Made by a program: the position numbers and the translations under genes. From the NCBI RefSeq assembly GCF_058153355.1, contig NZ_CM177019.1: 64,000 bases of DNA. The stretch is one strand, 5' to 3'. The notes under the pieces were generated by a model. That model made no database searches. It was given only the letters and a program-made list of their open reading frames with translations, and had not been told where the DNA came from. This document shows positions 1 through 64,000 of this stretch, one piece after another (the first letter of the stretch is position 1; the number at the start of each line of letters is the position of its first letter).

Positions 1-24
1 TTTCGGTAAGCTGATTTTTTTCAT
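1..24 (-). CDS. fucI: L-fucose isomerase, first 8 codons only (gene runs off the window start)
   Basis: Reverse complement of 1-24 reads ATG AAA AAA ATC AGC TTA CCG AAA (MKKISLPK), the FucI N-terminus as I recall it, with GAGGAA Shine-Dalgarno upstream, directly downstream of fucP on the same strand. Confidence 0.5.
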
Positions 25-56
25 TACAGATTCCTCACTTTATTCGGAAAATATGT

Positions 57-1373
57 TCAGTTAGTTGCCGTTTGAGAACGGAAACGGGCAAAGATAAAGA
101 TGACCGCGAAGCAGAGTGCGGGGATCAGTTCGGCTGTGGGGATGTTGCCCGCCGCGTCACTGACAAAACCCATGACCGGAGTGACAATACCGCCGCCAAT
201 AATGGTCATAACGATGAAGGACGAGCCGTATTTGGTGTCCTGGCCGAGATTCTTTATGCCCAGCGAGAAGATTGTTGGGTACTGAATCGACATAAAGGCG
301 CTGCATAAAGTCAGGGCTATTAAACCCACATGACCGCCAGCGAAGGCTGAGATCAGGCACAGTGCCATAGCGATTAATGCGTAGGCTGCCAGGACTTTGT
401 GTGGTGCGAAGCGACTGATGAGCCAGGTGCCGGTGAAACGACCAATAAAGAAGCACACCATGGTTCCGGTTAAATAGTTAGCGGCAAAGCCTGCGGTCAT
501 ACCTGGAATTTCTTCTACAGCGTAGCGAATCAAATAGCTCCAGCAGGCCGTTTGCGCGCCGACGTAGCAGAATTGCGCTAATACTGCCCAGCGCCAGTGG
601 CGAATACGCGCCAGGCGAGAAAGCGATGCGGAGAACGATCCTTGTTTGGCGTCACTGTGATTATCACTCTGCAATGCCGGGAATTTCGTCAGCATGATCA
701 GCAGGGCGACCAGTAACACGATAGCCACGATGATCATATAAGGTGTCTGTACCGATAATACCAGGCTGTGTTTATACGCACTCAATTGCTCTGGTGACAT
801 TTTATCGAGAACGTCTTGCGATTGATGTGGCACGTTAGACAAAATAAGACTTTGCCCAAAGACAACCGCAATAATTGCGCCAAATGAGTTAAATGTTTGC
901 GCAAGATTTAAGCGAAAGTGACCGCTGCTTTCTGGTCCTAATACCGTAACGAAAGGGTTTGCGGCAGTTTCCAGACAACCTAATCCGGCTGCAATAATAA
1001 ATAGGCCAATTAAAAATAAGGTGTAGTTCATTATTTCTGCGGCGGGCCAGAATAATGCAGCGCCGAAGGCATATAAAAACAATCCGGTAATAATCCCTGC
1101 TTTATAACTGAGTTTTTTCATCAATATCCCGGCAGGGATTGGGATAATGAAATAACCAAAGTAAAAGGCCGATTGGATCAGACCTGCCTGAAAGTTTGTC
1201 AGCGTAAAAGCCTGCTGAAATTGAGGCAATAAAATGTCGTTAAGGTTATTGGCTACCGCCCAAAGAAAAAACAGTGAGCACAGCAGCGCGAATGGAATAA
1301 TGTAACTTCTGCTTTGCCCTGCATCTTTATCTACCGCACGGTAACTCTGCGTTTGTATTGATGTGTTTCCCAT
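57..1373 (-). CDS. fucP: L-fucose:H+ symporter (MFS)
   Basis: 438-aa ORF, polytopic membrane protein, sequence recognised as FucP; conserved position divergent from fucA. Confidence 0.95.
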   Translation of the reverse strand: MGNTSIQTQSYRAVDKDAGQSRSYIIPFALLCSLFFLWAVANNLNDILLPQFQQAFTLTNFQAGLIQSAFYFGYFIIPIPAGILMKKLSYKAGIITGLFLYAFGAALFWPAAEIMNYTLFLIGLFIIAAGLGCLETAANPFVTVLGPESSGHFRLNLAQTFNSFGAIIAVVFGQSLILSNVPHQSQDVLDKMSPEQLSAYKHSLVLSVQTPYMIIVAIVLLVALLIMLTKFPALQSDNHSDAKQGSFSASLSRLARIRHWRWAVLAQFCYVGAQTACWSYLIRYAVEEIPGMTAGFAANYLTGTMVCFFIGRFTGTWLISRFAPHKVLAAYALIAMALCLISAFAGGHVGLIALTLCSAFMSIQYPTIFSLGIKNLGQDTKYGSSFIVMTIIGGGIVTPVMGFVSDAAGNIPTAELIPALCFAVIFIFARFRSQTATN

Positions 1374-1919
1374 AGCATCCTCTTAGGTTCAGAAGCTTAA
1401 GCACGTAATCGGTTATGTTTTCAAAAGTGCAAAACCAGCGAGTTCGGGCTTCATATCAGTGAATATTTGCCTGTCTGAAATGAACTCATGGATTCATTTT
1501 CAAATAAAAAACGCTCTGTAATATGACGGCGGTCACACTTATTAGCTGGAAGGTGACTTTATGTGACTACCATCACTTTAATAATCGAAATTTCATGCCC
1601 GTTTCAGAAAATAAATCATAAAAAACACAAACCCGATGACCGTATTAATTGTTTGTGCCGAAAACGGGCATTTCTGGCGAGGGGGAATGGAAAAATGACC
1701 GTTTTGATAAATATTTTTAAGAGCGGTCATTTTTAATAGGGTTATAAAAAGAGAACTTGCAGTTATTTACTGTGATTAGTTGAACCAGGTCACAAAATAT
1801 AAGCTTGTGAATTTCTTTCTGGTTAATCAGGAAGAAGATGGTGGGTAATTAAACGGCTAATTCAATAGTGTGAAAGGAACAACATTATTGCCCTGTTTTG
1901 AATCAGAGAGAGGTAGCTA
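1374..1919. promoter_or_regulatory. divergent fucPIK / fucAO promoter region
   Basis: 546-bp AT-rich intergenic between divergently oriented fucP and fucA. In K-12 this interval carries FucR/CRP-dependent promoters; individual sites were not mapped here. Confidence 0.6.
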
Positions 1920-2567
1920 ATGGAACGAAATAAACTTGCTCGTCAGATTATTGACACTTGCCTGGAAATGACCCGCTTGGGACTGAACCAGGGGACAGCG
2001 GGTAACGTCAGTGTACGTTATCAGGATGGGATGCTGATTACGCCTACAGGTATTCCATATGAAAAACTGACGGAGTCGCATATTGTCTTTATTGATCGCA
2101 ACGGTAAACATGAGGAAGGAAAGCTCCCCTCAAGCGAATGGCGTTTCCATATGGCGGCCTATCAAAGCAGACCGGATGCCAACGCGGTTGTTCACAATCA
2201 TGCCGTTCATTGCACAGCAGTTTCTATTCTTAACCGACCAATCCCCGCTATTCACTACATGATTGCGGCGGCTGGCGGTAATTCTATTCCTTGCGCGCCT
2301 TATGCGACCTTTGGAACTCGGGAACTTTCTGAACATGTTGCGCTGGCTCTCAAAAACCGTAAGGCAACTTTGTTACAACATCATGGGCTTATCGCTTGTG
2401 AGGTGAATCTGGAGAAAGCGTTATGGCTGGCGCATGAGGTTGAAGTGCTGGCGCAGCTTTACCTGACGACCCTGGCGATTACGGACCCGGTGCCAGTGCT
2501 GAGCGATGAAGAGATTGCCGTAGTGCTGGAGAAATTCAAAACCTACGGGTTACGGATTGAAGAGTAA
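1920..2567 (+). CDS. fucA: L-fuculose-1-phosphate aldolase
   Basis: 215-aa ORF recognised as FucA (class II aldolase, HNHAVHCTA motif region). Confidence 0.95.
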   Translation: MERNKLARQIIDTCLEMTRLGLNQGTAGNVSVRYQDGMLITPTGIPYEKLTESHIVFIDRNGKHEEGKLPSSEWRFHMAAYQSRPDANAVVHNHAVHCTAVSILNRPIPAIHYMIAAAGGNSIPCAPYATFGTRELSEHVALALKNRKATLLQHHGLIACEVNLEKALWLAHEVEVLAQLYLTTLAITDPVPVLSDEEIAVVLEKFKTYGLRIEE

Positions 2568-2594
2568 TTTCGTAAAGCAAAAAGGAGCAGGATG

Positions 2595-3743
2595 ATGGCT
2601 AACAGAATGATTCTGAACGAAACGGCATGGTTTGGTCGGGGAGCTGTTGGGGCCTTAACTGATGAGGTGAAACGCCGTGGTTATCAGAAGGCACTGATCG
2701 TCACCGATAAAACGCTGGTGCAATGCGGCGTGGTGGCGAAAGTGACCGATAAGATGGATGCTGCAGGGCTGGCATGGGCGATTTACGATGGTGTAGTGCC
2801 CAACCCGACAATTACTGTCGTCAAAGAAGGGCTTGGTGTATTCCAGAGTAGCGGTGCGGATTACCTGATCGCTATTGGTGGTGGTTCTCCACAGGACACG
2901 TGTAAAGCGATTGGCATCATCAGCAACAACCCGGAATTCGCCGATGTGCGCAGTCTGGAAGGGCTTTCCCCGACCAATAAACCCAGTGTACCGATTCTGG
3001 CAATCCCCACCACAGCAGGCACTGCGGCAGAAGTGACCATTAACTATGTGATTACTGACGAAGAAAAACGACGCAAGTTCGTTTGTGTTGATCCGCATGA
3101 TATCCCGCAGGTGGCATTTATTGACGCTGACATGATGGATGGTATGCCGCCTGCGCTGAAAGCCGCGACGGGTGTCGATGCGCTCACTCATGCTATTGAG
3201 GGGTATATTACTCGTGGTGCGTGGGCGCTAACCGATGCGCTGCACATTAAAGCGATTGAAATTATTGCTGGGGCGCTACGAGGATCGGTTGCTGGTGATA
3301 AGGATGCCGGAGAAGAAATGGCGCTCGGGCAGTATGTTGCGGGTATGGGCTTCTCGAATGTTGGGTTAGGGTTGGTGCATGGTATGGCGCATCCACTGGG
3401 CGCGTTTTATAACACGCCACACGGTGTTGCGAACGCCATCCTGTTACCGCATGTCATGCGTTATAACGCCGAATTTACTGGCGAGAAGTACCGCGATATT
3501 GCGCGTGTAATGGGCGTAAAAGTGGAAGGTATGAGCCTGGAAGAGGCGCGTAATGCCGCTGTTGAAGCGGTGTTTGCTCTCAACCGTGATGTCGGTATTC
3601 CGCCACATTTGCGTGATGTTGGGGTACGCAAGGAAGACATTCCGGCACTGGCGCAGGCGGCACTGGATGATGTTTGTACCGGTGGCAACCCGCGTGAAGC
3701 AACGCTTGAGGATATTGTAGCGCTTTACCATACCGCCTGGTAA
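2595..3743 (+). CDS. fucO: lactaldehyde reductase (L-1,2-propanediol oxidoreductase, Fe-ADH family)
   Basis: ORF 2592-3743; start placed at the second Met (MANRMILNE...) to match the 382-aa FucO; GGGS motif of iron-containing alcohol dehydrogenases; RBS AGGAG upstream. Confidence 0.95.
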   Translation: MANRMILNETAWFGRGAVGALTDEVKRRGYQKALIVTDKTLVQCGVVAKVTDKMDAAGLAWAIYDGVVPNPTITVVKEGLGVFQSSGADYLIAIGGGSPQDTCKAIGIISNNPEFADVRSLEGLSPTNKPSVPILAIPTTAGTAAEVTINYVITDEEKRRKFVCVDPHDIPQVAFIDADMMDGMPPALKAATGVDALTHAIEGYITRGAWALTDALHIKAIEIIAGALRGSVAGDKDAGEEMALGQYVAGMGFSNVGLGLVHGMAHPLGAFYNTPHGVANAILLPHVMRYNAEFTGEKYRDIARVMGVKVEGMSLEEARNAAVEAVFALNRDVGIPPHLRDVGVRKEDIPALAQAALDDVCTGGNPREATLEDIVALYHTAW

Positions 3744-3761
3744 ATGCGCTGATGTGATAAT

Positions 3762-3791
3762 GCCGGATACGACGTTTGCGGCGTATCCGGC
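3762..3791. terminator. REP-like hairpin between convergent fucO and xni
   Basis: 10-bp perfect inverted repeat GCCGGATACG / CGTATCCGGC with a 10-nt loop, resembling REP palindromes; sits between two convergent stop codons. Confidence 0.5.
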
Positions 3792-3797
3792 ACGCCG

Positions 3798-4664
<867 letters not shown>

Positions 4665-6032
4665 TTAATCGCAGGCAACGATCTTCATCGCCAGGCCACC
4701 ACGAGAGGTTTCGCGGTACTTGGCATTCATATCTTTACCTGTTTCGTACATGGTTTCGATAACTTTATCGAGGCAGACACGAGGTTCGCTGGTACGGCGT
4801 AGCGCCATACGTGCAGCGTTCACCGCTTTTACTGCCGCAATGGCGTTACGCTCAATGCACGGTACCTGAACTTGTCCAGCAACCGGGTCACAAGTCAGAC
4901 CGAGGTTGTGTTCCATGGCGATTTCCGCCGCGATGCACACCTGCGCCGGGCTTGCGCCTAACAGTTCTGCCAGACCAGCTGCCGCCATAGAGCACGCCAC
5001 GCCAACTTCACCCTGGCAACCCACTTCGGCACCAGAAATCGAGGCGTTCATCTTATAAAGAGAACCAATCGCGCTTGCTACCAGCAGGTAACGAGCCAGT
5101 GAGTTAGCGTTCACTTCGCGGATAAACTTGTCGTAGTACGCCAGCACTGCCGGGATAATCCCGCACGCACCGTTAGTCGGCGCAGTCACCACGCGACCGC
5201 CCGCAGCGTTCTCTTCGTTCACTGCCAGCGCAAACATGTTGATCCAGTCAACAACTGCCATCGGATCAGTGGTGGTTTTATCCTGGCTAACCAGCATCCG
5301 GCGCAGTGCCGCAGCGCGGCGTGGAACGCGCAGTTTGCCTGGCAACACGCCTTCGGTGGCAATACCGCGCTCAATACCGCCACGCATTACTTCCCAGACG
5401 TTCGCCAGGTGCTGTTCCAGTTCTTCTTTGCTGTGCAGCGCCAGCTCGTTTTTCATCATCAGACCAGAGAGTGACAGCCCGGTCTCCTGACAATGTTTTT
5501 GAAGATCGGCAGCGGAACTGTACGGATAAGGAACTTCAACCGGTGCGCTATCCTGCTGGCCAAAATGTTCTTCATCAACGATAAAGCCACCGCCGATAGA
5601 GTAGTAAGTCTGGCTGTAAACGACTTTATCGCCCGCCAGCGCGGTAATGCGCATGCCGTTTTCATGCAGAGAAAGGTTATCGGCATGGAAGTTCATGCAC
5701 TGATCAACCGGGAACTCCACTTCGTGCTGACCGTTTGCCAACATCAGGCGACCATGAGTATTCACATCCTGAATAAAACCAGGGATGGAATCGATATCCA
5801 CGGTATCCGGCAGGTTACCCGCCAGACCCATAATTATGGCGATATCTGTGTGGTGGCCTTTACCGGTCAGAGAGAGCGAGCCGTACACGTCAACCACCAC
5901 GCGGGTCACGTCTTTAAGCAGGTTACGGGCAATCAGATCGTCGGTAAATTGCTTACCCGCTTTCATTGGTCCAACGGTATGAGAACTGGAAGGGCCAATG
6001 CCGATTTTGAAAATATCGAATACGCTAATCAT
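4665..6032 (-). CDS. sdaB: L-serine dehydratase 2
   Basis: 455-aa ORF recognised as SdaB (Fe-S L-serine deaminase). Confidence 0.95.
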   Translation of the reverse strand: MISVFDIFKIGIGPSSSHTVGPMKAGKQFTDDLIARNLLKDVTRVVVDVYGSLSLTGKGHHTDIAIIMGLAGNLPDTVDIDSIPGFIQDVNTHGRLMLANGQHEVEFPVDQCMNFHADNLSLHENGMRITALAGDKVVYSQTYYSIGGGFIVDEEHFGQQDSAPVEVPYPYSSAADLQKHCQETGLSLSGLMMKNELALHSKEELEQHLANVWEVMRGGIERGIATEGVLPGKLRVPRRAAALRRMLVSQDKTTTDPMAVVDWINMFALAVNEENAAGGRVVTAPTNGACGIIPAVLAYYDKFIREVNANSLARYLLVASAIGSLYKMNASISGAEVGCQGEVGVACSMAAAGLAELLGASPAQVCIAAEIAMEHNLGLTCDPVAGQVQVPCIERNAIAAVKAVNAARMALRRTSEPRVCLDKVIETMYETGKDMNAKYRETSRGGLAMKIVACD

Positions 6033-6089
6033 AGGAAATACATCGCGTTAAAACGGAGGAAGCGCCGCCCGAAAGCGGCGCGAAAGGAC

Positions 6090-7379
6090 TTAGCTGAACA
6101 GAGAGTAGAAGATTGCGGAGATTGCAATCAGACCCATCACGACAACGAATACGTTGCTGATGTGACCGCTGTACTTACGCATTGCCGGTACTTTCTGGAT
6201 TGCGTACATCGGCATCAGGAACAGGATCATCGCGATGATTGGGCCGCCCAGGGTTTCAATCATACCCAGGATGCTCGGGTTCAGGGTGGCAACAATCCAG
6301 GTCGTTACCAGCATGAACAGCGCAGTGATACGGTTCAGCTTGTTGATTTCGATAGACTTACCTTTACCACGCAGAGATTTAATCACCATACCGTTGAAGC
6401 CTTCACGTGCACCCAGGTAGTGGCCGAGGAAGGATTTGGTGATAGCGATAATCGCGATAATCGGAGCCATCCACGCGATGATCGGCGCGTTAAAGTGGTT
6501 AGCCAGGTAAGACAGAATAGAGATGTTCTGCTCTTTAGCCGCAGCCAGGTCTGCCGGAGTCAGGCTCAGTACGCAGCTGAAGACGAAGAACATTACGGTC
6601 AGCACCATCATGATGTGTGCGAATGCCAGGATCTTCGAGCATTTCTGTTCTGCCATATCGCCGTACTCTTCACGCTTCGCAACGGCGAAAGAAGAGATGA
6701 TCGGAGAGTGGTTGAACGAGAACACCATGACCGGAATCGCCAGCCACAGGGTCATCCACAGACCGTTGCCGGTTGCCGATGCAGTGTCCAGAGACAGCGT
6801 TTCCAGTGCTGCGCCGTTCCACTGAGGGATCAGGTACAGAGCCAGCAGCATCAGTACACCAACAAACGGGAATACCAGAATACTCATCGCCTTCACGATC
6901 ATCTGCTCACCGAAGCGAACAATGGTCATCATACCCACAATCAGGATCAGAGACAGAATCGCACGCGGCGGCGGCGTCATACCCAGCTGGTGAGACATGA
7001 AGCTTTCAACCGTGTTGGTGATTGCCACACTGTAAACCAGCAGGATCGGGTAGATAGCAAAGAAGTAGAGCAGGGTAATCAGTTTACCTGCACCAATACC
7101 AAAGTGTTCTTCTACAACCTCGGTGATGTCTTCGCCTGGGTTTTTACCAGACAGTACGAAGCGAGTCAGGCCGCGGTGAGCAAAAAACGTCATCGGGAAC
7201 GCAAGGATAGCCATGATGATCAGCGGGATCATACCGCCAACACCGGCGTTGATTGGCAGGAACAGCACGCCCGCGCCGATTGCCGTGCCGTAAAGGCCCA
7301 GCATCCACATGGTGTCTGTCTTGCGCCATGCACTACGTGAGTCTTTCGACACAATCGTGCTGGTTTGAGTCGTTTCCAT
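6090..7379 (-). CDS. sdaC: serine:H+ symporter
   Basis: ORF 6090-7382 (MMETTQT...); 429-aa polytopic transporter recognised as SdaC, upstream of sdaB on the same strand. Confidence 0.93.
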
Positions 7380-7935
7380 CAATTTCTCCTGGAGGAATGC
7401 AAATAATTCAGCTTTTAGCCAGTTCAGCCCGGGAAGGTGCCTGACCGTAAAAATGAAATCTGTCTATCGGCGATGGCTTAATCATTTTCCGCCGTAATAA
7501 TTTGAGGGCGGAAAGATACACACAAGTTATGTATCTATCAGTGATCTTGATCTCAAATACAATAATCTACTTGGAAGATAGATAATCTCAACGCTTTACT
7601 CTGTAAATCAAAAGTAAAAGAGAATTTAAGGGCAATATTTGCCCATTAAACGACATCTGACCTCTTCCGGGGCGCGCAATATATGTAGGTTGAGCTGAAA
7701 AAATCAATACTTTTAGTGAATAATGTGGATAATTTATTTTTCATAGCGATAAAATGTGGTTTGTGAAAACAGGGAAACGTTTGCGTTGCAATATAAATTG
7801 TATGACATATTAACTGTGATGATATTTATCGCGTGAGGATGGTAAGAAACATTTATATAACAAATGAAATGAATTGATGAGTAAGTAACCAAAAACGAGA
7901 AAACCCGGCAACAAACGTCACCGGGGAAGGGGAGA

Positions 7936-9300
7936 TTACGTGCAGATTTCGTAGCAAGGGATGTAGGCTGAGCCTGGCAACTTCATACGATGCTGGGCAA
8001 CAAAACCCTGTAGCAGGTCGTCCATACGACGCATAATCTCTTTATCGCCGTTGATTTTGTAAGGACCAAACTCTTCAATGGCGCGAATACCGACTTCTTT
8101 TACGTTACCCGCCACAATACCGGAGAACGCACGACGCAGATCAGCGGCCAAAACTTCTACTGGCTGATCCGGATACAGTTTCAGATTAGCCATGTTCTCG
8201 TGAGACGGCTCAAACGGCATTTGCAGATCGGGCGCAATGCGCATTGACCAGTTAAAGCTGTAGGCATCGCCCGTATCGCGACGGTTTTCTTTCACCAGCG
8301 GCATCGATTTTTTCATCTGACGAGCGACTTCAGCGGCGTCATCAATGATGATGCGATAATGGCGTCGCGCGTTTTCTCCCAGCGTATGCACGACAAACTC
8401 GTCCAGTACGCGGAAGTAGTCTGCGCTCTCTTTCGGGCCGGTGAGGATCAATGGTAAAACCTGATCTTTGTTGGCCGGGTTCATTAAAATTCCCAGCAAA
8501 TACAGCAACTCTTCTGCCGTACCCACACCGCCAGGGAAGATAATGATACCGTGAGCGATACGGACAAACGCTTCCAGACGTTTTTCGATATCTGGCATGA
8601 TGATCAATTCGTTGACCAGCGGGTTAGGCGGTTCAGCGGCGATAATCGACGGCTCTGTCATACCAATAAAACGACTGTCTTTGTAACGCTGCTGTGCGTG
8701 TCCGACCGCAGCACCTTTCATCGGCGCTTCCATCGCTCCCGGACCACAGCCGGTGCAGATATTCAGCTCACGCAGGCCCAGCTGATTCCCGACGCGACGG
8801 GCATACAAATACTCGTTTTCGTTAATTGAGTGCCCGCCCCAGCAGACCACCATATTTGGCGCTTCACCGACATGCAGTGCGCGAGCGTTACGCAAGATGG
8901 AAAAGACCAGGTTAGTGATGTGGACGGAGTTGTCGAGATTCAGGTTGGGAAAACGAACGGTGTTATGGATTTGCCCGTAAACGAAGAGAATGTCACGCAG
9001 AACCGCGAACAAGTTGGCCTGCAAAGCGCGGATAATACGCCCATCGACAAAAGCTTCTTCCGGGGGATTAATCAGTTCCAGCTTTACGCCGCGTTCACGG
9101 CGCAGGACGTTAATATCGAAATTTTCAAAACGAGACAGCAATTCTTTGCTGTTATCGGTCAAACTACCGGAGTTCAGTACGGCAAGTGAACAGTTGCGAA
9201 ACAGTTGATAGAGGTCGCTGCTGGCGGTGCGTTTAAGCATATCCACTTCCAGCTGCGACAACATATCCATGGAGCCAAGCGGGCTAATATGTGTAATCAA
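7936..9300 (-). CDS. ppnN: nucleotide 5'-monophosphate nucleosidase (LOG family)
   Basis: 454-aa ORF recognised as YgdH/PpnN; PGGxGTxxE LOG-family motif present ([10 protein letters not shown]). Confidence 0.9.
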
Positions 9301-9411
9301 GAAAAACTCCTTATGGGACGAATATCGTCATTCCCTTTGATTACAATAGCCCTGCCTGATGACCTTTCACAACCTTCTGCGTGAATCCAGCACGCAAAAT
9401 TGAGAAAAAAT

Positions 9412-10260
9412 TTATTGCCGAACCAGTCTTGTGGTCGATGGGACAAAATCGCTATTACTGCGCCACGGGTTAATGTCCAGACCGCCACGACGGGTATAAC
9501 GTGCGTAAACGCTCAATTTCTCTGGCTGGCAGAAGCGTAACAGGTCATTAAAGATGCGTTCCACGCACTGTTCATGGAACTCGTTGTGATGACGGAAAGA
9601 GACCAGGTAACGCAGCAGTTTTTCCCTGTCAATTTGGCGTCCGCGATACTGAATTTGGATCGAACCCCAATCTGGTTGATGGGTGATCAGGCAATTTGAT
9701 TTCAGCAGGTGGCTGACAAGCGTCTCTTCTACTACTTTTTCGCCACTGGTGGCATTCTCCAGATAGTCAGTAGTGAATTCATAGTTATCGATAGTGATAT
9801 CCTGGTTATCAATGCAAGTGCCATTGAAATGACCTATCGGTTGGCCTTCCAGTTCATCAAGGCGATATAACGCCACGCTAACATTACCCTGGGCGCAAGT
9901 GCTTAAGTCGCGCTCCAGCGTCTGGCGCACCTCATCCCAGTTATTAAAACGCGTCTGGTTAAAACTGTTGAGATAGAGCTTAAAACTCTTCGACTCAATC
10001 AGATTTGCGCTGGTGTAATCAAGTTCAACATGACCGACGGCGACCTGCGGCAAACCTTTCGCATTCAGCCAGGAAAGTTCATATAGCGTCCAGATATCCG
10101 TACCATGAAATGGCAGGTTATCCGCTTTCAGACCCAGCGGATCGCGATTCAGACTACGCGGAACGCCTTGTAGCAGGCTGGCGTCATAGGTATCCCGGTA
10201 ATCGGTTGATTTTCCAAGAGTCAGGCCCGCAAGTGCCTGATGGTTTGCATAAGAAGACAT
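9412..10260 (-). CDS. queF: NADPH-dependent 7-cyano-7-deazaguanine reductase
   Basis: 282-aa ORF recognised as two-domain QueF (YqcD). Confidence 0.92.
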
Positions 10261-10327
10261 GTTTCACCGTCATAAACCAGATAAACTAAACGACAAGTGT
10301 ATCTGGTTTAAGTGAAGAGAGAAATTA

Positions 10328-10873
10328 GTGGACGATTTGACCGCACAAGCCTTGAAAGATTTTACTGCACGCTACTGCGATGCGTGGCATGAAGAGCATA
10401 AAAGCTGGCCGTTAAGTGAGGAACTGTACGGCGTTCCTTCACCGTGCATTATTTCAACTACTGAAGATGCCGTATACTGGCAACCCCAGCCGTTTACCGG
10501 GGAACAAAATGTAAACGCGGTTGAACGCGCTTTTGATATTGTGATACAACCCACAATTCATACCTTTTATACGACTCAGTTTGCCGGGGATATGCACGCG
10601 CAGTTTGGCGATATCAAACTGACATTGCTGCAAACCTGGAGTGAAGACGACTTCCGTCGGGTGCAGGAAAATCTGATTGGTCATCTGGTGACTCAGAAAA
10701 GGCTAAAACTGCCGCCCACGCTATTTATCGCGACGCTGGAAGAAGAGTTAGAGGTCATCTCGGTGTGTAATCTCTCCGGTGAAGTGTGCAAAGAGACGCT
10801 GGGAACACGCAAACGGACGCATTTAGCCTCAAATCTTGCGGAATTCCTTAATCAACTTAAGCCTCTTCTGTAA
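10328..10873 (+). CDS. syd: SecY-interacting protein Syd
   Basis: 181-aa ORF recognised as Syd; conserved neighbour of csrB. Confidence 0.9.
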
Positions 10874-10892
10874 TCCAAATACCCCATCTTGT

Positions 10893-10910
10893 TGTGAGAG
10901 ATCTCTTACA
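10893..10910. promoter_or_regulatory. 18-bp near-palindrome TGTGAGAGATCTCTTACA, candidate UvrY (BarA/UvrY) box upstream of csrB
   Basis: Near-perfect inverted repeat about 175 bp upstream of the csrB 5' end; matches my recollection of the UvrY-binding site at csrB. Confidence 0.5.
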
Positions 10911-11083
10911 GACTCTGTAGGAGATCGCCAGGAAATAAGCGAATACTTAAAAAGATAAGAATCGTTATTTTCATTTAAAATCAATATATTGCTTGTTAAT
11001 TCTTAACTTTCATATGAAATTTTCCTTAAGGCATTGTCTGTAAGCGCCTTGTAAGACTTCGCGAAAAAGACGATTCTATCTTC

Positions 11084-11449
11084 GTCGACAGGGAGTCAGA
11101 CAACGAAGTGAACATCAGGATGATGACACTTCTGAAGGACACACCAGGAGGGTGTTTCAGGGAAAGGCTTCTGGATGAAGCGAAGAGGATGACGCAGGAC
11201 GCGTTAAAGGACACCTCCAGGATGGAGAATGAGAACCGGTCAGGATGATTCGGTGGGTCAGGAAGGCCAGGGACACTTCAGGATGAAGTATCACATCGGG
11301 GTGGTGTGAGCAGGAAGCAATAGTTCAGGATGAACTATTGGCCGCAAGGCCAGAGGAAAAGTTGTTAAGGATGAGCAGGGAGCAACAAAAGTAGCTGGAA
11401 TGCTGCGAAACGAACCGGGAGCACTGTGAATACAGTGCTCCCTTTTTTT
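11084..11449 (+). ncRNA. csrB: CsrB small RNA (CsrA-sequestering)
   Basis: Begins GTCGACAGGGAGTCAGACAACG; about 18-20 repeated CAGGA(U)G/AGGA motifs at roughly 15-25 nt intervals; ends in a GC hairpin GGGAGCACTGTGAATACAGTGCTCCC followed by T7 (11418-11449). Confidence 0.92.
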
Positions 11450-11494
11450 ATTCCTGCTATCCTTCGCGGCAGTTTTTCTTATTGAGGTTGCTTT

Positions 11495-11824
11495 ATGACC
11501 ACTCATGACCGCGTTCGTCTCCAGTTGCAGGCGCTTGAAGCGTTACTACGTGAACATCAGCACTGGCGAAACGATGAACCCCAGCCGCATCAATTTAACA
11601 GTACCCAACCGTTCTTTATGGACACCATGGAACCACTGGAGTGGTTGCAGTGGGTGCTGATCCCGCGAATGCACGATTTGTTAGATAACAACCAGCCGTT
11701 ACCGGGCGCTTTTGCCGTTGCACCCTATTATGAAATGGCGCTGGCGACGGACCACCCGCAACGCGCGCTTATTCTGGCTGAGCTGGAAAAACTGGATGCT
11801 CTTTTTGCGGATGATGCGAGCTAA
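11495..11824 (+). CDS. yqcC: DUF446-family protein YqcC
   Basis: 109-aa ORF, conserved position upstream of truC with overlapping stop/start. Confidence 0.85.
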   Translation: MTTHDRVRLQLQALEALLREHQHWRNDEPQPHQFNSTQPFFMDTMEPLEWLQWVLIPRMHDLLDNNQPLPGAFAVAPYYEMALATDHPQRALILAELEKLDALFADDAS

Positions 11825-12606
11825 TGCTGGAAATACTCTATCAGGATGAATGGCTGGTTGCGGTAAATAAACCCTCCGGCTGGCTGGTTCACCGCAGCTG
11901 GCTGGATCGCGACGAGAAAGTAGTGGTCATGCAAACCGTGCGTGACCAGATAGGCCAGCATGTTTTTACTGCTCATCGTCTGGACCGACCAACTTCTGGT
12001 GTGTTGTTGATGGGATTATCCGGCGAGGCCGGACGGCTGCTGGCACAACAGTTTGAACAGCACCAAATCCAGAAACGTTACCATGCGATTGTGCGCGGCT
12101 GGTTGATGGAAGAAGCAGTTCTGGATTATCCACTGGTGGAAGAACTGGACAAAATCGCTGATAAATTCGCCCGCGAAGATAAAGGTCCACAGCCAGCGGT
12201 GACACATTATCGCGGTCTGGCGACCGTAGAAATGCCTGTAGCGACCGGACGTTACCCGACTACGCGCTACGGTCTGGTGGAACTGGAGCCGAAAACAGGA
12301 CGCAAGCATCAGCTCCGTCGCCATCTTGCCCACTTGCGCCATCCGATTATTGGCGACAGCAAACATGGTGATTTACGTCAGAATCGTAGCGGTGTTGAAC
12401 ATTTTGGCCTTCAGCGGTTAATGCTGCATGCCAGTCAGTTGTCATTGACACATCCATTTACTGGCGAGCCGCTGACTATTCACGCGGGCCTGGACGACAC
12501 CTGGATGCAGGCGTTATCACAATTTGGCTGGCGTGGTCTGCTTCCTGAAAATGAAAGGGTTGAGTTCAGCGCGCCATCGGGTCAGGATGGAGAGATAAGT
12601 TCCTAA
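11824..12606 (+). CDS. truC: tRNA pseudouridine(65) synthase
   Basis: 260-aa ORF, RluA-family pseudouridine synthase motifs ([12 protein letters not shown]). Confidence 0.9.
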
Positions 12607-12623
12607 TCCAGGGAGAAAACGGT

Positions 12624-13073
12624 ATGGCGGAAATTGGTATTTTTGTGGGCACCATGTACGGAAATTCACTGTTAGTGGCGGAAGAAGCGGAAGCAATTCT
12701 GACCGCGCTGGGCCACAAAGTAACGGTATTTGAAGATCCTGAATTAAGTGACTGGCTGCCCTATCAGGATAAGTTCGTTCTGGTGGTTACGTCCACGACC
12801 GGGCAGGGCGACCTTCCTGATAGCATTGTGCCGCTCTTTCAGGGAATTAAAGATACCCTGGGCTTCCAGCCGAATCTGCGTTATGGCGTGATTGCGCTCG
12901 GCGACAGTAGTTATGTGAATTTCTGCAATGGCGGCAAACAGTTCGATGCCTTGTTGCAGGAACAGAGCGCTCAGCGAGTTGGCGAAATGCTGTTGATTGA
13001 CGCCAGTGATAACCCGGAACCGGAAACGGAATCAAATCCGTGGGTCGAACATTGGGGCACGCTGTTGTCCTGA
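12624..13073 (+). CDS. yqcA: flavodoxin-like protein
   Basis: 149-aa ORF, flavodoxin fold signature ([10 protein letters not shown]... [10 protein letters not shown]). Confidence 0.88.
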
Positions 13074-13492
13074 AAAATTGCCGTTTTAAGCAAACTGAAT
13101 CGAATCTTTTCAGGCAAATGCCAGTAAAAACTGCTTCATAGCGCGGATTTTTACTGGCGTTTGCCTGGAGTCAAGCGATCCATTTCATACTCTTCTTTAT
13201 TTCTTCGTTTTAATCCTTCCTTTCTTGTTCTTGTTTTCATTTCCGTGAAGTGGATTCCACCGTCCAGGGCTAATGCCAAAATCGGGCCTCATTGAACGCA
13301 TTAATGTTGTGTTGTTGCACGGTGAGCCGCTATGGCGCGCTTTTTATACTGTTATTGCCAGATATAAACACGCGCCGTATTCGGCGAACGACCTATAAAA
13401 ACGGCAAAAAATACCCTACGTCACCTCTGATTTCCTGGCGATGTCGCAGTCCAGAGTGAGCGTGGCTAACGCGAATTTTCAGGAGTGCAACA

Positions 13493-14845
13493 ATGAGTTC
13501 TTTAAGTCAGGCTGCGAGCAGTGTGGAAAAACGCACGAATGCTCGTTACTGGATAGTGGTGATGTTGTTTATCGTCACATCCTTCAACTACGGCGACCGC
13601 GCTACGCTCTCTATCGCCGGTTCGGAAATGGCCAAAGATATCGGCCTTGATCCTGTGGGAATGGGCTATGTGTTCTCTGCTTTCTCATGGGCTTATGTTA
13701 TCGGGCAGATCCCTGGTGGCTGGTTGCTGGACCGTTTTGGTTCAAAACGCGTCTACTTCTGGTCGATCTTTATCTGGTCGATGTTTACCTTGCTGCAAGG
13801 CTTCGTCGATATCTTTAGTGGATTCGGCATTATCGTTGCCCTGTTTACGCTGCGCTTCCTGGTCGGGCTTGCTGAAGCGCCATCTTTCCCCGGTAACAGT
13901 CGCATTGTAGCGGCCTGGTTTCCGGCGCAGGAAAGGGGAACTGCAGTGTCTATTTTTAACTCCGCCCAATACTTCGCAACAGTGATCTTCGCGCCGATTA
14001 TGGGCTGGCTGACTCATGAAGTGGGTTGGTCACATGTCTTCTTCTTCATGGGCGGTCTGGGCATTGTCATCAGCTTTATCTGGTTGAAAGTCATCCATGA
14101 GCCAAATCAACATCCGGGCGTAAATCAGAAAGAGCTGGAGTACATCGCCGCGGGTGGTGCGCTGATCAATATGGATCAGCAAAACACCAAAGTTAAAGTA
14201 CCGTTCAGCGTGAAGTGGGGGCAGATCAAACAGCTGCTCGGGTCACGGATGATGATCGGCGTTTATATCGGTCAGTACTGTATCAACGCCCTGACTTACT
14301 TCTTTATTACCTGGTTCCCGGTTTATCTGGTGCAGGCACGCGGGATGTCGATTCTGAAAGCGGGCTTTGTGGCTTCCGTTCCGGCGGTTTGCGGTTTTAT
14401 CGGCGGTGTGCTGGGTGGGATTATTTCCGACTGGCTGATGCGCCGCACGGGATCGCTGAACATTGCGCGTAAAACACCGATCGTAATGGGCATGTTGCTG
14501 TCGATGGTGATGGTGTTCTGCAACTACGTCAACGTTGAGTGGATGATCATCGGCTTTATGGCGCTGGCCTTCTTCGGTAAGGGCATCGGGGCGCTGGGTT
14601 GGGCAGTAATGGCAGATACCGCGCCAAAAGAGATCAGCGGTCTTTCCGGTGGCCTGTTCAATATGTTTGGTAACATTTCCGGTATCGTCACGCCAATCGC
14701 AATTGGTTATATCGTTGGCACGACTGGCTCCTTTAATGGGGCGCTGATTTATGTTGGTGTTCATGCCCTAATCGCGGTACTGAGCTACCTGGTGCTGGTG
14801 GGCGATATCAAGCGTATCGAGCTGAAACCTGTTGCGGGGCAATAA
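13493..14845 (+). CDS. gudP: glucarate/galactarate transporter (MFS)
   Basis: 450-aa MFS ORF; first gene of gudPXD. Confidence 0.92.
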
Positions 14846-14846
14846 G

Positions 14847-16187
14847 ATGGCGACACAATCCAGTCCTGTTATTACTGATATGAAAGTCATTCCGGTGGCC
14901 GGGCATGACAGCATGTTGCTTAATATTGGTGGGGCACATAACGCATATTTCACCCGCAATATTGTGGTACTCACCGATAACGCCGGGCATACCGGTATTG
15001 GTGAAGCGCCCGGCGGAGAGGTGATTTATCAGACACTGGTCGATGCTATTCCGATGGTGCTGGGCCAGGAGGTCGCACGCCTGAATAAAGTGGTTCAGCA
15101 GGTGCATAAAGGTAATCAGGCTGCCGATTTTGATACCTTCGGCAAAGGTGCCTGGACTTTTGAATTGCGCGTTAATGCCGTGGCGGCGCTGGAAGCCGCC
15201 TTGCTTGACCTGCTAGGTAAGGTGCTGAATGTTCCGGTCTGCGAACTGCTAGGGCCAGGCAAGCAACGTGACGCTATTACCGTCCTCGGTTATCTGTTTT
15301 ATATCGGTGATCGGACTAAAACCGATCTTCCTTATCTGGAAAATACGCCGGGCAACCATGAGTGGTATCAGTTGCGCCACCAAAAAGCGATGAACAGCGA
15401 AGCCGTTGTGCGTCTGGCGGAAGCCTCACAGGATCGCTATGGCTTTAAAGATTTCAAACTTAAGGGCGGCGTGTTACCTGGCGAGCAAGAAATCGACACT
15501 GTTCGTGCATTGAAGAAACGCTTCCCGGATGCGCGAATTACCGTTGATCCCAACGGTGCATGGCTGCTTGATGAAGCCATTTCTCTGTGCAAAGGGCTGA
15601 ATGATGTTCTCACCTATGCGGAAGACCCGTGCGGCGCTGAGCAGGGTTTCTCCGGACGTGAAGTGATGGCGGAGTTTCGACGGGCGACCGGATTGCCCGT
15701 CGCGACTAACATGATCGCCACCAACTGGCGCGAAATGGGCCATGCGGTGATGCTCAATGCGGTAGATATTCCACTTGCCGATCCGCATTTCTGGACGCTT
15801 TCCGGTGCAGTCCGCGTGGCGCAACTTTGCGACGACTGGGGGCTGACCTGGGGCTGCCATTCCAATAACCACTTTGATATCTCTCTGGCGATGTTTACCC
15901 ATGTGGGTGCGGCGGCACCGGGTAATCCTACCGCTATCGATACCCACTGGATTTGGCAGGAGGGAGATTGTCGCCTGACCAAAAATCCGCTGGAGATTAA
16001 AAACGGAAAAATTGCCGTTCCTGATGCGCCCGGTCTGGGCGTGGAACTGGACTGGGAGCAGGTACAAAAGGCGCATGAGGCCTATAAACGTCTGCCTGGC
16101 GGTGCGCGTAACGACGCGGGCCCGATGCAGTACCTGATCCCCGGCTGGACCTTTGACCGTAAACGTCCCGTTTTCGGCCGTCATTGA
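14847..16187 (+). CDS. gudX: glucarate dehydratase-related protein (enolase superfamily)
   Basis: ORF 14832-16187 trimmed to MATQSSPV...; paralogue of the following gudD (shared [20 protein letters not shown] blocks). Confidence 0.9.
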
Positions 16188-16207
16188 TTTTGAAAAAGGA
16201 CATAGAT

Positions 16208-17548
16208 ATGAGTTTTCAATTTACGACGCCTGTTGTTACTGAAATGCAGGTCATCCCGGTGGCGGGCCATGACAGTATGCTGATGAATCTGAGTGGTGCA
16301 CACGCACCGTTCTTCACGCGTAATATTGTGATTATCAAAGATAATTCTGGTCACACTGGCGTAGGGGAAATTCCCGGCGGCGAGAAAATCCGTAAAACGC
16401 TGGAAGATGCAATTCCGCTGGTGGTGGGTAAAACGCTGGGTGAATACAAAAACGTTCTGACGCTGGTGCGTAATACATTTGCCGATCGTGATGCCGGCGG
16501 GCGCGGTTTGCAGACATTTGATTTGCGGACCACTATTCATGTGGTTACTGGGATAGAAGCGGCAATGCTGGATCTGCTGGGGCAGCATCTGGGGGTTAAC
16601 GTGGCATCGCTGCTGGGCGATGGTCAACAGCGTAGCGAAGTCGAAATGCTCGGTTATCTGTTCTTCGTCGGTAATCGCAAAGCCACACCGCTGCCGTATC
16701 AAAGCCAGCCGGATGACTCATGCGACTGGTATCGCCTGCGTCACGAAGAAGCGATGACGTCGGATGCGGTGGTGCGCCTGGCGGAAGCGGCATATGAAAA
16801 ATATGGCTTCAACGATTTCAAACTGAAGGGCGGTGTACTGGCCGGAGAAGAAGAAGCCGAATCTATTGTGGCACTGGCGCAACGCTTCCCGCAGGCGCGT
16901 ATTACCCTCGATCCTAACGGTGCCTGGTCGCTGAACGAAGCGATTAAAATCGGTAAATACCTGAAAGGTTCGCTGGCTTATGCAGAAGATCCGTGTGGTG
17001 CGGAGCAAGGTTTCTCCGGGCGTGAAGTGATGGCAGAGTTCCGTCGCGCGACTGGCCTGCCGACCGCAACCAATATGATCGCCACCGACTGGCGGCAGAT
17101 GGGCCATACGCTCTCGTTACAATCCGTTGATATCCCGCTGGCGGATCCGCATTTCTGGACGATGCAAGGTTCGGTACGTGTGGCGCAAATGTGCCATGAA
17201 TTTGGCCTGACCTGGGGGTCACACTCTAACAACCACTTCGATATTTCCCTGGCGATGTTTACCCATGTAGCCGCTGCTGCACCGGGTAAAATTACTGCTA
17301 TTGATACGCACTGGATCTGGCAGGAAGGCAATCAGCGTCTGACCAAAGAACCGTTTGAGATCAAAGGCGGGCTGGTACAGGTGCCGCAAAAACCAGGATT
17401 GGGCGTAGAAATCGATATGGATCAGGTGATGAAAGCCCACGAGCTGTATCAGAAACACGGGCTTGGCGCGCGTGACGATGCAATGGGAATGCAGTATCTG
17501 ATTCCTGGCTGGACGTTCGATAACAAGCGTCCGTGCATGGTGCGTTAA
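16208..17548 (+). CDS. gudD: D-glucarate dehydratase
   Basis: ORF 16184-17548 trimmed to the Met at 16208 ([10 protein letters not shown]...); enolase-superfamily sequence. Confidence 0.92.
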
Positions 17549-17556
17549 GACAGAAA

Positions 17557-17590
17557 ACCAAAACCGGCTCTGTCAGGAGCCGGTTTTTAC
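17557..17590. terminator. bidirectional intrinsic terminator between gudD and barA
   Basis: AAAACCGGCTC-TGTCAG-GAGCCGGTTTTT hairpin flanked by A-run and T-run between convergent genes. Confidence 0.75.
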
Positions 17591-17605
17591 TGGATAACAT
17601 ATTTA

Positions 17606-20362
17606 TTACCCAAGAATTTTGCTGGCTTCGCGCGCTACATTATCCATCTCGTCCAACAGTTCCAGCAGCTCCGGCTCCAAATCTTCTTCTTTAGTACCGC
17701 TGCGTAGCTGTTGTTCGATCAGTTGGCAGAGATTCTTCATACGCGGCACACCGCTATAGCCGCAACTGCCATGCAGTTTATGAATCAAATCAACCAGGCC
17801 TTCCGGGTTTTCTCCAACCAGCTGTTCCTCAACTTTGTTGCGAACTTCAGGCAGGAAATCGAGTAACATTTGCAGCATATCGCGCGCTAAATCGGTTTTT
17901 CCTGCTGCCTGGCGTAGTGCCAGTTGCCAGTCGAGGGTCGCATTCGGGTTCACCACAATTTCATTGACTTCGGGGGTCACGACGCGAGAGGAAATACCGC
18001 TGCCAGGCTTGTAGCGCAACAGCAAATTATGCAATCGTTCTTCTTCAATCGGTTTCGCCAGATAATCGCTCATCCCTGCGCCAAGCAGCTTCTCTTTTTG
18101 CCCGGCCATTGCATGCGCCGTTACCGCGATAACCGGCGTTTGTTGCTGATGGGGGAGCTGGTGGATGAGTTCGCAGGCCCGAATACCGTCCATGTCCGGC
18201 ATTTGAATATCCATTAAGATCAAATCGAACGGCATCTGTTTCGCCCGTTCAACCGCCTGATGCCCGCTATCGCAAAGTTCCACATGTTGCACCATATCTT
18301 CCAGCAATGCGCCGATAAGTTTCAGGTTAGCGGGGTTGTCATCAATCGCCATGACTGTCATTGCCAGCTTACTTTCATCGGTTACAGGCAAAAGCGTGTT
18401 TTGTTTGTGATGACAAAATTCCGTCAGGGCAGGGAACAGGCGCGTAGGTGTTAATGGTTTCAGCAGACACGCGCCGATACCATCTTGCTTAAGTTTTTCA
18501 GCATTGACTTGTGCATGGCAAGGAAGTGCCAGCATCAGAAAATCGGTCATCGATACCGCTTTCGCTAATCGCTCATGTTGCATTGTTAGCGGCTCGCGGA
18601 AGGTCACCGCAATGCCTAATAACATCATGTCGTAATGCGCGGGAGGCAGCGCGGAGAACGTTGGGCTATAAACCACTTCCAGCGGCGTTTCACTTAAAAT
18701 ATCCAGCGTGCATTGCGCTGCTGCGGAGTTTGGTTCGACATAGGCCAGGCGCTTGCCGGCGAGGCACTGGGTGGATGGCCCTTCGATAATAATGTTCGGA
18801 TTCAGATCGAGATTAATGTGGAACCAGAAAGTTGAACCGCGATTCGGCTGGCTATGGAACGAAATATCGCCGCCCATTTCATTAACCAGTTTTTGTGTAA
18901 TCACCAGCCCCAGCCCGGTGCCACCATGACGGCGGGAAATACTGGCATCAGCCTGTCGGAAGGCCTGGAATAAGCGCGATTGATCGCGTTCAGGAATACC
19001 AATGCCGGTATCCCGAATCTGCACTTCAATCTGCACTTTGGTATTACTCAGCGCACGTTTTTCTACCAGAATATCAATGTTGCCATTCTCGGTGAATTTA
19101 ATTGCATTCCCTACCAGGTTAGTGATGATTTGCTGTAATCGCAGTGGGTCGCCAATTACGTTATCGGGCACGTCGCTCTTAATATTGAGCGTCAGTTCCA
19201 GCCCTTTATCGTGAGAAGAATGTGCCAGCAGGGTAACGACTTCATCCAGCGTGCTGCGTAGTGGGAATGGAATACTTTCCAGAATCAGCTTACCTGCTTC
19301 CAGTTTCGAGAAGTCGAGAACATCATTAATAATTGCCAGCAAATTATTTGCCGAACGTTCAATCGTATTCAGGTGGTCGCGCTGCGTTGGCGTTAATTCT
19401 GTTTTCAGCGTCAGGCGGGTAAAGCCAATAACGCCATTGAGCGGAGTTCGCAGCTCGTGGGACATATTTGCCAGAAACTCAGACTTAATCCGCGCCGCTT
19501 CCTGGGCACGTTTTTTCGCCAGATCCAACTCAACGTTCTGAATTTCCATCTGCTCCAGCGTTTCACGCAGATCGGACGTCGCCTGGTCGATATTGTGTTG
19601 CATCTCTTCGTGATAAGCAGCCAGCGACATTGCCATCGAGTTGATGCCATTTTTCAGCATATCCAGCTCGCCGAGCATAAATCCTTCCACTCGGCTGTCG
19701 AGTTGTCCGCGACGGATACGGTCGACGGTATTTACCATGTTGCGAATTGGACCGGTTACATCACGCATGAGTCGCCAGCCAAAAATAAGCGCAATACCGA
19801 TACAAAACAGCATCATCACGCTGGAAATAAAGATCTCTTTATATTGCTGCAAGCGAACCGATTTAAGATCCAGCTCAAGCGCAATATATCCCAACATATT
19901 TTGACTATTTTTGGCATCGCTACTGGGCGATTCGTCGGGGGAGTAACTCTCAGAAATAATCGGCGTGCGGAGGATCATAATATCGCCGTCACGAGTGACA
20001 GTGAGCTGGCGAGGAAACGGCACGTTGCTGCCGAGCTGCATTGATGAGGGATCAAGATGAAAATTGGAGGTGACAAAGAGTCGGTTATTTTCATCATAAA
20101 CCGAAATCGCGCGAACAATATCGGAATGGCGACGATGCAGCACGCTTATTAACTGACCGATAGATTCGCGATTTTGCAGGCTCATGCCATATTCAGTAGA
20201 AACTGCAAGCGGCTCAATAATGCTGGCTCCGGCATCTTCCAGTTGACGCTGCAAGTCGTTATAGCGATGCACAACGAAAAAGATACTCAGCAATAAACCA
20301 ATAAGGACGGTCGGTGCCAGGATCAGAATCATCATGCGTGCGCGCAGGCTGTAGTTGGTCAT
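17606..20362 (-). CDS. barA: hybrid sensor histidine kinase BarA
   Basis: 918-aa ORF with HAMP, HisKA ([11 protein letters not shown]), receiver and HPt regions. Confidence 0.95.
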
Positions 20363-20418
20363 GGAGTTCCGTTATGGGACAATTAAGGTCACACTGTTAA
20401 ATTGAGAAAGTCTCGCCA

Positions 20419-21720
20419 ATGGCGCAATTCTACTCTGCAAAACGACGCACGACGACGCGTCAGATCATAACTGTTTCAGTCAACGACCTCGACTCTTTTG
20501 GTCAGGGCGTGGCACGACATAACGGCAAAGCGTTATTTATTCCTGGATTATTGCCACAGGAAAACGCGGAAGTTACTGTTACTGAAGATAAAAAACAGTA
20601 CGCCCGCGCTAAAGTCGTGCGCCGGTTAAGCGATAGCCCGGAACGCGAAACGCCACGCTGCCCTCATTTTGGCGTATGCGGTGGCTGTCAGCAACAACAC
20701 GCCAGCGAGGATTTACAGCAGCGAAGCAAAAGTGCGGCACTCGCCCGATTAATGAAACACGAAGTCTCTGAAGTGATCGCCGATGTTCCCTGGGGCTATC
20801 GCCGTCGCGCGCGTTTAAGTTTGAACTACTTACCGAAAACACAGCAACTTCAGATGGGGTTTCGCAAAGCTGGCTCCAGTGACATTGTCGACGTTAAACA
20901 ATGCCCCATTTTAGTGCCCCAACTTGAAGCATTGCTGCCCAAAGTCAGGGCATGCCTGGGCAGCTTACAAGCTATGCGCCATCTTGGTCATGTTGAACTG
21001 GTACAAGCAACCAGCGGTACGCTGATGATTTTGCGCCATACCGCACCGCTAAGTTCGGCAGATCGCGAAAAACTGGAACGCTTTTCGCATTCTGAAGGCC
21101 TGGATCTGTATCTCGCCCCCGATAGTGAGATACTCGAAACCGTCTCTGGTGAGATGCCCTGGTATGACTCAAACGGGTTGCGCTTAACTTTTAGCCCGCG
21201 CGATTTTATTCAGGTCAATGCGGGTGTGAACCAAAAAATGGTAGCGCGTGCGTTGGAATGGCTGGATGTACAACCTGAAGATCGCGTACTGGATCTGTTC
21301 TGCGGTATGGGCAACTTTACACTGCCATTGGCGACACAAGCTGCCAGTGTGGTGGGTGTAGAAGGCGTTCCGGCGCTGGTTGAAAAAGGCCAGCAGAATG
21401 CGCGTCTTAATGGCTTACACAATGTGACGTTTTATCACGAAAATCTTGAAGAAGATGTCACAAAGCAGCCGTGGGCGAAAAACGGCTTCGATAAAGTGTT
21501 GCTGGACCCGGCGCGAGCAGGTGCCGCAGGTGTTATGCAGCAAATTATAAAACTGGAACCTATTCGTATAGTTTATGTATCCTGTAATCCTGCAACGCTG
21601 GCTCGGGATAGCGAAGCGTTATTAAAAGCAGGATATACCATTGCGCGACTGGCGATGCTGGATATGTTCCCACACACGGGACATCTGGAATCGATGGTAC
21701 TTTTCTCGCGCGTTAAATAG
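20419..21720 (+). CDS. rlmD: 23S rRNA (uracil1939-C5)-methyltransferase
   Basis: 433-aa ORF recognised as RlmD/RumA (TRAM domain, Fe-S Cys cluster, SAM-MTase). Confidence 0.92.
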
Positions 21721-21767
21721 TTACGATTTGCCGATTTCGGCAGGTCTGGTCCCTAAAGGAGAGGACG

Positions 21768-24002
21768 ATGGTTGCGGTAAGAAGTGCACATATCAATAAG
21801 GCTGGTGAATTTGATCCGGAAAAATGGATCGCAAGTCTGGGTATTACCAGCCAGAAGTCGTGTGAGTGCTTAGCCGAAACCTGGGCGTATTGTCTGCAAC
21901 AGACGCAGGGGCATCCGGATGCCAGTCTGTTATTGTGGCGTGGTGTTGAGATGGTGGAGATCCTCTCGACATTAAGTATGGACATTGACACGCTGCGGGC
22001 GGCGCTGCTGTTCCCTCTGGCGGATGCCAACGTAGTTAGCGAAGATGTGCTGCGTGAGAGCGTCGGTAAGTCGGTCGTTAACCTTATTCACGGCGTGCGT
22101 GATATGGCGGCGATCCGCCAGCTGAAAGCGACGCATACTGATTCTGTTTCCTCCGAACAGGTCGATAACGTTCGCCGGATGTTATTGGCGATGGTCGATG
22201 ATTTCCGCTGCGTGGTCATCAAACTGGCAGAGCGTATTGCTCATCTGCGCGAAGTAAAAGACGCGCCGGAAGATGAGCGCGTACTGGCGGCAAAAGAGTG
22301 CACCAATATCTACGCGCCGTTGGCGAACCGTCTTGGGATTGGGCAACTGAAATGGGAGCTGGAAGATTACTGCTTCCGTTATCTCCACCCGACCGAATAC
22401 AAACGCATCGCAAAACTGCTGCATGAACGCCGTCTCGATCGCGAACACTATATCGAAGAGTTTGTCGGCCATCTGCGCGCTGAGATGAAAGCTGAAGGCG
22501 TTAAAGCTGAAGTGTATGGCCGTCCGAAACACATCTACAGTATCTGGCGCAAAATGCAGAAAAAGAACCTCGCCTTCGATGAGCTGTTTGATGTGCGTGC
22601 GGTACGTATTGTCGCCGAGCGTTTACAGGATTGTTATGCCGCACTGGGGATAGTGCACACTCACTATCGCCACCTGCCGGATGAGTTCGATGATTACGTT
22701 GCGAACCCGAAACCGAACGGTTATCAGTCTATTCATACTGTGGTGCTGGGGCCGGGCGGTAAAACCGTTGAAATCCAAATCCGCACCAAACAGATGCATG
22801 AAGATGCAGAGTTAGGTGTTGCTGCGCACTGGAAATATAAAGAAGGCGCGGCAGCTGGCGGTGCACGTTCGGGACATGAAGACCGAATTGCCTGGCTGCG
22901 TAAACTGATTGCGTGGCAGGAAGAGATGGCTGATTCCGGCGAAATGCTCGACGAAGTACGCAGCCAGGTCTTTGACGACCGGGTGTATGTATTTACGCCG
23001 AAAGGTGATGTCGTTGATTTGCCTGCGGGATCAACGCCGCTGGACTTCGCTTACCACATCCACAGTGATGTCGGACACCGCTGCATCGGGGCAAAAATAG
23101 GCGGGCGCATTGTGCCGTTCACCTACCAGTTGCAGATGGGCGACCAGATTGAAATTATCACCCAGAAACAGCCGAACCCCAGCCGTGACTGGTTAAACCC
23201 AAACCTCGGTTACGTCACAACCAGCCGTGGGCGTTCGAAAATTCACGCCTGGTTCCGTAAACAGGACCGTGACAAAAACATTCTGGCAGGGCGGCAAATC
23301 CTTGACGACGAGCTGGAACATCTGGGGATCAGCCTGAAAGAAGCAGAAAAACATCTGCTGCCGCGTTACAACTTCAATGATGTCGACGAGTTGTTGGCAG
23401 CGATTGGTGGCGGGGATATCCGTCTCAATCAGATGGTGAACTTCCTGCAATCACAATTTAATAAACCGAGTGCCGAAGAGCAGGATGCCGCCGCGCTGAA
23501 GCAACTTCAGCAAAAAAGCTATACGCCACAAAACCGCAGTAAAGATAACGGTCGGGTGGTGGTTGAAGGTGTCGGCAACCTGATGCACCACATCGCGCGT
23601 TGCTGCCAGCCGATTCCTGGAGATGAGATTGTCGGCTTCATTACCCAGGGGCGCGGTATTTCAGTACACCGCGCCGATTGCGAACAATTGGCGGAACTGC
23701 GCTCCCATGCGCCAGAACGCATTGTTGACGCGGTATGGGGCGAGAGCTACTCCGCCGGATATTCGCTGGTGGTCCGCGTGGTGGCTAATGATCGTAGTGG
23801 GTTGTTACGTGATATCACGACCATTCTCGCCAACGAGAAAGTGAACGTGCTTGGCGTTGCCAGCCGTAGCGACACCAAACAGCAACTGGCGACCATCGAC
23901 ATGACCATTGAGATTTACAACCTGCAAGTGCTGGGCCGCGTGCTGGGTAAACTCAACCAGGTGCCGGATGTTATCGACGCGCGTCGGTTGCACGGGAGTT
24001 AG
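21768..24002 (+). CDS. relA: GTP pyrophosphokinase ((p)ppGpp synthetase I)
   Basis: 744-aa ORF recognised as RelA. Confidence 0.96.
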   Translation: MVAVRSAHINKAGEFDPEKWIASLGITSQKSCECLAETWAYCLQQTQGHPDASLLLWRGVEMVEILSTLSMDIDTLRAALLFPLADANVVSEDVLRESVGKSVVNLIHGVRDMAAIRQLKATHTDSVSSEQVDNVRRMLLAMVDDFRCVVIKLAERIAHLREVKDAPEDERVLAAKECTNIYAPLANRLGIGQLKWELEDYCFRYLHPTEYKRIAKLLHERRLDREHYIEEFVGHLRAEMKAEGVKAEVYGRPKHIYSIWRKMQKKNLAFDELFDVRAVRIVAERLQDCYAALGIVHTHYRHLPDEFDDYVANPKPNGYQSIHTVVLGPGGKTVEIQIRTKQMHEDAELGVAAHWKYKEGAAAGGARSGHEDRIAWLRKLIAWQEEMADSGEMLDEVRSQVFDDRVYVFTPKGDVVDLPAGSTPLDFAYHIHSDVGHRCIGAKIGGRIVPFTYQLQMGDQIEIITQKQPNPSRDWLNPNLGYVTTSRGRSKIHAWFRKQDRDKNILAGRQILDDELEHLGISLKEAEKHLLPRYNFNDVDELLAAIGGGDIRLNQMVNFLQSQFNKPSAEEQDAAALKQLQQKSYTPQNRSKDNGRVVVEGVGNLMHHIARCCQPIPGDEIVGFITQGRGISVHRADCEQLAELRSHAPERIVDAVWGESYSAGYSLVVRVVANDRSGLLRDITTILANEKVNVLGVASRSDTKQQLATIDMTIEIYNLQVLGRVLGKLNQVPDVIDARRLHGS

Positions 24003-24097
24003 TCTTACATAGCTGGATATGGCGTCAGCCGTATCCAGCGATATCTTTTACTCGAAGGTATTACACCTGACAGACCCGCAATTTTCAGGACATTCTA

Positions 24098-24889
24098 ATG
24101 AATCAAATCGACCGTTTGCTCACTATTATGCAGCGTCTTCGCGACCCGGAAAACGGCTGCCCGTGGGATAAAGAGCAGACATTTGCCACCATTGCACCTT
24201 ACACCCTTGAAGAAACCTACGAAGTGCTGGACGCCATCGCCCGTGAAGATTTTGACGATCTGCGCGGTGAGCTCGGCGATCTATTGTTTCAGGTGGTGTT
24301 TTACGCGCAAATGGCTCAGGAAGAAGGGCGCTTTGATTTTAATGATATCTGCGCCGCGATTAGCGATAAGCTAGAACGTCGCCATCCACATGTTTTTGCA
24401 GGCAGTTCTGCCGAAAACAGTAATGAAGTGCTTGCCCGTTGGGAGCAAATCAAAACCGAAGAGCGCGCGCAGAAAGCGCAGCATTCGGCGCTGGACGATA
24501 TTCCTCGTAGTTTACCGGCTTTAATGCGTGCGCAAAAAATCCAGAAACGTTGCGCCAACGTTGGCTTCGATTGGACGACGCTTGGTCCGGTAGTCGATAA
24601 AGTCTACGAAGAGATCGACGAGGTGATGTACGAGGCGCGGCAGGCTGTTGTCGACCAGGCTAAACTGGAGGAGGAAATGGGTGACCTGCTGTTTGCCACG
24701 GTCAACATGGCCCGCCATTTAGGGACAAAAGCAGAGATTGCACTACAAAAAGCCAATGAAAAATTCGAGCGCCGTTTTCGCGAAGTGGAGCGTATTGTTG
24801 CCGCGCGTGGACTGGAAATGACAGGTGTTGACCTCGAAACAATGGAAGAAGTCTGGCAACAGGTAAAACGGCAGGAAATTGATCTCTAA
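24098..24889 (+). CDS. mazG: nucleoside triphosphate pyrophosphohydrolase
   Basis: 263-aa ORF recognised as MazG; starts only 95 bp after the relA stop. Confidence 0.93.
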   Translation: MNQIDRLLTIMQRLRDPENGCPWDKEQTFATIAPYTLEETYEVLDAIAREDFDDLRGELGDLLFQVVFYAQMAQEEGRFDFNDICAAISDKLERRHPHVFAGSSAENSNEVLARWEQIKTEERAQKAQHSALDDIPRSLPALMRAQKIQKRCANVGFDWTTLGPVVDKVYEEIDEVMYEARQAVVDQAKLEEEMGDLLFATVNMARHLGTKAEIALQKANEKFERRFREVERIVAARGLEMTGVDLETMEEVWQQVKRQEIDL

Positions 24890-25101
24890 GGGAATTACGT
24901 GGTCAAGCGCGATTTGTGTCATTTTTTAAATGACAAGCGCTTGATTTGCGTCAAAAACATTTACCCCAAAGGGGCTATTTTCTCACTCCTGATTTCAATA
25001 GTGCGCTGGCGAAGAGGAGGGATAATGAAAGTTTGTGGCACAGGTCATGTTCGGGTATACTGCTTTCCCGTCCTGGTTATTCCATCGTCTTTTCAACCTA
25101 A

Positions 25102-26754
<1,653 letters not shown>

Positions 26755-26826
26755 GTAAAAAAGTTAGAACGGCAACGCGTACCCAGGGTACGCGTTGTTT
26801 GTCTGGAGTTTCAGTTTAACTAGTGA

Positions 26827-28140
<1,314 letters not shown>

Positions 28141-28167
28141 GTCTGACTTTATCTGATTTAAAAATGC

Positions 28168-28181
28168 CAGCCTTCGGGCTG
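28168..28181. repeat. IS4 target-site duplication, left copy
   Basis: CAGCCTTCGGGCTG immediately left of the IS4 left IR; identical copy at 29609-29622. Exact TSD length (12-14 bp) is ambiguous because the target is itself palindromic. Confidence 0.8.
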
Positions 28182-29608
28182 TAATGCCGATCAGTTAAGG
28201 ATCAGTTGACCGATCCAGTGGCTGTGTAAGAATCCGGAAACGCTCACTTGTTTCCGGATTTTTTTATGCACATTGGACAGGCTCTTGATCTGGTATCCCG
28301 TTACGATTCTCTGCGTAACCCACTGACTTCTCTGGGGGATTACCTCGACCCCGAACTCATCTCTCGTTGCCTTGCCGAATCAGGTACTGTAACGCTACGC
28401 AAGCGCCGTCTTCCCCTCGAAATGATGGTCTGGTGTATTGTTGGCATGGCGCTTGAGCGTAAAGAACCTCTTCACCAGATTGTGAATCGCCTGGACATCA
28501 TGCTGCCGGGCAATCGCCCCTTCGTTGCCCCCAGTGCCGTTATTCAGGCCCGCCAGCGCCTGGGAAGTGAGGCTGTCCGCCGCGTGTTCACGAAAACAGC
28601 GCAGCTCTGGCATAACGCCACGCCGCATCCGCACTGGTGCGGCCTGACCCTGCTGGCCATCGATGGTGTGTTCTGGCGCACACCGGATACACCAGAGAAC
28701 GATGCAGCCTTCCCCCGCCAGACACATGCCGGGAACCCGGCGCTCTACCCGCAGGTCAAAATGGTCTGCCAGATGGAACTGACCAGCCATCTGCTGACGG
28801 CTGCAGCCTTCGGCACGATGAAGAACAGCGAAAATGAGCTTGCTGAGCAACTTATAGAACAAACCGGCGATAACACTCTGACGTTAATGGATAAAGGTTA
28901 TTACTCACTGGGACTGTTAAATGCCTGGAGCCTGGCGGGAGAACACCGCCACTGGATGATACCTCTCAGAAAGGGAGCGCAATATGAAGAGATCAGAAAA
29001 CTGGGTAAAGGCGATCATCTGGTGAAGCTGAAAACCAGCCCGCAGGCACGAAAAAAGTGGCCGGGACTGGGAAATGAAGTGACAGCCCGCCTGCTGACCG
29101 TGACGCGCAAAGGAAAAGTCTGCCATCTGCTGACGTCGATGACGGACGCCATGCGCTTCCCCGGAGGAGAAATGGCGGATCTGTACAGTCATCGCTGGGA
29201 AATCGAACTGGGATACAGGGAGATAAAACAGACGATGCAACTGAGCAGGCTGACGCTGAGAAGTAAAAAGCCGGAGCTTGTGGAGCAAGAGCTGTGGGGT
29301 GTCTTACTGGCTTATAATCTGGTGAGATATCAGATGATTAAAATGGCGGAACATCTGAAAGGTTACTGGCCGAATCAACTGAGTTTCTCAGAATCATGCG
29401 GAATGGTGATGAGAATGCTGATGACATTGCAGGGCGCTTCACCGGGACGTATACCGGAGCTGATGCGCGATCTTGCAAGTATGGGACAACTTGTGAAATT
29501 ACCGACAAGAAGGGAAAGGGCCTTCCCGAGAGTGGTAAAGGAGAGGCCCTGGAAATACCCCACAGCCCCGAAAAAGAGCCAGTCAGTTGCTTAACTGACT
29601 GGCATTAC
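28182..29608 (+). mobile_element. IS4 insertion sequence, complete
   Basis: About 1427 bp, bounded by imperfect 18-bp terminal inverted repeats (TAATGCCGATCAGTTAAG at left; reverse complement of the right end is TAATGCCAGTCAGTTAAG) and carrying a single transposase ORF. Confidence 0.9.
28266..29594 (+). CDS. insG: IS4 transposase
   Basis: ORF 28248-29594 trimmed to [16 protein letters not shown]...; 442-aa DDE transposase recognised as IS4 InsG. Confidence 0.9.
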
Positions 29609-29622
29609 AGCCTTCGGGCTGG
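29609..29622. repeat. IS4 target-site duplication, right copy
   Basis: CAGCCTTCGGGCTG immediately right of the IS4 right IR; together with the flanks it reconstitutes an AAAAATGCCAGCC-TTCG-GGCTGGCATTTTT bidirectional terminator hairpin. Confidence 0.8.
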
Positions 29623-29639
29623 CATTTTTTATGGCTGAG

Positions 29640-30545
29640 TTACCAGCGACCGGAAGCACCGCCACCGCCAGAAGAACCGCCACCTCCGCTAAATCCGCCG
29701 CCACTTGAGCCGCCACCGGAAGAGGATGAAGAAGAACCTTTTCTTGAAGCTCTTTCTTTACCGAGCGTCTTGTATTTGGCTCGTAGCTTTTTATTAACGA
29801 TAAGCCAAAAGATAAGCAGCGCTACGATCGCAAAAGGCGTTAACATACCGCAGGCAACGATTAAATTCGTCCATGGTCCTGGCTCGGCAACATAGAGGAA
29901 TACCATCCCGTAAATTGCGGCAGTGAGAGTTATCCAGGGTAGATTCGACGGATCGGTAAAAACAACAAAATATGAAAGCACTGCCAGCAATATAAGTACA
30001 GCAAGCGAAAATGGGATAGGGGGATTGATACTGTAATAATTCCCCCTGCCTTCCGGTAATTCACCATTCATCAGAAGTGCGCCGATATTTTCGCTTGCCA
30101 GTGTTAACCCCCCCATCAGGTCATCACTTTTGAAAGCAGGGATTAATATGTCACGGATAATCTTTGCCGCTTGCAGGTCGGTAACCACCCCTTCCAGCCC
30201 ATAGCCGACTTCTATACGAACAGCATGATCTTCCCAGGCAACCAGAAGTAAAATGCCATCGTTTCGCTGCTTATCTCCCAGTTTCCAGCTATCAAAAACG
30301 CGTGTTGCATATTGTTCAATAGAATCGTCTCCGGTGGATGGCACTATTAATACGGCGACCTGTGCCCGTGTTTTTTGTGTAATATCCTGCAGCTGTTGTG
30401 TCAGTGATTGTTGTTCAGACGTGCTTAAGGTACCAGTAATATCGGTCACCTGTTGGCGCAGCTCCGGCACAGCAATTTGCTGGGCAAGCACAGGAAGGCA
30501 CCATAAAGTGAGTAGAAAAAGGATTATACGCATAACGATCACCAA
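29640..30545 (-). CDS. TPM-domain membrane protein (YgcG-like), paralogue 1
   Basis: 301-aa ORF: signal peptide (MRIILFLLTLWCLPVLAQQ), TPM-type domain (EQYATRVFDSWKLGDK...GILLLVAWEDHAVRIEVGYGLEG), C-terminal TM helices, Gly/Ser-rich tail ending GGGGASGRW. Real start probably the Met at about 30533. Confidence 0.85.
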   Translation of the reverse strand: MVIVMRIILFLLTLWCLPVLAQQIAVPELRQQVTDITGTLSTSEQQSLTQQLQDITQKTRAQVAVLIVPSTGDDSIEQYATRVFDSWKLGDKQRNDGILLLVAWEDHAVRIEVGYGLEGVVTDLQAAKIIRDILIPAFKSDDLMGGLTLASENIGALLMNGELPEGRGNYYSINPPIPFSLAVLILLAVLSYFVVFTDPSNLPWITLTAAIYGMVFLYVAEPGPWTNLIVACGMLTPFAIVALLIFWLIVNKKLRAKYKTLGKERASRKGSSSSSSGGGSSGGGFSGGGGSSGGGGASGRW

Positions 30546-31687
30546 CGGCCGGATGAACTGCCGCCTCCTGAAGAACCGCCGCCACCGCGGAAAGAATTTT
30601 TCGACGAAGAGCGAGAATGAGCATTACGATTCCCCGTTTTCCTGTTGCTTTTATGTCCTGATCCCAGTTTAAGATTGCCAGTAAATTTGGCCACAATGAT
30701 CAGCAGAACGATGCCTGCAATGGTTATTGGGCCGATAAAATGATCAATTAGCCCAATAATTGTTGAGATGAATGCTATATCTTTATTACTGGCGAACACC
30801 AGGCACCATCCCACAACAATTATCAGCAGCACGACAAACAATGAGTTTCGTTCGGATTGAGAAAACTGCTGAGTCGTCTTTTGTTTTTTCACTTTAGCGT
30901 TTTTATTTTGGGGGGCCAGCATCATAGGAAATGCGCGGCATATATTAAAAACTACCGCGAGACGCTGCCAGCAGATTGCTGCGAAAAATAAACTAAAACA
31001 AACGACCGATACCCGCCGAATGATGACATCGTCCTGAAAGGAGAAAAACCAGACCATAGGAGTAATCATCGATATCATCCATATGCCAGGCCCGGGACGG
31101 CTGGTAAATCGCCAGAGGACAACGATGGCAACGATCATCAGTAATGTCCAGGCAAGACATGGCAGCGAGCGTTGCGGATTAGCAAACAGATGATTGGCTA
31201 AAGCATCCAAAGGGCTAAGGTTCGCTTTGATATGGGTAAACTGTGCGATGCTTTCAATTCCCTGCGTTAACCCGGAGAAGAGATTATTTTTTTTGAATTC
31301 CGGTTGCATATGGTAATGAACAATTTGCGCAGCTTGTTCCGGTGGCAGCATCTCTTCCAGTCCATGCCCAATCTTCATTGACGCCAGCCCTTCCGGCCAA
31401 ACGACGAGAATTAAGATACCTTCGCCGTACCGCTTCTCTCCAACAGGTTTCCAGTGATATATCCCGTAGCTTTGCGAGGCTGCAAGTTTAATGTCTTTAC
31501 CCCCAGTGGTCGGCGTTACCAACACGGCCACCTGAAAGTGGTTTTGCTGCTCGAGAGTCTGTAATTGTTGATTTAAAGCAGTTTGTTCTTCTGTCGTTAA
31601 TGTCCCGGTTAAGTCAGTTACTGAAGGCAATTGTTCAGCGAATGCCTGGAAACCACATAGCATCAGAAGTAAGAGAAAAATACGCAT
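30539..31687 (-). CDS. TPM-domain membrane protein, paralogue 2 (extended polytopic membrane insert)
   Basis: 382-aa ORF: signal peptide, TPM-like N-domain (GILILVVWPEGLASMKIGHGLEE), about 4 hydrophobic segments, basic linker, tail GGGGSSGGGSSSGRW; overlaps paralogue 1 by 7 nt. Confidence 0.8.
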   Translation of the reverse strand: MRIFLLLLMLCGFQAFAEQLPSVTDLTGTLTTEEQTALNQQLQTLEQQNHFQVAVLVTPTTGGKDIKLAASQSYGIYHWKPVGEKRYGEGILILVVWPEGLASMKIGHGLEEMLPPEQAAQIVHYHMQPEFKKNNLFSGLTQGIESIAQFTHIKANLSPLDALANHLFANPQRSLPCLAWTLLMIVAIVVLWRFTSRPGPGIWMISMITPMVWFFSFQDDVIIRRVSVVCFSLFFAAICWQRLAVVFNICRAFPMMLAPQNKNAKVKKQKTTQQFSQSERNSLFVVLLIIVVGWCLVFASNKDIAFISTIIGLIDHFIGPITIAGIVLLIIVAKFTGNLKLGSGHKSNRKTGNRNAHSRSSSKNSFRGGGGSSGGGSSSGRW

Positions 31688-31701
31688 TTCAATTCCTTTT
31701 G

Positions 31702-32640
31702 TTACCAGCGCCCGGAGGCGCCACCGCCGCCAGATGAACCGCCGCCGCCGCTGAAATTATCATTGTCAAAAGAGGATGAAGAGGAAGATGACGACGATGA
31801 TGAAGAACGCCTGGAGGCCGAGTTACTTCTTTCGTAATGTGACGGTCGGTTGGCACTGCGCATCGAATCCCGAACCTTTTTGCCGAAGGGGGTAAAAGCG
31901 ATGGCGACAGCCAGGAACGGTGTGGCGAAGCAGAGTAATGTTGCGAGTACTCCCCAGCTTCCGCTGAAACCTGCTATAGGTAAAACAAAGGCCAGTACAA
32001 TAGCTGTGAAGCAAATTAGTCCCAGCGTTTTGACATATCCTCTGGCGGAAATAAAGGTCAGTACTATTGCCCAGACTAACAAAGCCCACCAACCGCTAAA
32101 GGGCAAAGGGTGATCGGTCGGTGTTATCGCTTCTAAATTATTCCCCGTCAGACGATTATCAATATCGCTTATTCCCTTTTGCAAGCCGCCAGCAAGGTCG
32201 CCATTTTTAAATGCCGGAATAATACTGTTGCGAATAATTTTCCCGGACTGCGCATCCGTAATAACGCCTTCCAGTCCGTAACCGATTTCAATACGCACGG
32301 TATGATCCTGCCAGGCGACTAACAGTAGAACGCCATCATCGCGGTCTTTATCACCCGGTTTCCAGCTATCGAATACCCGCGTAGCGTACTGCTCGATGGT
32401 TTCATCGCCCGTTGTTTCAACCACTAACACGACCAGTTGTGCGTGGCTTTTTTGCATCAGCTCTTTAATCTGATTGGTCAACGTATTTACTTCATCGTTC
32501 GTCAATTTGCCGGTTAAGTCATTCACATACCTGGGTGATTCAGGTACTGGAATTTGTATGGCAAACACAGATGAACAAAAGAAAGCCATAAGGAAGATAA
32601 AATTTCGCACAGGACTTCCTCGCTTAATGAGCATTAGCAT
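31702..32640 (-). CDS. TPM-domain membrane protein, paralogue 3
   Basis: 312-aa ORF: signal peptide, TPM domain (EQYATRVFDSWKPGDKDRDDGVLLLVAWQDHTVRIEIGYGLEG), TM helices, poly-Ser tract and tail GGGGSSGGGGASGRW; start overlaps the lemA stop by 17 nt. Confidence 0.85.
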   Translation of the reverse strand: MLMLIKRGSPVRNFIFLMAFFCSSVFAIQIPVPESPRYVNDLTGKLTNDEVNTLTNQIKELMQKSHAQLVVLVVETTGDETIEQYATRVFDSWKPGDKDRDDGVLLLVAWQDHTVRIEIGYGLEGVITDAQSGKIIRNSIIPAFKNGDLAGGLQKGISDIDNRLTGNNLEAITPTDHPLPFSGWWALLVWAIVLTFISARGYVKTLGLICFTAIVLAFVLPIAGFSGSWGVLATLLCFATPFLAVAIAFTPFGKKVRDSMRSANRPSHYERSNSASRRSSSSSSSSSSSSFDNDNFSGGGGSSGGGGASGRW

Positions 32641-33226
32641 TCTGGCTAAAATCTATTGTTGGGGTTTTACTCACAGCGGCGACATCATCCGGCAAATAAT
32701 TTTTCTTCGGTGTGTAATCCATGACTTTTGCGGTTAACACTGCGGGGAATTTGCGGATAGTGACATTATATTGTTCGATGGCTTTAATATATCTTCCTCG
32801 CGCAACGGCAATTCGATTTTCACTTCCTTCGAGCTGTACCATCAAATTTTGATAGAGTTCCTGGGCCTTTAGCTCAGGGTAACGTTCACTAATTATCGTT
32901 AACTGACCGAGAGTGCGAGACACCTGCGCCTGAGCTTGTTGCCAGGTTTGTAATTTTTGTTCATCTCCCGGAGTTTGCTGAAGAGCACTACTGGCGCGAT
33001 TAGCCTGACTACGTGCCAATGTTACGGCTTCCAGTACCTCTTGTTCATGGCTGGAATAACCTTTAATACTGGCGACAAGATTAGGAATAAGATCGGCGCG
33101 ACGTTGATATTGATTTAATACCTCAGACCAGGAAGCGTTAACCTGCTCATCATAGGTTTGAATATCGTTATATCCACAGCCTGATAAATTGAAAATAAAT
33201 ATAATTACGATGAATATTCTGAGCAT
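32624..33226 (-). CDS. LemA-family lipoprotein
   Basis: 200-aa ORF with lipoprotein signal (lipobox LSGC) and LemA-type sequence (RRADLIPNLVASIKGYSSHEQEVLEAVTLARS...); first gene of the four-gene minus-strand cluster. Confidence 0.85.
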   Translation of the reverse strand: MLRIFIVIIFIFNLSGCGYNDIQTYDEQVNASWSEVLNQYQRRADLIPNLVASIKGYSSHEQEVLEAVTLARSQANRASSALQQTPGDEQKLQTWQQAQAQVSRTLGQLTIISERYPELKAQELYQNLMVQLEGSENRIAVARGRYIKAIEQYNVTIRKFPAVLTAKVMDYTPKKNYLPDDVAAVSKTPTIDFSQNANAH

Positions 33227-33398
33227 GGTTAAATTCCTTTTAATTAATTTCTTAAAACATAATACGCCACTTCATTTTATTCTTTATGATCTAATCCACT
33301 TTTTGCCTTAAACCTGCCTGTAACAGAATGTTAATAAGACATGATTGTTGTGGCAGGATCTGCAATAATTAACAATTATCCACTTCACAGAGAATGCT

Positions 33399-34070
33399 AT
33401 GCAGTACCCGATTAACGAGATGTTCCAGACCCTGCAAGGTGAGGGTTACTTTACCGGCGTCCCCGCCATTTTTATTCGTTTACAGGGATGCCCGGTCGGC
33501 TGTGCCTGGTGCGACACCAAACACACCTGGGAAAAGCTTGAGGATCGGGAAGTCTCCCTTTTCAGCATTCTGGCGAAGACCAAAGAGAGTGATAAGTGGG
33601 GGGCGGCGAGCAGTGAAGATTTGCTGGCTGTCATTGGTCGTCAGGGATACACCGCGCGGCATGTGGTGATTACGGGTGGTGAGCCTTGCATTCATGATTT
33701 GCTGCCACTGACTGACCTGCTCGAAAAGAACGGTTTTAGCTGCCAGATCGAAACCAGCGGTACTCATGAAGTACGCTGCACGCCGAATACCTGGGTTACC
33801 GTATCGCCAAAGCTGAACATGCGCGGCGGCTATGAAGTGTTGTCACAGGCACTGGAGCGAGCCAACGAAATCAAGCATCCAGTGGGACGCGTACGTGATA
33901 TTGAAGCACTGGATGAACTATTGGCGACGCTGACCGATGATAAACCACGAGTCATTGCACTGCAGCCAATTAGCCAAAAGGATGATGCCACACGTTTGTG
34001 CATTGAAACTTGCATTGCGCGTAACTGGCGTTTGTCGATGCAAACACATAAATATTTAAATATTGCCTGA
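33399..34070 (+). CDS. queE: 7-carboxy-7-deazaguanine synthase (radical SAM)
   Basis: 223-aa ORF recognised as QueE/YgcF (CxxxCxxC-type motif GCPVGCAWCDT). Confidence 0.93.
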   Translation: MQYPINEMFQTLQGEGYFTGVPAIFIRLQGCPVGCAWCDTKHTWEKLEDREVSLFSILAKTKESDKWGAASSEDLLAVIGRQGYTARHVVITGGEPCIHDLLPLTDLLEKNGFSCQIETSGTHEVRCTPNTWVTVSPKLNMRGGYEVLSQALERANEIKHPVGRVRDIEALDELLATLTDDKPRVIALQPISQKDDATRLCIETCIARNWRLSMQTHKYLNIA

Positions 34071-34353
34071 CAGGTAATGTGAGTAGAGGTTGTGACGATT
34101 AAGCCTCTACTCTTACATCAATCTGTAAATGCCCCATTTTCTCCTCTCTTTGGTCCGACTCCGCAATTTCGTATATTTTTCAATAGTGTTAATGTTTTGT
34201 CCAAGTAAAAATTACCAGACATTCGGAGGTTTTTAACTAACATTTATAGTGGGTAAATTGGTGGGATACGCTTAACCTTAAAAAATCAATATAAACAATA
34301 GGTTATGATTGGTGTTTGTCTTATCGGATGAACTAATTTAAATGGAGTACTAA

Positions 34354-34617
34354 ATGGCTACTTTAATGGAAAAAGATTCTCTCCTGAATGGCGTAAGTCA
34401 AAATATTGCATTTTTATCAAATGTATCAGAAATGATTTACAAGTCCCAGAATGAAGAATTACAAAAGGAGATATATGAATTGGTGAGTTATAGAGACTAT
34501 TTATATTCAACAGGCCATGAACTCGTTGATTTCAAGGAAGGAGTATTGCGATTTCAGCAAGTTAGAAAAAAATACATGCAGGATCTAAAAGCGCTAGGTT
34601 ATCCCGCAACCAATTGA
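34354..34617 (+). CDS. hypothetical small protein (87 aa) in an AT-rich islet
   Basis: ORF with GGAG Shine-Dalgarno 7 nt upstream; surrounding 34071-34797 is far more AT-rich than the flanks; no family recognised. Confidence 0.45.
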   Translation: MATLMEKDSLLNGVSQNIAFLSNVSEMIYKSQNEELQKEIYELVSYRDYLYSTGHELVDFKEGVLRFQQVRKKYMQDLKALGYPATN

Positions 34618-34797
34618 TAAATATGTCTTTATATTAATTTTAGGATGTGGATAACCTGCTGAAATTTATATTAAAAATGAAATAAAAATATTAAATTCAT
34701 ATCATGCTTGCGTTTTGTTCTCGATAACGCGTAATTTTGTTGAATGCTTTCTCCTGTGAATGCAAAACCAGGCAGTTTCCCGCCCGGCCTTCCTCAC

Positions 34798-36282
34798 TTA
34801 CGCATTCGACCAGCTCTGGATCGAATCTTCATTCCCCAGCTCACCATGCATCACTTCATACGATTTTTTCAGGATCACATCAGTGTGTTTGGTTAGGTCT
34901 TTGAAAATGCCTTTATTCATCGCGTCGTAGCGTTTGGCGTTGCTCTCAACAGGCATAAAGATATCTTTCACGCGAACCATTTTGTCGACAGCCGTTGCGT
35001 AATCCGGGTATAGCCCCAGACCTACCGCCGTATTAATCGCTGCCCCCAGGCTTGCACAACCGTTAATGGCGTTACGTCGTGCCGGAAGGTTGAACACGTC
35101 GGCAAAAATTTGCATAAACAGATCGCTGTTCGAACCGCCGCCAGTAATGATCACATGTTTCGCAAAGTGATTCATTTCATGACACATATTGTCGTAATTG
35201 TTCTTCAGCGTCAGCGTCAGCGCCACGCTTTCCAGTATCGAACGATATATCCATGCGTAATCCATGCTGGAATCAAAGCCGATCATAATCCCGCGTTTGT
35301 ACGGTTCCCACGGATTGGTCAGCCAGTCCAGCACCGTCATCAGACCATTACAGCCAGGCGGCACACAACAAGCTTTTTTGTTGAGCAAATCTTCCGGTGA
35401 AAGATCCTGCGCCCTGGCATCCTGAATTAACGATTCGCCTAGCATGTCGCGCAGCCAACTCACCGTCCACATGCCTTTGCGAATACCGTAACCTTCATAC
35501 AGCAAGGTTTGCGGAATAGAAGACATAATCGGCCAGTACGCTACCGGATCTTTCGGCAGTACTTTGCCGTTCATCATCAACGCGATGTAAGTGCCAAGAG
35601 AAATTACCGCAGTTTCATCATCCAGTAACCCGGCTCCCAGTGCTTCTACCGGTTTATCACTGGTGGTACAAACAACCGGCAGCCCAGCCGGGAAATGTGT
35701 CGCCAGCGCGGCTTGTGGTGTGATATGCCCAAGAACAGTGCCCGGCATTTGCACATCAAAAAGCATCTGTTGGGGAATATTAAACTTCTCCATTACCGCG
35801 GTATCTTCGCTCCATGCCCAGGTCTTATAATCCACCGGCCACTGACCAAAATAGTTGGCGATATTGTCTTTAAACTCGCCGGTTAAACGGTGTGTCAGAT
35901 AACCTGAAAAAGAGGTGACATATGCCACATCAGGATTGGTGTGCTCGTAGGGACGTGTTACGCGTGCATCCTGCCAGCTAATCAACGGCGCAGCTGGCGT
36001 GCCATCGGCTTTCAATAACGCACGGCAGCAACGGATAGATCCCAGACCAATGCCGACAATATCTTCTTTATTCCCGGCAAACTGGCTCATCAAATCGTGA
36101 CCAGCAAAACATAATGATGCCCATAAATCATCGTCAGGATGTTCTGCGGTATCGGCATCTGGAGTGTGCATCGGTTGTAATAAGCCTTTGCCTTCGCAAA
36201 CCACGTTACCTTCCAGATCGTACATCACCACTTTTGTGCTCTGACTTCCGCCATCAATCCCTATGATGTATTTTTTCGACAT
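34798..36282 (-). CDS. ygcE: FGGY-family carbohydrate kinase
   Basis: 494-aa ORF, FGGY kinase N-terminus (IGIDGGSQSTKVVMYD). Confidence 0.88.
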   Translation of the reverse strand: MSKKYIIGIDGGSQSTKVVMYDLEGNVVCEGKGLLQPMHTPDADTAEHPDDDLWASLCFAGHDLMSQFAGNKEDIVGIGLGSIRCCRALLKADGTPAAPLISWQDARVTRPYEHTNPDVAYVTSFSGYLTHRLTGEFKDNIANYFGQWPVDYKTWAWSEDTAVMEKFNIPQQMLFDVQMPGTVLGHITPQAALATHFPAGLPVVCTTSDKPVEALGAGLLDDETAVISLGTYIALMMNGKVLPKDPVAYWPIMSSIPQTLLYEGYGIRKGMWTVSWLRDMLGESLIQDARAQDLSPEDLLNKKACCVPPGCNGLMTVLDWLTNPWEPYKRGIMIGFDSSMDYAWIYRSILESVALTLTLKNNYDNMCHEMNHFAKHVIITGGGSNSDLFMQIFADVFNLPARRNAINGCASLGAAINTAVGLGLYPDYATAVDKMVRVKDIFMPVESNAKRYDAMNKGIFKDLTKHTDVILKKSYEVMHGELGNEDSIQSWSNA

Positions 36283-36308
36283 GATTTTTCTCCTGTAATT
36301 TTCCTGGC

Positions 36309-37586
36309 TTACTTGCTGCTAGCCATTGCGGGGGCGCTATCAGCAGTACGAATTTTTTGGAACAGCAAAAAGGTAAAGACGATCACCATGGCAAGCGCCG
36401 CCATGCCCATCAGCCACATATTGCGGTAGGCTTCTGCCGCGGGCAGGGTGTCTTGCCAGTGGCCGATAATTGGGTAAACGAAGACATCCGGCAGAAATCC
36501 AATCACCGAACAAATACCTACCGTGGTGCCCATAATGTAAGACGGTGTTCTCGCTTCGCCGGGGCAGGCCCAGTACAGCCCGCGGGAGGCGTAGCAGGTG
36601 AATCCCAGTAGTAAAATCAGGCCAATCCCCATCGCGACCGATTGCGGGTTAGAGTTCGTGATGAGCAGGGCAGTTAACGCCAGCAGGCCGAGTACGGAAA
36701 GGATTTGGATCACGCGGGTAGGGGATTTCACTTTGCTGTAGGTGGTGATAATGCCACCAAGTGGGCCGCACAGTGCGCGGAAGATTTTGTTGATCACAAT
36801 CCCCATGTAGCTCGCCGCCACCAGCGACATGCCGTACATTTCGGTCAGATAGTTGGTGGAGTAACTCAGAATGGCGTAGATGGTGAAGACGCCAAAAATC
36901 ACCATGCTGCAGTACCATGTGGTGCTGATACGCAAAACGGCAAGGATGTCGCTAAGCTGGAATGACTGTTTTTCTTCGGTGTTGGTATTGCGCAGGTTGT
37001 TGTTATCGCTAACAAAAAACCAGCACAGAATCCCCAACAAGATGTAAACCACACTATAGATGATAATGACCGTTTTCAGGCTGGCGCTGTCATCCGGTGC
37101 AAAGCGAGAAAAGACCCACATGGTAAACACCGCCAGCGACATTACACCGACGCCGCGCAGCCCTTCCATCCAGCCCATAATTTTCCCCTGCTCGCTATGA
37201 TCGCCAAGCAACGATGCGGCTTTAATCGACACCGACCACAGCATTAAAATCGTCGTTATCGCAAAGGCGACCTGAATACAGAGCATTACCCACAGCGGTG
37301 GATACGTTGCCATTAACAGACCCAGCAATCCGGTAATGATCATCGCGGAAGTAATCATTTTGCGGTGTGAAAATTTATCGGCAATAACGCTGCTGGGGGC
37401 ATAAAGAATAATAGCCGCAATACCAAAGGTACTCATTATTAAACCTATCTCGGTATTGCTGAATCCCATAAATTTCGCCATGGGAATTTGATAAATATAA
37501 CGTAAATAAGCCAGGTCGAAACTAACGCCGCCGCTAAAACTAATTATCGCGAGGGTTATCCAACGGCGATATGAGTTGTGTTGCAT
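36309..37586 (-). CDS. yqcE: MFS transporter
   Basis: 425-aa polytopic ORF upstream of ygcE on the same strand. Confidence 0.88.
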   Translation of the reverse strand: MQHNSYRRWITLAIISFSGGVSFDLAYLRYIYQIPMAKFMGFSNTEIGLIMSTFGIAAIILYAPSSVIADKFSHRKMITSAMIITGLLGLLMATYPPLWVMLCIQVAFAITTILMLWSVSIKAASLLGDHSEQGKIMGWMEGLRGVGVMSLAVFTMWVFSRFAPDDSASLKTVIIIYSVVYILLGILCWFFVSDNNNLRNTNTEEKQSFQLSDILAVLRISTTWYCSMVIFGVFTIYAILSYSTNYLTEMYGMSLVAASYMGIVINKIFRALCGPLGGIITTYSKVKSPTRVIQILSVLGLLALTALLITNSNPQSVAMGIGLILLLGFTCYASRGLYWACPGEARTPSYIMGTTVGICSVIGFLPDVFVYPIIGHWQDTLPAAEAYRNMWLMGMAALAMVIVFTFLLFQKIRTADSAPAMASSK

Positions 37587-37610
37587 ATCGTATTCCCATT
37601 TGTAATAGAC

Positions 37611-37658
37611 AAAAAAAAGAGAAAAGTAAGCCGCCCTTTCAGGTGGATTACTTTTCTC
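37611..37658 (-). terminator. intrinsic-terminator-like hairpin plus U8 in the yqcE 5' leader (candidate attenuator)
   Basis: Minus-sense: GAGAAAAGTAA (18-nt loop) TTACTTTTCTC followed by TTTTTTTT, ending about 25 nt upstream of the yqcE ATG; no upstream same-strand gene for it to terminate. Confidence 0.5.
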
Positions 37659-37764
37659 AGGTCTCTAGTAATTGCAGTAAGAAATAACATGGAAAGCAGT
37701 GGTGTTGTGTGAGAGTAATCACGCTTCTGCTTTTTAAAATTATTTGACAATTCGAATATCACAC

Positions 37765-37780
37765 TGTGATTACGATCACA
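37765..37780. promoter_or_regulatory. CRP-type site TGTGA-N6-TCACA in the yqcE/ygcW divergent promoter region
   Basis: Perfect match to both CRP half-sites with 6-bp spacer (TGTGATTACGATCACA), overlapping a second palindrome ATCACACTGTGAT. Confidence 0.55.
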
Positions 37781-37833
37781 TTAGCGCTTATGCCCTTATG
37801 CTAAAAATTATCTCCAGTTACCAGAGATAATGA

Positions 37834-37880
37834 GAAAGGTAACTTCCCTCTCGCGGGGGAAGTTACCTTTCTTTTTTTTT
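37834..37880 (+). terminator. intrinsic-terminator-like hairpin plus T9 in the ygcW 5' leader (candidate attenuator)
   Basis: 15-bp perfect stem GAAAGGTAACTTCCC / GGGAAGTTACCTTTC with 8-nt loop, followed by TTTTTTTTT, 24 nt upstream of the ygcW ATG. Confidence 0.55.
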
Positions 37881-37904
37881 GCCTTACGGAAATTGGAGCT
37901 AACT

Positions 37905-38690
37905 ATGTCAATCGAATCTCTCAATGCGTTCTCAATGGATTTTTTCTCCCTGAAAGGTAAAACCGCAATTGTTACCGGCGGGAATAGCGGTTTAGGCCAG
38001 GCATTTGCCATGGCACTCGCAAAAGCAGGCGCAAATATCTTTATTCCAAGTTTCGTTAAAGATAATGGCGAAACAAAGGAAATGATTGAAAAACAGGGTG
38101 TTGAGGTGGACTTCATGCAGGTGGATATCACCGCAGAAGGCGCGCCGCAGAAGATAATTACCGCCTGTTGTGAACGTTTCGGCACCGTCGATATTCTGGT
38201 TAACAATGCCGGTATATGTAAGCTGAATAAGGTGCTGGATTTCGGTCGTGCCGACTGGGACCCGATGATTGACGTGAACCTGACCGCCGCATTCGAGTTA
38301 AGCTATGAAGCGGCAAAAATTATGATCCCGCAGAAAAGCGGTAAAATCATTAATATCTGTTCATTATTCTCTTACTTAGGTGGACAATGGTCACCTGCAT
38401 ATTCTGCCACTAAACATGCTCTTGCCGGATTCACCAAAGCTTATTGTGATGAACTAGGTCAATATAATATTCAGGTAAATGGTATTGCCCCTGGCTATTA
38501 TGCAACAGATATCACCCTGGCGACACGCAGTAATCCAGAAACCAATCAGCGCGTTCTTGATCATATTCCGGCAAACCGTTGGGGCGATACTCAGGATTTA
38601 ATGGGCGCAGCCGTATTCCTCGCAAGTCCGGCTTCAAATTATGTTAACGGGCATTTATTAGTGGTCGATGGCGGTTATTTAGTGCGCTAA
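37905..38690 (+). CDS. ygcW: short-chain dehydrogenase/reductase (KduD-like)
   Basis: ORF 37830-38690 trimmed to MSIESLNAF...; SDR motifs TGGNSGLG and YSATK; the track N-terminal extension would run through the leader hairpin. Confidence 0.88.
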   Translation: MSIESLNAFSMDFFSLKGKTAIVTGGNSGLGQAFAMALAKAGANIFIPSFVKDNGETKEMIEKQGVEVDFMQVDITAEGAPQKIITACCERFGTVDILVNNAGICKLNKVLDFGRADWDPMIDVNLTAAFELSYEAAKIMIPQKSGKIINICSLFSYLGGQWSPAYSATKHALAGFTKAYCDELGQYNIQVNGIAPGYYATDITLATRSNPETNQRVLDHIPANRWGDTQDLMGAAVFLASPASNYVNGHLLVVDGGYLVR

Positions 38691-38759
38691 TCCATAACGG
38701 TGGTTTCTGATTTCTTTTATTAATGACTATTCCATTTTTATTATCAGGAAGGAATTACT

Positions 38760-40214
38760 ATGTCTTTATCTCGCGCAGCGATTGTCGACCAGCTAAAGGA
38801 AATTGTTGGTGCAGATCGCGTAATTACCGATGAAACGGTATTGAAGAAAAACAGTATTGATCGTTTTCGTAAATTTCCGGATATTCATGGTATTTATACT
38901 TTGCCTATTCCGGCAGCGGTCGTAAAACTCGGTTCCACAGAGCAAGTGTCCCGTGTGCTGAATTTTATGAATGCACACAAAATTAACGGCGTACCACGTA
39001 CCGGTGCTTCCGCTACCGAAGGCGGGCTGGAAACTGTTGTGGAAAACTCGGTGGTGCTCGATGGCTCTGCAATGAATCAAATCATTAATATTGATATAGA
39101 GAATATGCAGGCCACGGCGCAATGTGGCGTTCCGTTGGAAGTGCTGGAAAACGCGTTGCGTGAAAAAGGCTATACCACGGGGCATTCTCCGCAGTCAAAA
39201 CCGTTGGCGCAGATGGGTGGGTTGGTAGCTACCCGCAGCATCGGGCAGTTCTCCACACTCTACGGCGCAATCGAGGATATGGTCGTTGGCCTGGAAGCAG
39301 TACTGGTTGATGGCACCGTGACACGCATTAAAAACGTGCCACGACGCGCGGCGGGCCCGGACATTCGTCACATCATCATCGGCAACGAAGGTGCATTGTG
39401 CTATATCACTGAAATAACAGTGAAAATATTTAAATTCACTCCCGAAAACAACCTCTTTTATGGCTATATCCTGGAAGACATGAAGACCGGCTTCAACATC
39501 CTGCGTGAAATCATGGTGGAAGGATATCGTCCGTCGATCGCTCGTTTGTATGACGCTGAAGATGGCACCCAACACTTCACCCATTTTGCCGACGGAAAAT
39601 GCGTGCTGATCTTTATGGCTGAAGGTAACCCTCGCATTGCGAAGGCGACGGGCGAAGGGATTGCAGAAATCGTGGCACGTTACCCGCAATGCCAGCGCGT
39701 GGACAGTAAGCTGATCGAAACCTGGTTTAACAACCTGAACTGGGGACCGGATAAAGTGGCTGCCGAACGTGTGCAGATCCTCAAAACCGGCAACATGGGC
39801 TTTACCACCGAAGTGTCCGGCTGCTGGAGTTGCATACACGAAATCTACGAAAGCGTTATTAACCGTATTCGTACCGAGTTCGCGCACGCCGACGACATCA
39901 CCATGCTGGGCGGTCACTCCTCTCATAGCTATCAGAACGGCACCAACATGTACTTCGTCTACGACTACAACGTTGTTGACTGTAAGCCGGAAGAGGAAAT
40001 CGACAAATACCACAATCCGCTCAACAAAATCATCTGCGAAGAAACCATTCGCCTCGGCGGTTCGATGGTACACCATCACGGTATCGGTAAACATCGTGTT
40101 CACTGGAGCAAACTGGAACACGGCAGCGCGTGGACATTGCTGGAAGGGCTGAAAAAACAGTTCGATCCTAACGGTATTATGAATACGGGTACTATCTATC
40201 CGATTGAAAAATAA
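38760..40214 (+). CDS. ygcU: FAD-linked oxidase (GlcD / alkyl-DHAP-synthase-like)
   Basis: 484-aa ORF with FAD-binding PCMH-type N-domain. Confidence 0.85.
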   Translation: MSLSRAAIVDQLKEIVGADRVITDETVLKKNSIDRFRKFPDIHGIYTLPIPAAVVKLGSTEQVSRVLNFMNAHKINGVPRTGASATEGGLETVVENSVVLDGSAMNQIINIDIENMQATAQCGVPLEVLENALREKGYTTGHSPQSKPLAQMGGLVATRSIGQFSTLYGAIEDMVVGLEAVLVDGTVTRIKNVPRRAAGPDIRHIIIGNEGALCYITEITVKIFKFTPENNLFYGYILEDMKTGFNILREIMVEGYRPSIARLYDAEDGTQHFTHFADGKCVLIFMAEGNPRIAKATGEGIAEIVARYPQCQRVDSKLIETWFNNLNWGPDKVAAERVQILKTGNMGFTTEVSGCWSCIHEIYESVINRIRTEFAHADDITMLGGHSSHSYQNGTNMYFVYDYNVVDCKPEEEIDKYHNPLNKIICEETIRLGGSMVHHHGIGKHRVHWSKLEHGSAWTLLEGLKKQFDPNGIMNTGTIYPIEK

Positions 40215-40307
40215 TGTGTCAGGCAGCGTTTCGCGATGACGGGGCGTTGTCTTTTCGGCTTCTCAACCGGGAAGCCGTTCTTATTACCGGACAATGAAGG
40301 GGTAAAG

Positions 40308-41645
40308 ATGAACACTTCACCGGTGCGAATGGATGATTTACCGCTTAACCGTTTTCACTGTCGAATTGCTGCGCTGACTTTCGGCGCACACCTGACCGAC
40401 GGTTATGTTCTCGGCGTCATTGGTTACGCCATAATTCAGCTTACTCCAGCCATGCAACTGACGCCGTTTATGGCGGGAATGATTGGTGGCTCGGCGCTAC
40501 TTGGCCTGTTTATCGGCAGCCTGGTTTTGGGGTGGATCTCCGACCATATCGGGCGGCAAAAAATCTTCACCTTCAGCTTTATGCTGATTACGCTCGCCTC
40601 GTTCCTGCAATTTTTTGCCACCACGCCAGAGCATCTTATTGGACTACGCATTTTGATCGGCATTGGTCTGGGAGGCGACTATTCAGTAGGTCACACCTTG
40701 CTGGCTGAATTTTCCCCGCGCCGCCATCGCGGTATTTTGCTAGGCGCTTTCAGCGTGGTGTGGACCGTAGGCTATGTGTTGGCAAGTCTTGCCGGACATC
40801 ACTTTATTAGCGAAAGCCCCGAAGCCTGGCGATGGTTACTTGCATCGGCGGCATTTCCTGCCCTGTTGATTACGTTGTTACGTTGGGGAACGCCAGAATC
40901 GCCACGCTGGCTACTGCGCCAGGGGCGTTTTGCAGAAGCTCACGCTATCGTGCATCGCTATTTTGGTCCCCATGTTTTACTGGGCGATGAAGTGGCAACG
41001 GCGACCCATAAACACATCAAAACCTTGTTCTCTTCGCGCTACTGGCGGCGCACGGCGTTTAACAGCGTCTTCTTTGTCTGCCTCGTAATCCCATGGTTTG
41101 TGATTTATACCTGGCTGCCAACTATCGCCCAGACTATTGGACTGGAAGATGCGCTGACTGCCAGCCTGATGCTTAATGCGTTGTTAATTGTGGGCGCGCT
41201 GCTGGGATTATTTCTGACGCACCTGCTGGCACATCGCAAATTTTTACTTGGCAGTTTTTTGTTGCTGGCGGCAACGCTGGTAGTGATGGCCTGTTTGCCT
41301 TCTGCCTGTTCATTAACGCTGCTGCTTTTTGTTCTCTTCAGTACCACCATTTCGGCAGTCAGTAATCTGGTGGGCATTTTGCCTGCGGAAAGTTTTCCTA
41401 CTGACATTCGCTCGCTGGGTGTCGGTTTTGCCACTGCCATGAGTCGGTTGGGGGCGGCGGTAAGTACTGGCCTGCTGCCGTGGGTGCTGGCGCAGTGGGG
41501 AATGCAAGTCACCTTATTGCTCCTGGCGGCAGTGTTGTTGGTTGGTTTTGTTGTGACCTGGCTATGGGCGCCAGAAACCAAAGCACTCCCGCTGGTGGCG
41601 GCGGGAAATGTAGGAGGTACTAATGAACATTCTGTTAGCATTTAA
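40308..41645 (+). CDS. ygcS: MFS sugar-type transporter
   Basis: ORF 40236-41645 trimmed to MNTSPVRMDD... with GAAGGGG Shine-Dalgarno; polytopic MFS. Confidence 0.85.
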   Translation: MNTSPVRMDDLPLNRFHCRIAALTFGAHLTDGYVLGVIGYAIIQLTPAMQLTPFMAGMIGGSALLGLFIGSLVLGWISDHIGRQKIFTFSFMLITLASFLQFFATTPEHLIGLRILIGIGLGGDYSVGHTLLAEFSPRRHRGILLGAFSVVWTVGYVLASLAGHHFISESPEAWRWLLASAAFPALLITLLRWGTPESPRWLLRQGRFAEAHAIVHRYFGPHVLLGDEVATATHKHIKTLFSSRYWRRTAFNSVFFVCLVIPWFVIYTWLPTIAQTIGLEDALTASLMLNALLIVGALLGLFLTHLLAHRKFLLGSFLLLAATLVVMACLPSACSLTLLLFVLFSTTISAVSNLVGILPAESFPTDIRSLGVGFATAMSRLGAAVSTGLLPWVLAQWGMQVTLLLLAAVLLVGFVVTWLWAPETKALPLVAAGNVGGTNEHSVSI

Positions 41646-42402
41646 AGCCGAACCAGATGCCGGAATGCTGGCAGAAAAAGAGTGGCAGGTGGCGGCTCAG
41701 GGTAATCGCGGACCGGATGTTTCGCTGCTGCGAAGTTTACTCGGTGCTGATGAACAGGCCGCTGCCGCGCTTCTGTTAGCGCAGAGAAAAAACGGTACGC
41801 CGATGTCTTTAACCGCGTTGAGCATGGGGGATGAACGGGCGTTGCACTGGCTGCGCTATCTTATGGCGTTGGGGTTTGAGAAGGCAGTATTGCTGGAGAC
41901 GGCGGCAGATCTGCGCTTTGCACCGGAATTTGTCGCCCGGCATATTGCCGAATGGCAGTGCCAGAATCCGCTGGATCTGATAATTACCGGCTGCCAGAGC
42001 AGCGAAGGGCAGAACGGGCAAACGCCATTTTTGCTGGCGGAAATGCTGACCTGGCCCTGTTTTACCCAGGTGGAGCGTTTTACTCTCGACGCACCGTTTA
42101 TCTCGCTCGAACAGCGTACTGAACATGGATTACGCTGTTGTCGGGTTCGCTTGCCTGCGGTGATTGCCGTGCGCCAGTGTGGCGAGGTGGCCTTGCCAGT
42201 ACCGGGAATGCGCCAGCGAATGGCTGCGGGGAAAGCTGAAATTATCCGCAAAACTGTTACTGCTGAATCGTCTGCGATGCAGTGCCGGCAACTGGAAAGG
42301 CCAGAGCAACGACGCGGTGCAACGCTTCTTGATGGACAAACGGTAGCAGAAAAAGCGCAAAAGCTATGGCAGGACTATTTACGCCAAAGGATGCAGCCAT
42401 GA
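41623..42402 (+). CDS. ygcR: electron-transfer flavoprotein beta-subunit-like (FixA-like)
   Basis: 259-aa ORF; ETF-beta-like; translationally coupled (ATGA overlap) with ygcQ. Confidence 0.85.
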   Translation: MNILLAFKAEPDAGMLAEKEWQVAAQGNRGPDVSLLRSLLGADEQAAAALLLAQRKNGTPMSLTALSMGDERALHWLRYLMALGFEKAVLLETAADLRFAPEFVARHIAEWQCQNPLDLIITGCQSSEGQNGQTPFLLAEMLTWPCFTQVERFTLDAPFISLEQRTEHGLRCCRVRLPAVIAVRQCGEVALPVPGMRQRMAAGKAEIIRKTVTAESSAMQCRQLERPEQRRGATLLDGQTVAEKAQKLWQDYLRQRMQP

Positions 42403-43259
42403 ATATCGCCATTGTGACAATAAATCAGGAACATGCCGCAATAGCGGGCTGGCTGGCGGAGCAGGATTTCAGCGGCAGCACATTAACGCACTGGCAAATC
42501 GAGCCGCAGCCGATGGTCGCGGAACAGGTGCTGGATGCGCTGGTAGAACAGTGGCAGCGAACGCCTGCGGACGTTGTTCTCTTTCCGCCGGGAACGTTTG
42601 GCGATGAACTGGCTACCCGCCTGTCCTGGCGTTTACATGGTGCCAGTATATGCCAGGTGACTTCATTAAATATTCCAACCGGAAGCGTACGCAAATCCCA
42701 CTGGGGAAATGCGCTAACGGCGACGCTGCAAACAGAAAAACGCCCGCTATGCTTCTCCCTGGCGCGTCAGGCGGGAGCAGATAAAAACGCCTCGTTGCCC
42801 CCGGGTATGCAGCAACTGAACATTGTCCCAGGTGCGCTTCCCGGCTGGCTGGTTAGCATAGTGAACCTGAAAAATGTTACCCGTGACCCATTAGCTGAGG
42901 CCAGACGGGTGCTGGTGGTGGGGCAGGGCGGAGAGGCAGATAACCAGGAAATCGCTATGCTGGCAGAAAAGCTGGGAGCCGAAGTGGGCTACAGTCGGGC
43001 GCGAGTAATGAACGGTGGCGTTGATGCCGAAAAAGTGATTGGTATTTCCGGACATCTGCTGGCACCTGAGGTGTGTATTGTTGTTGGCGCTTCCGGCGCA
43101 GCAGCGTTAATGGCGGGCGTCCGCAATAGCAAGTTTGTGGTGGCGATTAATCATGACGCCAGCGCGGCGGTATTTTCACAGGCAGATGTTGGCGTGGTTG
43201 ATGACTGGAAAGCGGTGCTGGAGGCACTGGTGACAACCATTCACGCAGATTGCCAATAA
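42399..43259 (+). CDS. ygcQ: electron-transfer flavoprotein alpha-subunit-like (FixB-like)
   Basis: ORF 42366-43259 trimmed to MNIAIVTINQ...; ETF-alpha-like. Confidence 0.85.
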   Translation: MNIAIVTINQEHAAIAGWLAEQDFSGSTLTHWQIEPQPMVAEQVLDALVEQWQRTPADVVLFPPGTFGDELATRLSWRLHGASICQVTSLNIPTGSVRKSHWGNALTATLQTEKRPLCFSLARQAGADKNASLPPGMQQLNIVPGALPGWLVSIVNLKNVTRDPLAEARRVLVVGQGGEADNQEIAMLAEKLGAEVGYSRARVMNGGVDAEKVIGISGHLLAPEVCIVVGASGAAALMAGVRNSKFVVAINHDASAAVFSQADVGVVDDWKAVLEALVTTIHADCQ

Positions 43260-43307
43260 CGTGCTGCCGGATGATCCTGCCTACGGTTCTGGGCTGGGGA
43301 CTTGTAA

Positions 43308-43342
43308 GCCTGATAAGACGCGTCAAGCGTCGTATCAGGCGC
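43308..43342. repeat. REP palindrome between convergent ygcQ and ygcP
   Basis: GCCTGATAAGACGCGTCAAGCGTCGTATCAGGCGC, typical enterobacterial REP sequence. Confidence 0.75.
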
Positions 43343-43405
43343 TGAATGTCGGATGTGGCGTGCAGCCTACAAATCACACAAATTCAATTCGTTACGATTA
43401 TCTCG

Positions 43406-43981
43406 TCAAAGCAATTTTTTCGCTAACGTCCAGACCCCGGTATTCGTGGTAGAAAGCGCCACTACACCGGCGTTAATCGCATTACGCGCATCTTCTTCAT
43501 CGCACACCAGCCCGCCAGCAATCAGCGGCTGGTGGATTTTCTCCGTTACCCAGCCCAGTACTTTAGGCATACAGCCTGGCAGAATTTCAATACAATCCGG
43601 GTTCGATTGCGCAACCTGTTTATCAATGTTGTGAAATGAAATCGAATCAACAATAAACAAGCGATGAATACAGAAAAAGCCTTCCGCTCTCGCCGCTTTT
43701 AGCATTGACGCTTTGGTACTGATAATGCCGTCCGCCTCGGTCACCAGTTTCAGAAACTGAATTACTACTTCTTTATTTGACGCGCCTTCCAGCAAATCGA
43801 CATGAATAAAAGCATATTTTCCGGCGTTCTTAATCTTTTTGACGATATGACTGATGGTGCAAATATTGCCGTATAACACGGAAATAAACTGGCATTCAGA
43901 ATCGATTGCCAACTGCAGGCTGGCATTATCTTTAACGGCAGCAATCACCGGATTCTGGCGGAGCAGGTGTAAGAGGGGCAT
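43406..43981 (-). CDS. ygcP: GlpP-like putative transcription antiterminator
   Basis: 191-aa ORF recognised as YgcP (glycerol-3-phosphate-responsive antiterminator family). Confidence 0.85.
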   Translation of the reverse strand: MPLLHLLRQNPVIAAVKDNASLQLAIDSECQFISVLYGNICTISHIVKKIKNAGKYAFIHVDLLEGASNKEVVIQFLKLVTEADGIISTKASMLKAARAEGFFCIHRLFIVDSISFHNIDKQVAQSNPDCIEILPGCMPKVLGWVTEKIHQPLIAGGLVCDEEDARNAINAGVVALSTTNTGVWTLAKKLL

Positions 43982-43997
43982 AAATTATCCTTATTAT

Positions 43998-44258
43998 TTA
44001 TCCAAAGCGGTAGGTGATGCCGAATCCGGAAGGCGGATAGCGCCACTGTTGTAGCGTTTTTTCATCGCACAGCAAACGGCAGGTGCCGCACTCCAGACAA
44101 TTACGATAATCAACGTGCAAATCACCTTCCGGTGTGAGCGAAAAAAGACCAGCCGGACAAGCGTTAATCAACCGTTCTGCCGTCTGGCGCTCAACGGAGT
44201 CAGCCGGAACAATATGTGGCGCATCAGCAGCGCGCCAGAGATTACGGGCTACAGACAT
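43998..44258 (-). CDS. ygcO: ferredoxin-like protein (FixX-like)
   Basis: ORF 43998-44294; Cys-rich (CLECGTCRLLC); start uncertain, placed at MSVARNLW. Confidence 0.75.
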   Translation of the reverse strand: MSVARNLWRAADAPHIVPADSVERQTAERLINACPAGLFSLTPEGDLHVDYRNCLECGTCRLLCDEKTLQQWRYPPSGFGITYRFG

Positions 44259-45520
44259 CGAATACTCCTGACAACATCGCCCGCCAGATGCCACAGGCCA
44301 TGACGACGTAAATGACGCCAGAGCAACTGGCGCAGCGGCGGAACAGGTTTATCACCTTGATCCCATAAATCACGGGAAATATCCTGCATTAACACAGGCC
44401 ACTTACGGTACCAGCCCGGGCGTTGCAAAAGCGCCGGAACATGCTGATAGCGCTGTAGAACATCCCACAGCAGGCTGCGCTCTACGTTGTAATGATAAAG
44501 CGGAAACAGATTTTGCGGCTCGCGGTGCTGGCAGGCGCTTATCAGCGTTTGTGCCGCCGCCTGCGCGCCAGTTAGCGCCATATCCATGCCGCGCACGGAA
44601 ATTCCGGTATTGACGCAACTGCGCAACGTATCGCCCACCAGCAGCCAGCCGTTACCGGCGTATTGCACCGGCATACTGTGCAGGCCACCTTCCGGCACCA
44701 GATGCGCGCCATACTCCAGCGATTCCGCGCTTTTGATAAGCTGGCGCACTGCCGGATGCGTTTTAAAGCGGGCCAGCAGCTCGCTTGCCGGAACACGACT
44801 TTGCGTAAGTGAAGAGAGCGGGCAAACAATCCCTAACGAGAGCGTTTGTTGATTAGTATAAAGAAATGCGCCGCCGGGTAAGTCATCACAGATTCCGCCG
44901 CTGAACAGCAACGCTGCGCCTTCGTTATTCTCCAGATGAAAACGTTCTTCAATAGCGGATGTTTCCAGTGAAAGAACTTCTTTGATCCCCAACGCCATCG
45001 CTTCGCCAGCAGGACGAGTCACTAACCCGTGACGCTCAGCCAGGACGCTGTTGGCACCTTCTGCCAGCACCACATAACGGGCGCGGAGAATATCGTCACC
45101 ACAAATAACGCCGCAAACTCTGCCGTTTTCTTCATACAGCGCATCTACCGTCGCACCAGGGATGCATTCGACACCTTCTTTTTCGGCTTCGGCAACCAGC
45201 CACGGATCGAACCGTGCACGTAATACGCTCCAGGATTCACCGCCGGGCTGTAAGCTGGAAAACGTCGTTGCGCCATCCGGCGTTAGCAGAGAAAGACTTT
45301 CGTGAGTGATGCGTCGTTCAAGAGGCGCGGTCAGGTGAAACTGAGGGAGGAGTTCCGCGAGCGCATGGGTGTATAAACGCCCGCCGGAAAGGTTTTTACT
45401 GCCGGGAATTTCAGCGCGTTCCAGTAACAGAACGGATAAACCTGCCCGCGCGCAGCGTAAAGCACAAGCGGTGCCTGCTATACCCGCACCAATAATAATA
45501 ATGTCGCAGTCGTCTTCCAT
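44249..45520 (-). CDS. ygcN: ETF-quinone oxidoreductase-like flavoprotein (FixC-like)
   Basis: ORF 44249-45550 trimmed to MEDDCDIIIIGAGIAG... (FAD dinucleotide-binding motif). Confidence 0.85.
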   Translation of the reverse strand: MEDDCDIIIIGAGIAGTACALRCARAGLSVLLLERAEIPGSKNLSGGRLYTHALAELLPQFHLTAPLERRITHESLSLLTPDGATTFSSLQPGGESWSVLRARFDPWLVAEAEKEGVECIPGATVDALYEENGRVCGVICGDDILRARYVVLAEGANSVLAERHGLVTRPAGEAMALGIKEVLSLETSAIEERFHLENNEGAALLFSGGICDDLPGGAFLYTNQQTLSLGIVCPLSSLTQSRVPASELLARFKTHPAVRQLIKSAESLEYGAHLVPEGGLHSMPVQYAGNGWLLVGDTLRSCVNTGISVRGMDMALTGAQAAAQTLISACQHREPQNLFPLYHYNVERSLLWDVLQRYQHVPALLQRPGWYRKWPVLMQDISRDLWDQGDKPVPPLRQLLWRHLRRHGLWHLAGDVVRSIRCL

Positions 45521-45597
45521 GTCATGCCCCAGATATCCAGAGCGCAACACCCTAACATAGCGTTACTTAAGGGAAATTGACCGCCGACACACTCTTA

Positions 45598-45963
45598 TCA
45601 TTCGCCGCGATAGATGCAACCTGCGGTGCAGGTTTCTTTCACCATAACCGCACTTAACAGCGGAACAACCGGTTTAACCTGATCCCAAATCCATTTTGCT
45701 AAAACCTCGCTGGTCGGGTTTTCCAGGCCAGGAATATCATTGAGATAATAGTGATCGAGGCGATCATAGGTTGGTTTAAATGCCGCTTTCAGTTCAGCGA
45801 AATCGATAATCCAGCCCGTATGCGGATCGACTTCCCCGGTAATTTCCAGTCGCACCATAAAGGAATGCCCATGCAGGCGACCACATTTATGTCCTTCCGG
45901 GACGTGTGGTAAGCGGTGAGCGGCTTCGAAGGTGAAATCTTTAAATAACGTGGTGGACATCAT
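45598..45963 (-). CDS. queD: 6-carboxy-5,6,7,8-tetrahydropterin synthase
   Basis: ORF 45598-46047 trimmed to [10 protein letters not shown]... (121 aa); PTPS-family motif [24 protein letters not shown]. Confidence 0.9.
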
Positions 45964-46278
45964 AATTTCTCTACATGACGATAAAACCGCCGTAGAGTAC
46001 CGGAAAGGCTGTTTTTTCGCATTATCTAAAACGACTTTGTTGCGCAAAATCGCTGATTTATCTTAATGATTGGCTAAATTCATTTGTTTTTCATTGGGTT
46101 GGTTAATCTGTTTTGTTGTTAAAGACTATTGCTAAAACAGGTTAGTCGATTTGGTTATTAGTTATCGCTATCCCGTCTTTAATCCACACCGTTCACCCCG
46201 TTAACCTTACCTTCTCTTCTGTTTTATGGGCGCTGACAGGGCGCAGAAACAGCTTTGCTTACTGGAACATAACGACGC

Positions 46279-48084
46279 ATGACGACACAGGTCCCACCTT
46301 CCGCGTTGCTTCCGTTGAACCCGGAGCAACTGGCACGCCTTCAGGCGGCCACGACCGATTTAACTCCCACCCAGCTTGCCTGGGTTTCTGGCTATTTCTG
46401 GGGCGTGCTCAACCAACAGCCTGCTGCGCTTACAGCGACGCCAGCGCCCGCCCCCGCCGCAGAAATGCCGGGTATAACTATTATCTCCGCTTCGCAAACC
46501 GGCAATGCGCGCCGGGTTGCTGAAACATTACGCGATGATTTATTAGCGGCAAAACTGAACGTTAAGCTGGTGAACGCGGGCGACTATAAATTCAAACAAA
46601 TCGCCAGCGAAAAACTGCTCATCGTGGTGACGTCAACGCAAGGTGAAGGGGAACCGCCGGAGGAGGCCGTCGCGCTGCATAAGTTCCTGTTCTCCAAAAA
46701 AGCGCCGAAGCTGGAAAACACCGCGTTTGCCGTGTTTAGTCTCGGCGATAGCTCTTATGAATTTTTCTGCCAGTCCGGGAAAGATTTCGATAGCAAGCTG
46801 GCGGAACTGGGCGGTGAACGCCTGCTCGACCGTGTCGATGCCGACGTTGAATACCAGGCCGCTGCCAGCGAGTGGCGCGCCCGCGTAGTAGATGCTCTTA
46901 AATCGCGTTCGCCTGTCGCGGCACCTTCGCAATCCGTCGCTACTGGCGCGGTAAATGAAATCCACACCAGCCCGTACAGCAAAGACGCGCCGCTGGTGGC
47001 GAGCCTCTCTGTTAACCAGAAAATTACTGGGCGTAACTCTGAAAAAGACGTTCGCCATATCGAAATTGACCTGGGCGACTCTGGCCTGCGTTACCAGCCT
47101 GGCGATGCGCTGTGCGTCTGGTATCAGAACGATCCGGCGCTGGTGAAAGAACTTGTCGAATTGCTGTGGCTGAAAGGCGATGAACCTGTCACCGTCGAGG
47201 GCAAAACGTTGCCTCTGAACGAGGCCCTACAGTGGCACTTCGAACTGACCGTCAACACCTCCAACATCGTTGAGAACTACGCCACGCTAACCCGCAGTGA
47301 AACGCTGCTGCCGCTGGTGGGCGATAAATCGAAGTTACAGCATTACGCCGCGACGACGCCGATTGTCGATATGGTGCGTTTCTCTCCGGCACAGCTTGAC
47401 GCTGAAGCCCTGATTAACTTGCTGCGCCCGCTGACGCCGCGCCTGTATTCCATCGCCTCCTCGCAGGCGGAAGTCGAGAACGAAGTACACGTCACCGTTG
47501 GTGTCGTTCGTTATGACATTGAAGGCCGCGCCCGTGCCGGTGGTGCCTCCAGCTTCCTCGCGGACCGTGTGGAAGAAGAGGGCGAAGTCCGCGTATTTAT
47601 CGAACATAACGACAACTTCCGCCTGCCCGCTAACCCGGAAACGCCGGTGATTATGATTGGCCCAGGCACCGGCATCGCGCCTTTCCGCGCCTTTATGCAG
47701 CAACGCGCCGCTGACGAAGCGCCGGGCAAAAACTGGCTGTTCTTCGGCAACCCACACTTTACCGAAGATTTCCTCTACCAGGTGGAGTGGCAGCGCTATG
47801 TCAAAGAGGGCGTGCTGACACGTATCGATCTTGCCTGGTCGCGCGATCAAAAAGAAAAAATTTACGTACAAGACAAACTGCGCGAACAGGGCGCAGAGCT
47901 GTGGCGCTGGATCAATGACGGTGCCCACATTTATGTCTGCGGCGACGCTAATCGCATGGCGAAAGACGTTGAACAGGCACTTCTGGAAGTGATTGCCGAA
48001 TTTGGTGGCATGGACACCGAAGCGGCGGATGAATTTTTAAGTGAGCTGCGCGTAGAGCGCCGTTATCAGCGAGATGTCTACTAA
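46279..48084 (+). CDS. cysJ: sulfite reductase (NADPH) flavoprotein alpha subunit
   Basis: 601-aa ORF recognised as CysJ (flavodoxin plus FAD/NADPH domains). Confidence 0.96.
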
Positions 48085-49796
48085 TGAACGAAAAACATCC
48101 AGGGCCTTTAGTGGTCGCAGGAAAACTGACAGACGCCGAGCGCATGAAGCTTGAAAGCAACTACCTGCGCGGCACCATTGCGGAAGATTTAAACGACGGT
48201 CTGACCGGCGGCTTTAAGGGCGATAACTTTCTGCTGATCCGCTTCCACGGCATGTATCAGCAGGATGACCGCGACATTCGCGCCGAACGTGCTGAACAGA
48301 AGCTGGAGCCGCGCCACGCGATGCTGCTGCGTTGTCGTCTGCCGGGTGGGGTGATTACCACTAAACAGTGGCAGGCGATCGATAAATTTGCCGGTGAAAA
48401 CACCATTTATGGCAGCATTCGCCTGACCAACCGCCAGACGTTCCAGTTCCACGGCATTCTGAAAAAGAACGTCAAACCGGTGCACCAGATGCTGCACTCG
48501 GTCGGTCTTGATGCGCTGGCGACTGCTAACGACATGAACCGTAACGTACTCTGCACCTCGAACCCTTACGAGTCGCAGCTGCACGCGGAAGCCTATGAAT
48601 GGGCGAAGAAAATCTCTGAACATCTGCTGCCGCGTACCCGCGCCTACGCGGAGATCTGGCTCGATCAGGAGAAAGTCGCCACCACCGATGAAGAACCGAT
48701 CCTCGGTCAGACCTACCTGCCGCGTAAATTCAAAACCACGGTAGTGATCCCACCGCAGAACGATATCGATCTGCACGCCAACGACATGAACTTTGTGGCG
48801 ATCGCGGAAAACGGCAAGCTGGTGGGCTTCAACCTGCTGGTGGGCGGTGGGCTTTCTATCGAACACGGCAACAAGAAAACCTACGCCCGCACGGCGAGCG
48901 AGTTTGGCTATCTGCCACTGGAGCATACGCTGGCGGTGGCGGAAGCGGTCGTTACCACTCAGCGTGACTGGGGTAATCGTACTGACCGTAAAAACGCCAA
49001 AACCAAATACACGCTGGAGCGCGTGGGGGTTGAGACGTTTAAAGCAGAAGTGGAACGTCGCGCGGGGATCAAATTTGAGCCGATCCGTCCATATGAATTT
49101 ACCGGGCGCGGCGATCGTATCGGCTGGGTAAAAGGGATCGACGACAAATGGCACCTGACGCTGTTTATCGAAAATGGCCGAATTCTTGATTATCAGGGGC
49201 GTCCGCTGAAAACCGGCCTGCTGGAGATCGCGAAGATCCACAAAGGTGATTTCCGCATTACGGCGAACCAGAATCTGATCATCGCCGGTGTACCGGAAAG
49301 CGAGAAAGCGAAGATTGAGAAGATCGCCAAAGAGAGCGGATTGATGAATGCCGTCACGCCGCAGCGCGAAAATTCAATGGCCTGCGTGTCATTCCCGACT
49401 TGCCCGTTGGCGATGGCGGAAGCGGAGCGTTTCCTGCCGTCGTTTATCGATAACATCGATAATTTAATGGCGAAACATGGTGTCAGCGATGAGCACATCG
49501 TGATGCGTGTAACAGGCTGCCCGAACGGTTGTGGTCGCGCGATGCTGGCGGAAGTGGGCCTGGTGGGTAAAGCGCCGGGTCGCTACAACCTGCATCTTGG
49601 TGGCAACCGCATTGGGACACGTATCCCACTGATGCATAAAGAAAACATCACCGAGCCGGAAATCCTGGCGACGCTTGATGAACTGATAGGGCGCTGGGCG
49701 AAAGAACGTGAAGCGGGTGAAGGCTTCGGCGACTTTACGGTGCGTGCGGGCATCATTCGCCCGGTGCTCGATCCGGCGCGTGATTTGTGGGATTAA
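48084..49796 (+). CDS. cysI: sulfite reductase hemoprotein beta subunit
   Basis: 570-aa ORF recognised as CysI; start overlaps the cysJ stop. Confidence 0.96.
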
Positions 49797-49816
49797 CCAT
49801 CAGTCCAGTCTTGTAG

Positions 49817-49848
49817 GCCTGATAAGACGCGTAAGCGTCGCATCAGGC
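49817..49848. repeat. REP palindrome between cysI and cysH
   Basis: GCCTGATAAGACGCGTAAGCGTCGCATCAGGC. Confidence 0.75.
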
Positions 49849-49869
49849 AAGGCAAACAGTGAGGAATCT

Positions 49870-50604
49870 ATGTCCAAACTCGATCTAAATGCCCTGAACG
49901 AACTGCCGAAGGTAGATCGCATTCTGGCGCTGGCGGAAACTAACGCCGAGCTTGAAAAACTGGATGCTGAAGGCCGCGTTGCCTGGGCGCTGGATAATCT
50001 GCCCGGTGAATATGTGCTTTCTTCCAGCTTCGGTATCCAGGCGGCGGTTAGCCTGCATCTGGTGAATCAGATTCGCCCGGATATTCCGGTGATCCTCACC
50101 GATACCGGTTATCTGTTTCCGGAAACCTACCGCTTTATTGACGAGTTAACGGACAAACTCAAGCTCAACCTGAAAGTGTACCGCGCTACCGAAAGCGCCG
50201 CCTGGCAGGAAGCACGCTACGGCAAACTGTGGGAGCAGGGCGTTGAAGGCATTGAAAAGTACAACGATATCAACAAAGTCGAACCGATGAACCGGGCGCT
50301 GAAAGAACTGAACGCACAAACGTGGTTTGCTGGCCTGCGCCGTGAACAATCCGGCAGCCGCGCTAATTTACCGGTGTTGGCAATTCAGCGTGGCGTATTT
50401 AAAGTGCTGCCGATTATCGACTGGGATAACCGAACTATTTATCAGTATCTGCAAAAACATGGCCTGAAATATCACCCATTATGGGACGAAGGATATTTAT
50501 CGGTTGGTGATACCCATACAACCCGTAAATGGGAACCTGGTATGGCGGAAGAAGAAACGCGTTTCTTTGGCTTAAAAAGGGAATGTGGGCTGCACGAAGG
50601 GTAA
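49870..50604 (+). CDS. cysH: phosphoadenosine phosphosulfate reductase
   Basis: ORF 49708-50604 trimmed to [10 protein letters not shown]... (244 aa) with GAGGAA Shine-Dalgarno. Confidence 0.95.
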
Positions 50605-50868
50605 ATATTGCCGGATAAAATAAACGCCTCTGTCAGAAATGATGGGGGCGTTTTTATTTTGCGAGCCGCATTCCGGCATTTAAACGTGAATATAGCAGGG
50701 GAAATCAACAGTTATAGAATGGCGTCGGGTGCTTGAGGCTGTCTGGTGTTGAGCATTCGCGAGGTTCCAGATGGACAAAAGCCCCAGGCGATATATCTAT
50801 CAACCTGAGGCTTACGTTCGAACCCAAACAATTCGAATGTTAGTCTCTTCTTTGCAGGGAGGCAAGAC

Positions 50869-51021
50869 ATGCTGACAAAATATGCCCTTGTGGCAATCAT
50901 CGTACTGTGTTGTACAGTACTGGGATTCACGCTGATGGTAGGCGACTCGTTGTGTGAGTTGAGTATCAGAGAACGTGGTATGGAGTTTAAGGCAGTTCTC
51001 GCTTACGAACCGAAGAAGTAG
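50869..51021 (+). CDS. hokX: Hok/Gef-family small membrane toxin (50 aa)
   Basis: Not in the ORF track (under 60 aa). Translation [50 protein letters not shown] shows the Hok pattern (N-terminal TM helix, conserved LCE...R..G..E..A...AYE). Followed by GC hairpin CGCGGGGGTAAAACCCCGCG and a T-run. Locus name from my recollection of hokX/sokX between cysH and cas3 in K-12. Confidence 0.7.
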
Positions 51022-51259
51022 CCACCACGCGGGGGTAAAACCCCGCGTATTGAATTGTGATGGTTTGGTCTCCTGCACCCTTTTTTTCATTTATATTGTT
51101 TTTGTGAATATTATGCCTGTGTTTATTATTTATATATATCACAGATGAAAATCATTGAATTATTCATAATGTAAATATTTTATTGAACGATATATATCAC
51201 AGATAATTTTTAATATATGCGTAAATATCCTTTAAGTTTTACTGAAGGATAAAAACATT

Positions 51260-52911
51260 GTGACTTTCTTTGATTTCTGGGGAAAAACCCGACGTGGCGA
51301 GAAAGAGGGTGGCGACGATTATCACCTTCTTTGCTGGCATTCGCTGGATGTAGCCGCGATAGGCTATTTAATGGTCAAAAACAACTGTTTCGGGCTGGCT
51401 GACTATTTTCGTCAATTAGGTTTCGCTGACACGGATCAGGCAGCACAATTTTTCGCCTGGTTGTTGTGCTGGCACGATACTGGAAAATTTGCCCGCTCAT
51501 TTCAGCAACTTTACCTGCACCCACAACTCAAGGTTCCGGAAGGCGCAAGAAAGAATTACGAAAAGATCTCTCATTCAACGCTGGGTTACTGGTTGTGGCA
51601 TCATTATTTAATTGAATGTGAAGAGTTGCTTCCTTCATCTTCACTCTCTTTGCGCAAACTTAAACGGGTAATAGATATGTGGATGCCCGTGACGACCGGG
51701 CATCATGGTCGGCCTCCTGACCGTATCGATGAACTGGACAACTTTCTACCTGAAGACAAAGCTGCCGCACGAGATTTTCTCCTTGAAATCAAGGTACTGT
51801 TTCCGCTCATCGAGATCCCTACATTCTGGGATGATGACGAGGGCGTTGAACTTATAAAACATCTTTCCTGGTATATATCTGCAACCGTCGTACTCGCAGA
51901 CTGGACGGGATCGTCAACGCGGTTTTTTCCACGCGTCGCACATGTAATGGATATTAAAGATTACTGGCAGAATGCTTTAGCTCAGGCTCAAAACGCATTA
52001 ACCGTCTTTCCTCCAAAAGCAGAAACCGCACCTTTCACTGGAATTAACACGCTGTTTCCTTTTATTGAGAACCCAACACCGTTACAGCAAAAGGTGCTGG
52101 ATCTGGATATCAGCCAGCCAGGACCGCAGTTGTTTATTCTGGAAGATGTGACTGGCGCAGGTAAAACAGAAGCGGCGCTTATCTTGGCGCACAGGTTGAT
52201 GTCTGCGGGGAAAGCACAGGGTTTGTTTTTTGGCCTGCCAACAATGGCAACGGCCAATGCCATGTACGATAGGCTGGTAAAAACCTAGCTTGCTTTCTAT
52301 TCGCCACAATCCCGCCCCAGCCTGGTGCTGGCACACAGCGCTCGTTCGCTAATGGATCGCTTTAACGCATCGCTGTGGTCTGGTGATTTTGTGGGGTCAG
52401 AAGAACCGGATGAACAAGCGTTCAGTCAGGGATGTGCGGCCTGGTTTGCTGACAGTAACAAGAAGGCGTTGCTGGCTGAAATTGGCGTCGGCACGCTGGA
52501 TCAGGCGATGATGGCGGTGATGCCGTTCAAACATAATAATCTGCGGCTTCTGGGGCTGAGTAACAAAATCCTGCTAGCCGATGAGATCCACGCCTGTGAC
52601 GCTTATATGTCGTGCATTCTTGAAGGGCTGATCGAGCGGCAGGCGCGTGGCGGAAACAGCGTTATTTTGCTTTCTGCTACGTTGTCTCAACAGCAGCGTG
52701 ACAAACTCGTCGCCGCCTTTGCGCGTGGTGCAGAGGGCCAGCAAGAAGCTCCGTTGCTGGAAAAAGATGATTATCCCTGGCTGACGCATGTCACGAAATC
52801 CGATGTGCATTCGCACCGGGTAGCGACGCGCAAAGACGTTGAGCGCAGCGTGAGTGTGGGTTGGCTTCATAGCGAACAAGAGTGTATTGCGCGTATCGAA
52901 TCGGCGGTAAG
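51260..52911 (+). pseudogene. cas3: cas3 remnant (type I-E HD nuclease/helicase), in-frame TAG at 52286-52288 and 3' truncated at about codon 550
   Basis: Track ORFs 51260-52288 and 52325-52936 are in the same frame, separated by one amber codon; HD motif region (LLCWHSLDVAAIGY...HDTGKF) and Walker A (DVTGAGKTEA) present; reading frame runs directly into CRISPR repeat 1. Confidence 0.85.
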
Positions 52912-53062
52912 GTGTTCCCCGCGCCAGCGGGGATAAACCGTCGACAATGGATAAGTTGACTTCAGGTCTGGGGAGTTCCCCGCGCTAGCGGGAATAAACC
53001 GTGCAGTACGCCTGATGACAAACCAAGCATCGGGAGTTCCCCCGCGTCAGCGGGGGAACTCC
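52912..53062 (+). CRISPR. orphan type I-E CRISPR mini-array (3 repeats, 2 spacers)
   Basis: Repeat 1 52912-52940 GTGTTCCCCGCGCCAGCGGGGATAAACCG; spacer 52941-52972; repeat 2 52973-53001 (2 mismatches); spacer 53002-53033; degenerate terminal repeat from 53034. Spacers are 32 bp; repeat matches the E. coli I-E consensus. Confidence 0.9.
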
Positions 53063-53083
53063 CAGCTCCCATTTTCAAACGCC

Positions 53084-54121
53084 TCATGACGCCTTCGCCA
53101 GTTCCTTCACTAGCGGTAGCATTATCCGCATAACGTCACGGCAGCGACGTTCTATTCTTCCAGGAAGCGCCTTATCAATATGCTGTTGATTATCAAGCCT
53201 TACATCATGCCAGCTATTTCCCGCCGGGAAGGCCGGTGTTTTTGCGCGTTGCTGATAACCATCCTTATTTCCAAGATTCCAGTTGGTCGCCTCCACCGAA
53301 AGTACCGCAATACCGGCTTTGTCGAAAACTTCTGCATCGTTACAACACCCAGTGCCTTTCGGATAGTTTTTATTCAAACCTGGATTTGTTGTCGCTGCAA
53401 TCCCATGATTATGCGCAATTGCCAGCGCTCGATCACGGGTTAATTTCCTGACAGCCTCTGGTGTATTTACACCACTATTAAAATACAATTTATCGCCAAC
53501 AATTAAGTTATCGAGATTAATCACCAGCAGCGTATTTTTCTTTTCAGTATCGCTCATGCGCTTGAGTAAATTCTCAGCGCCTAATTTCCCTTCTTCTTCT
53601 CCACTGGTTGCCACAAAACGAATACCATACTCGGTAGGCGTATTTTTCAGACGTTCAGCCAGTTCCAGCATGACACCTAAACCTGCGGCGTTATCATCCA
53701 TTCCTTGTAATGTCAGCCCGCCGAGATTGGCATCGGCGTCGGCATCGCTCAGTGGAGCGTACGTATCAAGATGCGCCATAATAATGATCTGCTGCGGCGC
53801 TTTGCCTTCATGAGCGGCAATCACCGTACTTCCCGTCACGTTGTGCCAGTTTTTGCGGTTATCGCGGGCGGTGTAAATATATCGGCTATTAAATGTCCGA
53901 ATATCACTGCGATAACCCATCTGTTGAAACTGTTGGCGAATATAATCGGCAGATAACATTTCTGCAGGAGTTCCGGTCATGCGTCCCGGAAAGAAAGTAG
54001 CAATATGTCGTGCCTGTGTATTAGCAAAATCACCAGGTTTAGGTGACGAGGCGTGTACGGGGAGAATAAAGCATACGCCGAGCGCCAGGGCAGCGGTACG
54101 GTGGCGCAATGCGGAAAACAT
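53084..54121 (-). CDS. iap: alkaline phosphatase isozyme conversion aminopeptidase
   Basis: 345-aa ORF with signal peptide, recognised as Iap (M28 peptidase). Confidence 0.92.
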   Translation of the reverse strand: MFSALRHRTAALALGVCFILPVHASSPKPGDFANTQARHIATFFPGRMTGTPAEMLSADYIRQQFQQMGYRSDIRTFNSRYIYTARDNRKNWHNVTGSTVIAAHEGKAPQQIIIMAHLDTYAPLSDADADANLGGLTLQGMDDNAAGLGVMLELAERLKNTPTEYGIRFVATSGEEEGKLGAENLLKRMSDTEKKNTLLVINLDNLIVGDKLYFNSGVNTPEAVRKLTRDRALAIAHNHGIAATTNPGLNKNYPKGTGCCNDAEVFDKAGIAVLSVEATNWNLGNKDGYQQRAKTPAFPAGNSWHDVRLDNQQHIDKALPGRIERRCRDVMRIMLPLVKELAKAS

Positions 54122-54372
54122 AGTGAGTCCTTAAATACCATGCAAATTTTTTTACCGCCATAGTATGAAACTGCCGCTGCGCTAAAACAATTTCAAATCT
54201 TCCTAAACGCCCGAAATCCGGTGCCTTAAGCACTTTTTGATATTAGCTTTGCCAAATCGTTATTCCGTTAAGGAACTACTCATTCTAATTGGTAATTTCA
54301 TTCGTTCTCTTACGCTCCCTATAGTCGAAACATCTGATGGCAAGAAAATAGCGGTATTGCAAAGGAACGGTT

Positions 54373-55281
54373 ATGGATCAAAAACGACTTACTCACCTGC
54401 GGCAACTGGAGGCGGAAAGCATCCACATTATTCGCGAGGTGGCGGCAGAATTCTCAAATCCGGTGATGCTCTACTCTATCGGTAAAGATTCCAGCGTCAT
54501 GCTGCATCTGGCGCGCAAGGCGTTTTATCCGGGTACGCTGCCTTTCCCTCTGCTGCATGTTGATACTGGCTGGAAATTCCGCGAGATGTATGAGTTTCGC
54601 GATCGTACGGCTAAAGCCTATGGCTGCGAGTTGCTGGTGCATAAAAACCCGGAAGGCGTGGCGATGGGGATTAATCCATTCGTACACGGCAGCGCAAAAC
54701 ATACCGATATTATGAAAACCGAAGGTTTGAAGCAGGCGTTGAACAAGTACGGTTTTGATGCCGCCTTCGGTGGCGCACGTCGTGACGAAGAGAAATCCCG
54801 CGCTAAAGAGCGTATCTACTCTTTCCGTGATCGCTTCCATCGCTGGGACCCGAAAAATCAGCGCCCGGAACTGTGGCACAACTACAACGGGCAAATTAAC
54901 AAAGGCGAAAGTATTCGTGTCTTCCCGCTCTCTAACTGGACCGAGCAGGATATCTGGCAATACATCTGGCTGGAAAATATTGACATTGTCCCACTGTATC
55001 TCGCCGCTGAACGTCCGGTTCTGGAACGCGACGGTATGTTGATGATGATTGATGACAACCGTATCGACCTGCAACCGGGCGAAGTGATTAAAAAACGGAT
55101 GGTGCGTTTCCGTACGCTGGGCTGCTGGCCGCTGACCGGCGCGGTGGAGTCAAATGCGCAAACACTGCCGGAAATCATCGAAGAGATGCTGGTTTCCACC
55201 ACTAGTGAACGTCAGGGGCGCGTGATTGACCGCGACCAGGCGGGATCCATGGAGCTGAAAAAACGTCAGGGGTATTTTTAA
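54373..55281 (+). CDS. cysD: sulfate adenylyltransferase subunit 2
   Basis: 302-aa ORF recognised as CysD. Confidence 0.96.
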
Positions 55282-55282
55282 G

Positions 55283-56710
55283 ATGAACACCGTACTTGCA
55301 CAACAAATCGCCAACGAAGGCGGCGTCGAAGCCTGGATGATTGCGCAACAACATAAAAGCCTGCTGCGTTTTCTGACCTGTGGTAGCGTCGATGACGGCA
55401 AAAGTACCCTGATTGGTCGCCTGCTGCACGATACCCGCCAAATCTACGAAGATCAGCTCTCATCACTGCATAACGACAGTAAACGTCACGGCACCCAGGG
55501 CGAAAAACTGGATCTGGCCCTGCTGGTGGACGGCCTGCAAGCTGAGCGTGAACAGGGCATCACCATTGATGTGGCTTACCGCTATTTCTCCACCGAGAAG
55601 CGTAAATTTATCATTGCCGACACTCCCGGGCACGAGCAGTACACCCGCAATATGGCGACTGGCGCATCGACATGCGAACTGGCGATCTTACTGATCGATG
55701 CCCGTAAAGGCGTGCTCGATCAAACCCGTCGTCACAGTTTTATCTCCACGCTGTTGGGTATCAAACATCTGGTCGTGGCGATCAACAAAATGGATCTGGT
55801 GGGTTACAGCGAAGAGACGTTCACCCGCATTCGTGAAGATTATCTGACCTTTGCCGGGCAGCTGCCGGGTAATCTGGATATCCGCTTTGTGCCGCTCTCC
55901 GCACTGGAAGGCGACAACGTGGCTTCGCAAAGTGAAAGTATGCCGTGGTACAGCGGTCCGACACTGCTCGAAGTGCTGGAAACCGTGGAAATCCAGCGAG
56001 TGGTGGATGCTCAGCCAATGCGCTTTCCGGTGCAGTACGTTAACCGCCCGAATCTCGATTTTCGTGGCTACGCCGGAACGCTGGCATCCGGTCGCGTGGA
56101 AGTCGGGCAACGTGTCAAAGTGCTGCCCTCTGGTGTGGAATCAAACGTCGCGCGGATCGTGACCTTTGATGGCGATCGCGAAGAAGCCTTTGCCGGAGAA
56201 GCGATCACCCTGGTGCTGACGGATGAGATCGACATCAGCCGTGGCGATCTGCTGCTGGCGGCAGACGAAGCGTTACCGGCAGTGCAGAGCGCGTCGGTGG
56301 ATGTGGTGTGGATGGCGGAACAGCCGCTTTCCCCTGGACAAAGCTACGACATCAAAATTGCCGGTAAGAAGACGCGTGCCCGTGTTGATAGTATTCGCTA
56401 TCAGGTTGATATTAATAACCTTACTCAACACGAAGTTGAAAATCTGCCGCTAAACGGCATTGGTTTGGTGGATCTCACTTTTGACGAGCCGCTGGTGTTA
56501 GATCGTTATCAGCAAAACCCGGTTACTGGTGGTCTGATTTTTATCGATCGCCTGAGCAATGTGACCGTGGGTGCCGGTATGGTGCACGAGCCAGTTAGCC
56601 AGGCTACTGCTGTGCCATCTGAATTCAGTGCATTCGAACTGGAATTGAATGCCCTGGTCCGTCGTCATTTCCCGCACTGGGGCGCTCGCGATTTACGGGG
56701 AGATAAATAA
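55283..56710 (+). CDS. cysN: sulfate adenylyltransferase subunit 1 (GTPase)
   Basis: 475-aa ORF; GTPase motifs ([21 protein letters not shown]). Confidence 0.96.
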
Positions 56711-57315
56711 TGGCGCTGCATGACGAAAACGTCGTCTGGCATAGCCATCCGGTCACAGTGCAACAACGCGAGCAACACCACGGTCATCGTGGTGTTGTGT
56801 TGTGGTTTACCGGCCTATCCGGGTCCGGTAAATCCACGGTCGCCGGGGCGCTGGAGGAGGCGTTACATAAACTTGGCGTCAGTACGTATTTGCTGGATGG
56901 CGACAACGTTCGCCACGGATTATGCAGCGATCTCGGTTTTAGTGATGCCGATCGTAAAGAAAATATCCGTCGCGTCGGTGAAGTGGCGAATTTAATGGTT
57001 GAAGCTGGACTGGTGGTGCTGACCGCGTTTATCTCGCCACACCGCGCCGAACGCCAGATGGTTCGCGAACGCGTAGGAGAAGGGCGTTTTATCGAAGTGT
57101 TTGTCGATACGCCGCTGGCGATTTGCGAGGCCCGCGATCCAAAAGGCTTATATAAGAAAGCACGTGCCGGTGAACTGCGTAACTTTACGGGAATAGATTC
57201 CGTTTACGAAGCACCTGAATCGGCAGAAATTCATCTCAATGGTGAACAATTAGTAACAAATTTGGTACAGCAATTATTAGATCTGTTGAGACAGAACGAT
57301 ATTATCAGATCCTGA
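56710..57315 (+). CDS. cysC: adenylyl-sulfate kinase
   Basis: 201-aa ORF; P-loop GLSGSGKST. Confidence 0.96.
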
Positions 57316-57364
57316 GACACCACCGGGTTTCCATGCCCGGTCCGTCAAAGTTACAGGATCAAAT

Positions 57365-57688
57365 ATGCGTAATAGCCATAACATTACACTAACAAATAAC
57401 GACAGCCTTACTGAGGATGAAGAAACCACATGGTCACTGCCAGGTGCTGTGGTCGGTTTTGTCTCCTGGTTATTTGCGCTGGCGATGCCGATGTTGATTT
57501 ATGGCTCTAACACGCTGTTCTTCTTTATCTACACCTGGCCTTTCTTTCTGGCACTGATGCCTGTCGCGGTGGTGGTGGGGATTGCACTGCATTCATTGAT
57601 GGACGGAAAGCTACGCTACAGTATTGTTTTCACCCTGGTGACAGTCGGCATTATGTTTGGCGCACTGTTTATGTGGCTACTGGGCTAA
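57365..57688 (+). CDS. ygbE: DUF3561 inner-membrane protein
   Basis: 107-aa hydrophobic ORF in conserved position. Confidence 0.8.
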   Translation: MRNSHNITLTNNDSLTEDEETTWSLPGAVVGFVSWLFALAMPMLIYGSNTLFFFIYTWPFFLALMPVAVVVGIALHSLMDGKLRYSIVFTLVTVGIMFGALFMWLLG

Positions 57689-57881
57689 TTTGTACTTTCC
57701 CGTCTCCTCTGTTCATAATTCAAACCGTAACGAATAATGAGATTATGTTCTGCACGCCCTGGGTATACGTAACAATGGACAAATGTGGTACATTTGCCCG
57801 CGTTGTCGCGGTATCCCCAACAGAGGATGTAGAGTCGTCTTCGGATGCATGGGATGAAGATGCCGTTTTTCAGGGGGCAGG

Positions 57882-58193
57882 ATGGGTAAACTAACGCTGC
57901 TGTTGCTGGCTATTCTGGTCTGGCTACAGTATTCGCTGTGGTTCGGTAAGAACGGTATACATGACTATACCCGCGTCAATGATGATGTGGCGGCACAGCA
58001 AGCTACAAACGCGAAACTTAAAGCGCGAAACGATCAACTTTTTGCCGAAATTGACGATCTCAATGGCGGCCAGGAGGCGCTCGAAGAGCGTGCGCGTAAT
58101 GAACTCAGCATGACCAGGCCGGGCGAAACTTTTTATCGTCTGGTGCCTGACGCGTCGAAACGCGCACAGTCTGCGGGGCAAAACACTCGATAA
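57882..58193 (+). CDS. ftsB: cell division protein FtsB
   Basis: 103-aa ORF, TM plus coiled coil, recognised as FtsB. Confidence 0.93.
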
Positions 58194-58211
58194 ATCAGCC
58201 CGGGAATTAAC

Positions 58212-58922
58212 ATGGCAACCACTCATTTGGATGTTTGCGCCGTGGTTCCGGCGGCCGGATTTGGCCGTCGAATGCAAACGGAATGTCCTAAGCAATATCT
58301 CTCAATCGGTAATCAAACCATTCTTGAACACTCGGTGCATGCGCTGCTGGCGCATCCCCGGGTGACTCGTGTCGTCATTGCCATAAGTCCTGGCGATAGC
58401 CGCTTTGCACAACTTCCTCTGGCGAATCATCCGCAAATCACCGTTGTAGATGGCGGTAATGAGCGTGCCGATTCCGTGCTGGCAGGTCTGAAAGCCGCTG
58501 ACGGCGCGCAGTGGGTATTGGTGCATGACGCCGCTCGTCCTTGTCTGCATCAGGATGACCTTGCGCGATTGTTGGCGTTGAGCGAAACCAGTCGCACAGG
58601 GGGGATCCTCGCCGCACCGGTGCGCGATACCATGAAACGTGCCGAACCTGGCAAAAATGCCATTGCTCATACCGTTGATCGCAACGGCTTATGGCACGCG
58701 CTGACGCCGCAATTTTTCCCTCGTGAGCTGTTACATGACTGTCTGACGCGCGCTTTAAATGAAGGTGCGACTATTACCGACGAAGCCTCGGCGCTGGAAT
58801 ATTGCGGATTCCATCCGCAGTTGGTCGAAGGCCGCGCGGATAACATTAAAGTCACGCGTCCGGAAGATTTGGCACTGGCCGAGTTTTACCTCACCCGAAC
58901 CATCCATCAGGAGAATACATAA
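58212..58922 (+). CDS. ispD: 2-C-methyl-D-erythritol 4-phosphate cytidylyltransferase
   Basis: 236-aa ORF recognised as IspD. Confidence 0.95.
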
Positions 58923-59401
58923 TGCGAATTGGACACGGTTTTGACGTACACGCCTTTGGCGGTGAAGGCCCAATTATCATTGGTGGCGTACGCATTCCTT
59001 ACGAAAAAGGGTTGCTGGCGCATTCTGATGGCGACGTGGCGTTACATGCACTGACCGATGCATTGCTTGGTGCAGCGGCGTTGGGGGATATCGGCAAGCT
59101 GTTCCCGGATACCGATCCATCATTTAAAGGGGCCGACAGCCGCGAATTGCTGCGCGAAGCCTGGCGTCGTATTCAGGCGAAGGGTTATACCCTTGGTAAC
59201 GTCGATGTCACTATCATCGCTCAGGCACCGAAGATGTTGCCGCATATTCCACAAATGCGCGTGTTTATTGCCGAAGATCTCGGCTGCCATATGGATGATG
59301 TTAACGTGAAAGCCACTACTACGGAAAAATTAGGATTTACCGGGCGTGGGGAAGGGATTGCCTGTGAAGCGGTGGCGCTACTCATTAAGGCAACAAAATG
59401 A
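58922..59401 (+). CDS. ispF: 2-C-methyl-D-erythritol 2,4-cyclodiphosphate synthase
   Basis: 159-aa ORF recognised as IspF ([12 protein letters not shown]...). Confidence 0.95.
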
Positions 59402-60427
59402 TTGAGTTTGATAATCTCACTTACCTCCACGGTAAACCGCAAGGTACCGGGCTGCTGAAAGCCAATCCGGAAGACTTTGTGGTGGTGGAAGATTTGGGCT
59501 TTGAGCCTGATGGTGAAGGTGAGCATATTCTGGTTAGAATCCTCAAAAACGGCTGTAATACCCGTTTTGTGGCGGATGCACTGGCGAAATTCCTGAAAAT
59601 TCATGCCCGTGAAGTCAGCTTCGCTGGGCAAAAAGACAAACATGCTGTTACGGAACAGTGGTTATGCGCTCGCGTGCCAGGCAAAGAGATGCCCGATCTC
59701 AGTGCTTTTCAACTGGAAGGTTGTCAGGTGCTGGAGTATGCGCGGCACAAGCGTAAGCTGCGTTTAGGGGCGCTGAAAGGTAACGCTTTTACCCTGGTAC
59801 TCCGCGAAGTGAGCAATCGTGATGACGTTGAACAACGTCTGATCGATATTTGCGTAAAAGGTGTACCGAACTACTTTGGTGCCCAACGTTTTGGTATTAG
59901 CGGCAGCAACTTGCAGGGTGCGCTGCGCTGGGCGCAAACCCATACTCCGGTGCGTGATCGCAATAAACGGAGTTTTTGGTTGTCGGCAGCCCGCAGTGCG
60001 TTGTTTAATCAGATTGTTGCTGAGCGCCTCAAAAAAGCAGACGTTAATCAAGTTGTTGACGGCGATGCGCTACAATTAGCCGGACGTGGTAGCTGGTTTG
60101 TTGCAACCACCGAAGAACTGGCGGAATTACAGCGTCGCGTCAACGATAAAGAGCTGATGATTACTGCTGCATTGCCGGGCAGTGGCGAATGGGGAACTCA
60201 GCGTGAAGCGCTGGCATTCGAACAAGCAGCTGTCGCCGAAGAAACTGAATTGCAAGCCTTACTGGTGCGCGAAAAAGTTGAAGCCGCGCGCAGAGCGATG
60301 CTGCTGTATCCGCAACAATTAAGCTGGAACTGGTGGGATGACGTCACCGTAGAAATCCGTTTCTGGCTTCCGGCAGGCAGTTTTGCGACCAGCGTTGTCA
60401 GGGAACTTATCAACACAACAGGTGATT

Positions 60428-60447
<20 letters not shown>
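59398..60447 (+). CDS. truD: tRNA pseudouridine(13) synthase
   Basis: 349-aa ORF recognised as TruD. Confidence 0.93.
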
Positions 60448-61809
<1,362 letters not shown>

Positions 61810-61948
61810 AACGTGAGGAAATACCTGGATTTTTCCTGGTTATTTTGCCGCAGGTCAGCGTATCGTGAACATCTTTTCCAGTGTTCAGTATGGTGCCTTG
61901 CACGGTAATTATGTCACTGGTTATTAACCAATTTTTCTTGGGGGATAA

Positions 61949-63088
61949 ATGAGCGCGGGAAGCCCAAAATTCACCGTTCGCCGCATTGCGGCTTTGTCAC
62001 TGGTTTCGCTATGGCTGGCAGGCTGTTCTGACACTTCAAATCCACCGGCACCGGTCAGCTCCGTTAATGGCAATGCGTCTGCAAACACCAATTCTGGTAT
62101 GTTGATTACGCCGCCGCCGAAAATGGGGACGACGTCTACAACGCAGCAACCGCAAATTCAGCCGGTACAGCAGCCACAAATTCAATCTGCACAACAACCG
62201 CAAATCCAGCCGGTGCAGCCAGTTGCTCAGCCGCCGGTACAGATGGAAAACGGACGCATCGTCTACAACCGTCAGTATGGGAACATTCCGAAAGGCAGTT
62301 ATAGCGGCAGTACATACACCGTGAAAAAAGGCGACACACTTTTCTATATCGCCTGGATTACTGGCAATGATTTCCGTGACCTTGCTCAGCGCAACAATAT
62401 TCAGGCACCATACGCGCTGAATGTAGGTCAGACCTTACAGGTGGGTAATGCTTCCGGTACGCCAATCACTGGTGGAAATGCCATTACCCAGGCCGATGCA
62501 GCAGAGCAAGGAGTTGTGATCAAGCCTGCACAAAATTCCACCGTTGCTGTTGCGTCGCAACCGACAATTACGTATTCTGAGTCTTCGGGTGAACAGAGTG
62601 CTAACAAAATGTTGCCGAACAACAAGCCAACTGGGACCACGGTCACAGCGCCTGTAACGGTACCAACAGCAAGCACAACCGAGCCGACTGTCAGCAGTAC
62701 ATCAACCAGTACGCCTATCTCCACCTGGCGCTGGCCGACTGAGGGCAAAGTGATCGAAACTTTTGGTGCTTCTGAGGGGGGCAACAAGGGGATTGATATC
62801 GCGGGCAGCAAAGGACAGGCAATTATCGCGACCGCAGATGGCCGCGTTGTTTATGCTGGTAACGCGCTGCGCGGCTACGGTAATCTGATTATCATCAAAC
62901 ATAATGATGATTACCTGAGTGCCTACGCCCATAACGACACAATGCTGGTCCGGGAACAACAAGAAGTGAAGGCGGGGCAAAAAATAGCGACTATGGGTAG
63001 CACCGGAACCAGTTCAACACGCTTGCATTTTGAAATTCGTTACAAGGGGAAATCCGTAAACCCGCTGCGCTATTTGCCGCAGCGATAA
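61949..63088 (+). CDS. nlpD: murein hydrolase activator lipoprotein NlpD (LysM + M23)
   Basis: 379-aa ORF; lipobox LAGC, Q/P-rich tandem repeats, LysM and degenerate M23 domain. Confidence 0.95.
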
Positions 63089-63150
63089 ATCGGCGGAACC
63101 AGGCTTTTGCTTGAATGTTCCGTCAAGGGATCACGGGTAGGAGCCACCTT

Positions 63151-64000
63151 ATGAGTCAGAATACGCTGAAAGTTCATGATTTAAATGAAGATGCGGAATT
63201 TGATGAGAACGGAGTTGAGGTTTTTGACGAAAAGGCCTTAGTAGAAGAGGAACCCAGTGATAACGATTTGGCCGAAGAGGAACTGTTATCGCAAGGGGCC
63301 ACACAGCGTGTGTTGGACGCGACTCAGCTTTACCTTGGTGAGATTGGTTATTCACCACTGTTAACGGCCGAAGAAGAAGTTTATTTTGCGCGTCGCGCAC
63401 TGCGAGGAGATGTTGCCTCCCGCCGCCGGATGATCGAGAGTAACTTACGTCTGGTGGTAAAAATTGCCCGCCGTTATGGCAATCGTGGTCTGGCTTTGCT
63501 GGATCTTATCGAAGAGGGCAACCTGGGGCTGATCCGCGCGGTAGAGAAGTTTGACCCGGAACGTGGTTTCCGCTTCTCAACATACGCAACCTGGTGGATT
63601 CGCCAGACGATCGAACGGGCGATTATGAACCAAACCCGTACTATTCGTTTGCCGATTCACATCGTAAAGGAGCTGAACGTTTACCTGCGAACCGCACGTG
63701 AGTTGTCCCATAAGCTGGACCACGAACCAAGTGCGGAAGAGATCGCAGAGCAGCTGGATAAGCCAGTTGATGACGTCAGCCGTATGCTTCGTCTTAACGA
63801 GCGCATTACCTCGGTAGACACCCCGCTGGGTGGAGATTCCGAAAAAGCGTTGCTGGACATCCTGGCCGATGAAAAAGAAAACGGCCCGGAAGATACCACG
63901 CAAGATGACGATATGAAACAAAGCATCGTCAAATGGCTGTTCGAACTGAACGCCAAACAGCGTGAAGTACTGGCACGTCGATTCGGTTTGCTGGGGTACG
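63151..64000 (+). CDS. rpoS: RNA polymerase sigma factor RpoS, 5' part (runs off the window end)
   Basis: Not in the ORF track (no stop inside the window). ATG at 63151 with GGAG upstream; translation [30 protein letters not shown]... matches RpoS; no premature stop within the 283 codons present. Confidence 0.93.

Follow-up and report, generated by a model that had tools for sequence, protein, structure and literature searches.

The ygc cluster of Escherichia coli: a putative CRP-activated, YgcP-antiterminated regulon for the catabolism of a glycerol derivative

Gene content and prevalence of the ygc locus

The window (the whole stretch of 64,000 nucleotides that was analysed) carries the ygc cluster at 34798-45520, flanked by queE on one side and by queD-cysJ on the other. 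The ten genes reported in the preliminary description are all present and intact in the ORF reading of the window, and an identical gene set with identical family names is annotated by RefSeq in the closest E. coli genome. On the minus strand, yqcE (36309..37586), which encodes an MFS transporter of the anion:cation symporter type, is followed by ygcE (34798..36282), the second gene of the yqcE-ygcE operon, which encodes an FGGY-family kinase. The plus strand carries ygcW (37905..38690; KduD/IdnO-like SDR dehydrogenase), ygcU (38760..40214; FAD enzyme), ygcS (40236..41645; MFS transporter with a long form starting at 40236 and a K-12-type form starting at 40308), ygcR (41623..42402; divergent ETF beta subunit) and ygcQ (42399..43259; divergent ETF alpha subunit). 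On the minus strand again are found ygcP (43406..43981; GlpP-family antiterminator), ygcO (43998..44258; FixX-like ferredoxin-like protein) and ygcN (44249..45520; FixC-like or ETF-quinone-oxidoreductase-like FAD protein). The start of ygcN lies 77 nt downstream of queD.

The ten proteins were assigned to families by NCBIfam models and their curated equivalog cut-offs. The families retrieved (FGGY, MFS twice, SDR, GlcD-like FAD enzyme, ETF beta, ETF alpha, FixC-like, FixX-like) confirm every assignment made earlier, that of YgcP being confirmed by a match to PDB 3kts. None of the ten proteins reaches an equivalog cut-off. At least 80% of the region is held by 5057 of the 5426 complete E. coli genomes (93%), and two divergent allele classes are found within the species. 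The dN/dS values of the ten genes range from 0.01 to 0.29, so selection on all of them is purifying.

The substrate and pathway had been described as unassigned in E. coli, and this still holds: neither a biochemical assignment nor an inducer or phenotype was found in the literature under the gene names, the K-12 RefSeq products are all "putative", and YgcU is still "an FAD-binding oxidoreductase" in a 2026 PNAS paper.

Leader RNAs, CRP sites and YgcP

The two divergent operons both start with the same conserved terminator/antiterminator leader, located downstream of CRP sites and thus present in two copies in the window. In the yqcE leader RNA (37612..37676, minus strand; 71.7 bits with the covariance model), an ATTACT box and a purine tract, AGAGA-N3-GAGAAA, accompany an intrinsic terminator, GAGAAAAGUAAUCCACC...GGCGGCUUACUUUUCUC, with a U8 run after it. 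The ygcW leader RNA (37813..37880, plus strand; 79.8 bits) is built alike, with GTTACC as the box, AGAGA-N4-GAGAAA as the purine tract and an intrinsic terminator of 17-19 bp followed by U9. Its terminator ranks first in the terminator scan and its 3′ end lies 25 nt ahead of the ygcW start codon. The ygcW leader gave no match against Rfam 15; the leader is a previously undescribed RNA element, not in Rfam.

Across 47 non-redundant copies, pairing in the terminator helix reaches 90%, and 8 of its pairs show changes of both partners. The antiterminator helix, only 6 bp long, is 91% paired versus 15-55% in slid registers. At its pair 8-38, 33 sequences have GC and 12 have AU; at its pair 13-33, 33 have UA and 7 have CG. 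As the sequences are related, this covariation corresponds to few independent events. The covariance model retrieved 12 further copies outside the training set, each in the 5′ leader of a cluster gene or of an associated transporter gene and each in a GlpP-carrying locus, and the motif is absent from all 12 searched loci devoid of a GlpP gene. The leader is thus confined to loci with a GlpP-family gene, with Serratia microhaemolytica (L039) as the single exception: both leaders are found there but no ygcP was detected in the 21 kb locus. YgcP matches the GlpP fold (PDB 3kts, E 9e-29) and its gene is strongly constrained (dN/dS 0.01-0.05).

A high-affinity CRP site, TGTGAttacgaTCACA (37765..37780), lies about 42 nt upstream of the ygcW leader. 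The identical site of K-12 is reported to have a Kd of about 1.7 nM (PMC12871828); the ygcW-side site was also predicted by PhyloScan (PMC1794230), and the yqcE operon is listed as Crp-activated (PMC8085971). A second CRP-like site, TGTGAgagtaaTCACG (37708..37723), is predicted about 40 nt upstream of the yqcE leader and is kept in the Enterobacteriaceae alignment. Across Enterobacterales, the two leaders are conserved together with the CRP sites. The view of the genes as a conserved, co-regulated catabolic unit is borne out.

Activation of the two divergent promoters by CRP-cAMP is well supported, as is the start of each transcript with the same leader, which folds into an intrinsic terminator. 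YgcP, a homologue of the antiterminator GlpP that senses glycerol-3-phosphate, is proposed as the regulator of both leaders: on binding a phosphorylated intermediate of the pathway, it would favour a short alternative helix in which the box RUUACY pairs with RGUAAY of the terminator 5′ arm. This stabilisation would lead to read-through into yqcE-ygcE and ygcW-U-S-R-Q.

The scheme recalls the glp regulon of Bacillus subtilis, in which GlpP, a regulator of the same protein family, acts on the glpD, glpFK and glpTQ leaders. There too, several operons have a promoter, a conserved leader element (GlpP site) and a terminator within the 5′ UTR (PMC9604022). Both systems have catabolite control on top (CRP for ygc, CcpA in B. 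subtilis) and a likely phosphorylated inducer made by an FGGY kinase. They differ in that the ygc host is a Gram-negative enterobacterium, the targets are not glp genes, the ygc leader has no Rfam entry and the ligand of YgcP is probably a substituted glycerol phosphate instead of G3P.

Conserved core and variable transporters

More than 70 loci from Enterobacterales, Vibrionaceae, Bacillales, Clostridia/Negativicutes, Desulfobacterota and Spirochaeta were compared. The SDR, YgcU and FGGY kinase are found together in each of these that is long enough to judge, usually with a GlpP-like YgcP. The sole exception is Enterococcus canis, in which a GldA-type glycerol dehydrogenase (444 bits versus a cut-off of 336) takes the place of the SDR. 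The core genes have dN/dS values of 0.01-0.06. YgcW is 76-80% identical to orthologues from other phyla and scores 350 bits on the KduD model of NCBIfam (cut-off 369). The best NCBIfam matches of YgcE are xylulokinase, LsrK and GlpK, all below cut-off, and its nearest solved structures are LsrK and glycerol kinases; it accompanies the YgcU orthologue wherever the locus is long enough to tell. The YgcE encoded here has a two-residue insertion, Thr-Leu, relative to K-12.

The NCBIfam matches of YgcS, none of which reaches its cut-off, include aromatic-acid, sugar-porter and organic-cation (TIGR00898) families. In Photobacterium (L004), a yqcE-FGGY pair is preceded by the leader motif. Outside Enterobacterales, the leader also precedes genes of BCCT or Opu-type transporters, the substrates of which are quaternary amines.

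Active site of YgcU

The best solved relative of YgcU is alkyl-DHAP synthase (ADPS; E 9e-40, versus 3e-25 for glycolate oxidase), an enzyme whose mechanism has been described (PMC3509576). In the alignment, Arg419, Tyr578 and His615-617 (HHH loop) of ADPS correspond to R262, Y398 and H438-440 of YgcU, which are invariant across 27 orthologues. Between phyla, YgcU proteins share 70-73% identity. The N-terminal domain of ADPS (about 190 residues) is missing from YgcU, which scores 144 bits on the GlcD model (cut-off 568). As read from its residues, YgcU carries the signature of an alkyl-DHAP synthase type active site, not that of a 2-hydroxyacid dehydrogenase. In a fold search, ranks 1-30 are all ADPS (TMq 0.84); YgcU is nearly as close to D-lactate dehydrogenases (TMq 0.79-0.80), so an ordinary dehydrogenase role keeps some plausibility.

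Putative pathway

The ygc cluster may be a CRP-activated, YgcP-antiterminated catabolic regulon for a glycerol derivative, here called glyceryl-X (a 3-substituted propane-1,2-diol), the C1 substituent of which would be removed by YgcU. A probability of about 45% is given to this reading. Glyceryl-X would be imported by YqcE and/or YgcS. Its free primary hydroxyl would be phosphorylated by YgcE and its C2 hydroxyl oxidised by YgcW, to yield a 1-substituted dihydroxyacetone phosphate; which of the two enzymes acts first is a guess. YgcU, as a putative trimmed alkyl-DHAP synthase, would then remove the C1 substituent or exchange it, with its flavin acting as the electrophile. The product would be of the DHAP type and enter glycolysis, so that the cluster could do without an aldolase or isomerase.

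A polyol or sugar acid had been suggested as the substrate. The GlpP-like regulator, the GldA-type swap for the SDR in Enterococcus and the residues of a DHAP-derivative enzyme in YgcU point instead to a glycerol derivative, and away from sugar acids and generic polyols. The transporters and methyltransferases encoded nearby outside Enterobacterales make it probable that the compound there bears a quaternary-ammonium group. A speculative candidate would be the betaine-lipid head group.

Electron-transfer module and alternative readings

The FAD oxidase had been thought to feed a dedicated ETF chain and the quinones. This pairing is not upheld. The ETF and FixCX genes are missing from orthologous clusters of Erwinia, Pantoea, Izhakiella, Ewingella, several Serratia and all Bacillales, although YgcU in clusters of this kind shares 76-84% identity with that of E. 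coli. The dN/dS values of the module (0.06-0.29; ygcR 0.10-0.19, ygcQ 0.13-0.29) are 5-10 times those of the core. Its proteins are divergent: YgcR has weak ETF-beta matches (40 bits), YgcO reaches 78 bits versus a cut-off of 166 and YgcN 376 and 358 bits versus cut-offs of 466 and 610; YgcR and YgcQ are closest, weakly, to non-bifurcating ETFs. In anaerobes, the ETF genes adjoin a second, generic GlcD-type dehydrogenase (gene order YgcU-EtfB-EtfA-second oxidase), which has the xEHGxG motif where YgcU has the Arg/Tyr/HHH signature, and which E. coli lacks. Because of its absence from many clusters and its higher dN/dS, YgcR/Q (ETF) with YgcN/O (FixC/X-like) may be regarded as an accessory link between a pathway flavin and the quinone pool, outside the core of the pathway.

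Several features count against the glyceryl-X model: for its regulatory part, the shortness of the antiterminator helix and the leaders of L039; for its chemistry, the missing ADPS N-terminal domain and the near match of the YgcU fold to D-lactate dehydrogenases. Moreover, a redox-neutral YgcU would leave the ETF genes found after it in E. coli, in L060 and in several anaerobes without an obvious partner. These genes follow ygcU-ygcS in E. coli and directly follow ygcU in L002, L004, L005, L006, L060 and L077-L079. This arrangement, the purifying selection on the ETF and Fix genes and the membership of YgcU in the GlcD/VAO superfamily, some members of which use ETF (LctD-EtfAB, PDB 7qh2, is among the structure matches), would suit a plain FAD dehydrogenase. 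By analogy with GlpK/GlpD or with Brucella EryA/EryB, a polyol or similar compound would be phosphorylated by YgcE and oxidised by YgcU, the electrons passing through YgcR/Q and YgcN/O to quinone, and YgcW would catalyse a second redox step. The many ETF-less clusters with a closely similar YgcU, its low GlcD score and its ADPS-specific residues make this reading rather unlikely. The GlpK/GlpD and EryA/EryB pairs share with the ygc cluster a kinase and, after it, a flavoenzyme for a small polyol phosphate; they differ in that GlpD and EryB (DAO family) are unrelated to YgcU, and the ygc cluster lacks downstream isomerases.

The chain may also work reductively, as has been suggested for FixABCX in the carnitine metabolism of E. 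coli. Electrons from YgcN/O/R/Q would reach YgcU for the reductive removal of a substituent beside the keto group; in anaerobes, they would be supplied by 2-hydroxyacid oxidation by the second oxidase and a LarA-like racemase. The anaerobe gene order, the LarA-family racemase genes close by in L078 and L079, the FixC and FixX paralogy of YgcN and YgcO and the parallel with caiT (BCCT transporter) and fixABCX agree with this scheme, but it is purely inferential, ADPS-type enzymes offer no precedent, the ETF-less clusters would need another reductant and the second oxidase is absent in E. coli, so that it appears improbable. That the cluster is a cryptic remnant in E. coli, its ETF part decaying and its present-day substrate lost, would fit the lack of a reported phenotype or inducer, the fast-evolving ETF/Fix genes and the two allele classes, but is very improbable given ten intact ORFs under purifying selection, a prevalence of 93% and leaders and CRP sites kept across Enterobacterales.

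Comparison with known systems

Parts of the cluster resemble other systems. As in cai-fix (CaiT and FixABCX) or ydiQRST of E. coli, FixC and FixX paralogues (YgcN, YgcO) occur with ETF subunits (YgcR, YgcQ), and ygc-type cores adjoin BCCT transporters in other taxa as cai genes do; unlike cai-fix, the ygc cluster encodes neither an acyl-CoA dehydrogenase nor a CoA-transferase, and all four proteins are below the Fix equivalog cut-offs. The second oxidase and EtfBA of the anaerobe and Photobacterium clusters resemble LctD-LctBC of Acetobacterium woodii, including, in Photobacterium, a ferredoxin-domain EtfA, but E. coli lacks this oxidase and YgcU lacks the LctD-type motif.

The glyceryl-X reading draws on the likeness to eukaryotic ether-lipid enzymes. 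YgcU shares the fold, the catalytic Arg and Tyr and the HHH loop of AGPS/ADPS, and the cluster encodes an SDR and a glycerol-kinase-like enzyme, as the ether-lipid set includes an SDR alkyl-DHAP reductase and an alkylglycerol kinase. The ygc context differs in being catabolic, in the ETF genes attached in some lineages and in the trimmed YgcU; as entry is through MFS, BCCT or Opu transporters, its substrates must be small and polar. The SDR, the glycerol-kinase-like enzyme and YgcU would together provide the activities required to run an ether-lipid pathway in reverse.

Gene content and annotation

The ygc cluster lies at 34798-45520, where the preliminary description had placed it, and its ten reading frames are all intact (10/10, ORF listing): ygcE (34798-36282, minus strand), yqcE (36309-37586, minus), ygcW (37905-38690, plus), ygcU (38760-40214, plus), ygcS (plus; end at 41645, long frame from 40236, K-12-type start at 40308), ygcR (41623-42402, plus), ygcQ (42399-43259, plus), ygcP (43406-43981, minus), ygcO (43998-44258, minus) and ygcN (44249-45520, minus). 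In the closest complete E. coli genome the same set of genes is found under the same family-level names, flanked by queE and queD-cysJ. At least 80% of the ygc region is found in 5057 of 5426 complete E. coli genomes (about 93%).

Every family assignment made previously was confirmed by NCBIfam; the curated equivalog cut-off was reached by 0/10 cluster proteins. The nearest miss is YgcW on the KduD model (350.3 bits; cut-off, 369). YgcW is a close paralogue of KduD, in keeping with diol/ketol chemistry. A Thr-Leu insertion is found at codons 355-356 of ygcE (35209-35214; ALTLTLK, ALTLK in K-12) and looks like a 6-nt tandem duplication.

Searches of the literature by gene name, most subscription journals being outside their coverage, are in line with the statement that substrate and pathway are unassigned: they returned only promoter/CRP surveys, CRISPR-typing papers (ygcE as landmark) and omics mentions, with no functional assignment. 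All ten products are still 'putative' in the K-12 RefSeq record; YgcU was described in March 2026 merely as 'an additional FAD-binding oxidoreductase' (PMC13012123). The cluster is already known and annotated, and its preliminary description is accurate as to content. The finding reported here is classified as a regulon with GlpP-style antitermination, in control of an uncharacterised pathway.

CRP site, leader RNAs and proposed antitermination

The yqcE-ygcE operon is listed among Crp-activated operons (PMC8085971). The CRP site of the ygcW/yqcE intergenic region was predicted already in 2007 (PMC1794230) and has an in vitro Kd of about 1.7 nM, among the tightest of the genome (PMC12871828). 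This K-12 site of the literature corresponds to 37765-37780, 5′ of the ygcW leader terminator (37832-37873, plus strand), which is placed between it and the ygcW start codon and consists of a 19-bp hairpin followed by U9 (rank 1 in the terminator scan). On the opposite strand, yqcE too has a hairpin in front of it, here with a U8 run, and the 5′ sequence agrees with that of the ygcW leader (leader motifs: 37813-37880, plus; 37612-37676, minus). The layout common to both leaders is (R)UUAC(Y) - AGAGA - N3-4 - GAGAAA(R)GUAA(Y) ... terminator 3′ arm - U-run. Both are conserved throughout Enterobacterales; a pattern search also found the motif in Photobacterium and in one Syntrophomonadaceae genome. 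A third copy, sought upstream of ygcN, was not found.

In an alignment of 47 non-redundant copies, the terminator helix is 90% paired, with eight pairs changed on both sides. The antiterminator helix (6 bp), in which the RUUACY box pairs with RGUAAY in the middle of the 5′ arm of the terminator, is 91% paired, versus 15-55% in slid-register controls. Covariation is seen at either end of this helix: one pair is GC in 33 sequences and AU in 12, the other UA in 33 and CG in 7. Alignment column 38 pairs with the upstream box and is mostly unpaired within the terminator.

A covariance model built from this alignment retrieved 12 further leader copies outside the training set, 12/12 of them in 5′ leaders. 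The motif was located 5′ of the SDR and BCCT genes in two Sporomusa loci (L002, L079; L numbers denote individual homologous gene-neighbourhood loci from other genomes), 5′ of ygcU and BCCT in L073, 5′ of a GldA-like gene and an FGGY kinase gene in Enterococcus L074, 5′ of an Opu-type ABC operon in L067 and L075, and 5′ of one array (Opu ABC, SDR, FGGY, YgcU, EtfBA, second oxidase) in L077 and L078. By this model the motif is present in every searched locus with a GlpP gene, and none was detected at E<0.01 in 12 searched loci without one. The sole mismatch is L039, which has the motif and in which no ygcP was detected. A scan of 33000-47000 against Rfam 15 (E<=1) gave two sub-threshold chance matches and nothing at the leaders.

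YgcP matches the GlpP-family structure PDB 3kts (E 9e-29, residues 11-184), and PF04309 (GlpP fold) is recorded on neighbouring YgcP orthologues. In GlpP-type antitermination of B. subtilis, the phosphorylated ligand is G3P. A matching arrangement has been described for the targets of B. subtilis GlpP (PMC9604022). Judged by sequence, the regulator fold, the 5′ UTR terminator and the overlapping RNA element of such systems are all present for the ygc operons. CRP activation combined with antitermination dependent on YgcP, whose RNA binding and ligand dependence are putative, is the best-supported part of the model proposed below. The trio-plus-antiterminator architecture, with its core (YgcW, YgcU, YgcE) set apart from an accessory ETF module, was not found in Rfam or the literature searched. 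The same holds for a leader motif that crosses phyla and is tied to GlpP-like regulators and quaternary-amine transporters.

The active site of YgcU

The best solved relative of YgcU by sequence is alkyl-dihydroxyacetonephosphate synthase (ADPS; E 9e-40); glycolate oxidase, LctD and D-lactate dehydrogenases rank behind it. VAO-type FAD-binding and cap domains (PF01565, PF02913) are recorded on YgcU orthologues. Residue alignment matches R262, Y398 and H438-H440 of YgcU to Arg419, Tyr578 and the His615-617 loop of ADPS, positions marked by the mutant structures 4bc7 (R419H) and 4bca (Y578F; guinea pig Y578 = Dictyostelium Y508). These residues are invariant in all YgcU orthologues examined and are also retained in a 28%-identical paralogue. 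The C-terminal motif of YgcU is VHHHGIG, which departs from the dehydrogenase motif xEHGxG; the ordinary xEHGxG is found in a second GlcD-like oxidase encoded beside ETF genes in anaerobes and Photobacterium. On the GlcD model, YgcU reaches 144 bits where the cut-off is 568.

With the AlphaFold model of YgcU (pLDDT 84) as query, Foldseek gives ADPS at ranks 1-30 (TMq 0.84 for 4bby), followed by D-lactate dehydrogenases (TMq 0.79-0.80). This fold search is supportive of ADPS by a small margin that does not discriminate; the case for an ADPS-type YgcU is carried by the motif. The two proteins differ in length (484 aa for YgcU, 658 for ADPS): the alignment begins at about ADPS residue 193, YgcU being without the N-terminal part of roughly 190 residues. 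An ADPS-type active site of YgcU was likewise not found in Rfam or the literature searched.

In the eukaryotic ether-lipid pathway, ADPS works together with alkyl-DHAP reductase, an SDR, and with an alkylglycerol kinase. The bacterial trio YgcW/YgcU/YgcE would provide all three of those activities. In the ADPS mechanism, oxidised FAD acts as an electrophile that captures the acyl-DHAP C1 carbanion, the acyl group leaves and an alcohol enters, with no net redox change (PMC3509576).

Proposed pathway

A glycerol-like moiety in the substrate is suggested because YgcP is homologous to a G3P sensor, because the FGGY kinase YgcE is related to GlpK and LsrK, because the dehydrogenase step can be filled by a KduD/IdnO-like SDR or by a GldA-type glycerol dehydrogenase, and because catalytic residues of the ADPS type handle DHAP derivatives. 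Neither an aldolase nor an isomerase is encoded in the cluster, as would be expected if the product is already a triose phosphate.

The reading preferred here, to which a probability of about 0.45 is given, is a CRP-activated, YgcP-antiterminated regulon for a hypothetical glycerol-derived compound (glyceryl-X). Transcription of the cluster would combine CRP activation with YgcP antitermination. The compound would be imported by YqcE and YgcS, phosphorylated by YgcE and oxidised at C2 by YgcW; YgcU would then remove the C1 substituent by ADPS-like flavin chemistry to leave a DHAP-type product, and the ETF with YgcN/O would link a flavin of the pathway to the quinone pool. Gene content, conservation, active-site residues and leader structure with GlpP co-occurrence were observed directly; CRP binding is taken from the literature. 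We infer every chemical step, the step order and the ligand of YgcP.

Conserved core, accessory ETF module and alternative readings

Loci were gathered by exact-protein look-up and by one scan of a genome collection, which returned 67 loci; the ten window proteins were mapped onto all of them. The YgcW SDR, YgcU and the YgcE FGGY kinase occur together in every locus long enough for judgement, in most cases alongside a GlpP-like gene. In Bacillales, an RpiR/SIS-type regulator often stands in place of GlpP; in Enterococcus canis, the SDR is swapped for a GldA-family glycerol dehydrogenase (444 bits; cut-off, 336). YgcU shows unusual conservation, the E. coli protein being 70-73% identical to its counterparts in Sporomusa, Alkalihalobacillus, Desulfobacula and Photobacterium. 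In mapping of the window proteins, ETF and FixCX genes were missing from the clusters of Erwinia typographi, Pantoea, Izhakiella, Ewingella, Serratia quinivorans, Serratia proteamaculans and all Bacillales. Compared with Citrobacter and Klebsiella, identity is 93-97% for YgcW, YgcU and YgcP, about 72% for YgcR and about 60% for YgcQ. The ETF chain is therefore considered accessory, yet functional, being absent from many orthologous clusters and fast-diverging where present.

The pairing of an FAD oxidase with a dedicated ETF chain, which the preliminary description had put at the centre, is thus not the organising principle of the cluster. The corresponding model, in which substrate oxidation by a flavin dehydrogenase is fed to quinones, is less likely but remains the strongest competitor: relatives of YgcU such as LctD use ETF and an ETF module is present in E. 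coli, and against it stand the HHH motif and the many clusters devoid of ETF genes.

Under another alternative, the ETF chain would have a reductive role, by analogy with Cai/Fix. The domain families of all four FixABCX-type components (EtfB, EtfA, FixC-like FAD protein, FixX-like ferredoxin) are detected. All four miss the Fix equivalog cut-offs (YgcN, 358 vs 610; YgcO, 78 vs 166), so YgcN/O/R/Q are paralogues and not Fix proteins, and the closest solved relatives of the ETF subunits are the non-bifurcating human and Paracoccus ETFs (weak matches, E 1e-10 to 2e-21). A reductive role is held improbable. That the cluster is a cryptic remnant is highly improbable in view of its intact frames and of dN/dS values of 0.01-0.03 (ygcW, ygcU, ygcP), 0.03-0.06 (ygcE, yqcE, ygcS; ygcS 0.11 in one comparison) and 0.06-0.29 (ygcR, ygcQ, ygcO, ygcN).

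Some gathered loci have features of their own. L006 (349-5317), from an anaerobe, carries a second copy of the module, oriented divergently from the main cluster and itself divergent in sequence: it encodes an FGGY kinase, a GlpD-like dehydrogenase and a paralogue of YgcU that has 28% identity and retains the HHH loop. L010 (1-11450), a contig labelled Planctomycetota MAG, has a ygcU with 99% identity to that of Escherichia; on L033 (1-14499), whose label is Chryseobacterium sp., there is an entire cluster of the Enterobacteriaceae type together with queD-cysJ, at 83-93% protein identity. Contamination or mislabelling of public assemblies is the probable cause in both cases.

Quaternary-amine context and candidate substrates

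For the glyceryl-X regulon preferred here, the nature of X is addressed by gene neighbourhoods. Outside Enterobacterales, quaternary-amine-type transport or demethylation genes lie within 10 kb in 14 of 23 loci: BCCT transporter (L002, L003, L004, L007, L073, L079), Opu-type ABC transporter (L060, L067, L075, L077, L078), MttB-family methyltransferase (L005, L006, L008, L060; in L008 with a corrinoid protein and a pterin methyltransferase). Seven transporter genes or operons (L002, L067, L073, L075, L077, L078, L079) have the leader motif directly 5′ and therefore belong to the same regulon as the cluster. The closest solved relative of the L008 MttB is the glycine betaine methyltransferase MtgB; this match confirms the quaternary-amine context rather than a particular substrate. 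YgcS of E. coli matches the organic-cation transporter family TIGR00898 below threshold (NCBIfam). Since these genes lie near the cluster or under the leader, the substrate outside Enterobacterales is probably a glycerol derivative with a trimethylammonium-type group. A literature search on the ADPS/FGGY/BCCT/MttB combination gave nothing relevant.

Rejected candidates are plain glycerol, which needs no BCCT, Opu or MttB; carnitine and choline, which have no vicinal diol/ketol for an FGGY kinase; and DHPS (2,3-dihydroxypropane-1-sulfonate), which E. coli excretes when grown on sulfoquinovose.

A bolder and rather doubtful proposal is that the trio YgcW-YgcE-YgcU represents a widespread reversed ether-lipid chemistry, converting small polar glyceryl ethers to DHAP and an alcohol, that the substrate in marine, saline and anaerobic settings is glyceryl-N,N,N-trimethylhomoserine (deacylated DGTS), and that E. 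coli retains a version of it. A betaine-lipid head group is suggested because BCCT/Opu transporters are under the same leader and MttB methyltransferases adjoin the cluster, and because Alkalihalobacillus has an adjacent alcohol dehydrogenase, betaine-aldehyde-dehydrogenase-like enzyme and aspartase-like lyase. As a matter of speculation, glyceryl-trimethylhomoserine from DGTS would be one natural candidate. The Lyase_1 gene beside the Alkalihalobacillus cluster is aspartase-like, as predicted from the DGTS idea (466 bits; subfamily cut-off, 510), and its neighbours encode the betaine-aldehyde-dehydrogenase-like enzyme and a class III alcohol dehydrogenase; together the three could convert homoserine betaine to fumarate and trimethylamine. 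On bacterial catabolism of the DGTS head group or homoserine betaine, nothing relevant was found in the literature searched.

Other genes recur nearby. An aldo-keto reductase (L-glyceraldehyde-3-P / methylglyoxal reductase-like), an aldehyde dehydrogenase and a homologue of formaldehyde-activating enzyme (Fae; TIGR03126, 168 bits) are found beside a cluster transporter gene in Erwinia and Serratia (L040, 1-4260; L054, 1-4246) and in the unrelated genome L007 (5033-7390). Enterobacteria are not known to have tetrahydromethanopterin, which makes the Fae homologue puzzling there. LarA-family racemases are encoded near the cluster in L078 and L079.

Sequence surroundings and allele structure

The whole window resembles E. 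coli, and its identity to complete genomes does not exceed 99%; the two ends of the window reach 99% against E. coli genomes. The stretch from queE to cysI (33192-50000) is about 95% identical to K-12, as is the ygc region, and its dS versus other E. coli, E. albertii and E. whittamii is 0.3-0.5. By identity in the ygc region, E. coli genomes fall into two classes, 95-99% in 2130 and 90-95% in 3295. This divergence points either to alleles that separated long ago or to import of a segment beside the cas/CRISPR region.

The queE-ygcE spacer (34071-34797) is AT-rich (GC 0.37-0.41), contains an 87-aa ORF (34354-34617) and measures 727 bp; its counterpart is 1126 bp long in the closest E. coli genome, while that of K-12 has 1372 bp. 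Typing papers place E. coli CRISPR2.2-3 in this spacer; a search of the window's spacer for a CRISPR remnant found no CRISPR-like repeats. Between the convergent ygcQ and ygcP (43260-43405) are REP/BIME-like palindromes, with a sub-threshold match to Rfam naRNA4 (28 bits; gathering score, 59.5). A terminator-like hairpin of 9 bp (6 GC) at 40256-40277, between the ygcU stop and the K-12-type ygcS start (40308) and inside the long ygcS frame starting at 40236, is a candidate attenuator of ygcS-R-Q. The ygcN start lies 77 nt past the stop codon of queD on the same strand (45521-45597); neither terminator nor leader motif was found between them, and therefore ygcN-O-P may be partly co-transcribed with this queuosine gene.

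Significance

The best-studied bacterium still has a run of ten adjoining genes without an assigned function, and about 93% of E. coli genomes possess the cluster. The question is now testable: for inducer screens, a reporter can be built on the two leader RNAs now defined and the regulator now named, and the three-enzyme core has a predicted reaction order and specific catalytic residues for mutation. The leader motif, which extends from Proteobacteria to Firmicutes and lies outside Rfam, could become a portable antitermination switch. Outside enterobacteria, the quaternary-amine link may give the cluster a part in turning over betaine lipids or abundant marine osmolytes; no bacterial route for their breakdown was found in the literature searched. 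Should YgcU act on small substrates in an ADPS-like manner, this unusual flavin chemistry would be seen for the first time in a bacterium and in a catabolic role.

Follow-up and report, generated by a model that had tools for sequence, protein, structure and literature searches.

Twin leader attenuators proposed for the divergent ygcW and yqcE operons, with the GlpP-family protein YgcP as candidate antiterminator

The divergent ygcW-U-S-R-Q and yqcE-ygcE operons each carry a terminator-like hairpin in front of their first gene. What do these hairpins control, and does ygcP, a gene of the same cluster, take part? The initial annotation had proposed that both leaders are attenuators released by YgcP. 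For this question, we analysed the window, that is the whole stretch of 64,000 nucleotides, compared it with homologous loci and set the results beside published RNA data from E. coli K-12.

Leader hairpins, short RNAs and promoters

On the plus strand, the ygcW leader contains a perfect 15-bp stem formed by GAAAGGTAACTTCCC (37834-37848) and GGGAAGTTACCTTTC (37857-37871), which RNAfold lengthens to a terminator hairpin of 19 pairs (37832-37873). A U9 tract (37872-37880, plus strand, from the sequence) follows, the U-run being retained in the aligned copies shown, and 24 nt separate it from the ygcW ATG at 37905. For the 101-nt ygcW leader, the folding energy is -41.8 kcal/mol (z = -6.85). On the minus strand, the yqcE leader has an 11-bp lower stem formed by GAGAAAAGUAA (37658-37648) and UUACUUUUCUC (37629-37619). 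The 18 nt between its arms make additional pairs among themselves, giving a terminator hairpin with an imperfect upper stem (37619-37658, minus strand). A U8 tract (37618-37611, minus strand, from the sequence) comes next, then 24 nt and the yqcE ATG at 37586; the folding z-score of this leader is -3.69. In both cases the terminator is the minimum free energy (MFE) structure of the full-length RNA, and none of 200 shuffles folded as well. Both hairpins are thus as the initial annotation had described them, the gap ahead of the yqcE ATG, given there as about 25 nt, being exactly 24 nt. It had also stated that neither hairpin has a same-strand gene ahead of it, and the gene order agrees: ygcW and yqcE are divergent, so that neither hairpin is able to terminate an upstream same-strand gene. 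Moreover, since the gap from U-tract to ATG is just 24 nt, Shine-Dalgarno sequence included, expression of ygcW and yqcE needs read-through.

Short RNAs from this place have been catalogued in K-12 by RNA-seq and northern analysis. Romero et al. (2014) placed ecr2774 and ecr2775 among their candidate sRNAs, in the 'single extended stem-loop' class, described as 'simple stem-loop, perhaps REP-like'. Their U00096.2 coordinates were converted with an offset of +1978, checked on CsrB and GcvB. ecr2774 then maps to 37812->37885 on the plus strand and coincides with the ygcW element described below, while ecr2775, which was northern-positive, maps to 37673->37610 on the minus strand, its ends falling within 1 nt of those of the yqcE element. 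The published K-12 RNA ends agree with the element to 0-5 nt. The Term-seq data of Adams et al. (2021) place 3' ends 38 nt before the start codon of ygcW (37867) and 36 nt before that of yqcE (37622). Their intrinsic-terminator scores are 15.8 and 11.4, and their Rho scores 0.50 and 0.61 ('No'). Both ends fall within the lower stem, in its 3' arm, 13 and 11 nt short of the U-tract end, which 3' trimming may explain. The short RNAs span the predicted starts to the U-tracts, placing the hairpins within 5' UTRs as annotated. Together with the Rho-independent 3' ends in both leaders, they provide the short terminated leader transcripts that had been suggested as evidence for attenuation. We conclude that ecr2774, ecr2775 and the two Term-seq ends are prematurely terminated leader RNAs of the element. 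They are the same molecules as those discussed here, catalogued without an attenuation model, a link to YgcP or a comparative analysis; the short RNAs, the 3' ends and CRP site 1 (see below) were all already in published datasets.

These RNAs could also be read as products of independent sRNA genes, or the hairpins as constitutive leaky terminators or 5' stabilisers, with control exerted at initiation only, through CRP and H-NS. The listing by Romero et al. and the accumulation of both RNAs in rich medium would fit, and the intergenic region is a target of RpoD holoenzyme in SELEX and is flagged for H-NS. Against this, the element always stands directly ahead of co-oriented catabolic or transport genes, and the window leaves no room for a second promoter. 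Comparative evidence bearing on the same reading is given in the next section.

The start sites used here, at about 37814 for ygcW and about 37673/4 for yqcE, are predictions from promoter and -10 geometry and RNA-seq boundaries. The predicted extended -10 of the ygcW promoter is TGcTAAAAA (37799-37807, plus strand), and in Enterobacterales a conserved TGnTAnnnn precedes the element by 7-9 nt. For the yqcE promoter it is TGtTATTTC (37681-37689, minus strand), within a conserved 'ATGYTATTT' in Enterobacterales; the -10 region has three differences in K-12, where TATTTA is found. A CRP palindrome at 37765-37780 had been annotated as a single site between the two leaders. The site itself (TGTGATTACGATCACA, centre 37772.5) stood: its half-sites are perfect consensus, it is bound in vivo in CRP ChIP-seq of ETEC and in vitro with a Kd of 1.7 nM (Footprint-seq), and, counted from the start predicted for ygcW, it lies at about -41.5. 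Its sharing by both promoters did not stand, since a second, putative CRP site at 37708-37723 (TGTGAGAGTAATCACG on the plus strand, centre 37715.5, 9 of 10 half-site positions) is at about -41.5 from the predicted yqcE start and would serve yqcE. Class II geometry (TGTGA-N6-TCACA near -41.5) is present at both predicted promoters, which gives two CRP sites in the window, one in class II position per promoter, site 2 being assigned by its sequence. A CRP-type site occurs 42-44 nt ahead of the element in every gamma-proteobacterial copy, with conserved spacing. Transcription of ygcW and yqcE is presumably CRP-dependent.

A conserved element with two alternative folds

Both hairpins of the window are full-length matches to a single covariance model, R1. 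The ygcW leader element, comprising an antiterminator helix called P1, the terminator and the U-tract (37816-37880, plus strand), scored 71.2 bits (E 3e-12), and the yqcE leader element, of the same composition (37611-37673, minus strand), 74.5 bits (E 6e-13). The sequence relatedness of the two stems noted in the initial annotation therefore goes further than described there: a single conserved element is present twice. These leaders were the only two strong matches when the 64-kb window was scanned with R1, which detected no third copy upstream of ygcN-ygcO-ygcP, and the ygcP operon in E. coli is without an upstream copy of its own. A REP or dispersed palindrome, as suggested by Romero et al., would have many copies scattered over a genome, mostly in 3' regions. 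It was rejected because an 80-nt query found one place per E. coli genome and the two R1 matches in the window are both 5' leaders. That query, run with blastn, is too insensitive for a paralogous copy and hence uninformative on further targets.

Altogether, R1 gave 92 matches (46-81 bits) in 46 loci of YgcP homologues from three phyla, the hosts being Enterobacterales, Vibrio, Bacillota and one Anaerolineaceae MAG. All 92 copies precede ygcW-, yqcE-, ygcU-, ygcE-like or transporter genes and every copy begins at a predicted transcription start; in a set of 68 copies, the element is co-oriented with the first long downstream ORF and 0-150 nt away from it. Strict regular expressions had overlooked diverged copies of Bacillota and, in Citrobacter and Klebsiella, those of the ygcW type, which have a GGTGAC variant; the covariance model recovered both. 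Searches of the window, one Halobacillus copy and one glp-type leader against Rfam 15 gave no relevant match even at E <= 10. The ygc element is a conserved RNA, probably a switch, that is absent from Rfam.

P1 is a helix of 5-7 bp that links the RNA 5' end to the 5' arm of the terminator. In the ygcW leader, its 5' strand AGUUACC (37816-37822, plus strand) pairs with GGUAACU (37838-37844), which is included in the terminator 5' arm. In the yqcE leader, AUUACU (37667-37672, minus strand) pairs with AGUAAU (37652-37647), so that a G-C pair of the ygcW type is replaced by A-U, with compensation in both strands. P1 is the MFE structure of the nascent RNA in both leaders (-6.4 kcal/mol for ygcW, -1.4 kcal/mol for yqcE) and in 90 of the 92 copies, the terminator being that of the full-length RNA. 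The P1 loop of ygcW (AGAGAUAAUGAGAAA, 37823-37837, plus strand) is the proposed protein-contact region. The GAG of its AGAG and the GAG of its GAGAAA are invariant (64 of 64 seed sequences), and AGAG stays unpaired in either alternative fold. Judged from these sequences, P1 and the terminator form the classic antiterminator layout.

Covariation of the hairpin in homologous loci had been proposed as a check, and it was observed for the terminator stem, which is conserved, and for P1 as well. The lower stem of the terminator is 96.5% paired with double (compensatory) changes in six of its 11 pairs, and none of 500 shuffles was as good. Its upper stem parts exist in 67 distinct versions, and the hairpin keeps at least 14 pairs in each copy. 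P1 pair 2-33 is GC in 48 and AU in 22 sequences and pair 9-28 is UA in 50 and CG in 17, counts that stand for sequences rather than events. Much of the covariation is concentrated in a few clades; from the taxa concerned, we estimate about four independent P1 covariation events. The P1 covariation score was surpassed by none of 500 shuffles. Ten copies with a 3-nt insertion after UUACU were mis-registered by MAFFT and by the model alignment, which makes the tabulated P1 counts conservative, and were re-anchored by script for comparing the P1 strands. This comparison gave 19 distinct strand combinations, every one retaining at least 5 contiguous pairs, and one of them shows a three-way change (AGUUGCC / GGCGACU / GUCGCC). 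As P1 is short, part of its conservation could be due to protein or ligand recognition instead of pairing.

Covariation of P1 with the terminator arm would serve no purpose in a plain terminator, and the lower-stem sequence is conserved across phyla far beyond pairing needs. We therefore regard independent sRNA genes or plain terminators with initiation-only control as quite improbable. The same repeats, (A/G)TTAC...GTAA(C/T), might instead act in DNA, as an operator for a repressor bound just past the start, with the RNA hairpins as a by-product: P1 and the terminator are palindromic in DNA and span about +2 to +60, where operators of CRP-dependent promoters are often found. Several observations make such an operator highly improbable. 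The changes between the two copies of one genome, GTTACC/GGTAAC and ATTACT/AGTAAT, are symmetric and keep the pairing, yet one and the same protein would meet two altered half-sites; the upper stem is free to vary but stays paired in all its versions; the U-run is oriented, always on the gene side; terminated RNAs are observed; and no conserved DNA-binding regulator was seen in the cluster. Attenuation in the leader RNA is the reading that we develop below.

YgcP and the leaders of the GlpP family

The protein proposed to act in trans is YgcP, encoded at 43406-43981 on the minus strand. In the window, 5.5 kb separate its gene from the leaders, which it adjoins in Bacillota. The annotation of YgcP as a GlpP-family protein was borne out by a full-length match to Pfam G3P_antiterm (PF04309, E 2e-62, model positions 1-173 of 173) and by a match to the PDB GlpP entry 3KTS (E 1e-28). 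Among loci with YgcP at >= 53% identity, 46 of 50 have the element, a co-occurrence that is partly built in because loci were gathered YgcP-first. Three of the four element-less loci are a short contig or have a short flank, and the fourth, L042, has glp-type neighbours. In the reverse direction, a motif-first metagenome scan gave five real matches, with YgcP on the contig in four and the fifth contig too short to judge. The two other pattern matches of the seven (L082 and L083) were dropped as chance, having few long ORFs, no hairpin and no U-run. The conserved core of the cluster consists of ygcP, the element and ygcW-ygcE-ygcU; of the conserved genes, ygcP alone does not encode an enzyme, and the classified ORFs contained no further conserved regulator candidate. 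The literature on ygcP, other ygc genes, ecr2774/ecr2775 and PF04309, as far as we searched it, yielded neither a functional study of the cluster nor a link between the leaders and YgcP, nor any description of RNA targets of the GlpP family beyond B. subtilis.

GlpP from B. subtilis, the founder of the family and like YgcP a PF04309 regulator, is an experimentally established leader-RNA antiterminator. It acts on the glpD, glpFK and glpTQ leaders and depends on glycerol-3-phosphate, and the glpD 5' UTR confers GlpP- and glycerol-dependent control. We observed that the glpD leader can be written GGUC-(CUGAGAUGAGGAGA)-GACC, overlapping the terminator, and that a similar build is present in twelve further glp leaders (summed helix score 57 versus 41.7 +/- 5.8 for shuffled sequences, 4 of 1000 of which reach 57). 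GlpP leaders and ygc leaders are alike in having an intrinsic terminator in the 5' UTR straight after the promoter, and a short helix with a GAGA-rich loop whose 3' strand lies within the terminator 5' arm. The FGGY kinase and FAD-dependent oxidase of the ygc cluster parallel GlpK and GlpD, and catabolite control is added on top in both systems. Several features of GlpP-type antitermination are found here, namely a PF04309 gene nearby, a leader terminator with its terminated RNA, the architecture and the co-occurrence, for which the reverse sample is small. There are also differences. The ygc RNA (AGUUACU-AGAG-N-GAGAAAAGUAAC) is unlike the glp leaders in sequence and far more conserved; R1 gives glp leaders at most 26 bits, and 27 GlpP-proper loci (L055-L081) had no R1 match at E 1e-5, the best reaching 25.8 bits. 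The gene set is a different and uncharacterised one, so that the effector is presumably other than glycerol-3-phosphate. Unlike the GlpP system, the ygc element is present in Gram-negatives, behind promoters of CRP class II type, and the role of YgcP there is a proposed one. The glp regulon of E. coli itself is controlled by a repressor, GlpR.

Alternatively, P1 and its purine-rich loop might bind a metabolite themselves as a riboswitch, YgcP being a co-inherited pathway protein, for example an enzyme-like TIM-barrel. Small size, strong conservation, unpaired nucleotides that do not vary and a terminator as expression platform are indeed what a small riboswitch would show as well. Nevertheless, a loop of 14-15 nt on 5-7 pairs leaves scant room for a ligand pocket, and no Rfam riboswitch was matched. 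In addition, the family founder of YgcP is an antiterminator of leader RNA, the glpD leader, which requires GlpP in vivo, has an equal layout, and YgcP is found wherever the contig permits checking. Taken together, these points make a riboswitch unlikely, and a protein-dependent switch is retained as the preferred reading.

Other protein-dependent systems offer likenesses. BglG, SacY and LicT with their RAT elements follow the same logic, in which an RNA-binding protein that responds to sugar stabilises a weak antiterminator hairpin overlapping the terminator 5' arm. In E. coli, the precedent for such a hairpin is that of BglG. BglG, SacY and LicT have CAT-PRD domains and are controlled by PTS phosphorylation, whereas YgcP has the unrelated PF04309 barrel fold. 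HutP, at the hut leader of B. subtilis, is described in PMC2425495 as a ligand-activated protein that binds NAG-rich single-stranded repeats before and within the terminator. The ygc P1 loop is, like the HutP target, rich in AG and GAG repeats; HutP belongs to another protein family and binds at two sites that lie apart and have no helix closing them, and no homology is implied.

A model for the ygc leaders and its meaning

As a whole, the ygc leaders are best explained as twin attenuators of the YgcP type, an explanation that we hold to be probable. The attenuation interpretation of the initial annotation is supported by these results, and we infer that YgcP binds the ygc leader RNA, with a sugar or polyol in phosphorylated form as inducer. 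In our model, ygcW-U-S-R-Q and yqcE-ygcE would each be transcribed from their own promoter with a CRP site in class II position, giving an RNA that opens with the element. As the RNA emerges, (A)GUUAC(C/U) or AUUACU can pair with (G/A)GUAAC or AGUAAU to form the weak 5-7 bp P1, whose loop of 14-15 nt presents the invariant AGAG...GAGAAA(A/G). The P1 3' strand and most of the loop also make up the 5' arm of the strong terminator (-21 to -31 kcal/mol), followed by U8-9. Without help, the terminator prevails and an RNA of about 63-70 nt is released, as is observed in LB and in glucose medium. YgcP loaded with a pathway intermediate, most likely the phosphorylated compound made by the FGGY kinase YgcE, would bind P1 together with its purine-rich loop and sequester the terminator 5' arm, allowing RNA polymerase to continue into the genes. 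A further effect of the 5'-terminal hairpin may be to stabilise the mRNA, which has been reported for glpD.

For E. coli, ten y-genes without known function or regulation would become a testable system, with a 65-nt cis element and a candidate trans factor. Its read-out, terminated versus read-through RNA, suits a screen for the inducing substrate. Two catalogued 'sRNAs' and two orphan Term-seq 3' ends are reclassified as attenuation products. The ygc element may moreover be the first sequence-defined recognition RNA of PF04309 proteins, with a family rule of a 4-7 bp helix, an (A)GAG...GAG(A) loop and a 3' strand within the leader terminator, a reading for which we put the chances at about even. 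If it is true, Bgl would not be the only effector-responsive antitermination system of E. coli that works through a protein, the second having gone unrecognised. This second system would govern an uncharacterised, phylum-spanning catabolic pathway with a kinase, an FAD-oxidase and an ETF, and a read-through reporter could find its inducer. The element is also a compact, transferable terminator/antiterminator pair, of a kind already in synthetic control use in B. subtilis. The GlpP family would gain a conserved, covarying RNA motif that can be used for regulon annotation in three phyla.

Leader hairpins and published transcript ends

The window holds an E. coli-type ygc locus in reversed orientation relative to K-12. 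On the minus strand lie ygcE (34798-36282) and yqcE (36309-37586), on the plus strand ygcW (37905-38690) with ygcU, ygcS, ygcR and ygcQ up to 43259, and on the minus strand again ygcP (43406-43981), ygcO and ygcN. A 901-nt stretch around the ygcW/yqcE intergenic region has matches of 95-99% identity in 5,063 E. coli genomes; within the 318 nt between the two genes, 7 positions differ from K-12. The ygcW leader forms a hairpin at 37832-37873 (+) with a perfect 15-bp stem (19 pairs by RNAfold) and a T9 run at 37872-37880, from which 24 nt containing a GGAG Shine-Dalgarno lead to ATG 37905. In-frame starts upstream are ATG 37830, inside the hairpin, and TTG 37893 (mechanical ORFs of 286 and 265 aa, respectively); we favour ATG 37905 (261 aa) from the K-12 annotation and the Shine-Dalgarno position. 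In the yqcE leader (minus strand), GAGAAAAGUAA pairs with UUACUUUUCUC under a partly paired 18-nt top, and 24 nt separate the U8 run (37618-37611) from ATG 37586. Both hairpins with their U-tracts are exactly as described in the initial annotation. It had also proposed folding the two leader RNAs, and both proved far more stable than shuffled sequence (z = -6.85 and -3.69; 0 of 200 shuffles as good in each case). Rfam gave no family for either leader, even at E <= 10.

Two small transcripts of K-12, the 73-nt ecr2774 and the 63-nt ecr2775, were listed by Romero et al. 2014, and a northern blot confirmed the second. With a coordinate offset of +1978, verified on CsrB and GcvB, they were placed at 37812 to 37885 (+) and 37673 to 37610 (-), spanning the predicted starts to the U-tracts. 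Term-seq by Adams et al. 2021 (LB, OD 0.4) maps one 3' end 38 nt upstream of the ygcW start, with 40,640 reads, and another 36 nt upstream of the yqcE start, with 1,557 reads. Both are classed as 'not Rho-dependent', and the intrinsic-terminator score is 15.8 for ygcW and 11.4 for yqcE. Attenuation, as first proposed for these leaders, places the start sites upstream of the hairpins, and according to both studies this is where the transcripts begin, ending at the hairpins. The Term-seq ends correspond to 37867 (+) and 37622 (-), within the lower stem's A/U-rich 3' arm, 5 and 9 nt past the G/C-rich upper stem and 13 and 11 nt short of the U-tract end, while RNA-seq boundaries reach the U-tracts. 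They are probably exonuclease-trimmed products, cut back to the G/C-rich upper stem, or possibly result from termination after the upper hairpin alone (yqcE: ...GGCGGCUUACUUUU^).

A conserved element in the company of YgcP

For 80 loci around YgcP homologues, taken from one-genome-per-species contigs, we searched for the element with a simple pattern first and then with a covariance model for which 64 distinct copies served as the seed. There were 92 strong matches (46-81 bits) across 46 of the loci. The element was found in Escherichia, Citrobacter, Klebsiella, Raoultella, Yokenella, Pluralibacter, Cedecea, Serratia, Rahnella, Ewingella, Pantoea/Erwinia, Budvicia and Limnobaculum, in Vibrio hannami, in Halobacillus, Thalassobacillus, Salibacterium, Salsuginibacillus, Geosporobacter, Sporomusa, Dethiosulfatibacter and a Tissierellia MAG, and in an Anaerolineaceae MAG. 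The window has exactly two matches, 37816-37880 (+) and 37611-37673 (-), and no copy before ygcN by the same model. As judged from these matches to one covariance model, the two window hairpins are copies of one conserved element, which bears out the relatedness of the two stems noted earlier. A REP-like repeat was excluded by copy number. The consensus reads, in its 5' part, -10 box, 6-9 nt, A-GUUAC-U(N0-3)-AGAG-N3-5-GAGAAAAG-UAAC, followed by a variable upper stem and then ..G-CUUUUCUC-U7-9.

Genes directly 3' of the element are homologues of ygcW, yqcE, ygcU or ygcE, or other putative transporter genes. The cluster core common to all phyla consists of ygcP, the element and ygcW-ygcE-ygcU, often with ETF genes, and no second conserved regulator was seen in the compared clusters. 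That the element could be a riboswitch is disfavoured by this strict company of YgcP and by the precedent of the GlpP family. Four loci with a YgcP of at least 53% identity lack the element; three have a short contig or incomplete flank, and the fourth, a Ruminococcaceae MAG (L042), has glp-type neighbours. Its YgcP homologue (62% identity, minus strand near 13617) has no ygc-type element, and a glp-type leader precedes its GlpD-like gene, so that percent identity of YgcP does not cleanly split the two regulon types. No strong match came from the 27 loci whose GlpP homologues are more distant and linked to glp genes (best, 25.8 bits). In a motif-first metagenome scan, five of seven hits were real; YgcP is on the contig in four of these, and the fifth lies on a contig too short to show whether YgcP is present. 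The other two (L082 2104-2127, L083 555-578), exact matches to GTTACTAGAG-N-GAGAAAAGTAAC on near-identical contigs, were rejected as chance matches with neither hairpin nor U-run; with only one ORF of at least 120 aa in 9-10 kb, this DNA looks eukaryotic.

Some loci are arranged differently. Geosporobacter ferrireducens (L041) has tandem copies in one gene string, at 7161-7220 and 9685-9744, one before ygcW-ygcE homologues and the other before ygcU-ygcR-ygcQ, and its ETF gene pair is duplicated too. At L049 (1777-1836), L052 (9789-9850), L053 (9737-9802) and L044 (2763-2831), the element precedes atypical ORFs, unmatched by the window ygc proteins or in a different gene order; ORF lengths are 378 aa for L049, where the product may be a transporter, 549 aa for L052 and 219 aa for L053. 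At this last locus (L053), ygcP-ygcW-ygcU-ygcE is apparently one unit with no element between.

Terminator and P1 as alternative helices

The initial annotation had suggested looking for covariation of the hairpin in homologous loci, and both the terminator stem and P1, a short 5' antiterminator helix competing for the terminator's 5' arm, were found to covary. Across 80 distinct sequences, the 11 pairs of the terminator lower stem are 96.5% paired, with two-sided changes in 6 of them (27 cells), as from GAGAAAAG/CUUUUCUC to GAGAUAAG/CUUAUCU, GAGGAAAG/CUUUCCUC or GAAAGG/CCUUUC. Four measures beat shuffles, three of them with an observed value reached by 0 of 500, and pairing falls to 54-64% when partner columns are slid by 1-3 positions. 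The upper stem has 67 different sequences, and every copy still folds into one hairpin with 14 pairs or more (median 17; hairpin energies -14.5 to -32.3 kcal/mol).

P1 is formed by the first 6-7 nt of the element, complementary to (A/G)GUAAC(U) within the terminator 5' arm: AGUUACC 37816-37822 with GGUAACU 37838-37844 (+) for ygcW, and AUUACU 37672-37667 with AGUAAU 37652-37647 (-) for yqcE. The nascent RNA has P1 as its minimum-energy structure in 90 of 92 copies. With the 3' arm completed, the terminator is by far the stabler fold, at -31.2 versus -15.6 kcal/mol with P1 enforced in the ygcW leader, and -20.7 versus -6.5 in the yqcE leader. At pair 2-33, 48 sequences have G-C and 22 have A-U, the latter in Enterobacteriaceae yqcE leaders and, separately, in Sporomusa; at pair 9-28, 50 have U-A and 17 have C-G. 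A three-strand change (AGUUGCC / GGCGACU / GUCGCC) occurs at one locus and a flip from A-U to U-A at another; the P1 covariation score was beaten by 0 of 500 shuffles. Column 28 has two partners, column 9 in P1 and column 66 in the terminator, and since the three columns vary in concert, P1 and the terminator are real alternative folds.

Neither free-standing sRNA genes nor plain terminators account for the P1 covariation or for the lack of room for a second promoter. Nor does a DNA operator made of inverted repeats explain the symmetric differences between the two copies of one genome, an upper stem that varies freely yet is always paired, the oriented U-runs or the existence of terminated RNAs. 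All 64 seed sequences share, without change, the GAG of AGAG and the first GAG of GAGAAA; both are unpaired in the loop of the P1 state, and lower-stem conservation far exceeds pairing needs. These sequence features suggest that the P1 loop is read by a binding partner.

Promoters, CRP sites and the GlpP parallel

In Bacillota a TATAAT-like -10 box, itself preceded by TTGACA, lies 6-8 nt ahead of the element, and in Enterobacterales a conserved TGnTAnnnn lies 7-9 nt ahead of it; this spacing places the element at the predicted 5' terminus of the RNA. Each copy in the gamma-proteobacteria is preceded by a CRP-like site of its own (8-10 of 10 half-site matches), whose centre is 42-44 nt upstream of the element, the class II position. 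The window therefore has two such sites: the palindrome singled out by the initial annotation at 37765-37780 is indeed perfect and would serve ygcW, but it is not the sole one, and a second, CRP-like one at 37708-37723 (TGTGAGAGTAATCACG) would serve yqcE, its centre about 41.5 nt before the predicted yqcE start, a spacing kept in gamma-proteobacterial yqcE-type leaders. The perfect site was predicted long ago, is bound by CRP in vivo in ETEC, has a Kd of about 1.7 nM in vitro, and is the only one of the two listed in published ChIP and footprint tables. In a genomic SELEX paper, the ygcW/yqcE spacer (37587-37904) is a target of RpoD holoenzyme and is flagged for H-NS as well; H-NS silencing may be an additional level of control. 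Of the seven differences from K-12, three cluster at 37675-37681, between the -10 box and the yqcE leader start (TATTTCTTACTGC in the window, TATTTATTATTTC in K-12), and may change promoter strength between lineages.

YgcP was assigned to the GlpP family from the start, and it is a full-length PF04309 protein (E 2e-62) resembling the crystallised Listeria GlpP (PDB 3KTS, E 1e-28). In B. subtilis, GlpP with glycerol-3-phosphate disrupts the leader terminators of glpD, glpFK and glpTQ; the glpD 5' UTR alone confers GlpP control on other promoters, and glpP deletion abolishes it. This 5' UTR contains GGUC-(CUGAGAUGAGGAGA)-GACC, with GACC inside the terminator 5' arm. Twelve Clostridia leaders adjoining glpP, glpD-like or glpK-like genes have the same build with different helix sequences, for example AUUGC-AAGAGAUUAGAG-GCAAU and UGCU-GAGAUGAGGAG-AGCG; the summed helix score of the glp leaders is 57, versus 41.7 +/- 5.8 in shuffles (4 of 1000 reach 57). 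The ygc element, GUUAC-UAGAGACCUGAGAAAA-GUAAC, shares this design with a sequence of its own.

The CRP site, the short RNAs, the 3' ends and the GlpP mechanism are already published. Of the 5,063 E. coli genomes with a match, those listed have 'none' as RefSeq annotation under the element. In Rfam, RefSeq annotation and the searchable literature we did not find both leaders described as one conserved attenuator, their P1/terminator architecture, the three-phylum spread of the element or its pairing with the YgcP subfamily; computational attenuator predictions in other databases may hold an entry. We class the ygc leaders as putative GlpP-type antitermination with a new RNA motif. By analogy, YgcE (an FGGY kinase) parallels GlpK and YgcU (an FAD oxidase, with ETF) parallels GlpD, which makes a phosphorylated intermediate the likeliest effector.

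Follow-up and report, generated by a model that had tools for sequence, protein, structure and literature searches.

The interval between cysH and a remnant of cas3 in the window (the 64,000-nucleotide stretch of contig NZ_CM177019.1 that was analysed) very probably holds hokX/sokX, a chromosomal type I toxin-antitoxin locus, in intact form, with regulation predicted to be like that of the R1 system but without an R1-type mok start. Judged by its sequence, the locus is a complete one of the hok/sok type and spans 50715-51087. It is already known, being annotated in RefSeq and named hokX/sokX in the literature. It is the cysH-side paralogue of K-12 hokE/sokE and is present in most E. coli.

The toxin frame and its distribution

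The coding part of the locus consists of the toxin frame and, within it, a hairpin that carries the Tyr46 codon:

50869..51021, + strand: hok (hokX) coding sequence, ATG start, 50 amino acids plus stop; from the list of open reading frames, Pfam and a RefSeq-identical protein
50996..51017, + strand: Tyr46 hairpin, UUCUCG / CGAAGAA with loop CUUACGAAC; in the RNAalifold consensus structure

The first-pass annotation proposed a Hok/Gef frame of 50 codons at 50869-51021 that is free of lesions, and both statements are borne out, the first by the ORF call together with a full-profile Pfam match, the second by the absence of any stop or frameshift inside the frame. The protein scores 39.1 bits against HOK_GEF (PF01848), for which the curated gathering score is 22 bits, with E=5.7e-10 and residues 5-46 aligned to profile positions 1-42 of 42. 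It is a Hok, yet not a HokA, since it falls short of the cut-off of the NCBIfam HokA equivalog, NF007290 (52.8 bits vs 89); its identity with K-12 HokA is 51%. The closest paralogue is hokE/sokE of K-12 (b4415/b4835), which lies at another chromosomal site, near ybdK, and whose toxin is 80% identical to the protein here; the toxin of R1 hok/sok (parB) belongs to the same family, with 39% identity over 41 amino acids. The hydrophobic stretch, residues 5-24, makes up the N-terminal helix, and the SLCEL motif contains a cysteine, C29, that is invariant in 47 relatives. The signature LCE...R..G..E..A...AYE that the first-pass annotation read in the protein is good for assigning the family; its exact spacing is not, being approximate only.

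The relatives referred to throughout are 52 copies of the hokE/hokX clade from species-representative genomes, of which 47 full-length mRNAs were aligned. Over 1,038 pairs in this alignment the hok codons have a median dN/dS of 0.14; on these sequence comparisons Hok is held under purifying selection, at a dN/dS of about 0.15.

Positions 50600-51260 are 100% identical to E. coli N96, in which the reading frame, flanked by cysH and a frameshifted cas3, is annotated as WP_000956457.1, 'Hok/Gef family protein', and the two proteins are identical. The gene had been described as missed by the ORF track, which is true of the first-stage track only; in N96 the identical gene is called by NCBI PGAP. 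The protein of other strains, WP_000956458.1 (also a 'Hok/Gef family protein', also in the cysH-cas3 interval), differs from WP_000956457.1 solely at residue 48, S for P. S48 is the commonest allele and P48 is less common; P48, the residue of the copy here, is also found in HokE and in 21 of the 47 relatives. A homologue designated 46_982, with S48 and otherwise the identical protein, has been cloned for a toxicity assay (bioRxiv 10.1101/2025.08.07.668861); in that screen 42 of 45 Hok homologues proved toxic, and 46_982 is not one of the three reported as non-toxic (bioRxiv 10.1101/2025.08.07.668861). The P48 product is predicted from its sequence to be a single-helix membrane toxin of 50 amino acids.

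The codon for Tyr46 is TAC, and with the G that follows it (51004-51007) it forms TACG, which is a TadA editing motif at which tyrosine is recoded to cysteine (bioRxiv 10.1101/2025.08.07.668861). The codon lies within the invariant GCUUACGAA and is displayed in the loop of its hairpin; GCTTACGAA is invariant in 45 of the 47 relatives, and the remaining two have TGC (Cys). By analogy, Tyr46 of the hokX here may be recoded to Cys through this TadA-type TACG loop.

Among the hokX/sokX copies of E. coli the one in the window is the same locus in the same place, between cysH and cas3 or iap. When 5,426 complete E. coli genomes are searched with the coding sequence plus 3' UTR, 4,218 records give a best match of at least 95% identity, and about 78% of the genomes carry hokX. 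The coding sequence through to the fbi box (see below) is covered in 3,458 of the 5,426, including EDL933, Nissle 1917 and ST131. One class of genomes matches query positions 1-175 alone, the match ending at the GC-rich hairpin downstream of hok; the sole member of the class inspected, AMSCJX03, has an insertion sequence there. In 1,173 records the best match is only 80-90% identical, and for those listed the match is to the paralogue hokE, not to hokX. Published work gives a similar picture: hok plus sokX lie beside cysH in 90% of 237 urinary isolates, the others having, like K-12, sokX alone (PMC12736100), and hokX is inactivated by an insertion element in E. coli B and intact in strain NRG857c (PMC7232551). 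As to transcription, the sole evidence is that in O157:H7 EDL933 a small number of reads covers the leader (PMC5331693).

K-12 falls in the class of 80-90% best matches. A comparison with K-12 hokX, which the first-pass annotation recommended as a search for inactivating changes, has nothing to compare: K-12 is nearly identical to the window through the promoter, the leader and the hok ATG (six differing positions between ~50720 and the ATG; about 97% identity in the leader/Sok region) and diverges after the ATG, where its sequence becomes that of its own cas3 upstream region. At the K-12 cysH site sokX (b4701) is the sole annotated feature. The toxin ORF has been lost there and is retained here.

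The sense RNA, Sok and the predicted switch

The elements of the hok RNA are given below, the definitions of the boxes (tac, ucb, dcb and fbi) having been taken from the R1 literature (PMC9841398). All are on the + strand.

50692-50697, + strand: putative, weak hok -35, ATAGCA; 17-nt spacer to TAGAAT
50715..50720, + strand: putative hok -10 box, TAGAAT; an inferred assignment, 6 nt upstream of the start of the Rfam match
50727..51087, + strand: inferred full-length hok mRNA of ~360 nt; 5' end GGGUGCUU, 3' end at the fbi box plus T-run
50727..50734, + strand: tac box, GGGUGCUU; pairs with fbi (full length) or with ucb (3'-shortened fold and Rfam consensus)
50739..50774, + strand: 5' leader hairpin, stems 50739-50746 / 50767-50774; in both folds
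50779..50785, + strand: ucb box (anti-SD), AAGCCCC; pairs with GGCUU of the SD-like box (full length) or with tac (shortened)
50807..50811, + strand: SD-like box GAGGC, the homologue of the R1 mok SD; from alignments with R1-like hok, hokC and the 47 relatives
50814..50840, + strand: hairpin ACGUUCGAA / UUCGAAUGU with loop CCCAAACAA; from the folds and the Rfam consensus
50842..50847, + strand: dcb box, AGUCUC; pairs with GAGGC in the shortened fold; covariation
50858..50862, + strand: hok Shine-Dalgarno, GGAGG; 6 nt before the ATG, invariant in the 47 relatives
51027..51048, + strand: GC-rich hairpin, ACGCGGGG-GUAAAA-CCCCGCGU; from the folds and from covariation (columns 318-319/339-340)
51067..51080, + strand: fbi element, GCACCC (51075-51080) plus extension GGUCUC (51067-51072); pairing partners in the MFE fold
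51081..51087, + strand: run of seven T directly after the fbi GCACCC

The leader matches Rfam RF01794 over the whole of the model (positions 1-157 of 157), at 50727-50884 on the hok-sense strand, and scores 111.5 bits (gathering score 59). Taking the Rfam 'sok' match for the antisense gene was considered and rejected: the model has the orientation of hok and stops at its ATG, and hence represents the leader and not Sok. Sok was placed instead through its homology with K-12 b4701:

50771..50829, - strand: predicted Sok antisense RNA gene (SokX homologue); coordinates transferred from K-12 sokX b4701 by alignment
50837..50842, - strand: putative sok -10, TAACAT; 7 nt upstream of the transferred Sok 5' end
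50860..50865, - strand: putative sok -35, TTGCCT; 17-nt spacer, overlapping the hok SD of the other strand

So placed, Sok would have a 5' tail of 16 nt and a long hairpin (the complement of 50779-50813) followed by UUUUGU; its predicted fold has an energy of -28.3 kcal/mol and z=-4.18. A consensus promoter scan brings neither the hok nor the sok promoter to threshold, and both were consequently placed by position or homology and by conservation. For sok, the -10 pattern TAnnAT is present in 47/47 relatives (as TAACAT, TACCAT or TACTAT) and GGAGGCAA at the -35 is invariant in the 47; we take the promoter to occupy the same position as that of R1 sok. For hok, TATAGAAT is kept in the cysH-linked copies of Escherichia and Kluyvera, while sequence farther upstream diverges; the copy here has a variant sequence upstream of its -10 box.

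The layout is that of R1: the putative antisense gene is in the same place, tac, ucb, SD, dcb and fbi follow one another in the same order, and a 3' hairpin precedes fbi. The leader architecture is also shared with hokE, as are the tac/fbi logic (GGGUGCCU / AGGCACCU) and TACG at codon 46, with the difference that in K-12 an IS186 separates hokE from its fbi.

When the full-length RNA is folded (50727-51089), nucleotides 1-6 pair with GCACCC, nucleotides 9-14 with GGUCUC and ucb with the SD-like box (z=-3.35); that is, fbi and its extension hold tac GGGUGC and GAGGCU (50735-50740) in the MFE fold. When the RNA is cut after the GC-rich hairpin (50727-51050), it refolds to tac/ucb plus GAGGC/dcb. 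The closed-to-open switch of R1 is thus reproduced, in these predicted structures, by folding the hokX sequence of the window. The relatives point the same way. RNAalifold on the 47 retains the tac/fbi closing helix, and the closed-form boxes are 86.8% paired in the relatives; sliding the partner lowers this to 33-44%. For the open-form leader the pairing is 92.8%, and its 50 double-change cells compare with 14.5 in shuffled alignments, none of 500 of which reached 50. The individual elements contribute as follows: the tac/ucb helix is 95% paired across the 47 relatives; the leader hairpin has compensatory changes in columns 13-19/45-51, pair 15/49 being double-changed in 20 sequences; the SD-like box, which has ucb as its partner in the full-length fold and dcb in the shortened one, shows an A-U to G-C compensatory change in seven sequences; and the stem pairs of the 50814-50840 hairpin, whose loop and 5' arm are complementary to the Sok 5' tail, have 8-19 double changes each. 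Positions 1-6 of tac and the GCACC of fbi do not vary among the 47. (The tac/fbi and ucb/SD helices being invariant, covariation speaks neither for nor against them.) In the consensus structure the hok SD is predicted to be paired with the start-codon region (columns 140-146/156-162).

The 3' region contains both of the elements that the first-pass annotation had pointed out downstream of the frame, the GC-rich hairpin at 51027-51048 and the T-run at 51081-51087. Together they were considered as an intrinsic terminator, and rejected as a canonical one: 32 nt separate the two, folding gives no local stem before the T-run, a terminator scan does not call them, and conservation of the T-run does not extend beyond Escherichia. 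We infer instead that the hairpin is a stem that protects the 3' end of the processed mRNA. The T-run is possibly the transcript end; R1 differs here in having a separate terminator hairpin after fbi, the position that the T-run occupies directly in hokX. In other strains the GC-rich hairpin is a target of IS186/IS421: AMSCJX03 has its IS421 exactly at this place, and the sequence of the IS junction is common to K-12 hokC, K-12 hokE and E. albertii. In contrast to the copies of the E. coli B and AMSCJX03 types, the one in the window has a GC hairpin free of IS186/IS421.

On the model of R1, regulation would run as follows. The full-length hok mRNA is predicted to be locked shut by the pairing of 5' tac with 3' fbi, with ucb covering the SD-like GAGG. 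Slow trimming from the 3' end as far as the GC-rich hairpin (51027-51048) would remove fbi. The 5' end would then pair with ucb, and the leader would refold and expose the hairpin loop that Sok recognises. The opposite strand, transcribed constitutively from 50829 to 50771, would supply Sok, which would pair with the leader, the duplex being destroyed; toxin would be produced only once Sok was exhausted. R1 hok/sok is plasmid-borne and its post-segregational killing is proven, whereas the hokX of the window is chromosomal and known from sequence and predicted folds.

Probable translation of hok without a canonical mok start

A type I locus with an antisense Sok and an overlapping mok frame was what the first-pass annotation expected, and alignment with characterised loci was its suggested way of finding mok, sok and the fold-back elements. 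Alignment locates a putative Sok gene, through its homology with K-12 sokX, and the fold-back boxes; a canonical mok is not among them. In R1, hok translation requires a mok frame whose start lies 7 nt after GAGG. The codon after GAGG (50807-50810) is here ACG (50814-50816) and not ATG, and the frame closes after 9 codons. Neither here nor in any Escherichia copy of the 47-relative alignment is the GAGG box followed by ATG, GTG or TTG. The alignment does show an ATG after GAGG in hokC and R1, and at the R1-homologous site in 9 of the 47 relatives (in Kluyvera, Klebsiella, Pluralibacter and Enterobacter; 0 in Escherichia). In hokE, as in the hokX here, ATG is missing after the SD-like box. Searching the literature on mokE, mokX and sokE yielded only unrelated papers.

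Two other frames were considered. The longer, a 34-codon ORF at 50771-50875 with an SD (GAGG, 50761-50764), was rejected as mok: among the 47 aligned sequences it is open to hok in the window only, 1-nt indels in the loop break the frame in close relatives, and its ATG is buried in the leader hairpin. The shorter starts at an internal ATG of the longer:

50837..50875, + strand: 13-codon upstream ORF, without SD; its TGA overlaps the hok start (ATGCTGA); internal ATG of the ORF 50771..50875

The ATG at the 50837 column is the sole recurrent mok-like candidate in the 47 relatives. It is present in 39 of them, and the frame that it opens ends 7 nt into hok (+7) in 26 and is in frame with hok in 13; hokE has four additional nucleotides before the hok ATG, which put its upstream ATG in frame. 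Since the 50837 ATG lies in the sok -10 box, its conservation may be unrelated to translation. Six of the 47 relatives have neither candidate ATG.

The locus might accordingly be read as structurally complete but silent, its toxin never translated natively for want of a mok start: a harmless relic, as has been proposed for the chromosomal hok of K-12. The uniform absence of a start codon after GAGG in Escherichia fits such a reading, and so does R1 itself, in which, according to a published table (PMC9841398, Table 1), neither Mok nor Hok is translated once the mok start is substituted. In both predicted conformations, moreover, part of the hok SD is paired, and earlier work, as it is summarised in bioRxiv 10.1101/2025.08.07.668861, saw chromosomal hokA, hokB and hokC cause no post-segregational killing. 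A relic would not be expected to keep its 50-codon frame intact across genera, however. The 38 relatives without a mok ATG have a median dN/dS of 0.15, indicative of purifying selection, and the value is also low among the six without both ATGs. The RNA architecture, too, is kept from Escherichia to Kluyvera, Lelliottia and Klebsiella, and the flanks are not. We consider a silent locus unlikely.

From the alignments we conclude that a canonical mok is not a feature of the hokE/hokX clade, yet that Hok appears to be made. Translation probably depends on GGAGG, the strong SD of hok itself, and possibly the 13-codon upstream ORF assists. As a tentative proposal, about which we have considerable doubt, the hokE/hokX clade may have dispensed with mok, Hok being gated by the SD/start-codon hairpin and perhaps by the 13-codon ORF (with its stop overlapping the hok start or its frame continuous with hok), as well as by TadA recoding of Tyr46 to Cys. 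If that were true, the clade would be a mechanistic variant of the R1 paradigm and not a copy of it.

Genomic setting and significance

Upstream of the locus cysH ends at 50604, and it has its own terminator at 50622-50653. Downstream the cas3 fragment, which is broken across two frames, begins at 51260. The hok locus thus stands 172 nt upstream of the fragment, in the same orientation and with no canonical terminator between them, and this proximity is what favours a functional tie with CRISPR-Cas, in which hok would be an addiction module for the cas3 region or would supply a read-through transcript into cas3. Such a tie is very improbable. The first-pass annotation called the position upstream of cas3 notable; it is the ordinary E. 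coli arrangement, and the linkage that persists is with cysH. In E. coli strains without cas, hok still adjoins cysH, and iap is then the downstream neighbour. Linkage to cysH is seen in thirteen of the relatives (Escherichia species, Pseudocitrobacter, Kluyvera, Lelliottia, Pluralibacter and one Enterobacteriaceae isolate); iap is the downstream gene in nine of these, copies of other species and genera, and cas3 in only three of the thirteen. Conservation across genera starts at the -10/+1 and stops directly after the GCACCC of fbi, the flanks diverging. Most of the cas operon is deleted in the window and hok is intact all the same. Finally, hok genes are found near defence systems at 12% against 9.4% by chance, which is no enrichment (bioRxiv 10.1101/2025.08.07.668861). 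Synteny being with cysH, the nearness of cas3 is incidental.

The chance that the frame, short as it is at 50 codons, is an accidental opening in intergenic DNA is negligible in view of the full-length Pfam match, the Rfam match of the leader, the low dN/dS in 47 relatives and the RefSeq annotation.

For annotation, the reading of the interval as an intact hokX/sokX means that the unannotated gap should give way to two labels, hokX for the gene and sokX for the other strand, and that K-12, whose toxin ORF has been lost, is the exception. A further point, which may interest specialists, concerns the family. The best-conserved chromosomal hok clade is without the mok start that is essential in R1, and its toxin is still under purifying selection, which suggests that the textbook coupling of hok translation to mok is not universal in the family.

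Tyr46 codon and C-terminal end of HokX

The toxin frame and the elements at its 3' end are laid out on the plus strand as follows.

50869-51021, plus strand: hok coding sequence
50996-51017: hairpin within the end of the coding sequence
51004-51007: TadA-type TACG motif (the Tyr46 codon, TAC, plus G), in the loop of that hairpin
51027-51048: GC hairpin GGGGG-TAAAA-CCCC, downstream of hok
51067-51080: fbi box

Among the 47 aligned full-length hok mRNAs of the hokE/hokX clade, GCTTACGAA is unchanged in 45, synonymous sites included, and in Lelliottia and Pseudocitrobacter faecalis the Tyr46 position is hard-coded as Cys (TGC). This pattern agrees with the proposal in bioRxiv 10.1101/2025.08.07.668861 that A-to-I editing recodes Tyr to Cys, for which the motif here is a candidate site. 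The hokX of E. coli 2014C-3061 carries TAA in place of GAA at codon 47, which cuts Hok to 46 amino acids; the PGAP annotation has it as a 141-nt CDS (WP_106904281.1). This is a natural C-terminal truncation, and the residues directly past Tyr46 are lost.

The GC hairpin as an insertion target

Sequence comparison shows that IS186/IS421 has inserted repeatedly at the GC hairpin 3' of hok. The junction ...CCCATAAGCGCTAACTTAAGGGTTG is common to hokX of E. coli AMSCJX03, hokX of E. albertii, and K-12 hokC and hokE, and every one of these insertions parts the toxin gene from its own fbi box. In the window copy the GC hairpin is not interrupted by an IS.

Surroundings of hokX: the cas3 side

Downstream of hokX lies what is left of a type I-E CRISPR-cas locus.

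51260..52288 and 52325..52936: cas3 fragment, in two frames
52912-52940: perfect type I-E repeat, GTGTTCCCCGCGCCAGCGGGGATAAACCG, into which the cas3 fragment passes directly
after 52940: single spacer of 32 nt
52973-53001: degenerate repeat, 3' of the spacer
to about 53065: palindromic stretch
53087, minus strand: end of the match to iap, which comes after the palindromic stretch

The genes from casA through cas2 are missing from this region (51260-53090), as is the greater part of the CRISPR array. Coverage of 50600-53700 reaches 80% or more in only 67 of the 5,426 complete E. coli genomes; the top match among them is strain 2020CK-00188 (99.1%). In K-12, similarity to hokX (window 50869 onward) stops right behind the hok ATG and the K-12-type cas3 starts ~100 nt farther on; the hokX promoter, leader and sokX therefore lie directly upstream of cas3, and in the same orientation.

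CysH in three Pseudocitrobacter records is 97.6-99.2% identical to that of the window, and for the cas3 N-terminus, contig 35 of P. vendiensis shows 95% identity. Because these identities exceed those of some Escherichia records, they suggest either recent transfer or E. coli-like contigs inside those assemblies.

Rfam families and the strand of RF01794

At the gathering threshold, the Rfam search of the window returned, besides RF01794, no family except RF00018, a full-length CsrB sRNA gene (11093-11452, 377 bits). RF01794, named 'sok antitoxin', matches 50727-50884 in the same orientation as hok and stops at the hok ATG, and its reading as antisense Sok RNA is rejected on that ground: it is a model of the hok mRNA leader. 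Its hok-sense orientation has to be taken into account wherever strand calls are based on RF01794, as they are in PMC5331693 (RNA-seq table for EDL933).

Follow-up and report, generated by a model that had tools for sequence, protein, structure and literature searches.

The spacer studied here lies between a hok toxin gene and a type I-E cas3 gene in a 64-kb stretch of DNA (the window), in the gene order cysJ-cysI-cysH (cysH ends at position 50604), hok, AT-rich spacer, cas3 (Table 1). Homology to E. coli genomes that do not have this variant of cas3, called E1, stops at about position 51086 (in such genomes the matches, to hok only, cover 51020-51086), and we therefore take this point as the left edge of the cas3-linked spacer and the sequence from 51087 onward as part of the cas3 module. 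The G+C content of the 170-bp spacer (51090-51259) is 19%, versus 45-55% in its flanks, a composition like that of H-NS targets.

The cas3 gene of the window is a remnant. Its reading frame is broken at position 52288, and homology to the full-length cas3 of strain EC42405 ends at 52911, where the remnant abuts a CRISPR repeat. The residual array that begins there has three repeats (GTGTTCCCCGCGCCAGCGGGGATAAACCG, a spacer, GAGTTCCCCGCGCTAGCGGGAATAAACCG, another spacer and a degenerate repeat) and is followed by iap, cysD, cysN and cysC. The genes casA-E, cas1 and cas2 are deleted in the window strain, and the same junction between cas3 and CRISPR is not covered in any complete E. coli genome of our collection. 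Judged from the sequence, cas3 and the whole cas operon are defunct in this strain, and because casA-cas2 are deleted and cas3 is both truncated and broken, any regulatory role of the repeat described below would be vestigial here.

Two exact copies of the 15-mer ATATATATCACAGAT, a distal and a proximal one with respect to cas3, occur in the spacer with a start-to-start spacing of 58 bp. The initial annotation had reported a 14-bp exact direct repeat (51133-51146 and 51191-51204) in the AT-rich DNA between hok and cas3. Both its location and its identity were confirmed, the flanking genes being recognizable by their HOK_GEF and Cas3_HD domains, and one further identical base on the 5' side extends the repeat to 15 bp. 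The bases flanking the two copies are unlike each other (T/G on the left and G/A on the right, distal/proximal). Half of the motif is a low-complexity (AT)4 run, and it also contains a TCACA half-site and the mini-palindrome TATC-ACA-GATA. Allowing up to two mismatches, the 64-kb window has no further copy; at three mismatches the sole additional match is an unrelated site at position 7851. We found no inverted-repeat partner of note for the 15-mer. A known RNA element was rejected as an identity for the repeat: an Rfam scan of positions 50550-51350 placed no RNA family over either copy, and returned sok, which lies upstream of them, and a sub-threshold match at the cysH terminator. Between the two copies there is a perfect 11-bp palindrome that is not conserved in W46-type or O157-type alleles.

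Table 1. Features of the interval between cysH and iap, with their positions in the window.
Feature	Position	Strand	Remarks
sok/leader region	50727-50884		Rfam sok, 111.5 bits
hok toxin gene	50869-51021	+	Pfam HOK_GEF
Fast-evolving distal block of the cas-E1-linked intergenic region	51087-51186	+	holds the distal copy
Distal 15-mer copy	51132-51146	+	lineage-specific; perfect only in the allele group of the window
Palindrome TGAAT-T-ATTCA	51156-51166		between the repeat copies
Conserved proximal block, candidate core promoter and 5' leader of cas3	51187-51259	+	73 bp; holds the proximal copy
Proximal 15-mer copy	51190-51204	+	conserved
-10-like GATAAT	51202-51207		in the proximal block
Polymorphic T-run	51237-51240		in the proximal block
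Shine-Dalgarno-like AAGGA	51245-51249		in the proximal block
cas3 remnant, type I-E 'E1' variant	51260-52911	+	GTG start; Cas3_HD, E = 2.6e-32
Residual CRISPR array	from 52912		three repeats, the last degenerate
iap	53084-54121	-	

In PGAP annotations, E1-type cas3 starts at an ATG equivalent to position 51217 of the window, and many alleles are labelled 'frameshifted'. The T-run downstream of this ATG is TTT in some alleles and TTTT in others, and it is the TTTT alleles that are called 'frameshifted' by PGAP. In EC42405, whose spacer is identical to that of the window, a GTG at the position equivalent to 51260 opens an intact ORF of 885 amino acids. This GTG is preceded by AAGGA, and the spacing to a conserved WGK motif also fits it: Cas3 homologues from other species start 4-10 residues before WGK, a distance that is 6 residues from the GTG and 20 from the ATG. 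Because of the T-run variation, the ORF in EC42405, the AAGGA sequence and the WGK spacing, we take the GTG at 51260 as the start of cas3. Counted from this start, the proximal copy occupies -70 to -56, and the distal copy -128 to -114. At least some of the 'frameshifted cas3' calls may be artefacts of the doubtful upstream ATG start and not signs of real inactivation, as seen in one strain (EC42405; L001, positions 4198-6898).

Upstream of the spacer, the cysH-hok intergenic/sok region (50605-50868) is unusually divergent, with about 90% identity to other E. coli alleles and 96% to EC42405. From hok through the first 300 nt of cas3 the window and EC42405 are 100% identical, and over the next 290 nt they are 99% identical, so we place a recombination breakpoint near the start of hok. 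In several strains (MN06021, STEC308 and Z0117EC0005) a copy of IS421, an IS4-family element, lies across the stop-codon region of hok, equivalent to about 51007-51032 of the window. The insertion replaces about 25 bp (~51007-51031), and homology resumes at the GGGGTAAAACCCC stem.

The two copies among E. coli genomes

We compared the spacer with 5,426 complete E. coli genomes. It was found in about 2,770 of them, in every case on the chromosome, with a median of one occurrence per genome (range 1-2). A dispersed repeat or the end of a mobile element (REP/BIME, IS end or MITE) was rejected on the grounds of this median and because there are no further copies in the window or in 8 kb of the strain with the identical spacer.

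The two halves of the spacer differ greatly in conservation. Using equal 55-bp queries in an identical search mode, we found the context of the proximal copy (51176-51230) in 2,774 genomes, with identities of at least 99% in 409, 95-99% in 624, 90-95% in 1,740 and 80-90% in one; the best match is thus at least 90% identical in 2,773 of the 2,774. The context of the distal copy (51112-51166) was found in 1,107 genomes, with identities of at least 99% in only six, 95-99% (about 96%) in nine, 90-95% in 83 and 80-90% in 1,009. In the remaining spacer-bearing genomes, about 1,660 in number, the distal region is too diverged for detection by a 55-bp query. A perfect distal copy is present in six of the 5,426 genomes (~0.1%). 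These six come from different hosts and countries and differ in the state of their cas3 genes, so a sequencing artefact is not the explanation, and the perfect repeat represents a genuine allele.

Alignment of individual alleles gave the same picture. The proximal 15-mer is the same in 13 of 14 aligned alleles, the exception being MN06021 with a single A>G substitution. At least seven states occur at the distal site, and 2-6 of its 15 positions differ from the motif in every allele examined outside the group of the window. It reads ATATATATCACAGAT in the window, EC42405, 2013C-4282 and WL297; ATATATATCACCAAT in Z0117 and 24A16; ATATATATTACGGAT in W46, 98224 and Ecol_316; ATATATATTATGGAT in MN06021; ATATATTTTATAGAT in LHM10-1; ATATGTTTTATAGAT in VE-T9; and TATGAATTTCAAAT in O157:H7, strain 124, C5 and STEC308 (in short form, the readings among relatives include TTACGGAT, TTATAGAT, CACCAAT and TTTCAAAT). 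Even Z0117 and 24A16, which are 97% identical to the window over the spacer, do not have the perfect pair, and no 14/15 intermediate at the distal site was seen among the 5,426 genomes. A search of the whole spacer of O157-type alleles for a second site like the 15-mer gave at best 9-10/15 matching positions, the background level.

These differences extend over whole blocks. Between the window and O157-type alleles the distal block is 75-78% identical, the proximal block 93% and the cas3 coding sequence 89%; for W46-type alleles the identity of the distal block is 91%. Across alleles, identity is 89-94% in the cas3 coding sequence and 93-100% in the proximal block. The upstream region of E1-type cas3, which is present in roughly half of complete E. 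coli genomes, therefore consists of two parts: a proximal block of 73 bp that is conserved, and a distal block that is hypervariable. This population comparison is the decisive evidence on the repeat pair. The initial annotation had itself pointed to absence or variation in close relatives as the observation that would count against a functional repeat, and such variation is what we see at the distal copy.

We also searched for outgroups and for the motif in other species. A scan of contigs with a degenerate cas3 N-terminal pattern yielded five stretches, four of which come from unrelated MAGs and are probably chance matches. The fifth, NZ_CALSBS010000035.1, is labelled Pseudocitrobacter vendiensis and is 94% identical to the window over 3.7 kb (cysI-cysH-hok-cas3), with cysI and cysH 95-100% identical. 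Because of this identity, which includes cysI and cysH, we regard it as another E. coli-type allele and not as an outgroup. Identity to the window is 100% in the proximal block of this contig and 76% in the distal block, so the spacer is a mosaic. The sequence is too close to belong to a different genus, which suggests either E. coli DNA in the assembly, by contamination or mis-binning, or a very recent transfer. In the true orthologues from other species that we found by protein search (Cas3 67% identical, cysI and cysH about 81% identical at the DNA level), the spacers are AT-rich but cannot be aligned, and the motif is absent. It is likewise absent upstream of cas3 in S. bongori and upstream of a 53%-identical homologue.

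Interpretation of the repeat

How unlikely the repeat is depends on the frame in which it is judged. In 5,000 dinucleotide-preserving shuffles of the 170-bp spacer, in which we scored the longest exact non-overlapping direct repeat, repeats of at least 14 bp appeared in 0.12% and repeats of at least 15 bp in 0.02% (P ~ 2e-4). To account for the look-elsewhere effect, we also shuffled the whole 64-kb window in 200-bp blocks, which keeps local composition, and counted exact repeats within 120 bp of each other; at least one was present in 4.3% of the shuffled windows for 14-mers and in 2.3% for 15-mers. By simple extrapolation from these window shuffles, about two such repeats would be expected by chance in a 5-Mb genome. 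The statement in the initial annotation that the repeat is unlikely by chance is thus correct for the spacer itself, but the significance per window is only modest (0.02-0.04). The (AT)4 half of the motif, being of low complexity, also makes a chance match easier. Apart from the 15-mer, the window has a single closely spaced pair of exact direct repeats of 12 bp or more, GTAAAACGCTGG at 16392-16439 (two copies 36 bp apart), which is within chance, with 0.53 expected per shuffled window.

The core promoter and 5' leader of E1-type cas3 are most probably contained in the conserved 73-bp block, which is the place to look for the promoter of this gene. Two promoter scans, one of them with a weight matrix, gave several weak candidates. 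In the weight-matrix scan, which covered five alleles, a single hexamer pair was shared by all of them, namely TTTATT-17-GATAAT, whose -10 hexamer overlaps the proximal copy; O157-type alleles additionally carry CTGATA-18-TAAAAT. The TTTATT-17-GATAAT pair has a moderate score, and the candidate placement depends on weak consensus matches that occur here at background frequency and are common in such DNA (2 found, 1.9 expected). Because the proximal copy lies within the conserved block, it is plausible that this copy, by itself, forms part of the cas3 promoter region. The initial annotation's assignment of the repeat to a cas3 promoter may accordingly stand for the proximal copy, but it does not carry over to the pair, whose distal member is variable. 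A literature search found no mapped transcription start, footprint or binding data for the upstream region of E1-type cas3.

Matching the copies by eye to the Fur, ArgR and CRP consensus sequences gave only a CRP right half-site and weak partial matches, as expected at 19% G+C. The right half, TCACA, is perfect in both copies. At the left half-site the window has AACGA in the proximal copy, O157-type alleles have GCTGA in theirs, and the distal copy has ATTTA; the locus in the window has no TGA-N6-TCACA match. The proximal copy of O157-type alleles, CTGA-TATATA-TCACA, matches the CRP core TGTGA-N6-TCACA at 8 of 10 positions and is centred 29.5 bp upstream of an AAATAT hexamer, a placement that corresponds to class II geometry. 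Elsewhere in the window, the CRP-core-like sequence TGA-N6-TCACA occurs six times compared with 1.6 expected, in two clusters: three matches in 37708-37780, including the palindromic TGATTACGATCACA, and three in 1524-1794.

We think it probable that the two 15-mers are not a functional pair and that the perfect repeat is a neutral, lineage-specific coincidence. The proximal 15-mer would fill the promoter spacer and the first bases of the GATAAT -10 element or, alternatively, would provide the -35 hexamer and spacer of the alternative promoter seen in O157-type alleles. The distal copy would have arisen in the least constrained and fastest-diverging part of a very AT-rich spacer, probably bound by H-NS, where in one minor allele lineage ordinary substitutions and changes in the length of AT runs could have turned a weak resemblance (9-13 of 15 positions) into a perfect match. 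The variable positions of the distal site are simple polymorphisms common to other alleles, with only a T>C change at the ninth base restricted to the window and Z0117 lineages, so single stepwise substitutions together with recombination among alleles are sufficient to produce it. The distal copy is therefore most likely a derived or accidental look-alike; it lies in a hypervariable block, is confined to a rare allele lineage and precedes a cas3 gene that is defunct. Since cas3 in the window strain is a dead remnant, the repeat regulates nothing of consequence there.

Some observations speak against coincidence. The local P value of 2e-4 is low, and the value of 0.02 per window is itself non-negligible evidence against pure chance. 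No 14/15 intermediate was seen, and the nearest allele, of the Z0117 type, differs by an adjacent CA>AG change that could be one templated event. A templated micro-conversion, in which during replication or repair a nascent strand at a distal quasi-repeat used the proximal copy 58 bp away as its template, or else a short gene-conversion patch, would have converted a 13/15 match into a perfect one with no function attached. We consider such an origin rather unlikely. It would account for the missing single-step intermediate and for the local improbability of the exact match, and at the two adjacent distal bases where Z0117 and 24A16 differ from the window (CCAAT versus CAGAT) both changes would give identity to the proximal copy; in W46-type alleles there are two differences close by, and these too would be resolved in favour of the proximal sequence. 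This logic is post hoc, however, because in a perfect repeat of chance origin every change would likewise seem to go 'toward' the match. The distal positions are polymorphic in other alleles as well, so that recombination and single substitutions explain the pattern equally well, and the identity ends sharply at 15 bp between flanks that are unrelated.

The initial annotation had proposed that the copies are paired sites for a regulator. On this reading they would bind one protein (H-NS, LeuO or a specific regulator such as CRP), and the lineage of the window would have gained a second site that altered the silencing or activation of cas3. The 19% G+C spacer is the kind of DNA that H-NS binds, the proximal copy is conserved, and in O157-type alleles that copy has the 8/10 match to the CRP core at class II distance from AAATAT. 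Regulation of this kind is reported for related genes, as H-NS silencing of cas3 in S. Typhi (in the passage of PMC8039139 that cites it) and as CRP activation of cas3 in K-12 (PMC7019758). We nevertheless find the proposal distinctly improbable. The distal site lacks conservation, the perfect pair being present in 0.1% of genomes; a spacing of 58 bp, at 10.5 bp per turn, amounts to 5.5 helical turns and would leave the sites facing opposite sides of the helix, a poor arrangement for cooperative binding. As a CRP site, the distal copy is without a left half-site, and the proximal copy of the window has only CGA there. No copy of the 15-mer is present upstream of casA in EC42405 (8 kb checked), the motif is absent upstream of cas3 in the true orthologues from other species and in K-12, and in the window strain there is no working cas3 or cas operon to regulate.

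A combination of the two preceding proposals, in which the distal 15-mer is a recent templated copy of a core-promoter or regulator element of cas3, derived from the proximal element 58 bp away and having a measurable effect on cas3 in strains like EC42405, has in our view only a slim chance of being correct. These strains have retained an intact cas3 with its GTG start, directly followed by a casA gene. If it were true, the templated distal copy would be a natural example of how regulatory sites or spurious promoters are seeded in H-NS-silenced AT-rich DNA. Scarcely credible is the remnant of a small duplication that the initial annotation had also suggested, that is, a decayed tandem duplication of a ~58-bp unit upstream of cas3 with the 15-mers as its best-preserved remains: the spacing is regular and the two units also share GTAAATAT (offset 50) and TTTTAYTGAASG (offset 59), but outside the 15-mer the remaining 43 bp of each unit show no more similarity than shuffled sequences do (global alignment score 3.0 versus -1.6 +/- 3.2, P = 0.13), an old event should have left its best piece in all alleles when O157-type alleles show no second copy above background, and a recent event should have left more than 15 bp identical.

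If neutral coincidence is the right explanation, the importance of the repeat is small, and its lesson is that short exact repeats in very AT-rich intergenic DNA may look 'significant' locally and yet be accidents of one lineage. Comparison across a population settles such questions about repeats quickly.

Comparison with known systems

The spacer of the window is IG4, the intergenic region that Almendros et al. 2014 (mBio, PMC3903273) always found together with the prevalent cas-E1 variant of the type I-E locus in E. coli. It lies between hok/sok downstream of cysH and an E1-type cas3, and it is found only in genomes with this cas3 variant. The cas3E1-R primer listed in the same source (PMC3903273) matches the 5' end of W46-type cas3. 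The part of that paper concerned with IG4 treats the region as a marker of module exchange; internal repeats, promoters and the unequal conservation of the two halves are not described in that part (PMC3903273).

K-12 has the other variant, E2 with IG5, as given in the same account (Almendros et al. 2014, PMC3903273), and its cas3 promoter is reported to be bound and activated by CRP (Yang et al. 2020, Viruses, PMC7019758). Upstream of cas3, K-12 is like the window in that the region lies directly before a type I-E cas3 between cysH and iap and has hok/sok-derived sequence upstream, but in K-12 hok ends abruptly right after its ATG, and the stretch of about 100 bp in front of cas3 is unrelated to the spacer of the window. 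There is only a short TATATCAC..TAATT resemblance between the two, which may be due to chance. Because the upstream regions are unrelated, H-NS and LeuO footprints from K-12, whose Pcas promoter is under H-NS/LeuO control, do not carry over to the window, and regulatory data from K-12 are not transferable to E1 strains. About 80 nt upstream of the cas3 ATG, K-12 MG1655 (L016, 1780-1815, minus strand) has the sequence TGTATATCACTGTAATTCGATATTTATG, which is loosely like TATATATCACAGATAATTTTTAATATATG at the proximal copy of the window (about 21 of 30 positions, with one gap); this may be an AT-rich chance match or a shared promoter element.

For cas3 of Salmonella Typhi, silencing by H-NS has been reported (Medina-Aparicio et al. 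2017, cited in a passage of PMC8039139). This system is similar to E1 in being a type I-E cas3 that is independently transcribed and, in the same passage, described as H-NS-silenced (PMC8039139), but S. enterica Cas3 is only ~42% identical to the Cas3 of the window over the HD region, and its gene is described as divergent from the cas operon. A further comparison is with the chance repeats and quasi-repeats of AT-rich, horizontally acquired intergenic DNA. The repeat in the window shares with them its short exact match, its (AT)4 half, its confinement to one allele lineage and its unrelated flanks, and differs from them in that its 15 bp stand at the long end of what our shuffles produced.

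Follow-up and report, generated by a model that had tools for sequence, protein, structure and literature searches.

How did a type I-E CRISPR-Cas locus come to consist of a piece of cas3 that runs directly into a CRISPR repeat, and what fixed the point at which the two are joined? The question is raised by the cysH-iap interval of a 64,000-nt stretch of contig NZ_CM177019.1 (assembly GCF_058153355.1), hereafter called the window.

The cas3 remnant and its array

The left flank of the region is cysH, which ends at 50604. It is followed, on the plus strand as are all features up to iap, by an intact hok/sok type I toxin-antitoxin module: a sok antisense RNA region at 50727-50884 (Rfam RF01794, 111.5 bits for a gathering score of 59), which is a marker of the E1 arrangement, overlaps an intact 50-aa hok-family toxin ORF at 50869-51021. 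The identical product is on record with PF01848; the NCBIfam HokA-like match was under its cut-off. Lying directly 5' of the cas3 remnant, hok/sok may fix the left limit of viable cas-region deletions because its loss would be toxic. The stretch between hok/sok and the GTG start of cas3 is AT-rich. It contains a sigma-70-like site (TTGTGA-16-TATTAT, 51102-51129), a possible cas3 promoter, but such sites are not above chance (3 against 3.8 expected in shuffles).

The original prediction, made from the sequence alone, was that a cas3 fragment of about 550 codons stands as the only cas gene between cysH and iap, interrupted by an in-frame TAG. Both points were borne out. The ORF that starts with GTG at 51260 stays in frame to 52911, i.e. 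over 551 codons, and corresponds to nt 44-1694 of the 2,700-nt KO11FL gene; its one internal stop, the TAG at 52286-52288, is TGG (Trp) in intact alleles. The Cas3 HD nuclease domain is complete (NCBIfam TIGR01596, 89.8 bits versus a cut-off of 43.45) and is followed by the first half of the helicase core, the NCBIfam profile of which was matched only over positions 2-190 of 358. With 551 of about 885-899 codons and an internal TAG, the remnant falls short of an intact cas3, which codes for the HD domain, a complete SF2 helicase and a C-terminal domain. The GTG at 51260 is the usable start because a T run at 51234-51237, with four T in the window and three in KO11FL, shifts the ATG used by NCBI's annotation pipeline as the E1 cas3 start. 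The same T4 run explains why the otherwise full-length cas3 of N96 is annotated as 'frameshifted'.

K-12 had been proposed as the reference for defining the deletion endpoints, and turned out to be unsuitable. Megablast of the window cas3 against K-12 cas3 gave no similarity; the K-12 gene, which is of the E2 variant, does not align, and K-12 was dropped in favour of KO11FL and N96. The window cas3 is 98.8-98.9% identical to those of N96 and 2020CK-00188 and 92.4% to that of KO11FL. It is an allele of the E1 lineage (cas-EO, O157 type; O157/E. coli W type), and the GTG-type repeats and the adjacent hok/sok agree with this assignment: the E1 or cas-EO variant is linked to both (Almendros 2014, PMC3903273; Diez-Villasenor 2013, PMC3737337), and hok/sok is tied to every arrangement but E2 (Almendros 2014, PMC3903273).

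The array has the composition expected of type I-E, with 29-nt repeats of the GTGTTCCCCGCGCCAGCGGGGATAAACCG type, 32-nt spacers and a degenerate last repeat; the repeats are spaced by 61 and 62 nt with 0 and 3 mismatches, and the pattern gave 2 matches versus 0 in 100 shuffles. Repeat 1 (GTGTTCCCCGCGCCAGCGGGGATAAACCG, 52912-52940) is identical to the E1 consensus. It is followed by spacer 1 (52941-52972), by repeat 2 (52973-53001), which has 3 mismatches to repeat 1 and is present as the same variant in GF131, and by spacer 2 (53002-53033), the oldest one; two 32-bp spacers and a degenerate terminal repeat were thus as foreseen. The terminal repeat (53034-53063) forms a perfect 14-bp hairpin or palindrome (fold z-score -5.96) and may serve to terminate transcription between the array and iap (53084-54121, minus strand), a convergent gene and the conserved right flank. 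Both spacers are genuine old spacers, common to other E. coli arrays: they are the last two of the eleven of GF131, spacer 1 being the penultimate one, and spacer 2 is also the final spacer of 2020CK-00188. Over 33 of 34 nt, spacer 1 is matched by SSU5-like phage-plasmids from Salmonella, Enterobacter, Yersinia and Klebsiella, in a DUF6651 gene. No additional I-E repeat was found in the entire 64 kb with up to 8 mismatches allowed. The ygcE-queE intergenic region is the usual E. coli site of the second I-E array (CRISPR2.2-3); in the window this AT-rich region (34071-34797) likewise shows no I-E repeat with the same 8 mismatches allowed. The residual array may still be transcribed; a transcript could not be processed without Cas6e.

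The cas3 reading frame runs into the first repeat at 52912, as the original prediction stated. The last cas3 base (52911, nt 1694) directly precedes G1, the first base of the repeat (52912), with nothing in between. No AT-rich leader with an IHF site is present 5' of the first repeat, the 25 nt before it being cas3 coding sequence where intact E1 loci read ...AAACAGATACGTATGCTTAGT, and neither a leader nor casA-E, cas1 or cas2 was found between cysH and iap. The absence of Cascade, cas1-cas2 and leader supports the view that one deletion led from mid-cas3 into the array and that the locus can neither acquire spacers nor interfere on its own. Microhomology had been proposed as something to look for around 52905-52915; there is none (0 nt), as the base that follows in intact cas3 is C or T, and the repeat begins with G. 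Losses of cas-E are ascribed mainly to IS recombination (Almendros 2014, PMC3903273), and IS421, IS1, IS3 and IS91 are frequent in the region. An IS-mediated deletion, as proposed for most such losses in E. coli and Shigella, is effectively refuted here, and we give it hardly any weight: neither an IS nor an IS end or a target duplication is present in the interval, and cas3 directly abuts the repeat.

The window's junction is absent from all 5,426 complete E. coli genomes, so that the search for lineages sharing it came back empty in this set, and a scan of one representative genome per species for the exact junction gave no match. The identical locus is known only from three Logan assemblies. 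In one of them, SRR8656992, the 5.47 kb retrieved across the locus were identical to the window; two other contigs encode the same 342-aa remnant ORF. The 203-aa junction ORF is not on protein record, because gene callers picked a different start. The flanking 11 kb share no more than 99.1% identity with any complete E. coli genome, and therefore come from an E. coli or Shigella lineage that has been sampled sparsely. The gene of the CsrB small RNA at 11093-11452 (Rfam RF00018, 377 bits) confirms that the window is colinear with the csrB-to-rpoS side of the K-12 chromosome.

We are thus nearly certain that the locus is a non-functional relic of an E1 type I-E locus, without a role in immunity. 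A single deletion of at least 7 kb took the last 1,006 nt of cas3, the genes from casA to cas2, the leader and whatever newer units there were, joining cas3 nt 1694 to repeat base 1; the TGG to TAG change came later, and recombination between repeats may have shortened the array since then.

Deletion endpoints in E1 loci

Complete E. coli genomes were searched for the 5' part of cas3 close to iap and one representative was opened per size class; extra cases were found via truncated Cas3 proteins. As the census was anchored on the 5' part of cas3, the restriction of left ends to this gene is only moderately supported. Among 22 independent IS-free deletions in E1 loci, 10 (the window included) join cas3 to exactly G1. 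Placed against the intact KO11FL operon, their left ends are at cas3 nt 1196, 1470, 1486, 1555, 1569, 1671/2, 1694 (window), 2046/7, 2168/9 and 2459, single positions being possibly a base off in some classes as the reference alleles are 92-99% identical; the right end is G1 of GTGTTCCCCGCG. The S. flexneri joint, at cas3 nt 1091, has one additional G ahead of the repeat. In the Salmonella remnant, located beside sopD and cysH, a complete repeat starts 4 nt (ACAC) further on, i.e. the joint is at or within 4 nt of G1; the ACAC may belong to the Salmonella allele itself or be filler, the nearest intact allele compared being only 92% identical.

The right ends of 11 other deletions are elsewhere. 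Seven of these start in cas3, at nt 135 (to cas1e), 1765 (to cas7e), 2037 (to cas2e), 2038 (to cas5e), 2140 (to cas7e), 2156 (to cas6e) and 2285 (to cas7e); the others are casA:424 to cas2e, casB:106 to cas6e, cas5e:86 to cas1e and, in EC596, casA:1165 to the interior of a repeat. The two groups differ in the homology at their joints. Microhomology of 1-4 nt was measured in 10 of the 11 non-G1 deletions (the eleventh, EC596, has an ambiguous joint), while the G1 joints, scored against the leader end TTAGT, gave 0, 1, 2, 1, 1, 1, 0, 0, 1 and 0 nt, a mean of 0.7 that corresponds to chance level (Mann-Whitney p = 4e-4). If ends were uniformly distributed, the probability of finding at least 10 of 22 right ends at the first repeat base would be 2e-21; conditioned on ends inside the array, it would still be 9e-17. 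From this precision and the microhomology contrast we conclude that the exact joints are a separate class, not made by base pairing.

The same figures weigh on another account of the window joint, namely ordinary illegitimate recombination (replication slippage or microhomology joining) with an end that falls at the repeat border by chance, possibly favoured by a hairpin. The 11 other deletions in the same operon are of the illegitimate type, the repeats are palindromes and the lagging strand is copied from the top strand. However, precision to the base in 10 independent events (P about 1e-16 to 1e-21) and microhomology no higher than chance are hard to reconcile with it; the hairpin stem begins at position 6 of the repeat, not at position 1, and E2 arrays have the same stem and show no fusions in the genomes covered. 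We therefore see such an origin as quite improbable.

The exact joints have other features in common. Their polarity is constant, the 3' end of the cas3 sense strand meeting the 5' end of the repeat, and every one of these events deletes cas1-cas2 and the leader, in keeping with a self-deletion that can happen only once. In two strains, lineage-specific spacers come first, in agreement with a joint formed at the leader-proximal repeat: right after the joint, 2020CK-00188 has a single spacer of its own and then spacer 4, shared with N96, where three N96-specific spacers precede it; in STEC384, eight unique spacers stand before a block in common with strain 1303. Array length varies behind one and the same joint: strains with the junction at cas3 nt 2047 have 13, 6 or 3 repeats, so that arrays lose units once the fusion has formed while the joint stays. 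The window array may thus have been longer at the time of the deletion, and shrinkage can account for its two spacers. For this reason only one part of the predicted event can be maintained, the junction from mid-cas3 to the array; that it had reached the distal end of the array is not assertable.

A few further observations concern the ends and their surroundings. Three independent E. coli deletions have left ends at E1 cas3 nt 2037, 2038 and 2047, and the Salmonella break is about 15-20 nt from the homologous spot; this cluster may be a hotspot of DNA ends. Right ends cluster at cas2e nt 61-66, with left ends at cas3:2037, cas3:1557 and casA:424; at least two of these are independent and some may be secondary derivatives. 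Chi sites (GCTGGTGG) occur in the KO11FL operon (piece 11617-20274) at cas5e:593, casA:1026 and cas3:2531 of the top strand, with none on the bottom strand; the K-12 operon has a single one, near the cas3 start. The STEC384 array seemed to start one unit before that of KO11FL, which was rejected as a repeat-driven alignment after spacer-by-spacer comparison; the lineage-specific leading spacers described above are a weaker argument that took its place. E1 cas3 is present in 2,777 complete E. coli genomes, 352 of which retain less than 80% of it, and in-frame Cas3-Cas1, Cas3-Cas7, Cas3-Cas6 and Cas3-CasA fusion ORFs are found in the protein database; internal operon deletions are therefore far commoner than the classes opened. 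Among K-12-type (E2) loci, no cas3-repeat fusion was found in about 1,180 genomes, and one IS-mediated case was seen; these genomes are very clonal, which makes them uninformative as a replicate set.

Possible origins of the exact joints

Spacer integration by Cas1-Cas2 is a transesterification: the incoming 3' end becomes attached to the repeat top strand at its 5' end, which frees the leader. The bond made first, on the leader side, connects the non-PAM 3'-OH of the prespacer with the first repeat, at the 5' end that borders the leader (PMC10011333; PMC8616872). The ten exact joints have this very form, with the phosphodiester 5' of repeat base 1 and the incoming 3' end on the repeat top strand. 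We consider it quite possible, if slightly short of probable, that the locus owes the window joint to its own integrase, Cas1-Cas2. The donor would be a chromosomal 3' end within cas3, on the sense (top) strand, which could arise at a nick, by resection or from a nascent strand that had stalled. Once it had been transferred to the leader-repeat phosphodiester, replication would yield a chromosome that has lost everything between the two points, cas1-cas2 included. In a variant of this scheme, a long cas3 fragment would be integrated and homologous recombination with the resident gene would follow. Either route would be a self-inactivating event leaving an orphan array. Duplicated cas3 fragments, the expected intermediates of the long-fragment variant, accounted for only 8-9 additional places among about 2,750 genomes.

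An exact joint at G1 is likewise predicted if a cas3-derived self-spacer is first inserted in direct orientation and the DNA between the 32-bp spacer and its source is then deleted by recombination. This was what we first suspected. Spacers matching cas genes have been proposed as a cause of cas loss for E. coli I-F orphan arrays (PMC8616872; PMC2886076). The suspicion was weakened by two results. Firstly, the E1 acquisition motif AWG, which accompanies about 80% of spacers (PMC3737337), is present 33-35 nt 5' of only 1 of the 10 exact joints (P = 4e-6). The window has CAA there and AAG one base out of register; GF131 has ATG at -35 to -33. In an active system, PAM-less self-spacers would survive, and selection against PAM-bearing ones could rescue the self-spacer model. 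Secondly, stretches of at least 28 nt from E1 cas3 were not found outside cas3 or its remnants anywhere in the 5,426 complete genomes, 2,777 of which gave matches, at 2,786 places in all. The model also gives no reason why left ends avoid casA-cas7e, and a 32-bp homology is a poor recombination substrate. On balance, a self-spacer origin is unlikely, without being far-fetched, and it is the chief competitor of the integrase.

The position of the left ends brings in autoimmune targeting, in which Cascade-Cas3 would hit the chromosome near the locus, Cas3 or RecBCD would resect leftwards and the ends would be rejoined. From a top-strand PAM, Cas3 moves off along that strand in the 3'-to-5' direction and would thereby generate receding top-strand 3' ends. 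Furthermore, all ten G1 left ends are upstream of the Chi site at cas3 nt 2531, one of the three top-strand sites of the operon, and deletions caused by self-targeting are known in other species. Resection and end joining do not, however, account for a right end fixed at one base, a search for resident spacers against the locus came back empty, and the Chi sites in casA and cas5e should give like clusters, which were not seen among the classes opened. We judge this scenario improbable.

Several properties of the exact joints were counted in favour of the integrase: their recurrence, their precision at G1, their polarity, the lack of base pairing, the leading spacers and the loss of cas1-cas2. 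Other points were counted against it. We know of no experiment in which Cas1-Cas2 used a chromosomal 3' end as donor. The repeat at the window joint precedes the two oldest spacers of GF131, which requires either an internal repeat as target or later shrinkage of the array. Lastly, E2 loci share the palindrome and the chemistry and show no fusions, although their genomes are clonal. As a tentative generalization, held a little less firmly than the integrase origin of the window joint, we propose that E1 type I-E systems of E. coli, Shigella and probably Salmonella may recurrently delete their own cas operon by strand transfer at the repeat border, most plausibly by Cas1-Cas2 acting on a chromosomal 3' end in cas3, and that this may be a general route to orphan arrays.

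Relation to known systems

Loss of cas genes with the array kept is common in enterobacteria and has so far been put down to insertion sequences or random deletion. About half of the IS-free deletions opened here (10 of 22) end, with no microhomology, at the base cut by the integrase. Should the integrase be the cause, adaptation would bring with it an inherent danger that the CRISPR system is destroyed, which would bear on I-E silencing in E. coli, on the frequency of orphan arrays and on the way Cas1-Cas2 handles non-canonical DNA ends.

The closest biochemical parallel is the leader-side half-site integration carried out by Cas1-Cas2-IHF during I-E adaptation: phosphodiester and polarity are the same as in the ten joints, and neither PAM nor homology is needed at that end. 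The proposed event, which is hypothetical, would differ by its donor, a chromosomal 3' end instead of a 33-nt prespacer, and by its product, a deletion of about 7 kb instead of a new spacer. The IS-driven loss or replacement of cas-E (Almendros et al. 2014, PMC3903273) resembles the window in that the cas-E genes are gone and part of the array is kept, and the E1/E2 and hok/sok link matches; it differs in that no IS takes part at the window's locus. The anti-cas spacers of E. coli I-F orphan arrays (Almendros 2016, cited in PMC8616872) also combine cas-derived sequence beside a repeat with loss of the cas genes. In the window, by contrast, the cas3 sequence is continuous with the gene remnant and has neither a repeat 5' of it nor an acquisition motif.

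Loci of the same kind are already on record. I-E loci reduced to a cas3 pseudogene are known from Shigella flexneri and Salmonella (Touchon & Rocha 2010, PMC2886076), in a study where junction positions were not analysed. Like the window locus, they have only a cas3 remnant and a short array between cysH and iap, and the S. flexneri remnant was confirmed to abut the repeat; its joint (cas3 nt 1091 plus one extra G, versus nt 1694 and an exact border) marks a separate event. Because of this other breakpoint, an initial suspicion that the window itself comes from S. flexneri was dropped. In the aEPEC O156:H8 strain 13E0767, a deletion was reported from inside cas3 (Gly683 codon) to the CRISPR2 repeat boundary (Geue et al. 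2017, PMC5359238). It corresponds to our census class at nt 2046/7 and thus shares with the window a deletion from cas3 to the repeat boundary; its breakpoint is another one, its array has six spacers, and it was a remark on a single strain, without recurrence or mechanism. Taken for itself, then, the window locus is ordinary, a new allele of a decay that has already been described. A recurrent, nucleotide-precise joint between cas3 and the repeat is not described as a pattern in the searchable literature, and this recurrence suggests a self-deletion mechanism that can be tested.

Follow-up and report, generated by a model that had tools for sequence, protein, structure and literature searches.

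A two-spacer remnant of an E1-type I-E CRISPR array beside iap in Escherichia coli: sources of its spacers and nature of its upstream edge

Two spacers with their repeats lie where E. coli has its CRISPR I locus, flanked by cas/cysH and iap, in the 64,000-nt stretch of contig NZ_CM177019.1 that was analysed here as a whole (the window). They raise the question of what system they were part of, how the rest of it was lost, from which elements the spacers were taken and whether what is left can still act. The original prediction had placed two retained I-E spacers at 52941-53033, and both strings are found exactly there, the interval spanning S1, R2 and S2 as defined below.

State of the array and of its flanks

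On the + strand the locus is read in the order cas3 stump, R1, S1, R2, S2, R3 and iap, and its parts, together with the RNA gene upstream of cas3, are the following.

50727-50884, + strand: antisense RNA sok, belonging to the hok/sok module that lies before E1-type cas3 (Rfam RF01794, 111.5 bits)
51217-52911, + strand: cas3 pseudogene remnant, of which nt 1-1694 out of 2700 are left (matches to Cas3 HD and helicase-core families of NCBIfam on two ORF pieces)
52911-52912, + strand: deletion junction, cas3 nt 1694 abutting base 1 of the full repeat R1
52912-52940, + strand: repeat R1, GTGTTCCCCGCGCCAGCGGGGATAAACCG, the perfect E1-type E. coli I-E consensus
52941-52972, + strand: spacer S1, 32 nt, with its protospacer in the DUF6651 gene of SSU5-like phage-plasmids
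52973-53001, + strand: repeat R2, GAGTTCCCCGCGCTAGCGGGAATAAACCG, which departs from the consensus by substitutions at positions 2, 14 and 21
53002-53033, + strand: spacer S2, 32 nt, the terminal spacer
53034 to about 53063, + strand: degenerate terminal repeat R3, on the iap side of the array
53084-54121, - strand: iap, which flanks E. coli CRISPR I on the trailer side and is conserved there

R1 and R2 are 29-nt E. coli I-E repeats with the CCCCGC/GCGGGG hairpin, exact in R1 and with the three substitutions in R2, and the repeat-to-repeat spacing is 61 and 62 nt. Each spacer is present as a single copy in the 64-kb window (0/100 shuffles matched), and, with up to 3 mismatches allowed, no further I-E repeat was detected elsewhere in the 64 kb. 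The G21A substitution of R2 means the loss of a base pair at the hairpin foot of the repeat; this R2 variant also precedes S2 in strains SCU-172 and GF131, and close variants of it are found in L032 and 2020CK-00188. At the iap end, R3 and the two final nt of S2 make up a perfect palindrome of 14 bp (arms 53032-53045 and 53050-53063) with an RNA fold of -35.7 kcal/mol (z = -8.5). This GC-rich element (53032-53063) lies 20 nt from the iap stop and is possibly a bidirectional terminator or a transcript stabiliser. Its perfect form is common to the window, L029 and L032, while SCU-172, GF131 and several other relatives lack one G, so that their stem is imperfect. In 2020CK-00188 (L001 6381-6400; also in L027, L033 and L034) the palindrome is gone, cut out between two short direct repeats, and GAGTTCCC is joined to ATTTTC.

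The 5' flank of the array is made up of cysJ, cysI, cysH, hok/sok and the cas3 remnant, the 3' flank of iap and cysDNC. The hok ORF lies at about 50869-51021, and a Hok/Gef CDS is found in the same position in all relatives, among them L042, which matches the window at 100% identity. When aligned with the intact cas3 of SCU-172, the remnant is 93.2% identical from nt 1 and homology stops at nt 1694; its reading frame is broken by a +1 frameshift (51237) and by an in-frame stop codon (52286-52288). Past nt 1694 the cas3 of SCU-172 reads TCAGGGG and the window reads GTGTTCC, and no microhomology was found at the 52911/52912 junction. An AT-rich leader with promoter and IHF site is absent upstream of R1: where L003 (SCU-172) and L032 have a leader ending in GTATGCTTAGT directly before GTGTT, the window has cas3 ending at nt 1694.

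None of cse1-cse2-cas7-cas5-cas6e-cas1-cas2 is present beside the array, and no further cas matches were obtained within the 64-kb window. The second I-E array site (CRISPR II), from queE (33399-34070) to ygcE (34798-36282), holds 0 repeats; what occupies it (34071-34797) is an AT-rich stretch of 730 bp with an 87-aa ORF (34355-34618). With no leader, no cse1-cas2 genes and a decayed cas3 fused to base 1 of R1, the array is a dead relic, and the locus that of a deleted I-E system, ordinary in kind. The fusion of the array to the truncated cas3 had escaped the original prediction.

In the remainder of the window, a gene for an IS4-family transposase (448 aa, 28248-29594) is inserted just downstream of eno, and a full-length CsrB sRNA gene is located at 11093-11452 (Rfam, 377 bits). 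The ygcE-ygcN region (window 30000-46000) reaches only 90-95% identity to about 5,350 E. coli genomes, and cysH/cysDN 94-95% against strains such as SCU-172. For the fuc-sda region (window 1-9000) the values are 95-99% identity to E. coli, with a best value of 99.0%. By these identities, the CRISPR-flanking region is locally far more divergent than the remainder of the window, and the DNA is assigned to E. coli in the broad sense (sensu lato).

Junctions between truncated cas3 and the repeat boundary

The upstream edge of the relic was compared with those of E. coli genomes carrying an E1-type cas3 close to iap, a sample found under coverage and gap limits. The cas3 breakpoints in this sample were as follows.

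cas3 nt 1470: AH04
cas3 nt 1486: TCM3e1
cas3 nt 1555: N17
cas3 nt 1569: STEC384
cas3 nt 1671: A36 and A20
cas3 nt 1694: the window studied (52911/52912)
cas3 nt 2046: WEC and three others
cas3 nt 2168: GF131
cas3 nt 2459: 2020CK-00188

All nine breakpoints abut base 1 of a full consensus repeat, and they span at least eight cas3 allele backgrounds (loci behind the junctions: the window, L001, L002, L012-L014, L018 and L021-L026). A random end-point would be expected on base 1 of a repeat in about 1/61 of cases. When more junction types were sought via other Iap alleles, only known types came back. The nine junctions are independent of one another and form a recurrent class of precise deletions.

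Two candidate mechanisms were rejected. If a spacer acquired from cas3 had recombined with its source, an AWG PAM would be predicted 32 nt upstream of each junction; the triplets found there are CAA, GTG, GAG, ATG, ATA, CCA, CGT, GCT and GAA, so that the PAM is absent in 9/9, and no CTT follows any of the junctions. Consequently, the cas3 ends were not picked in the manner of prespacers and spacer-protospacer recombination is rejected. Microhomology-mediated deletion was discarded as well, since just 0-1 nt are common to both sides at the nine junctions. The account left over is that of a break or a strand transfer specific to the repeat boundary, with the left end placed arbitrarily.

The 5' boundary of the repeat is where the first, sequence-dependent cut in spacer integration is made (PMC3737337). 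By the polarity of I-E integration, the strand cut there is that of the junction. With regard to the left ends, the operon of SCU-172 (L016 and L003) has three top-strand Chi sites, at cas3 nt 2531, in casA and about 6.5 kb into the operon, oriented so as to halt RecBCD coming from the array side. All nine left ends fall 72-1061 nt left of the leftmost of these sites (cas3 nt 2531), a distribution that is biased by the limits under which the genomes were found. This pattern is a hint that RecBCD may have resected the DNA from the array side.

In another class of deletions (L015, L017, L038, L040, L041 and L039), the leader is kept and the right end lies in cas2 or cas1. The right end at cas2 nt 70 was seen three times, with left ends at cas3 nt 2037, cas3 nt 1557 and casA nt 426, and related leader-keeping deletions join cas3 nt 2037 to cas2 nt 61 and cas3 nt 1585 to cas1 nt 842. 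The left ends of both classes cluster, at 1555/1557/1569/1585 and at 2037/2046.

It is a tentative possibility that the adaptation machinery itself made the cas3::repeat junction, a possibility that two versions carry jointly. In the first, Cas1-Cas2 would join a chromosomal 3'-OH in cas3, provided by a break or a nascent-strand end, to the leader/spacer-repeat phosphodiester that is its normal point of attack; in the second, a Cas1-Cas2 break at the repeat would be followed by one-sided resection and rejoining. In both cases the machinery would have deleted its own operon. Both would account for breakpoints at repeat base 1 in nine of nine cases across at least eight allele backgrounds, this boundary being the first cut site of the integrase (PMC3737337), but the PAM-ruler signature is missing from every one of them. 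The location of all left ends left of the first Chi site (cas3 nt 2531) also fits, with the reservation that the Chi pattern is confounded by the coverage and gap limits, and the leader-keeping class ending in cas2 or cas1 is left unaccounted for by the integrase idea. No experimental precedent for a cas deletion made by adaptation was found in the literature searched. As both versions concern how the relic was formed, they are compatible with the main explanation of the locus, given below. In its general form, the proposal that E. coli I-E loci are repeatedly destroyed at the integrase target, where Cas1-Cas2 or the break made by it would join chromosomal ends to the array and drive the loss of its own system, is doubtful; the Cas1-Cas2 reading of the junctions is built on a positional coincidence, 9/9 at repeat base 1.

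An ordinary deletion made without Cas proteins, whether IS-mediated or by random illegitimate recombination, is unlikely. Most cas-E loss is ascribed to IS186/ISu recombination by Almendros et al. 2014 (PMC3903273), IS421 is present at the locus in many of the sampled genomes and the window has its IS4-family transposase (28248-29594), yet the junction is without an IS or an IS scar. Moreover, chance would place about 1/61 of ends on base 1, against the 9/9 observed, and there is no microhomology.

Position, rarity and sources of the two spacers

S1 and S2 had been described in the original prediction as the leader-distal, oldest spacers of the former array, and this description is supported by the arrays of relatives. 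SCU-172 (L003) has a full cas operon, a leader and three spacers, of which the last two are S1 and then S2 with one SNP. The closest intact relative, L032, was found via the exact Iap protein, which the public assembly collection has in 354 blocks; its flank is 98.5% identical, with the same terminal palindrome, and its E1 cas genes and leader are accompanied by 18 spacers whose final two are exactly S1-S2. In both of these relatives with intact systems the leader lies towards cas2, and the S1-S2 pair comes last without exception, adjoining iap. The leaderless 10-spacer array of GF131 has the S1-S2 pair at its end. That of 2020CK-00188, leaderless and with 11 spacers, ends with exact S2; S1 is missing and a hybrid repeat stands where it would be, which points to a loss of S1 via repeat-repeat recombination. 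Among the arrays of L032, GF131, SCU-172 and 2020CK-00188, S1 and/or S2 are the sole common spacers and everything upstream is different, so that the trailer placement is supported by the 18-spacer array and by four arrays sharing trailer spacers alone.

Position within an array is a fallible clock of age, because arrays are mosaic. The spacer CAAAATTT... / CAAAATTTAAAATC... is the first of 13 in the leaderless L018 and the 11th of 13 in the leader-bearing L050, which shows that arrays in the species are mosaics produced by repeat-repeat recombination. For the same reason, tracing first spacers into leader-bearing arrays in order to place the junction repeat, as the leader-proximal one of an already short array or as an internal one, proved uninformative.

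In complete E. coli genomes S1 is found in 7/5,426 and S2 in 8/5,426, always in terminal position. The carrier sublineages are split by A/G at S2 position 24, T/C at R2 position 14 and a one-base indel in R3. An ORF created by the junction, ending in IESAVRCSPRQRG and a stop, is recorded in only 3 public contigs, and one of these (SRR8656992) matches the window at 100% identity across 5.6 kb. The expected usefulness of the spacers for strain typing holds in part: they are a rare trailer signature that marks a lineage, and since the pair is a conserved array end it gives no resolution inside that lineage. Together, the S1-S2 pair and the junction are good lineage markers.

For the source of S1, PLSDB plasmids, phage records, IMG/VR and E. 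coli genomes were searched. S1 matches 17 phage and 747 plasmid records, all in one gene, a DUF6651 gene that SSU5-like phage-plasmids carry between their portal gene and their major capsid gene. The matching elements include Salmonella phage SSU5, S. Typhi pHCM2, Y. pestis pMT1 and about 230 E. coli plasmids. Representative protospacers are as follows.

Salmonella and Enterobacter non-mobilizable IncFIB plasmids of about 105 kb (L005, L007): 31/32, PAM AGG
IMG/VR contig L009 (101 kb): 31/32, PAM AAG
SSU5 and E. coli pTB212: 29/32, PAM AAG
E. coli p09EL50: 28/32, PAM AAG

The best plasmid matches have E = 3e-6, and no exact 32/32 protospacer was found in these searches, 31/32 being the best. 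The mismatches, at positions 6, 21, 24 and 30, are all third-codon and synonymous, the peptide STMDKLTSGL being invariant. Cascade flips out every sixth base, which is left unread, and positions 6, 24 and 30 are among these, the single mismatch of the best match (31/32, AAG) being at such a position; the set of permissive I-E PAMs is likewise established knowledge of the system. Were the system active, S1 would face present E. coli members of the group with one effective mismatch, at position 21 and outside the seed. The acquisition motif of E1 systems is CWT, equivalent to AWG (PMC3737337), and SSU5, pHCM2 and pMT1 have been placed in one phage-plasmid group (Pfeifer et al. 2021, PMC7969092). 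In that group the S1 protospacer lies in a conserved gene of the structural module with a canonical I-E PAM, and the best matches are in Salmonella/Enterobacter elements, not in those of E. coli. These matches resolve the source of S1 as the DUF6651 head-morphogenesis gene of an SSU5-like phage-plasmid, and S1 is a record of an encounter with this group.

Among GTDB representatives, S1 matches only two contigs, from MAGs labelled Spirochaetia and Bacillota (L019, L020), each with an SSU5-type protospacer at 29/32 and an AAG PAM; these are probably enterobacterial phage-plasmid contamination of the MAG bins. A full-text literature search for both spacer sequences returned no mention of S1 or S2, and no chromosomal target of either was found in the 5,426 E. 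coli genomes, the chromosomal matches all being CRISPR arrays.

S2 was searched more widely. No match was obtained in phages by blastn, in IMG/VR with sixth-position-degenerate or wobble-degenerate patterns in three frames, or in GTDB representative genomes and JGI metagenomes with the frame-1 wobble-degenerate pattern. The best similarity, 23/24 over positions 9-32 and in frame, is to a 1255-aa LPD7-domain gene of IncI1 plasmids, present in about 1,300 conjugative plasmids. This gene lies between a PLD-family nuclease gene and, downstream, conjugal-transfer (type IV secretion) genes, and by its position we take it to be probably the sog primase gene. An origin of S2 in such an IncI1-type conjugative plasmid is quite unlikely. 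Conjugative plasmids are a plausible target class and the in-frame stretch is in its favour, but the match over the full length is 24/32, only 1/8 of the first positions, which contain the seed, are matched and the PAM is GTG. The E value is 0.06-0.1 per database with three databases searched, and no better homologue of S2 was found among 72,556 plasmids.

As the original prediction had stated, the protospacer sources could not be read from the window itself and databases were needed. The BLASTN comparison with phage, plasmid and E. coli genomes that it proposed has traced S1 to SSU5-like elements and has left S2 without a convincing match, its best being the 24/32 above.

History, present state and relation to known systems

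Taken together, the stretch is very probably the trailer-end stump of a hok-linked E1 type I-E array at E. coli CRISPR I (CRISPR2.1, iap-cysH). Under this explanation, the ancestor would have resembled the array of L032, with a leader and 18 spacers ending in S1-S2. S2 would be the older acquisition, its source being missing from current databases or diverged past recognition, and S1 would have been taken from the DUF6651 head-morphogenesis gene of an SSU5-like phage-plasmid next to an AAG PAM. From established I-E biology, the crRNA of S1 would have directed interference against such phage-plasmids in the time when Cascade and Cas3 were present. The leader and all of cse1-cas2 would then have been lost, cas3 being severed at nt 1694 and its stump fused to base 1 of the repeat before S1, and the frameshift and stop codon would have entered the cas3 stump afterwards.

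In the present state a leader promoter, Cas6e, Cascade and Cas3 are all missing and no repeats stand at the CRISPR II site, I-E cas genes and repeats being judged within the 64-kb window, and S1 and S2 are consequently without function. Any RNA made from them would now be read-through from the cas3 stump. They would persist as neutral sequence, perhaps sheltered by the terminal-repeat hairpin near the iap stop. That S1 and S2 are still used, the orphan array being served in trans by an I-E cas operon elsewhere in the genome, is extremely improbable: such service exists in other systems and stump read-through could transcribe the array, but I-E genes are confined to the CRISPR I locus in all E. 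coli relatives examined, no further I-E repeat was detected in the window, where the CRISPR II site is empty, the leader is missing and G21A weakens the hairpin of R2.

The nearest known counterpart of the relic is the E. coli CRISPR I/CRISPR2.1 array with cas-E1 (hok-linked, O157-type), for which Almendros et al. 2014 give the same site, cysH-hok/sok-cas3...iap (PMC3903273). The 29-nt repeat, the 32-nt spacers and the degenerate terminal repeat beside iap are the same in both; in contrast to the complete E1 locus, the relic is without leader or cse1-cas2, has a truncated and decayed cas3 and keeps two spacers only. In the same paper, the minor or derived cas-less CRISPR-I arrangements B-G and their subscripted variants, from E. 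coli and Shigella, have likewise lost the leader and cas-E1, with the array partly depleted and the iap-side trailer kept (PMC3903273). Those arrangements are put down there to IS186/ISu insertion and IS-IS recombination, whereas the junction of the relic is without an IS and cut at repeat base 1. The repeat-boundary rule is not described in the text consulted of Almendros et al. 2014 (PMC3903273), nor was it found in the other literature searches.

What is new at this locus is the origin of S1 in SSU5-like phage-plasmids and the membership of its upstream edge in a recurrent class of precise repeat-boundary deletions. Another kind of array, the orphan I-F CRISPR4 arrays of E. coli, likewise persists without cas genes; these reportedly carry anti-cas spacers, in work by Almendros et al. 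from 2016. Unlike them, S1 and S2 match no cas gene or chromosome, and no sign of retained function is seen.

By itself, the relic matters little, as a neutral record of contact between an Escherichia lineage and SSU5-like phage-plasmids, whose present-day members carry genes for resistance and virulence in Enterobacteriaceae. E. coli is a species in which CRISPR-Cas is famously silent and patchy, and if the precise repeat-boundary deletions were general and Cas1-dependent, they would provide a concrete and testable mechanism of CRISPR-Cas loss.
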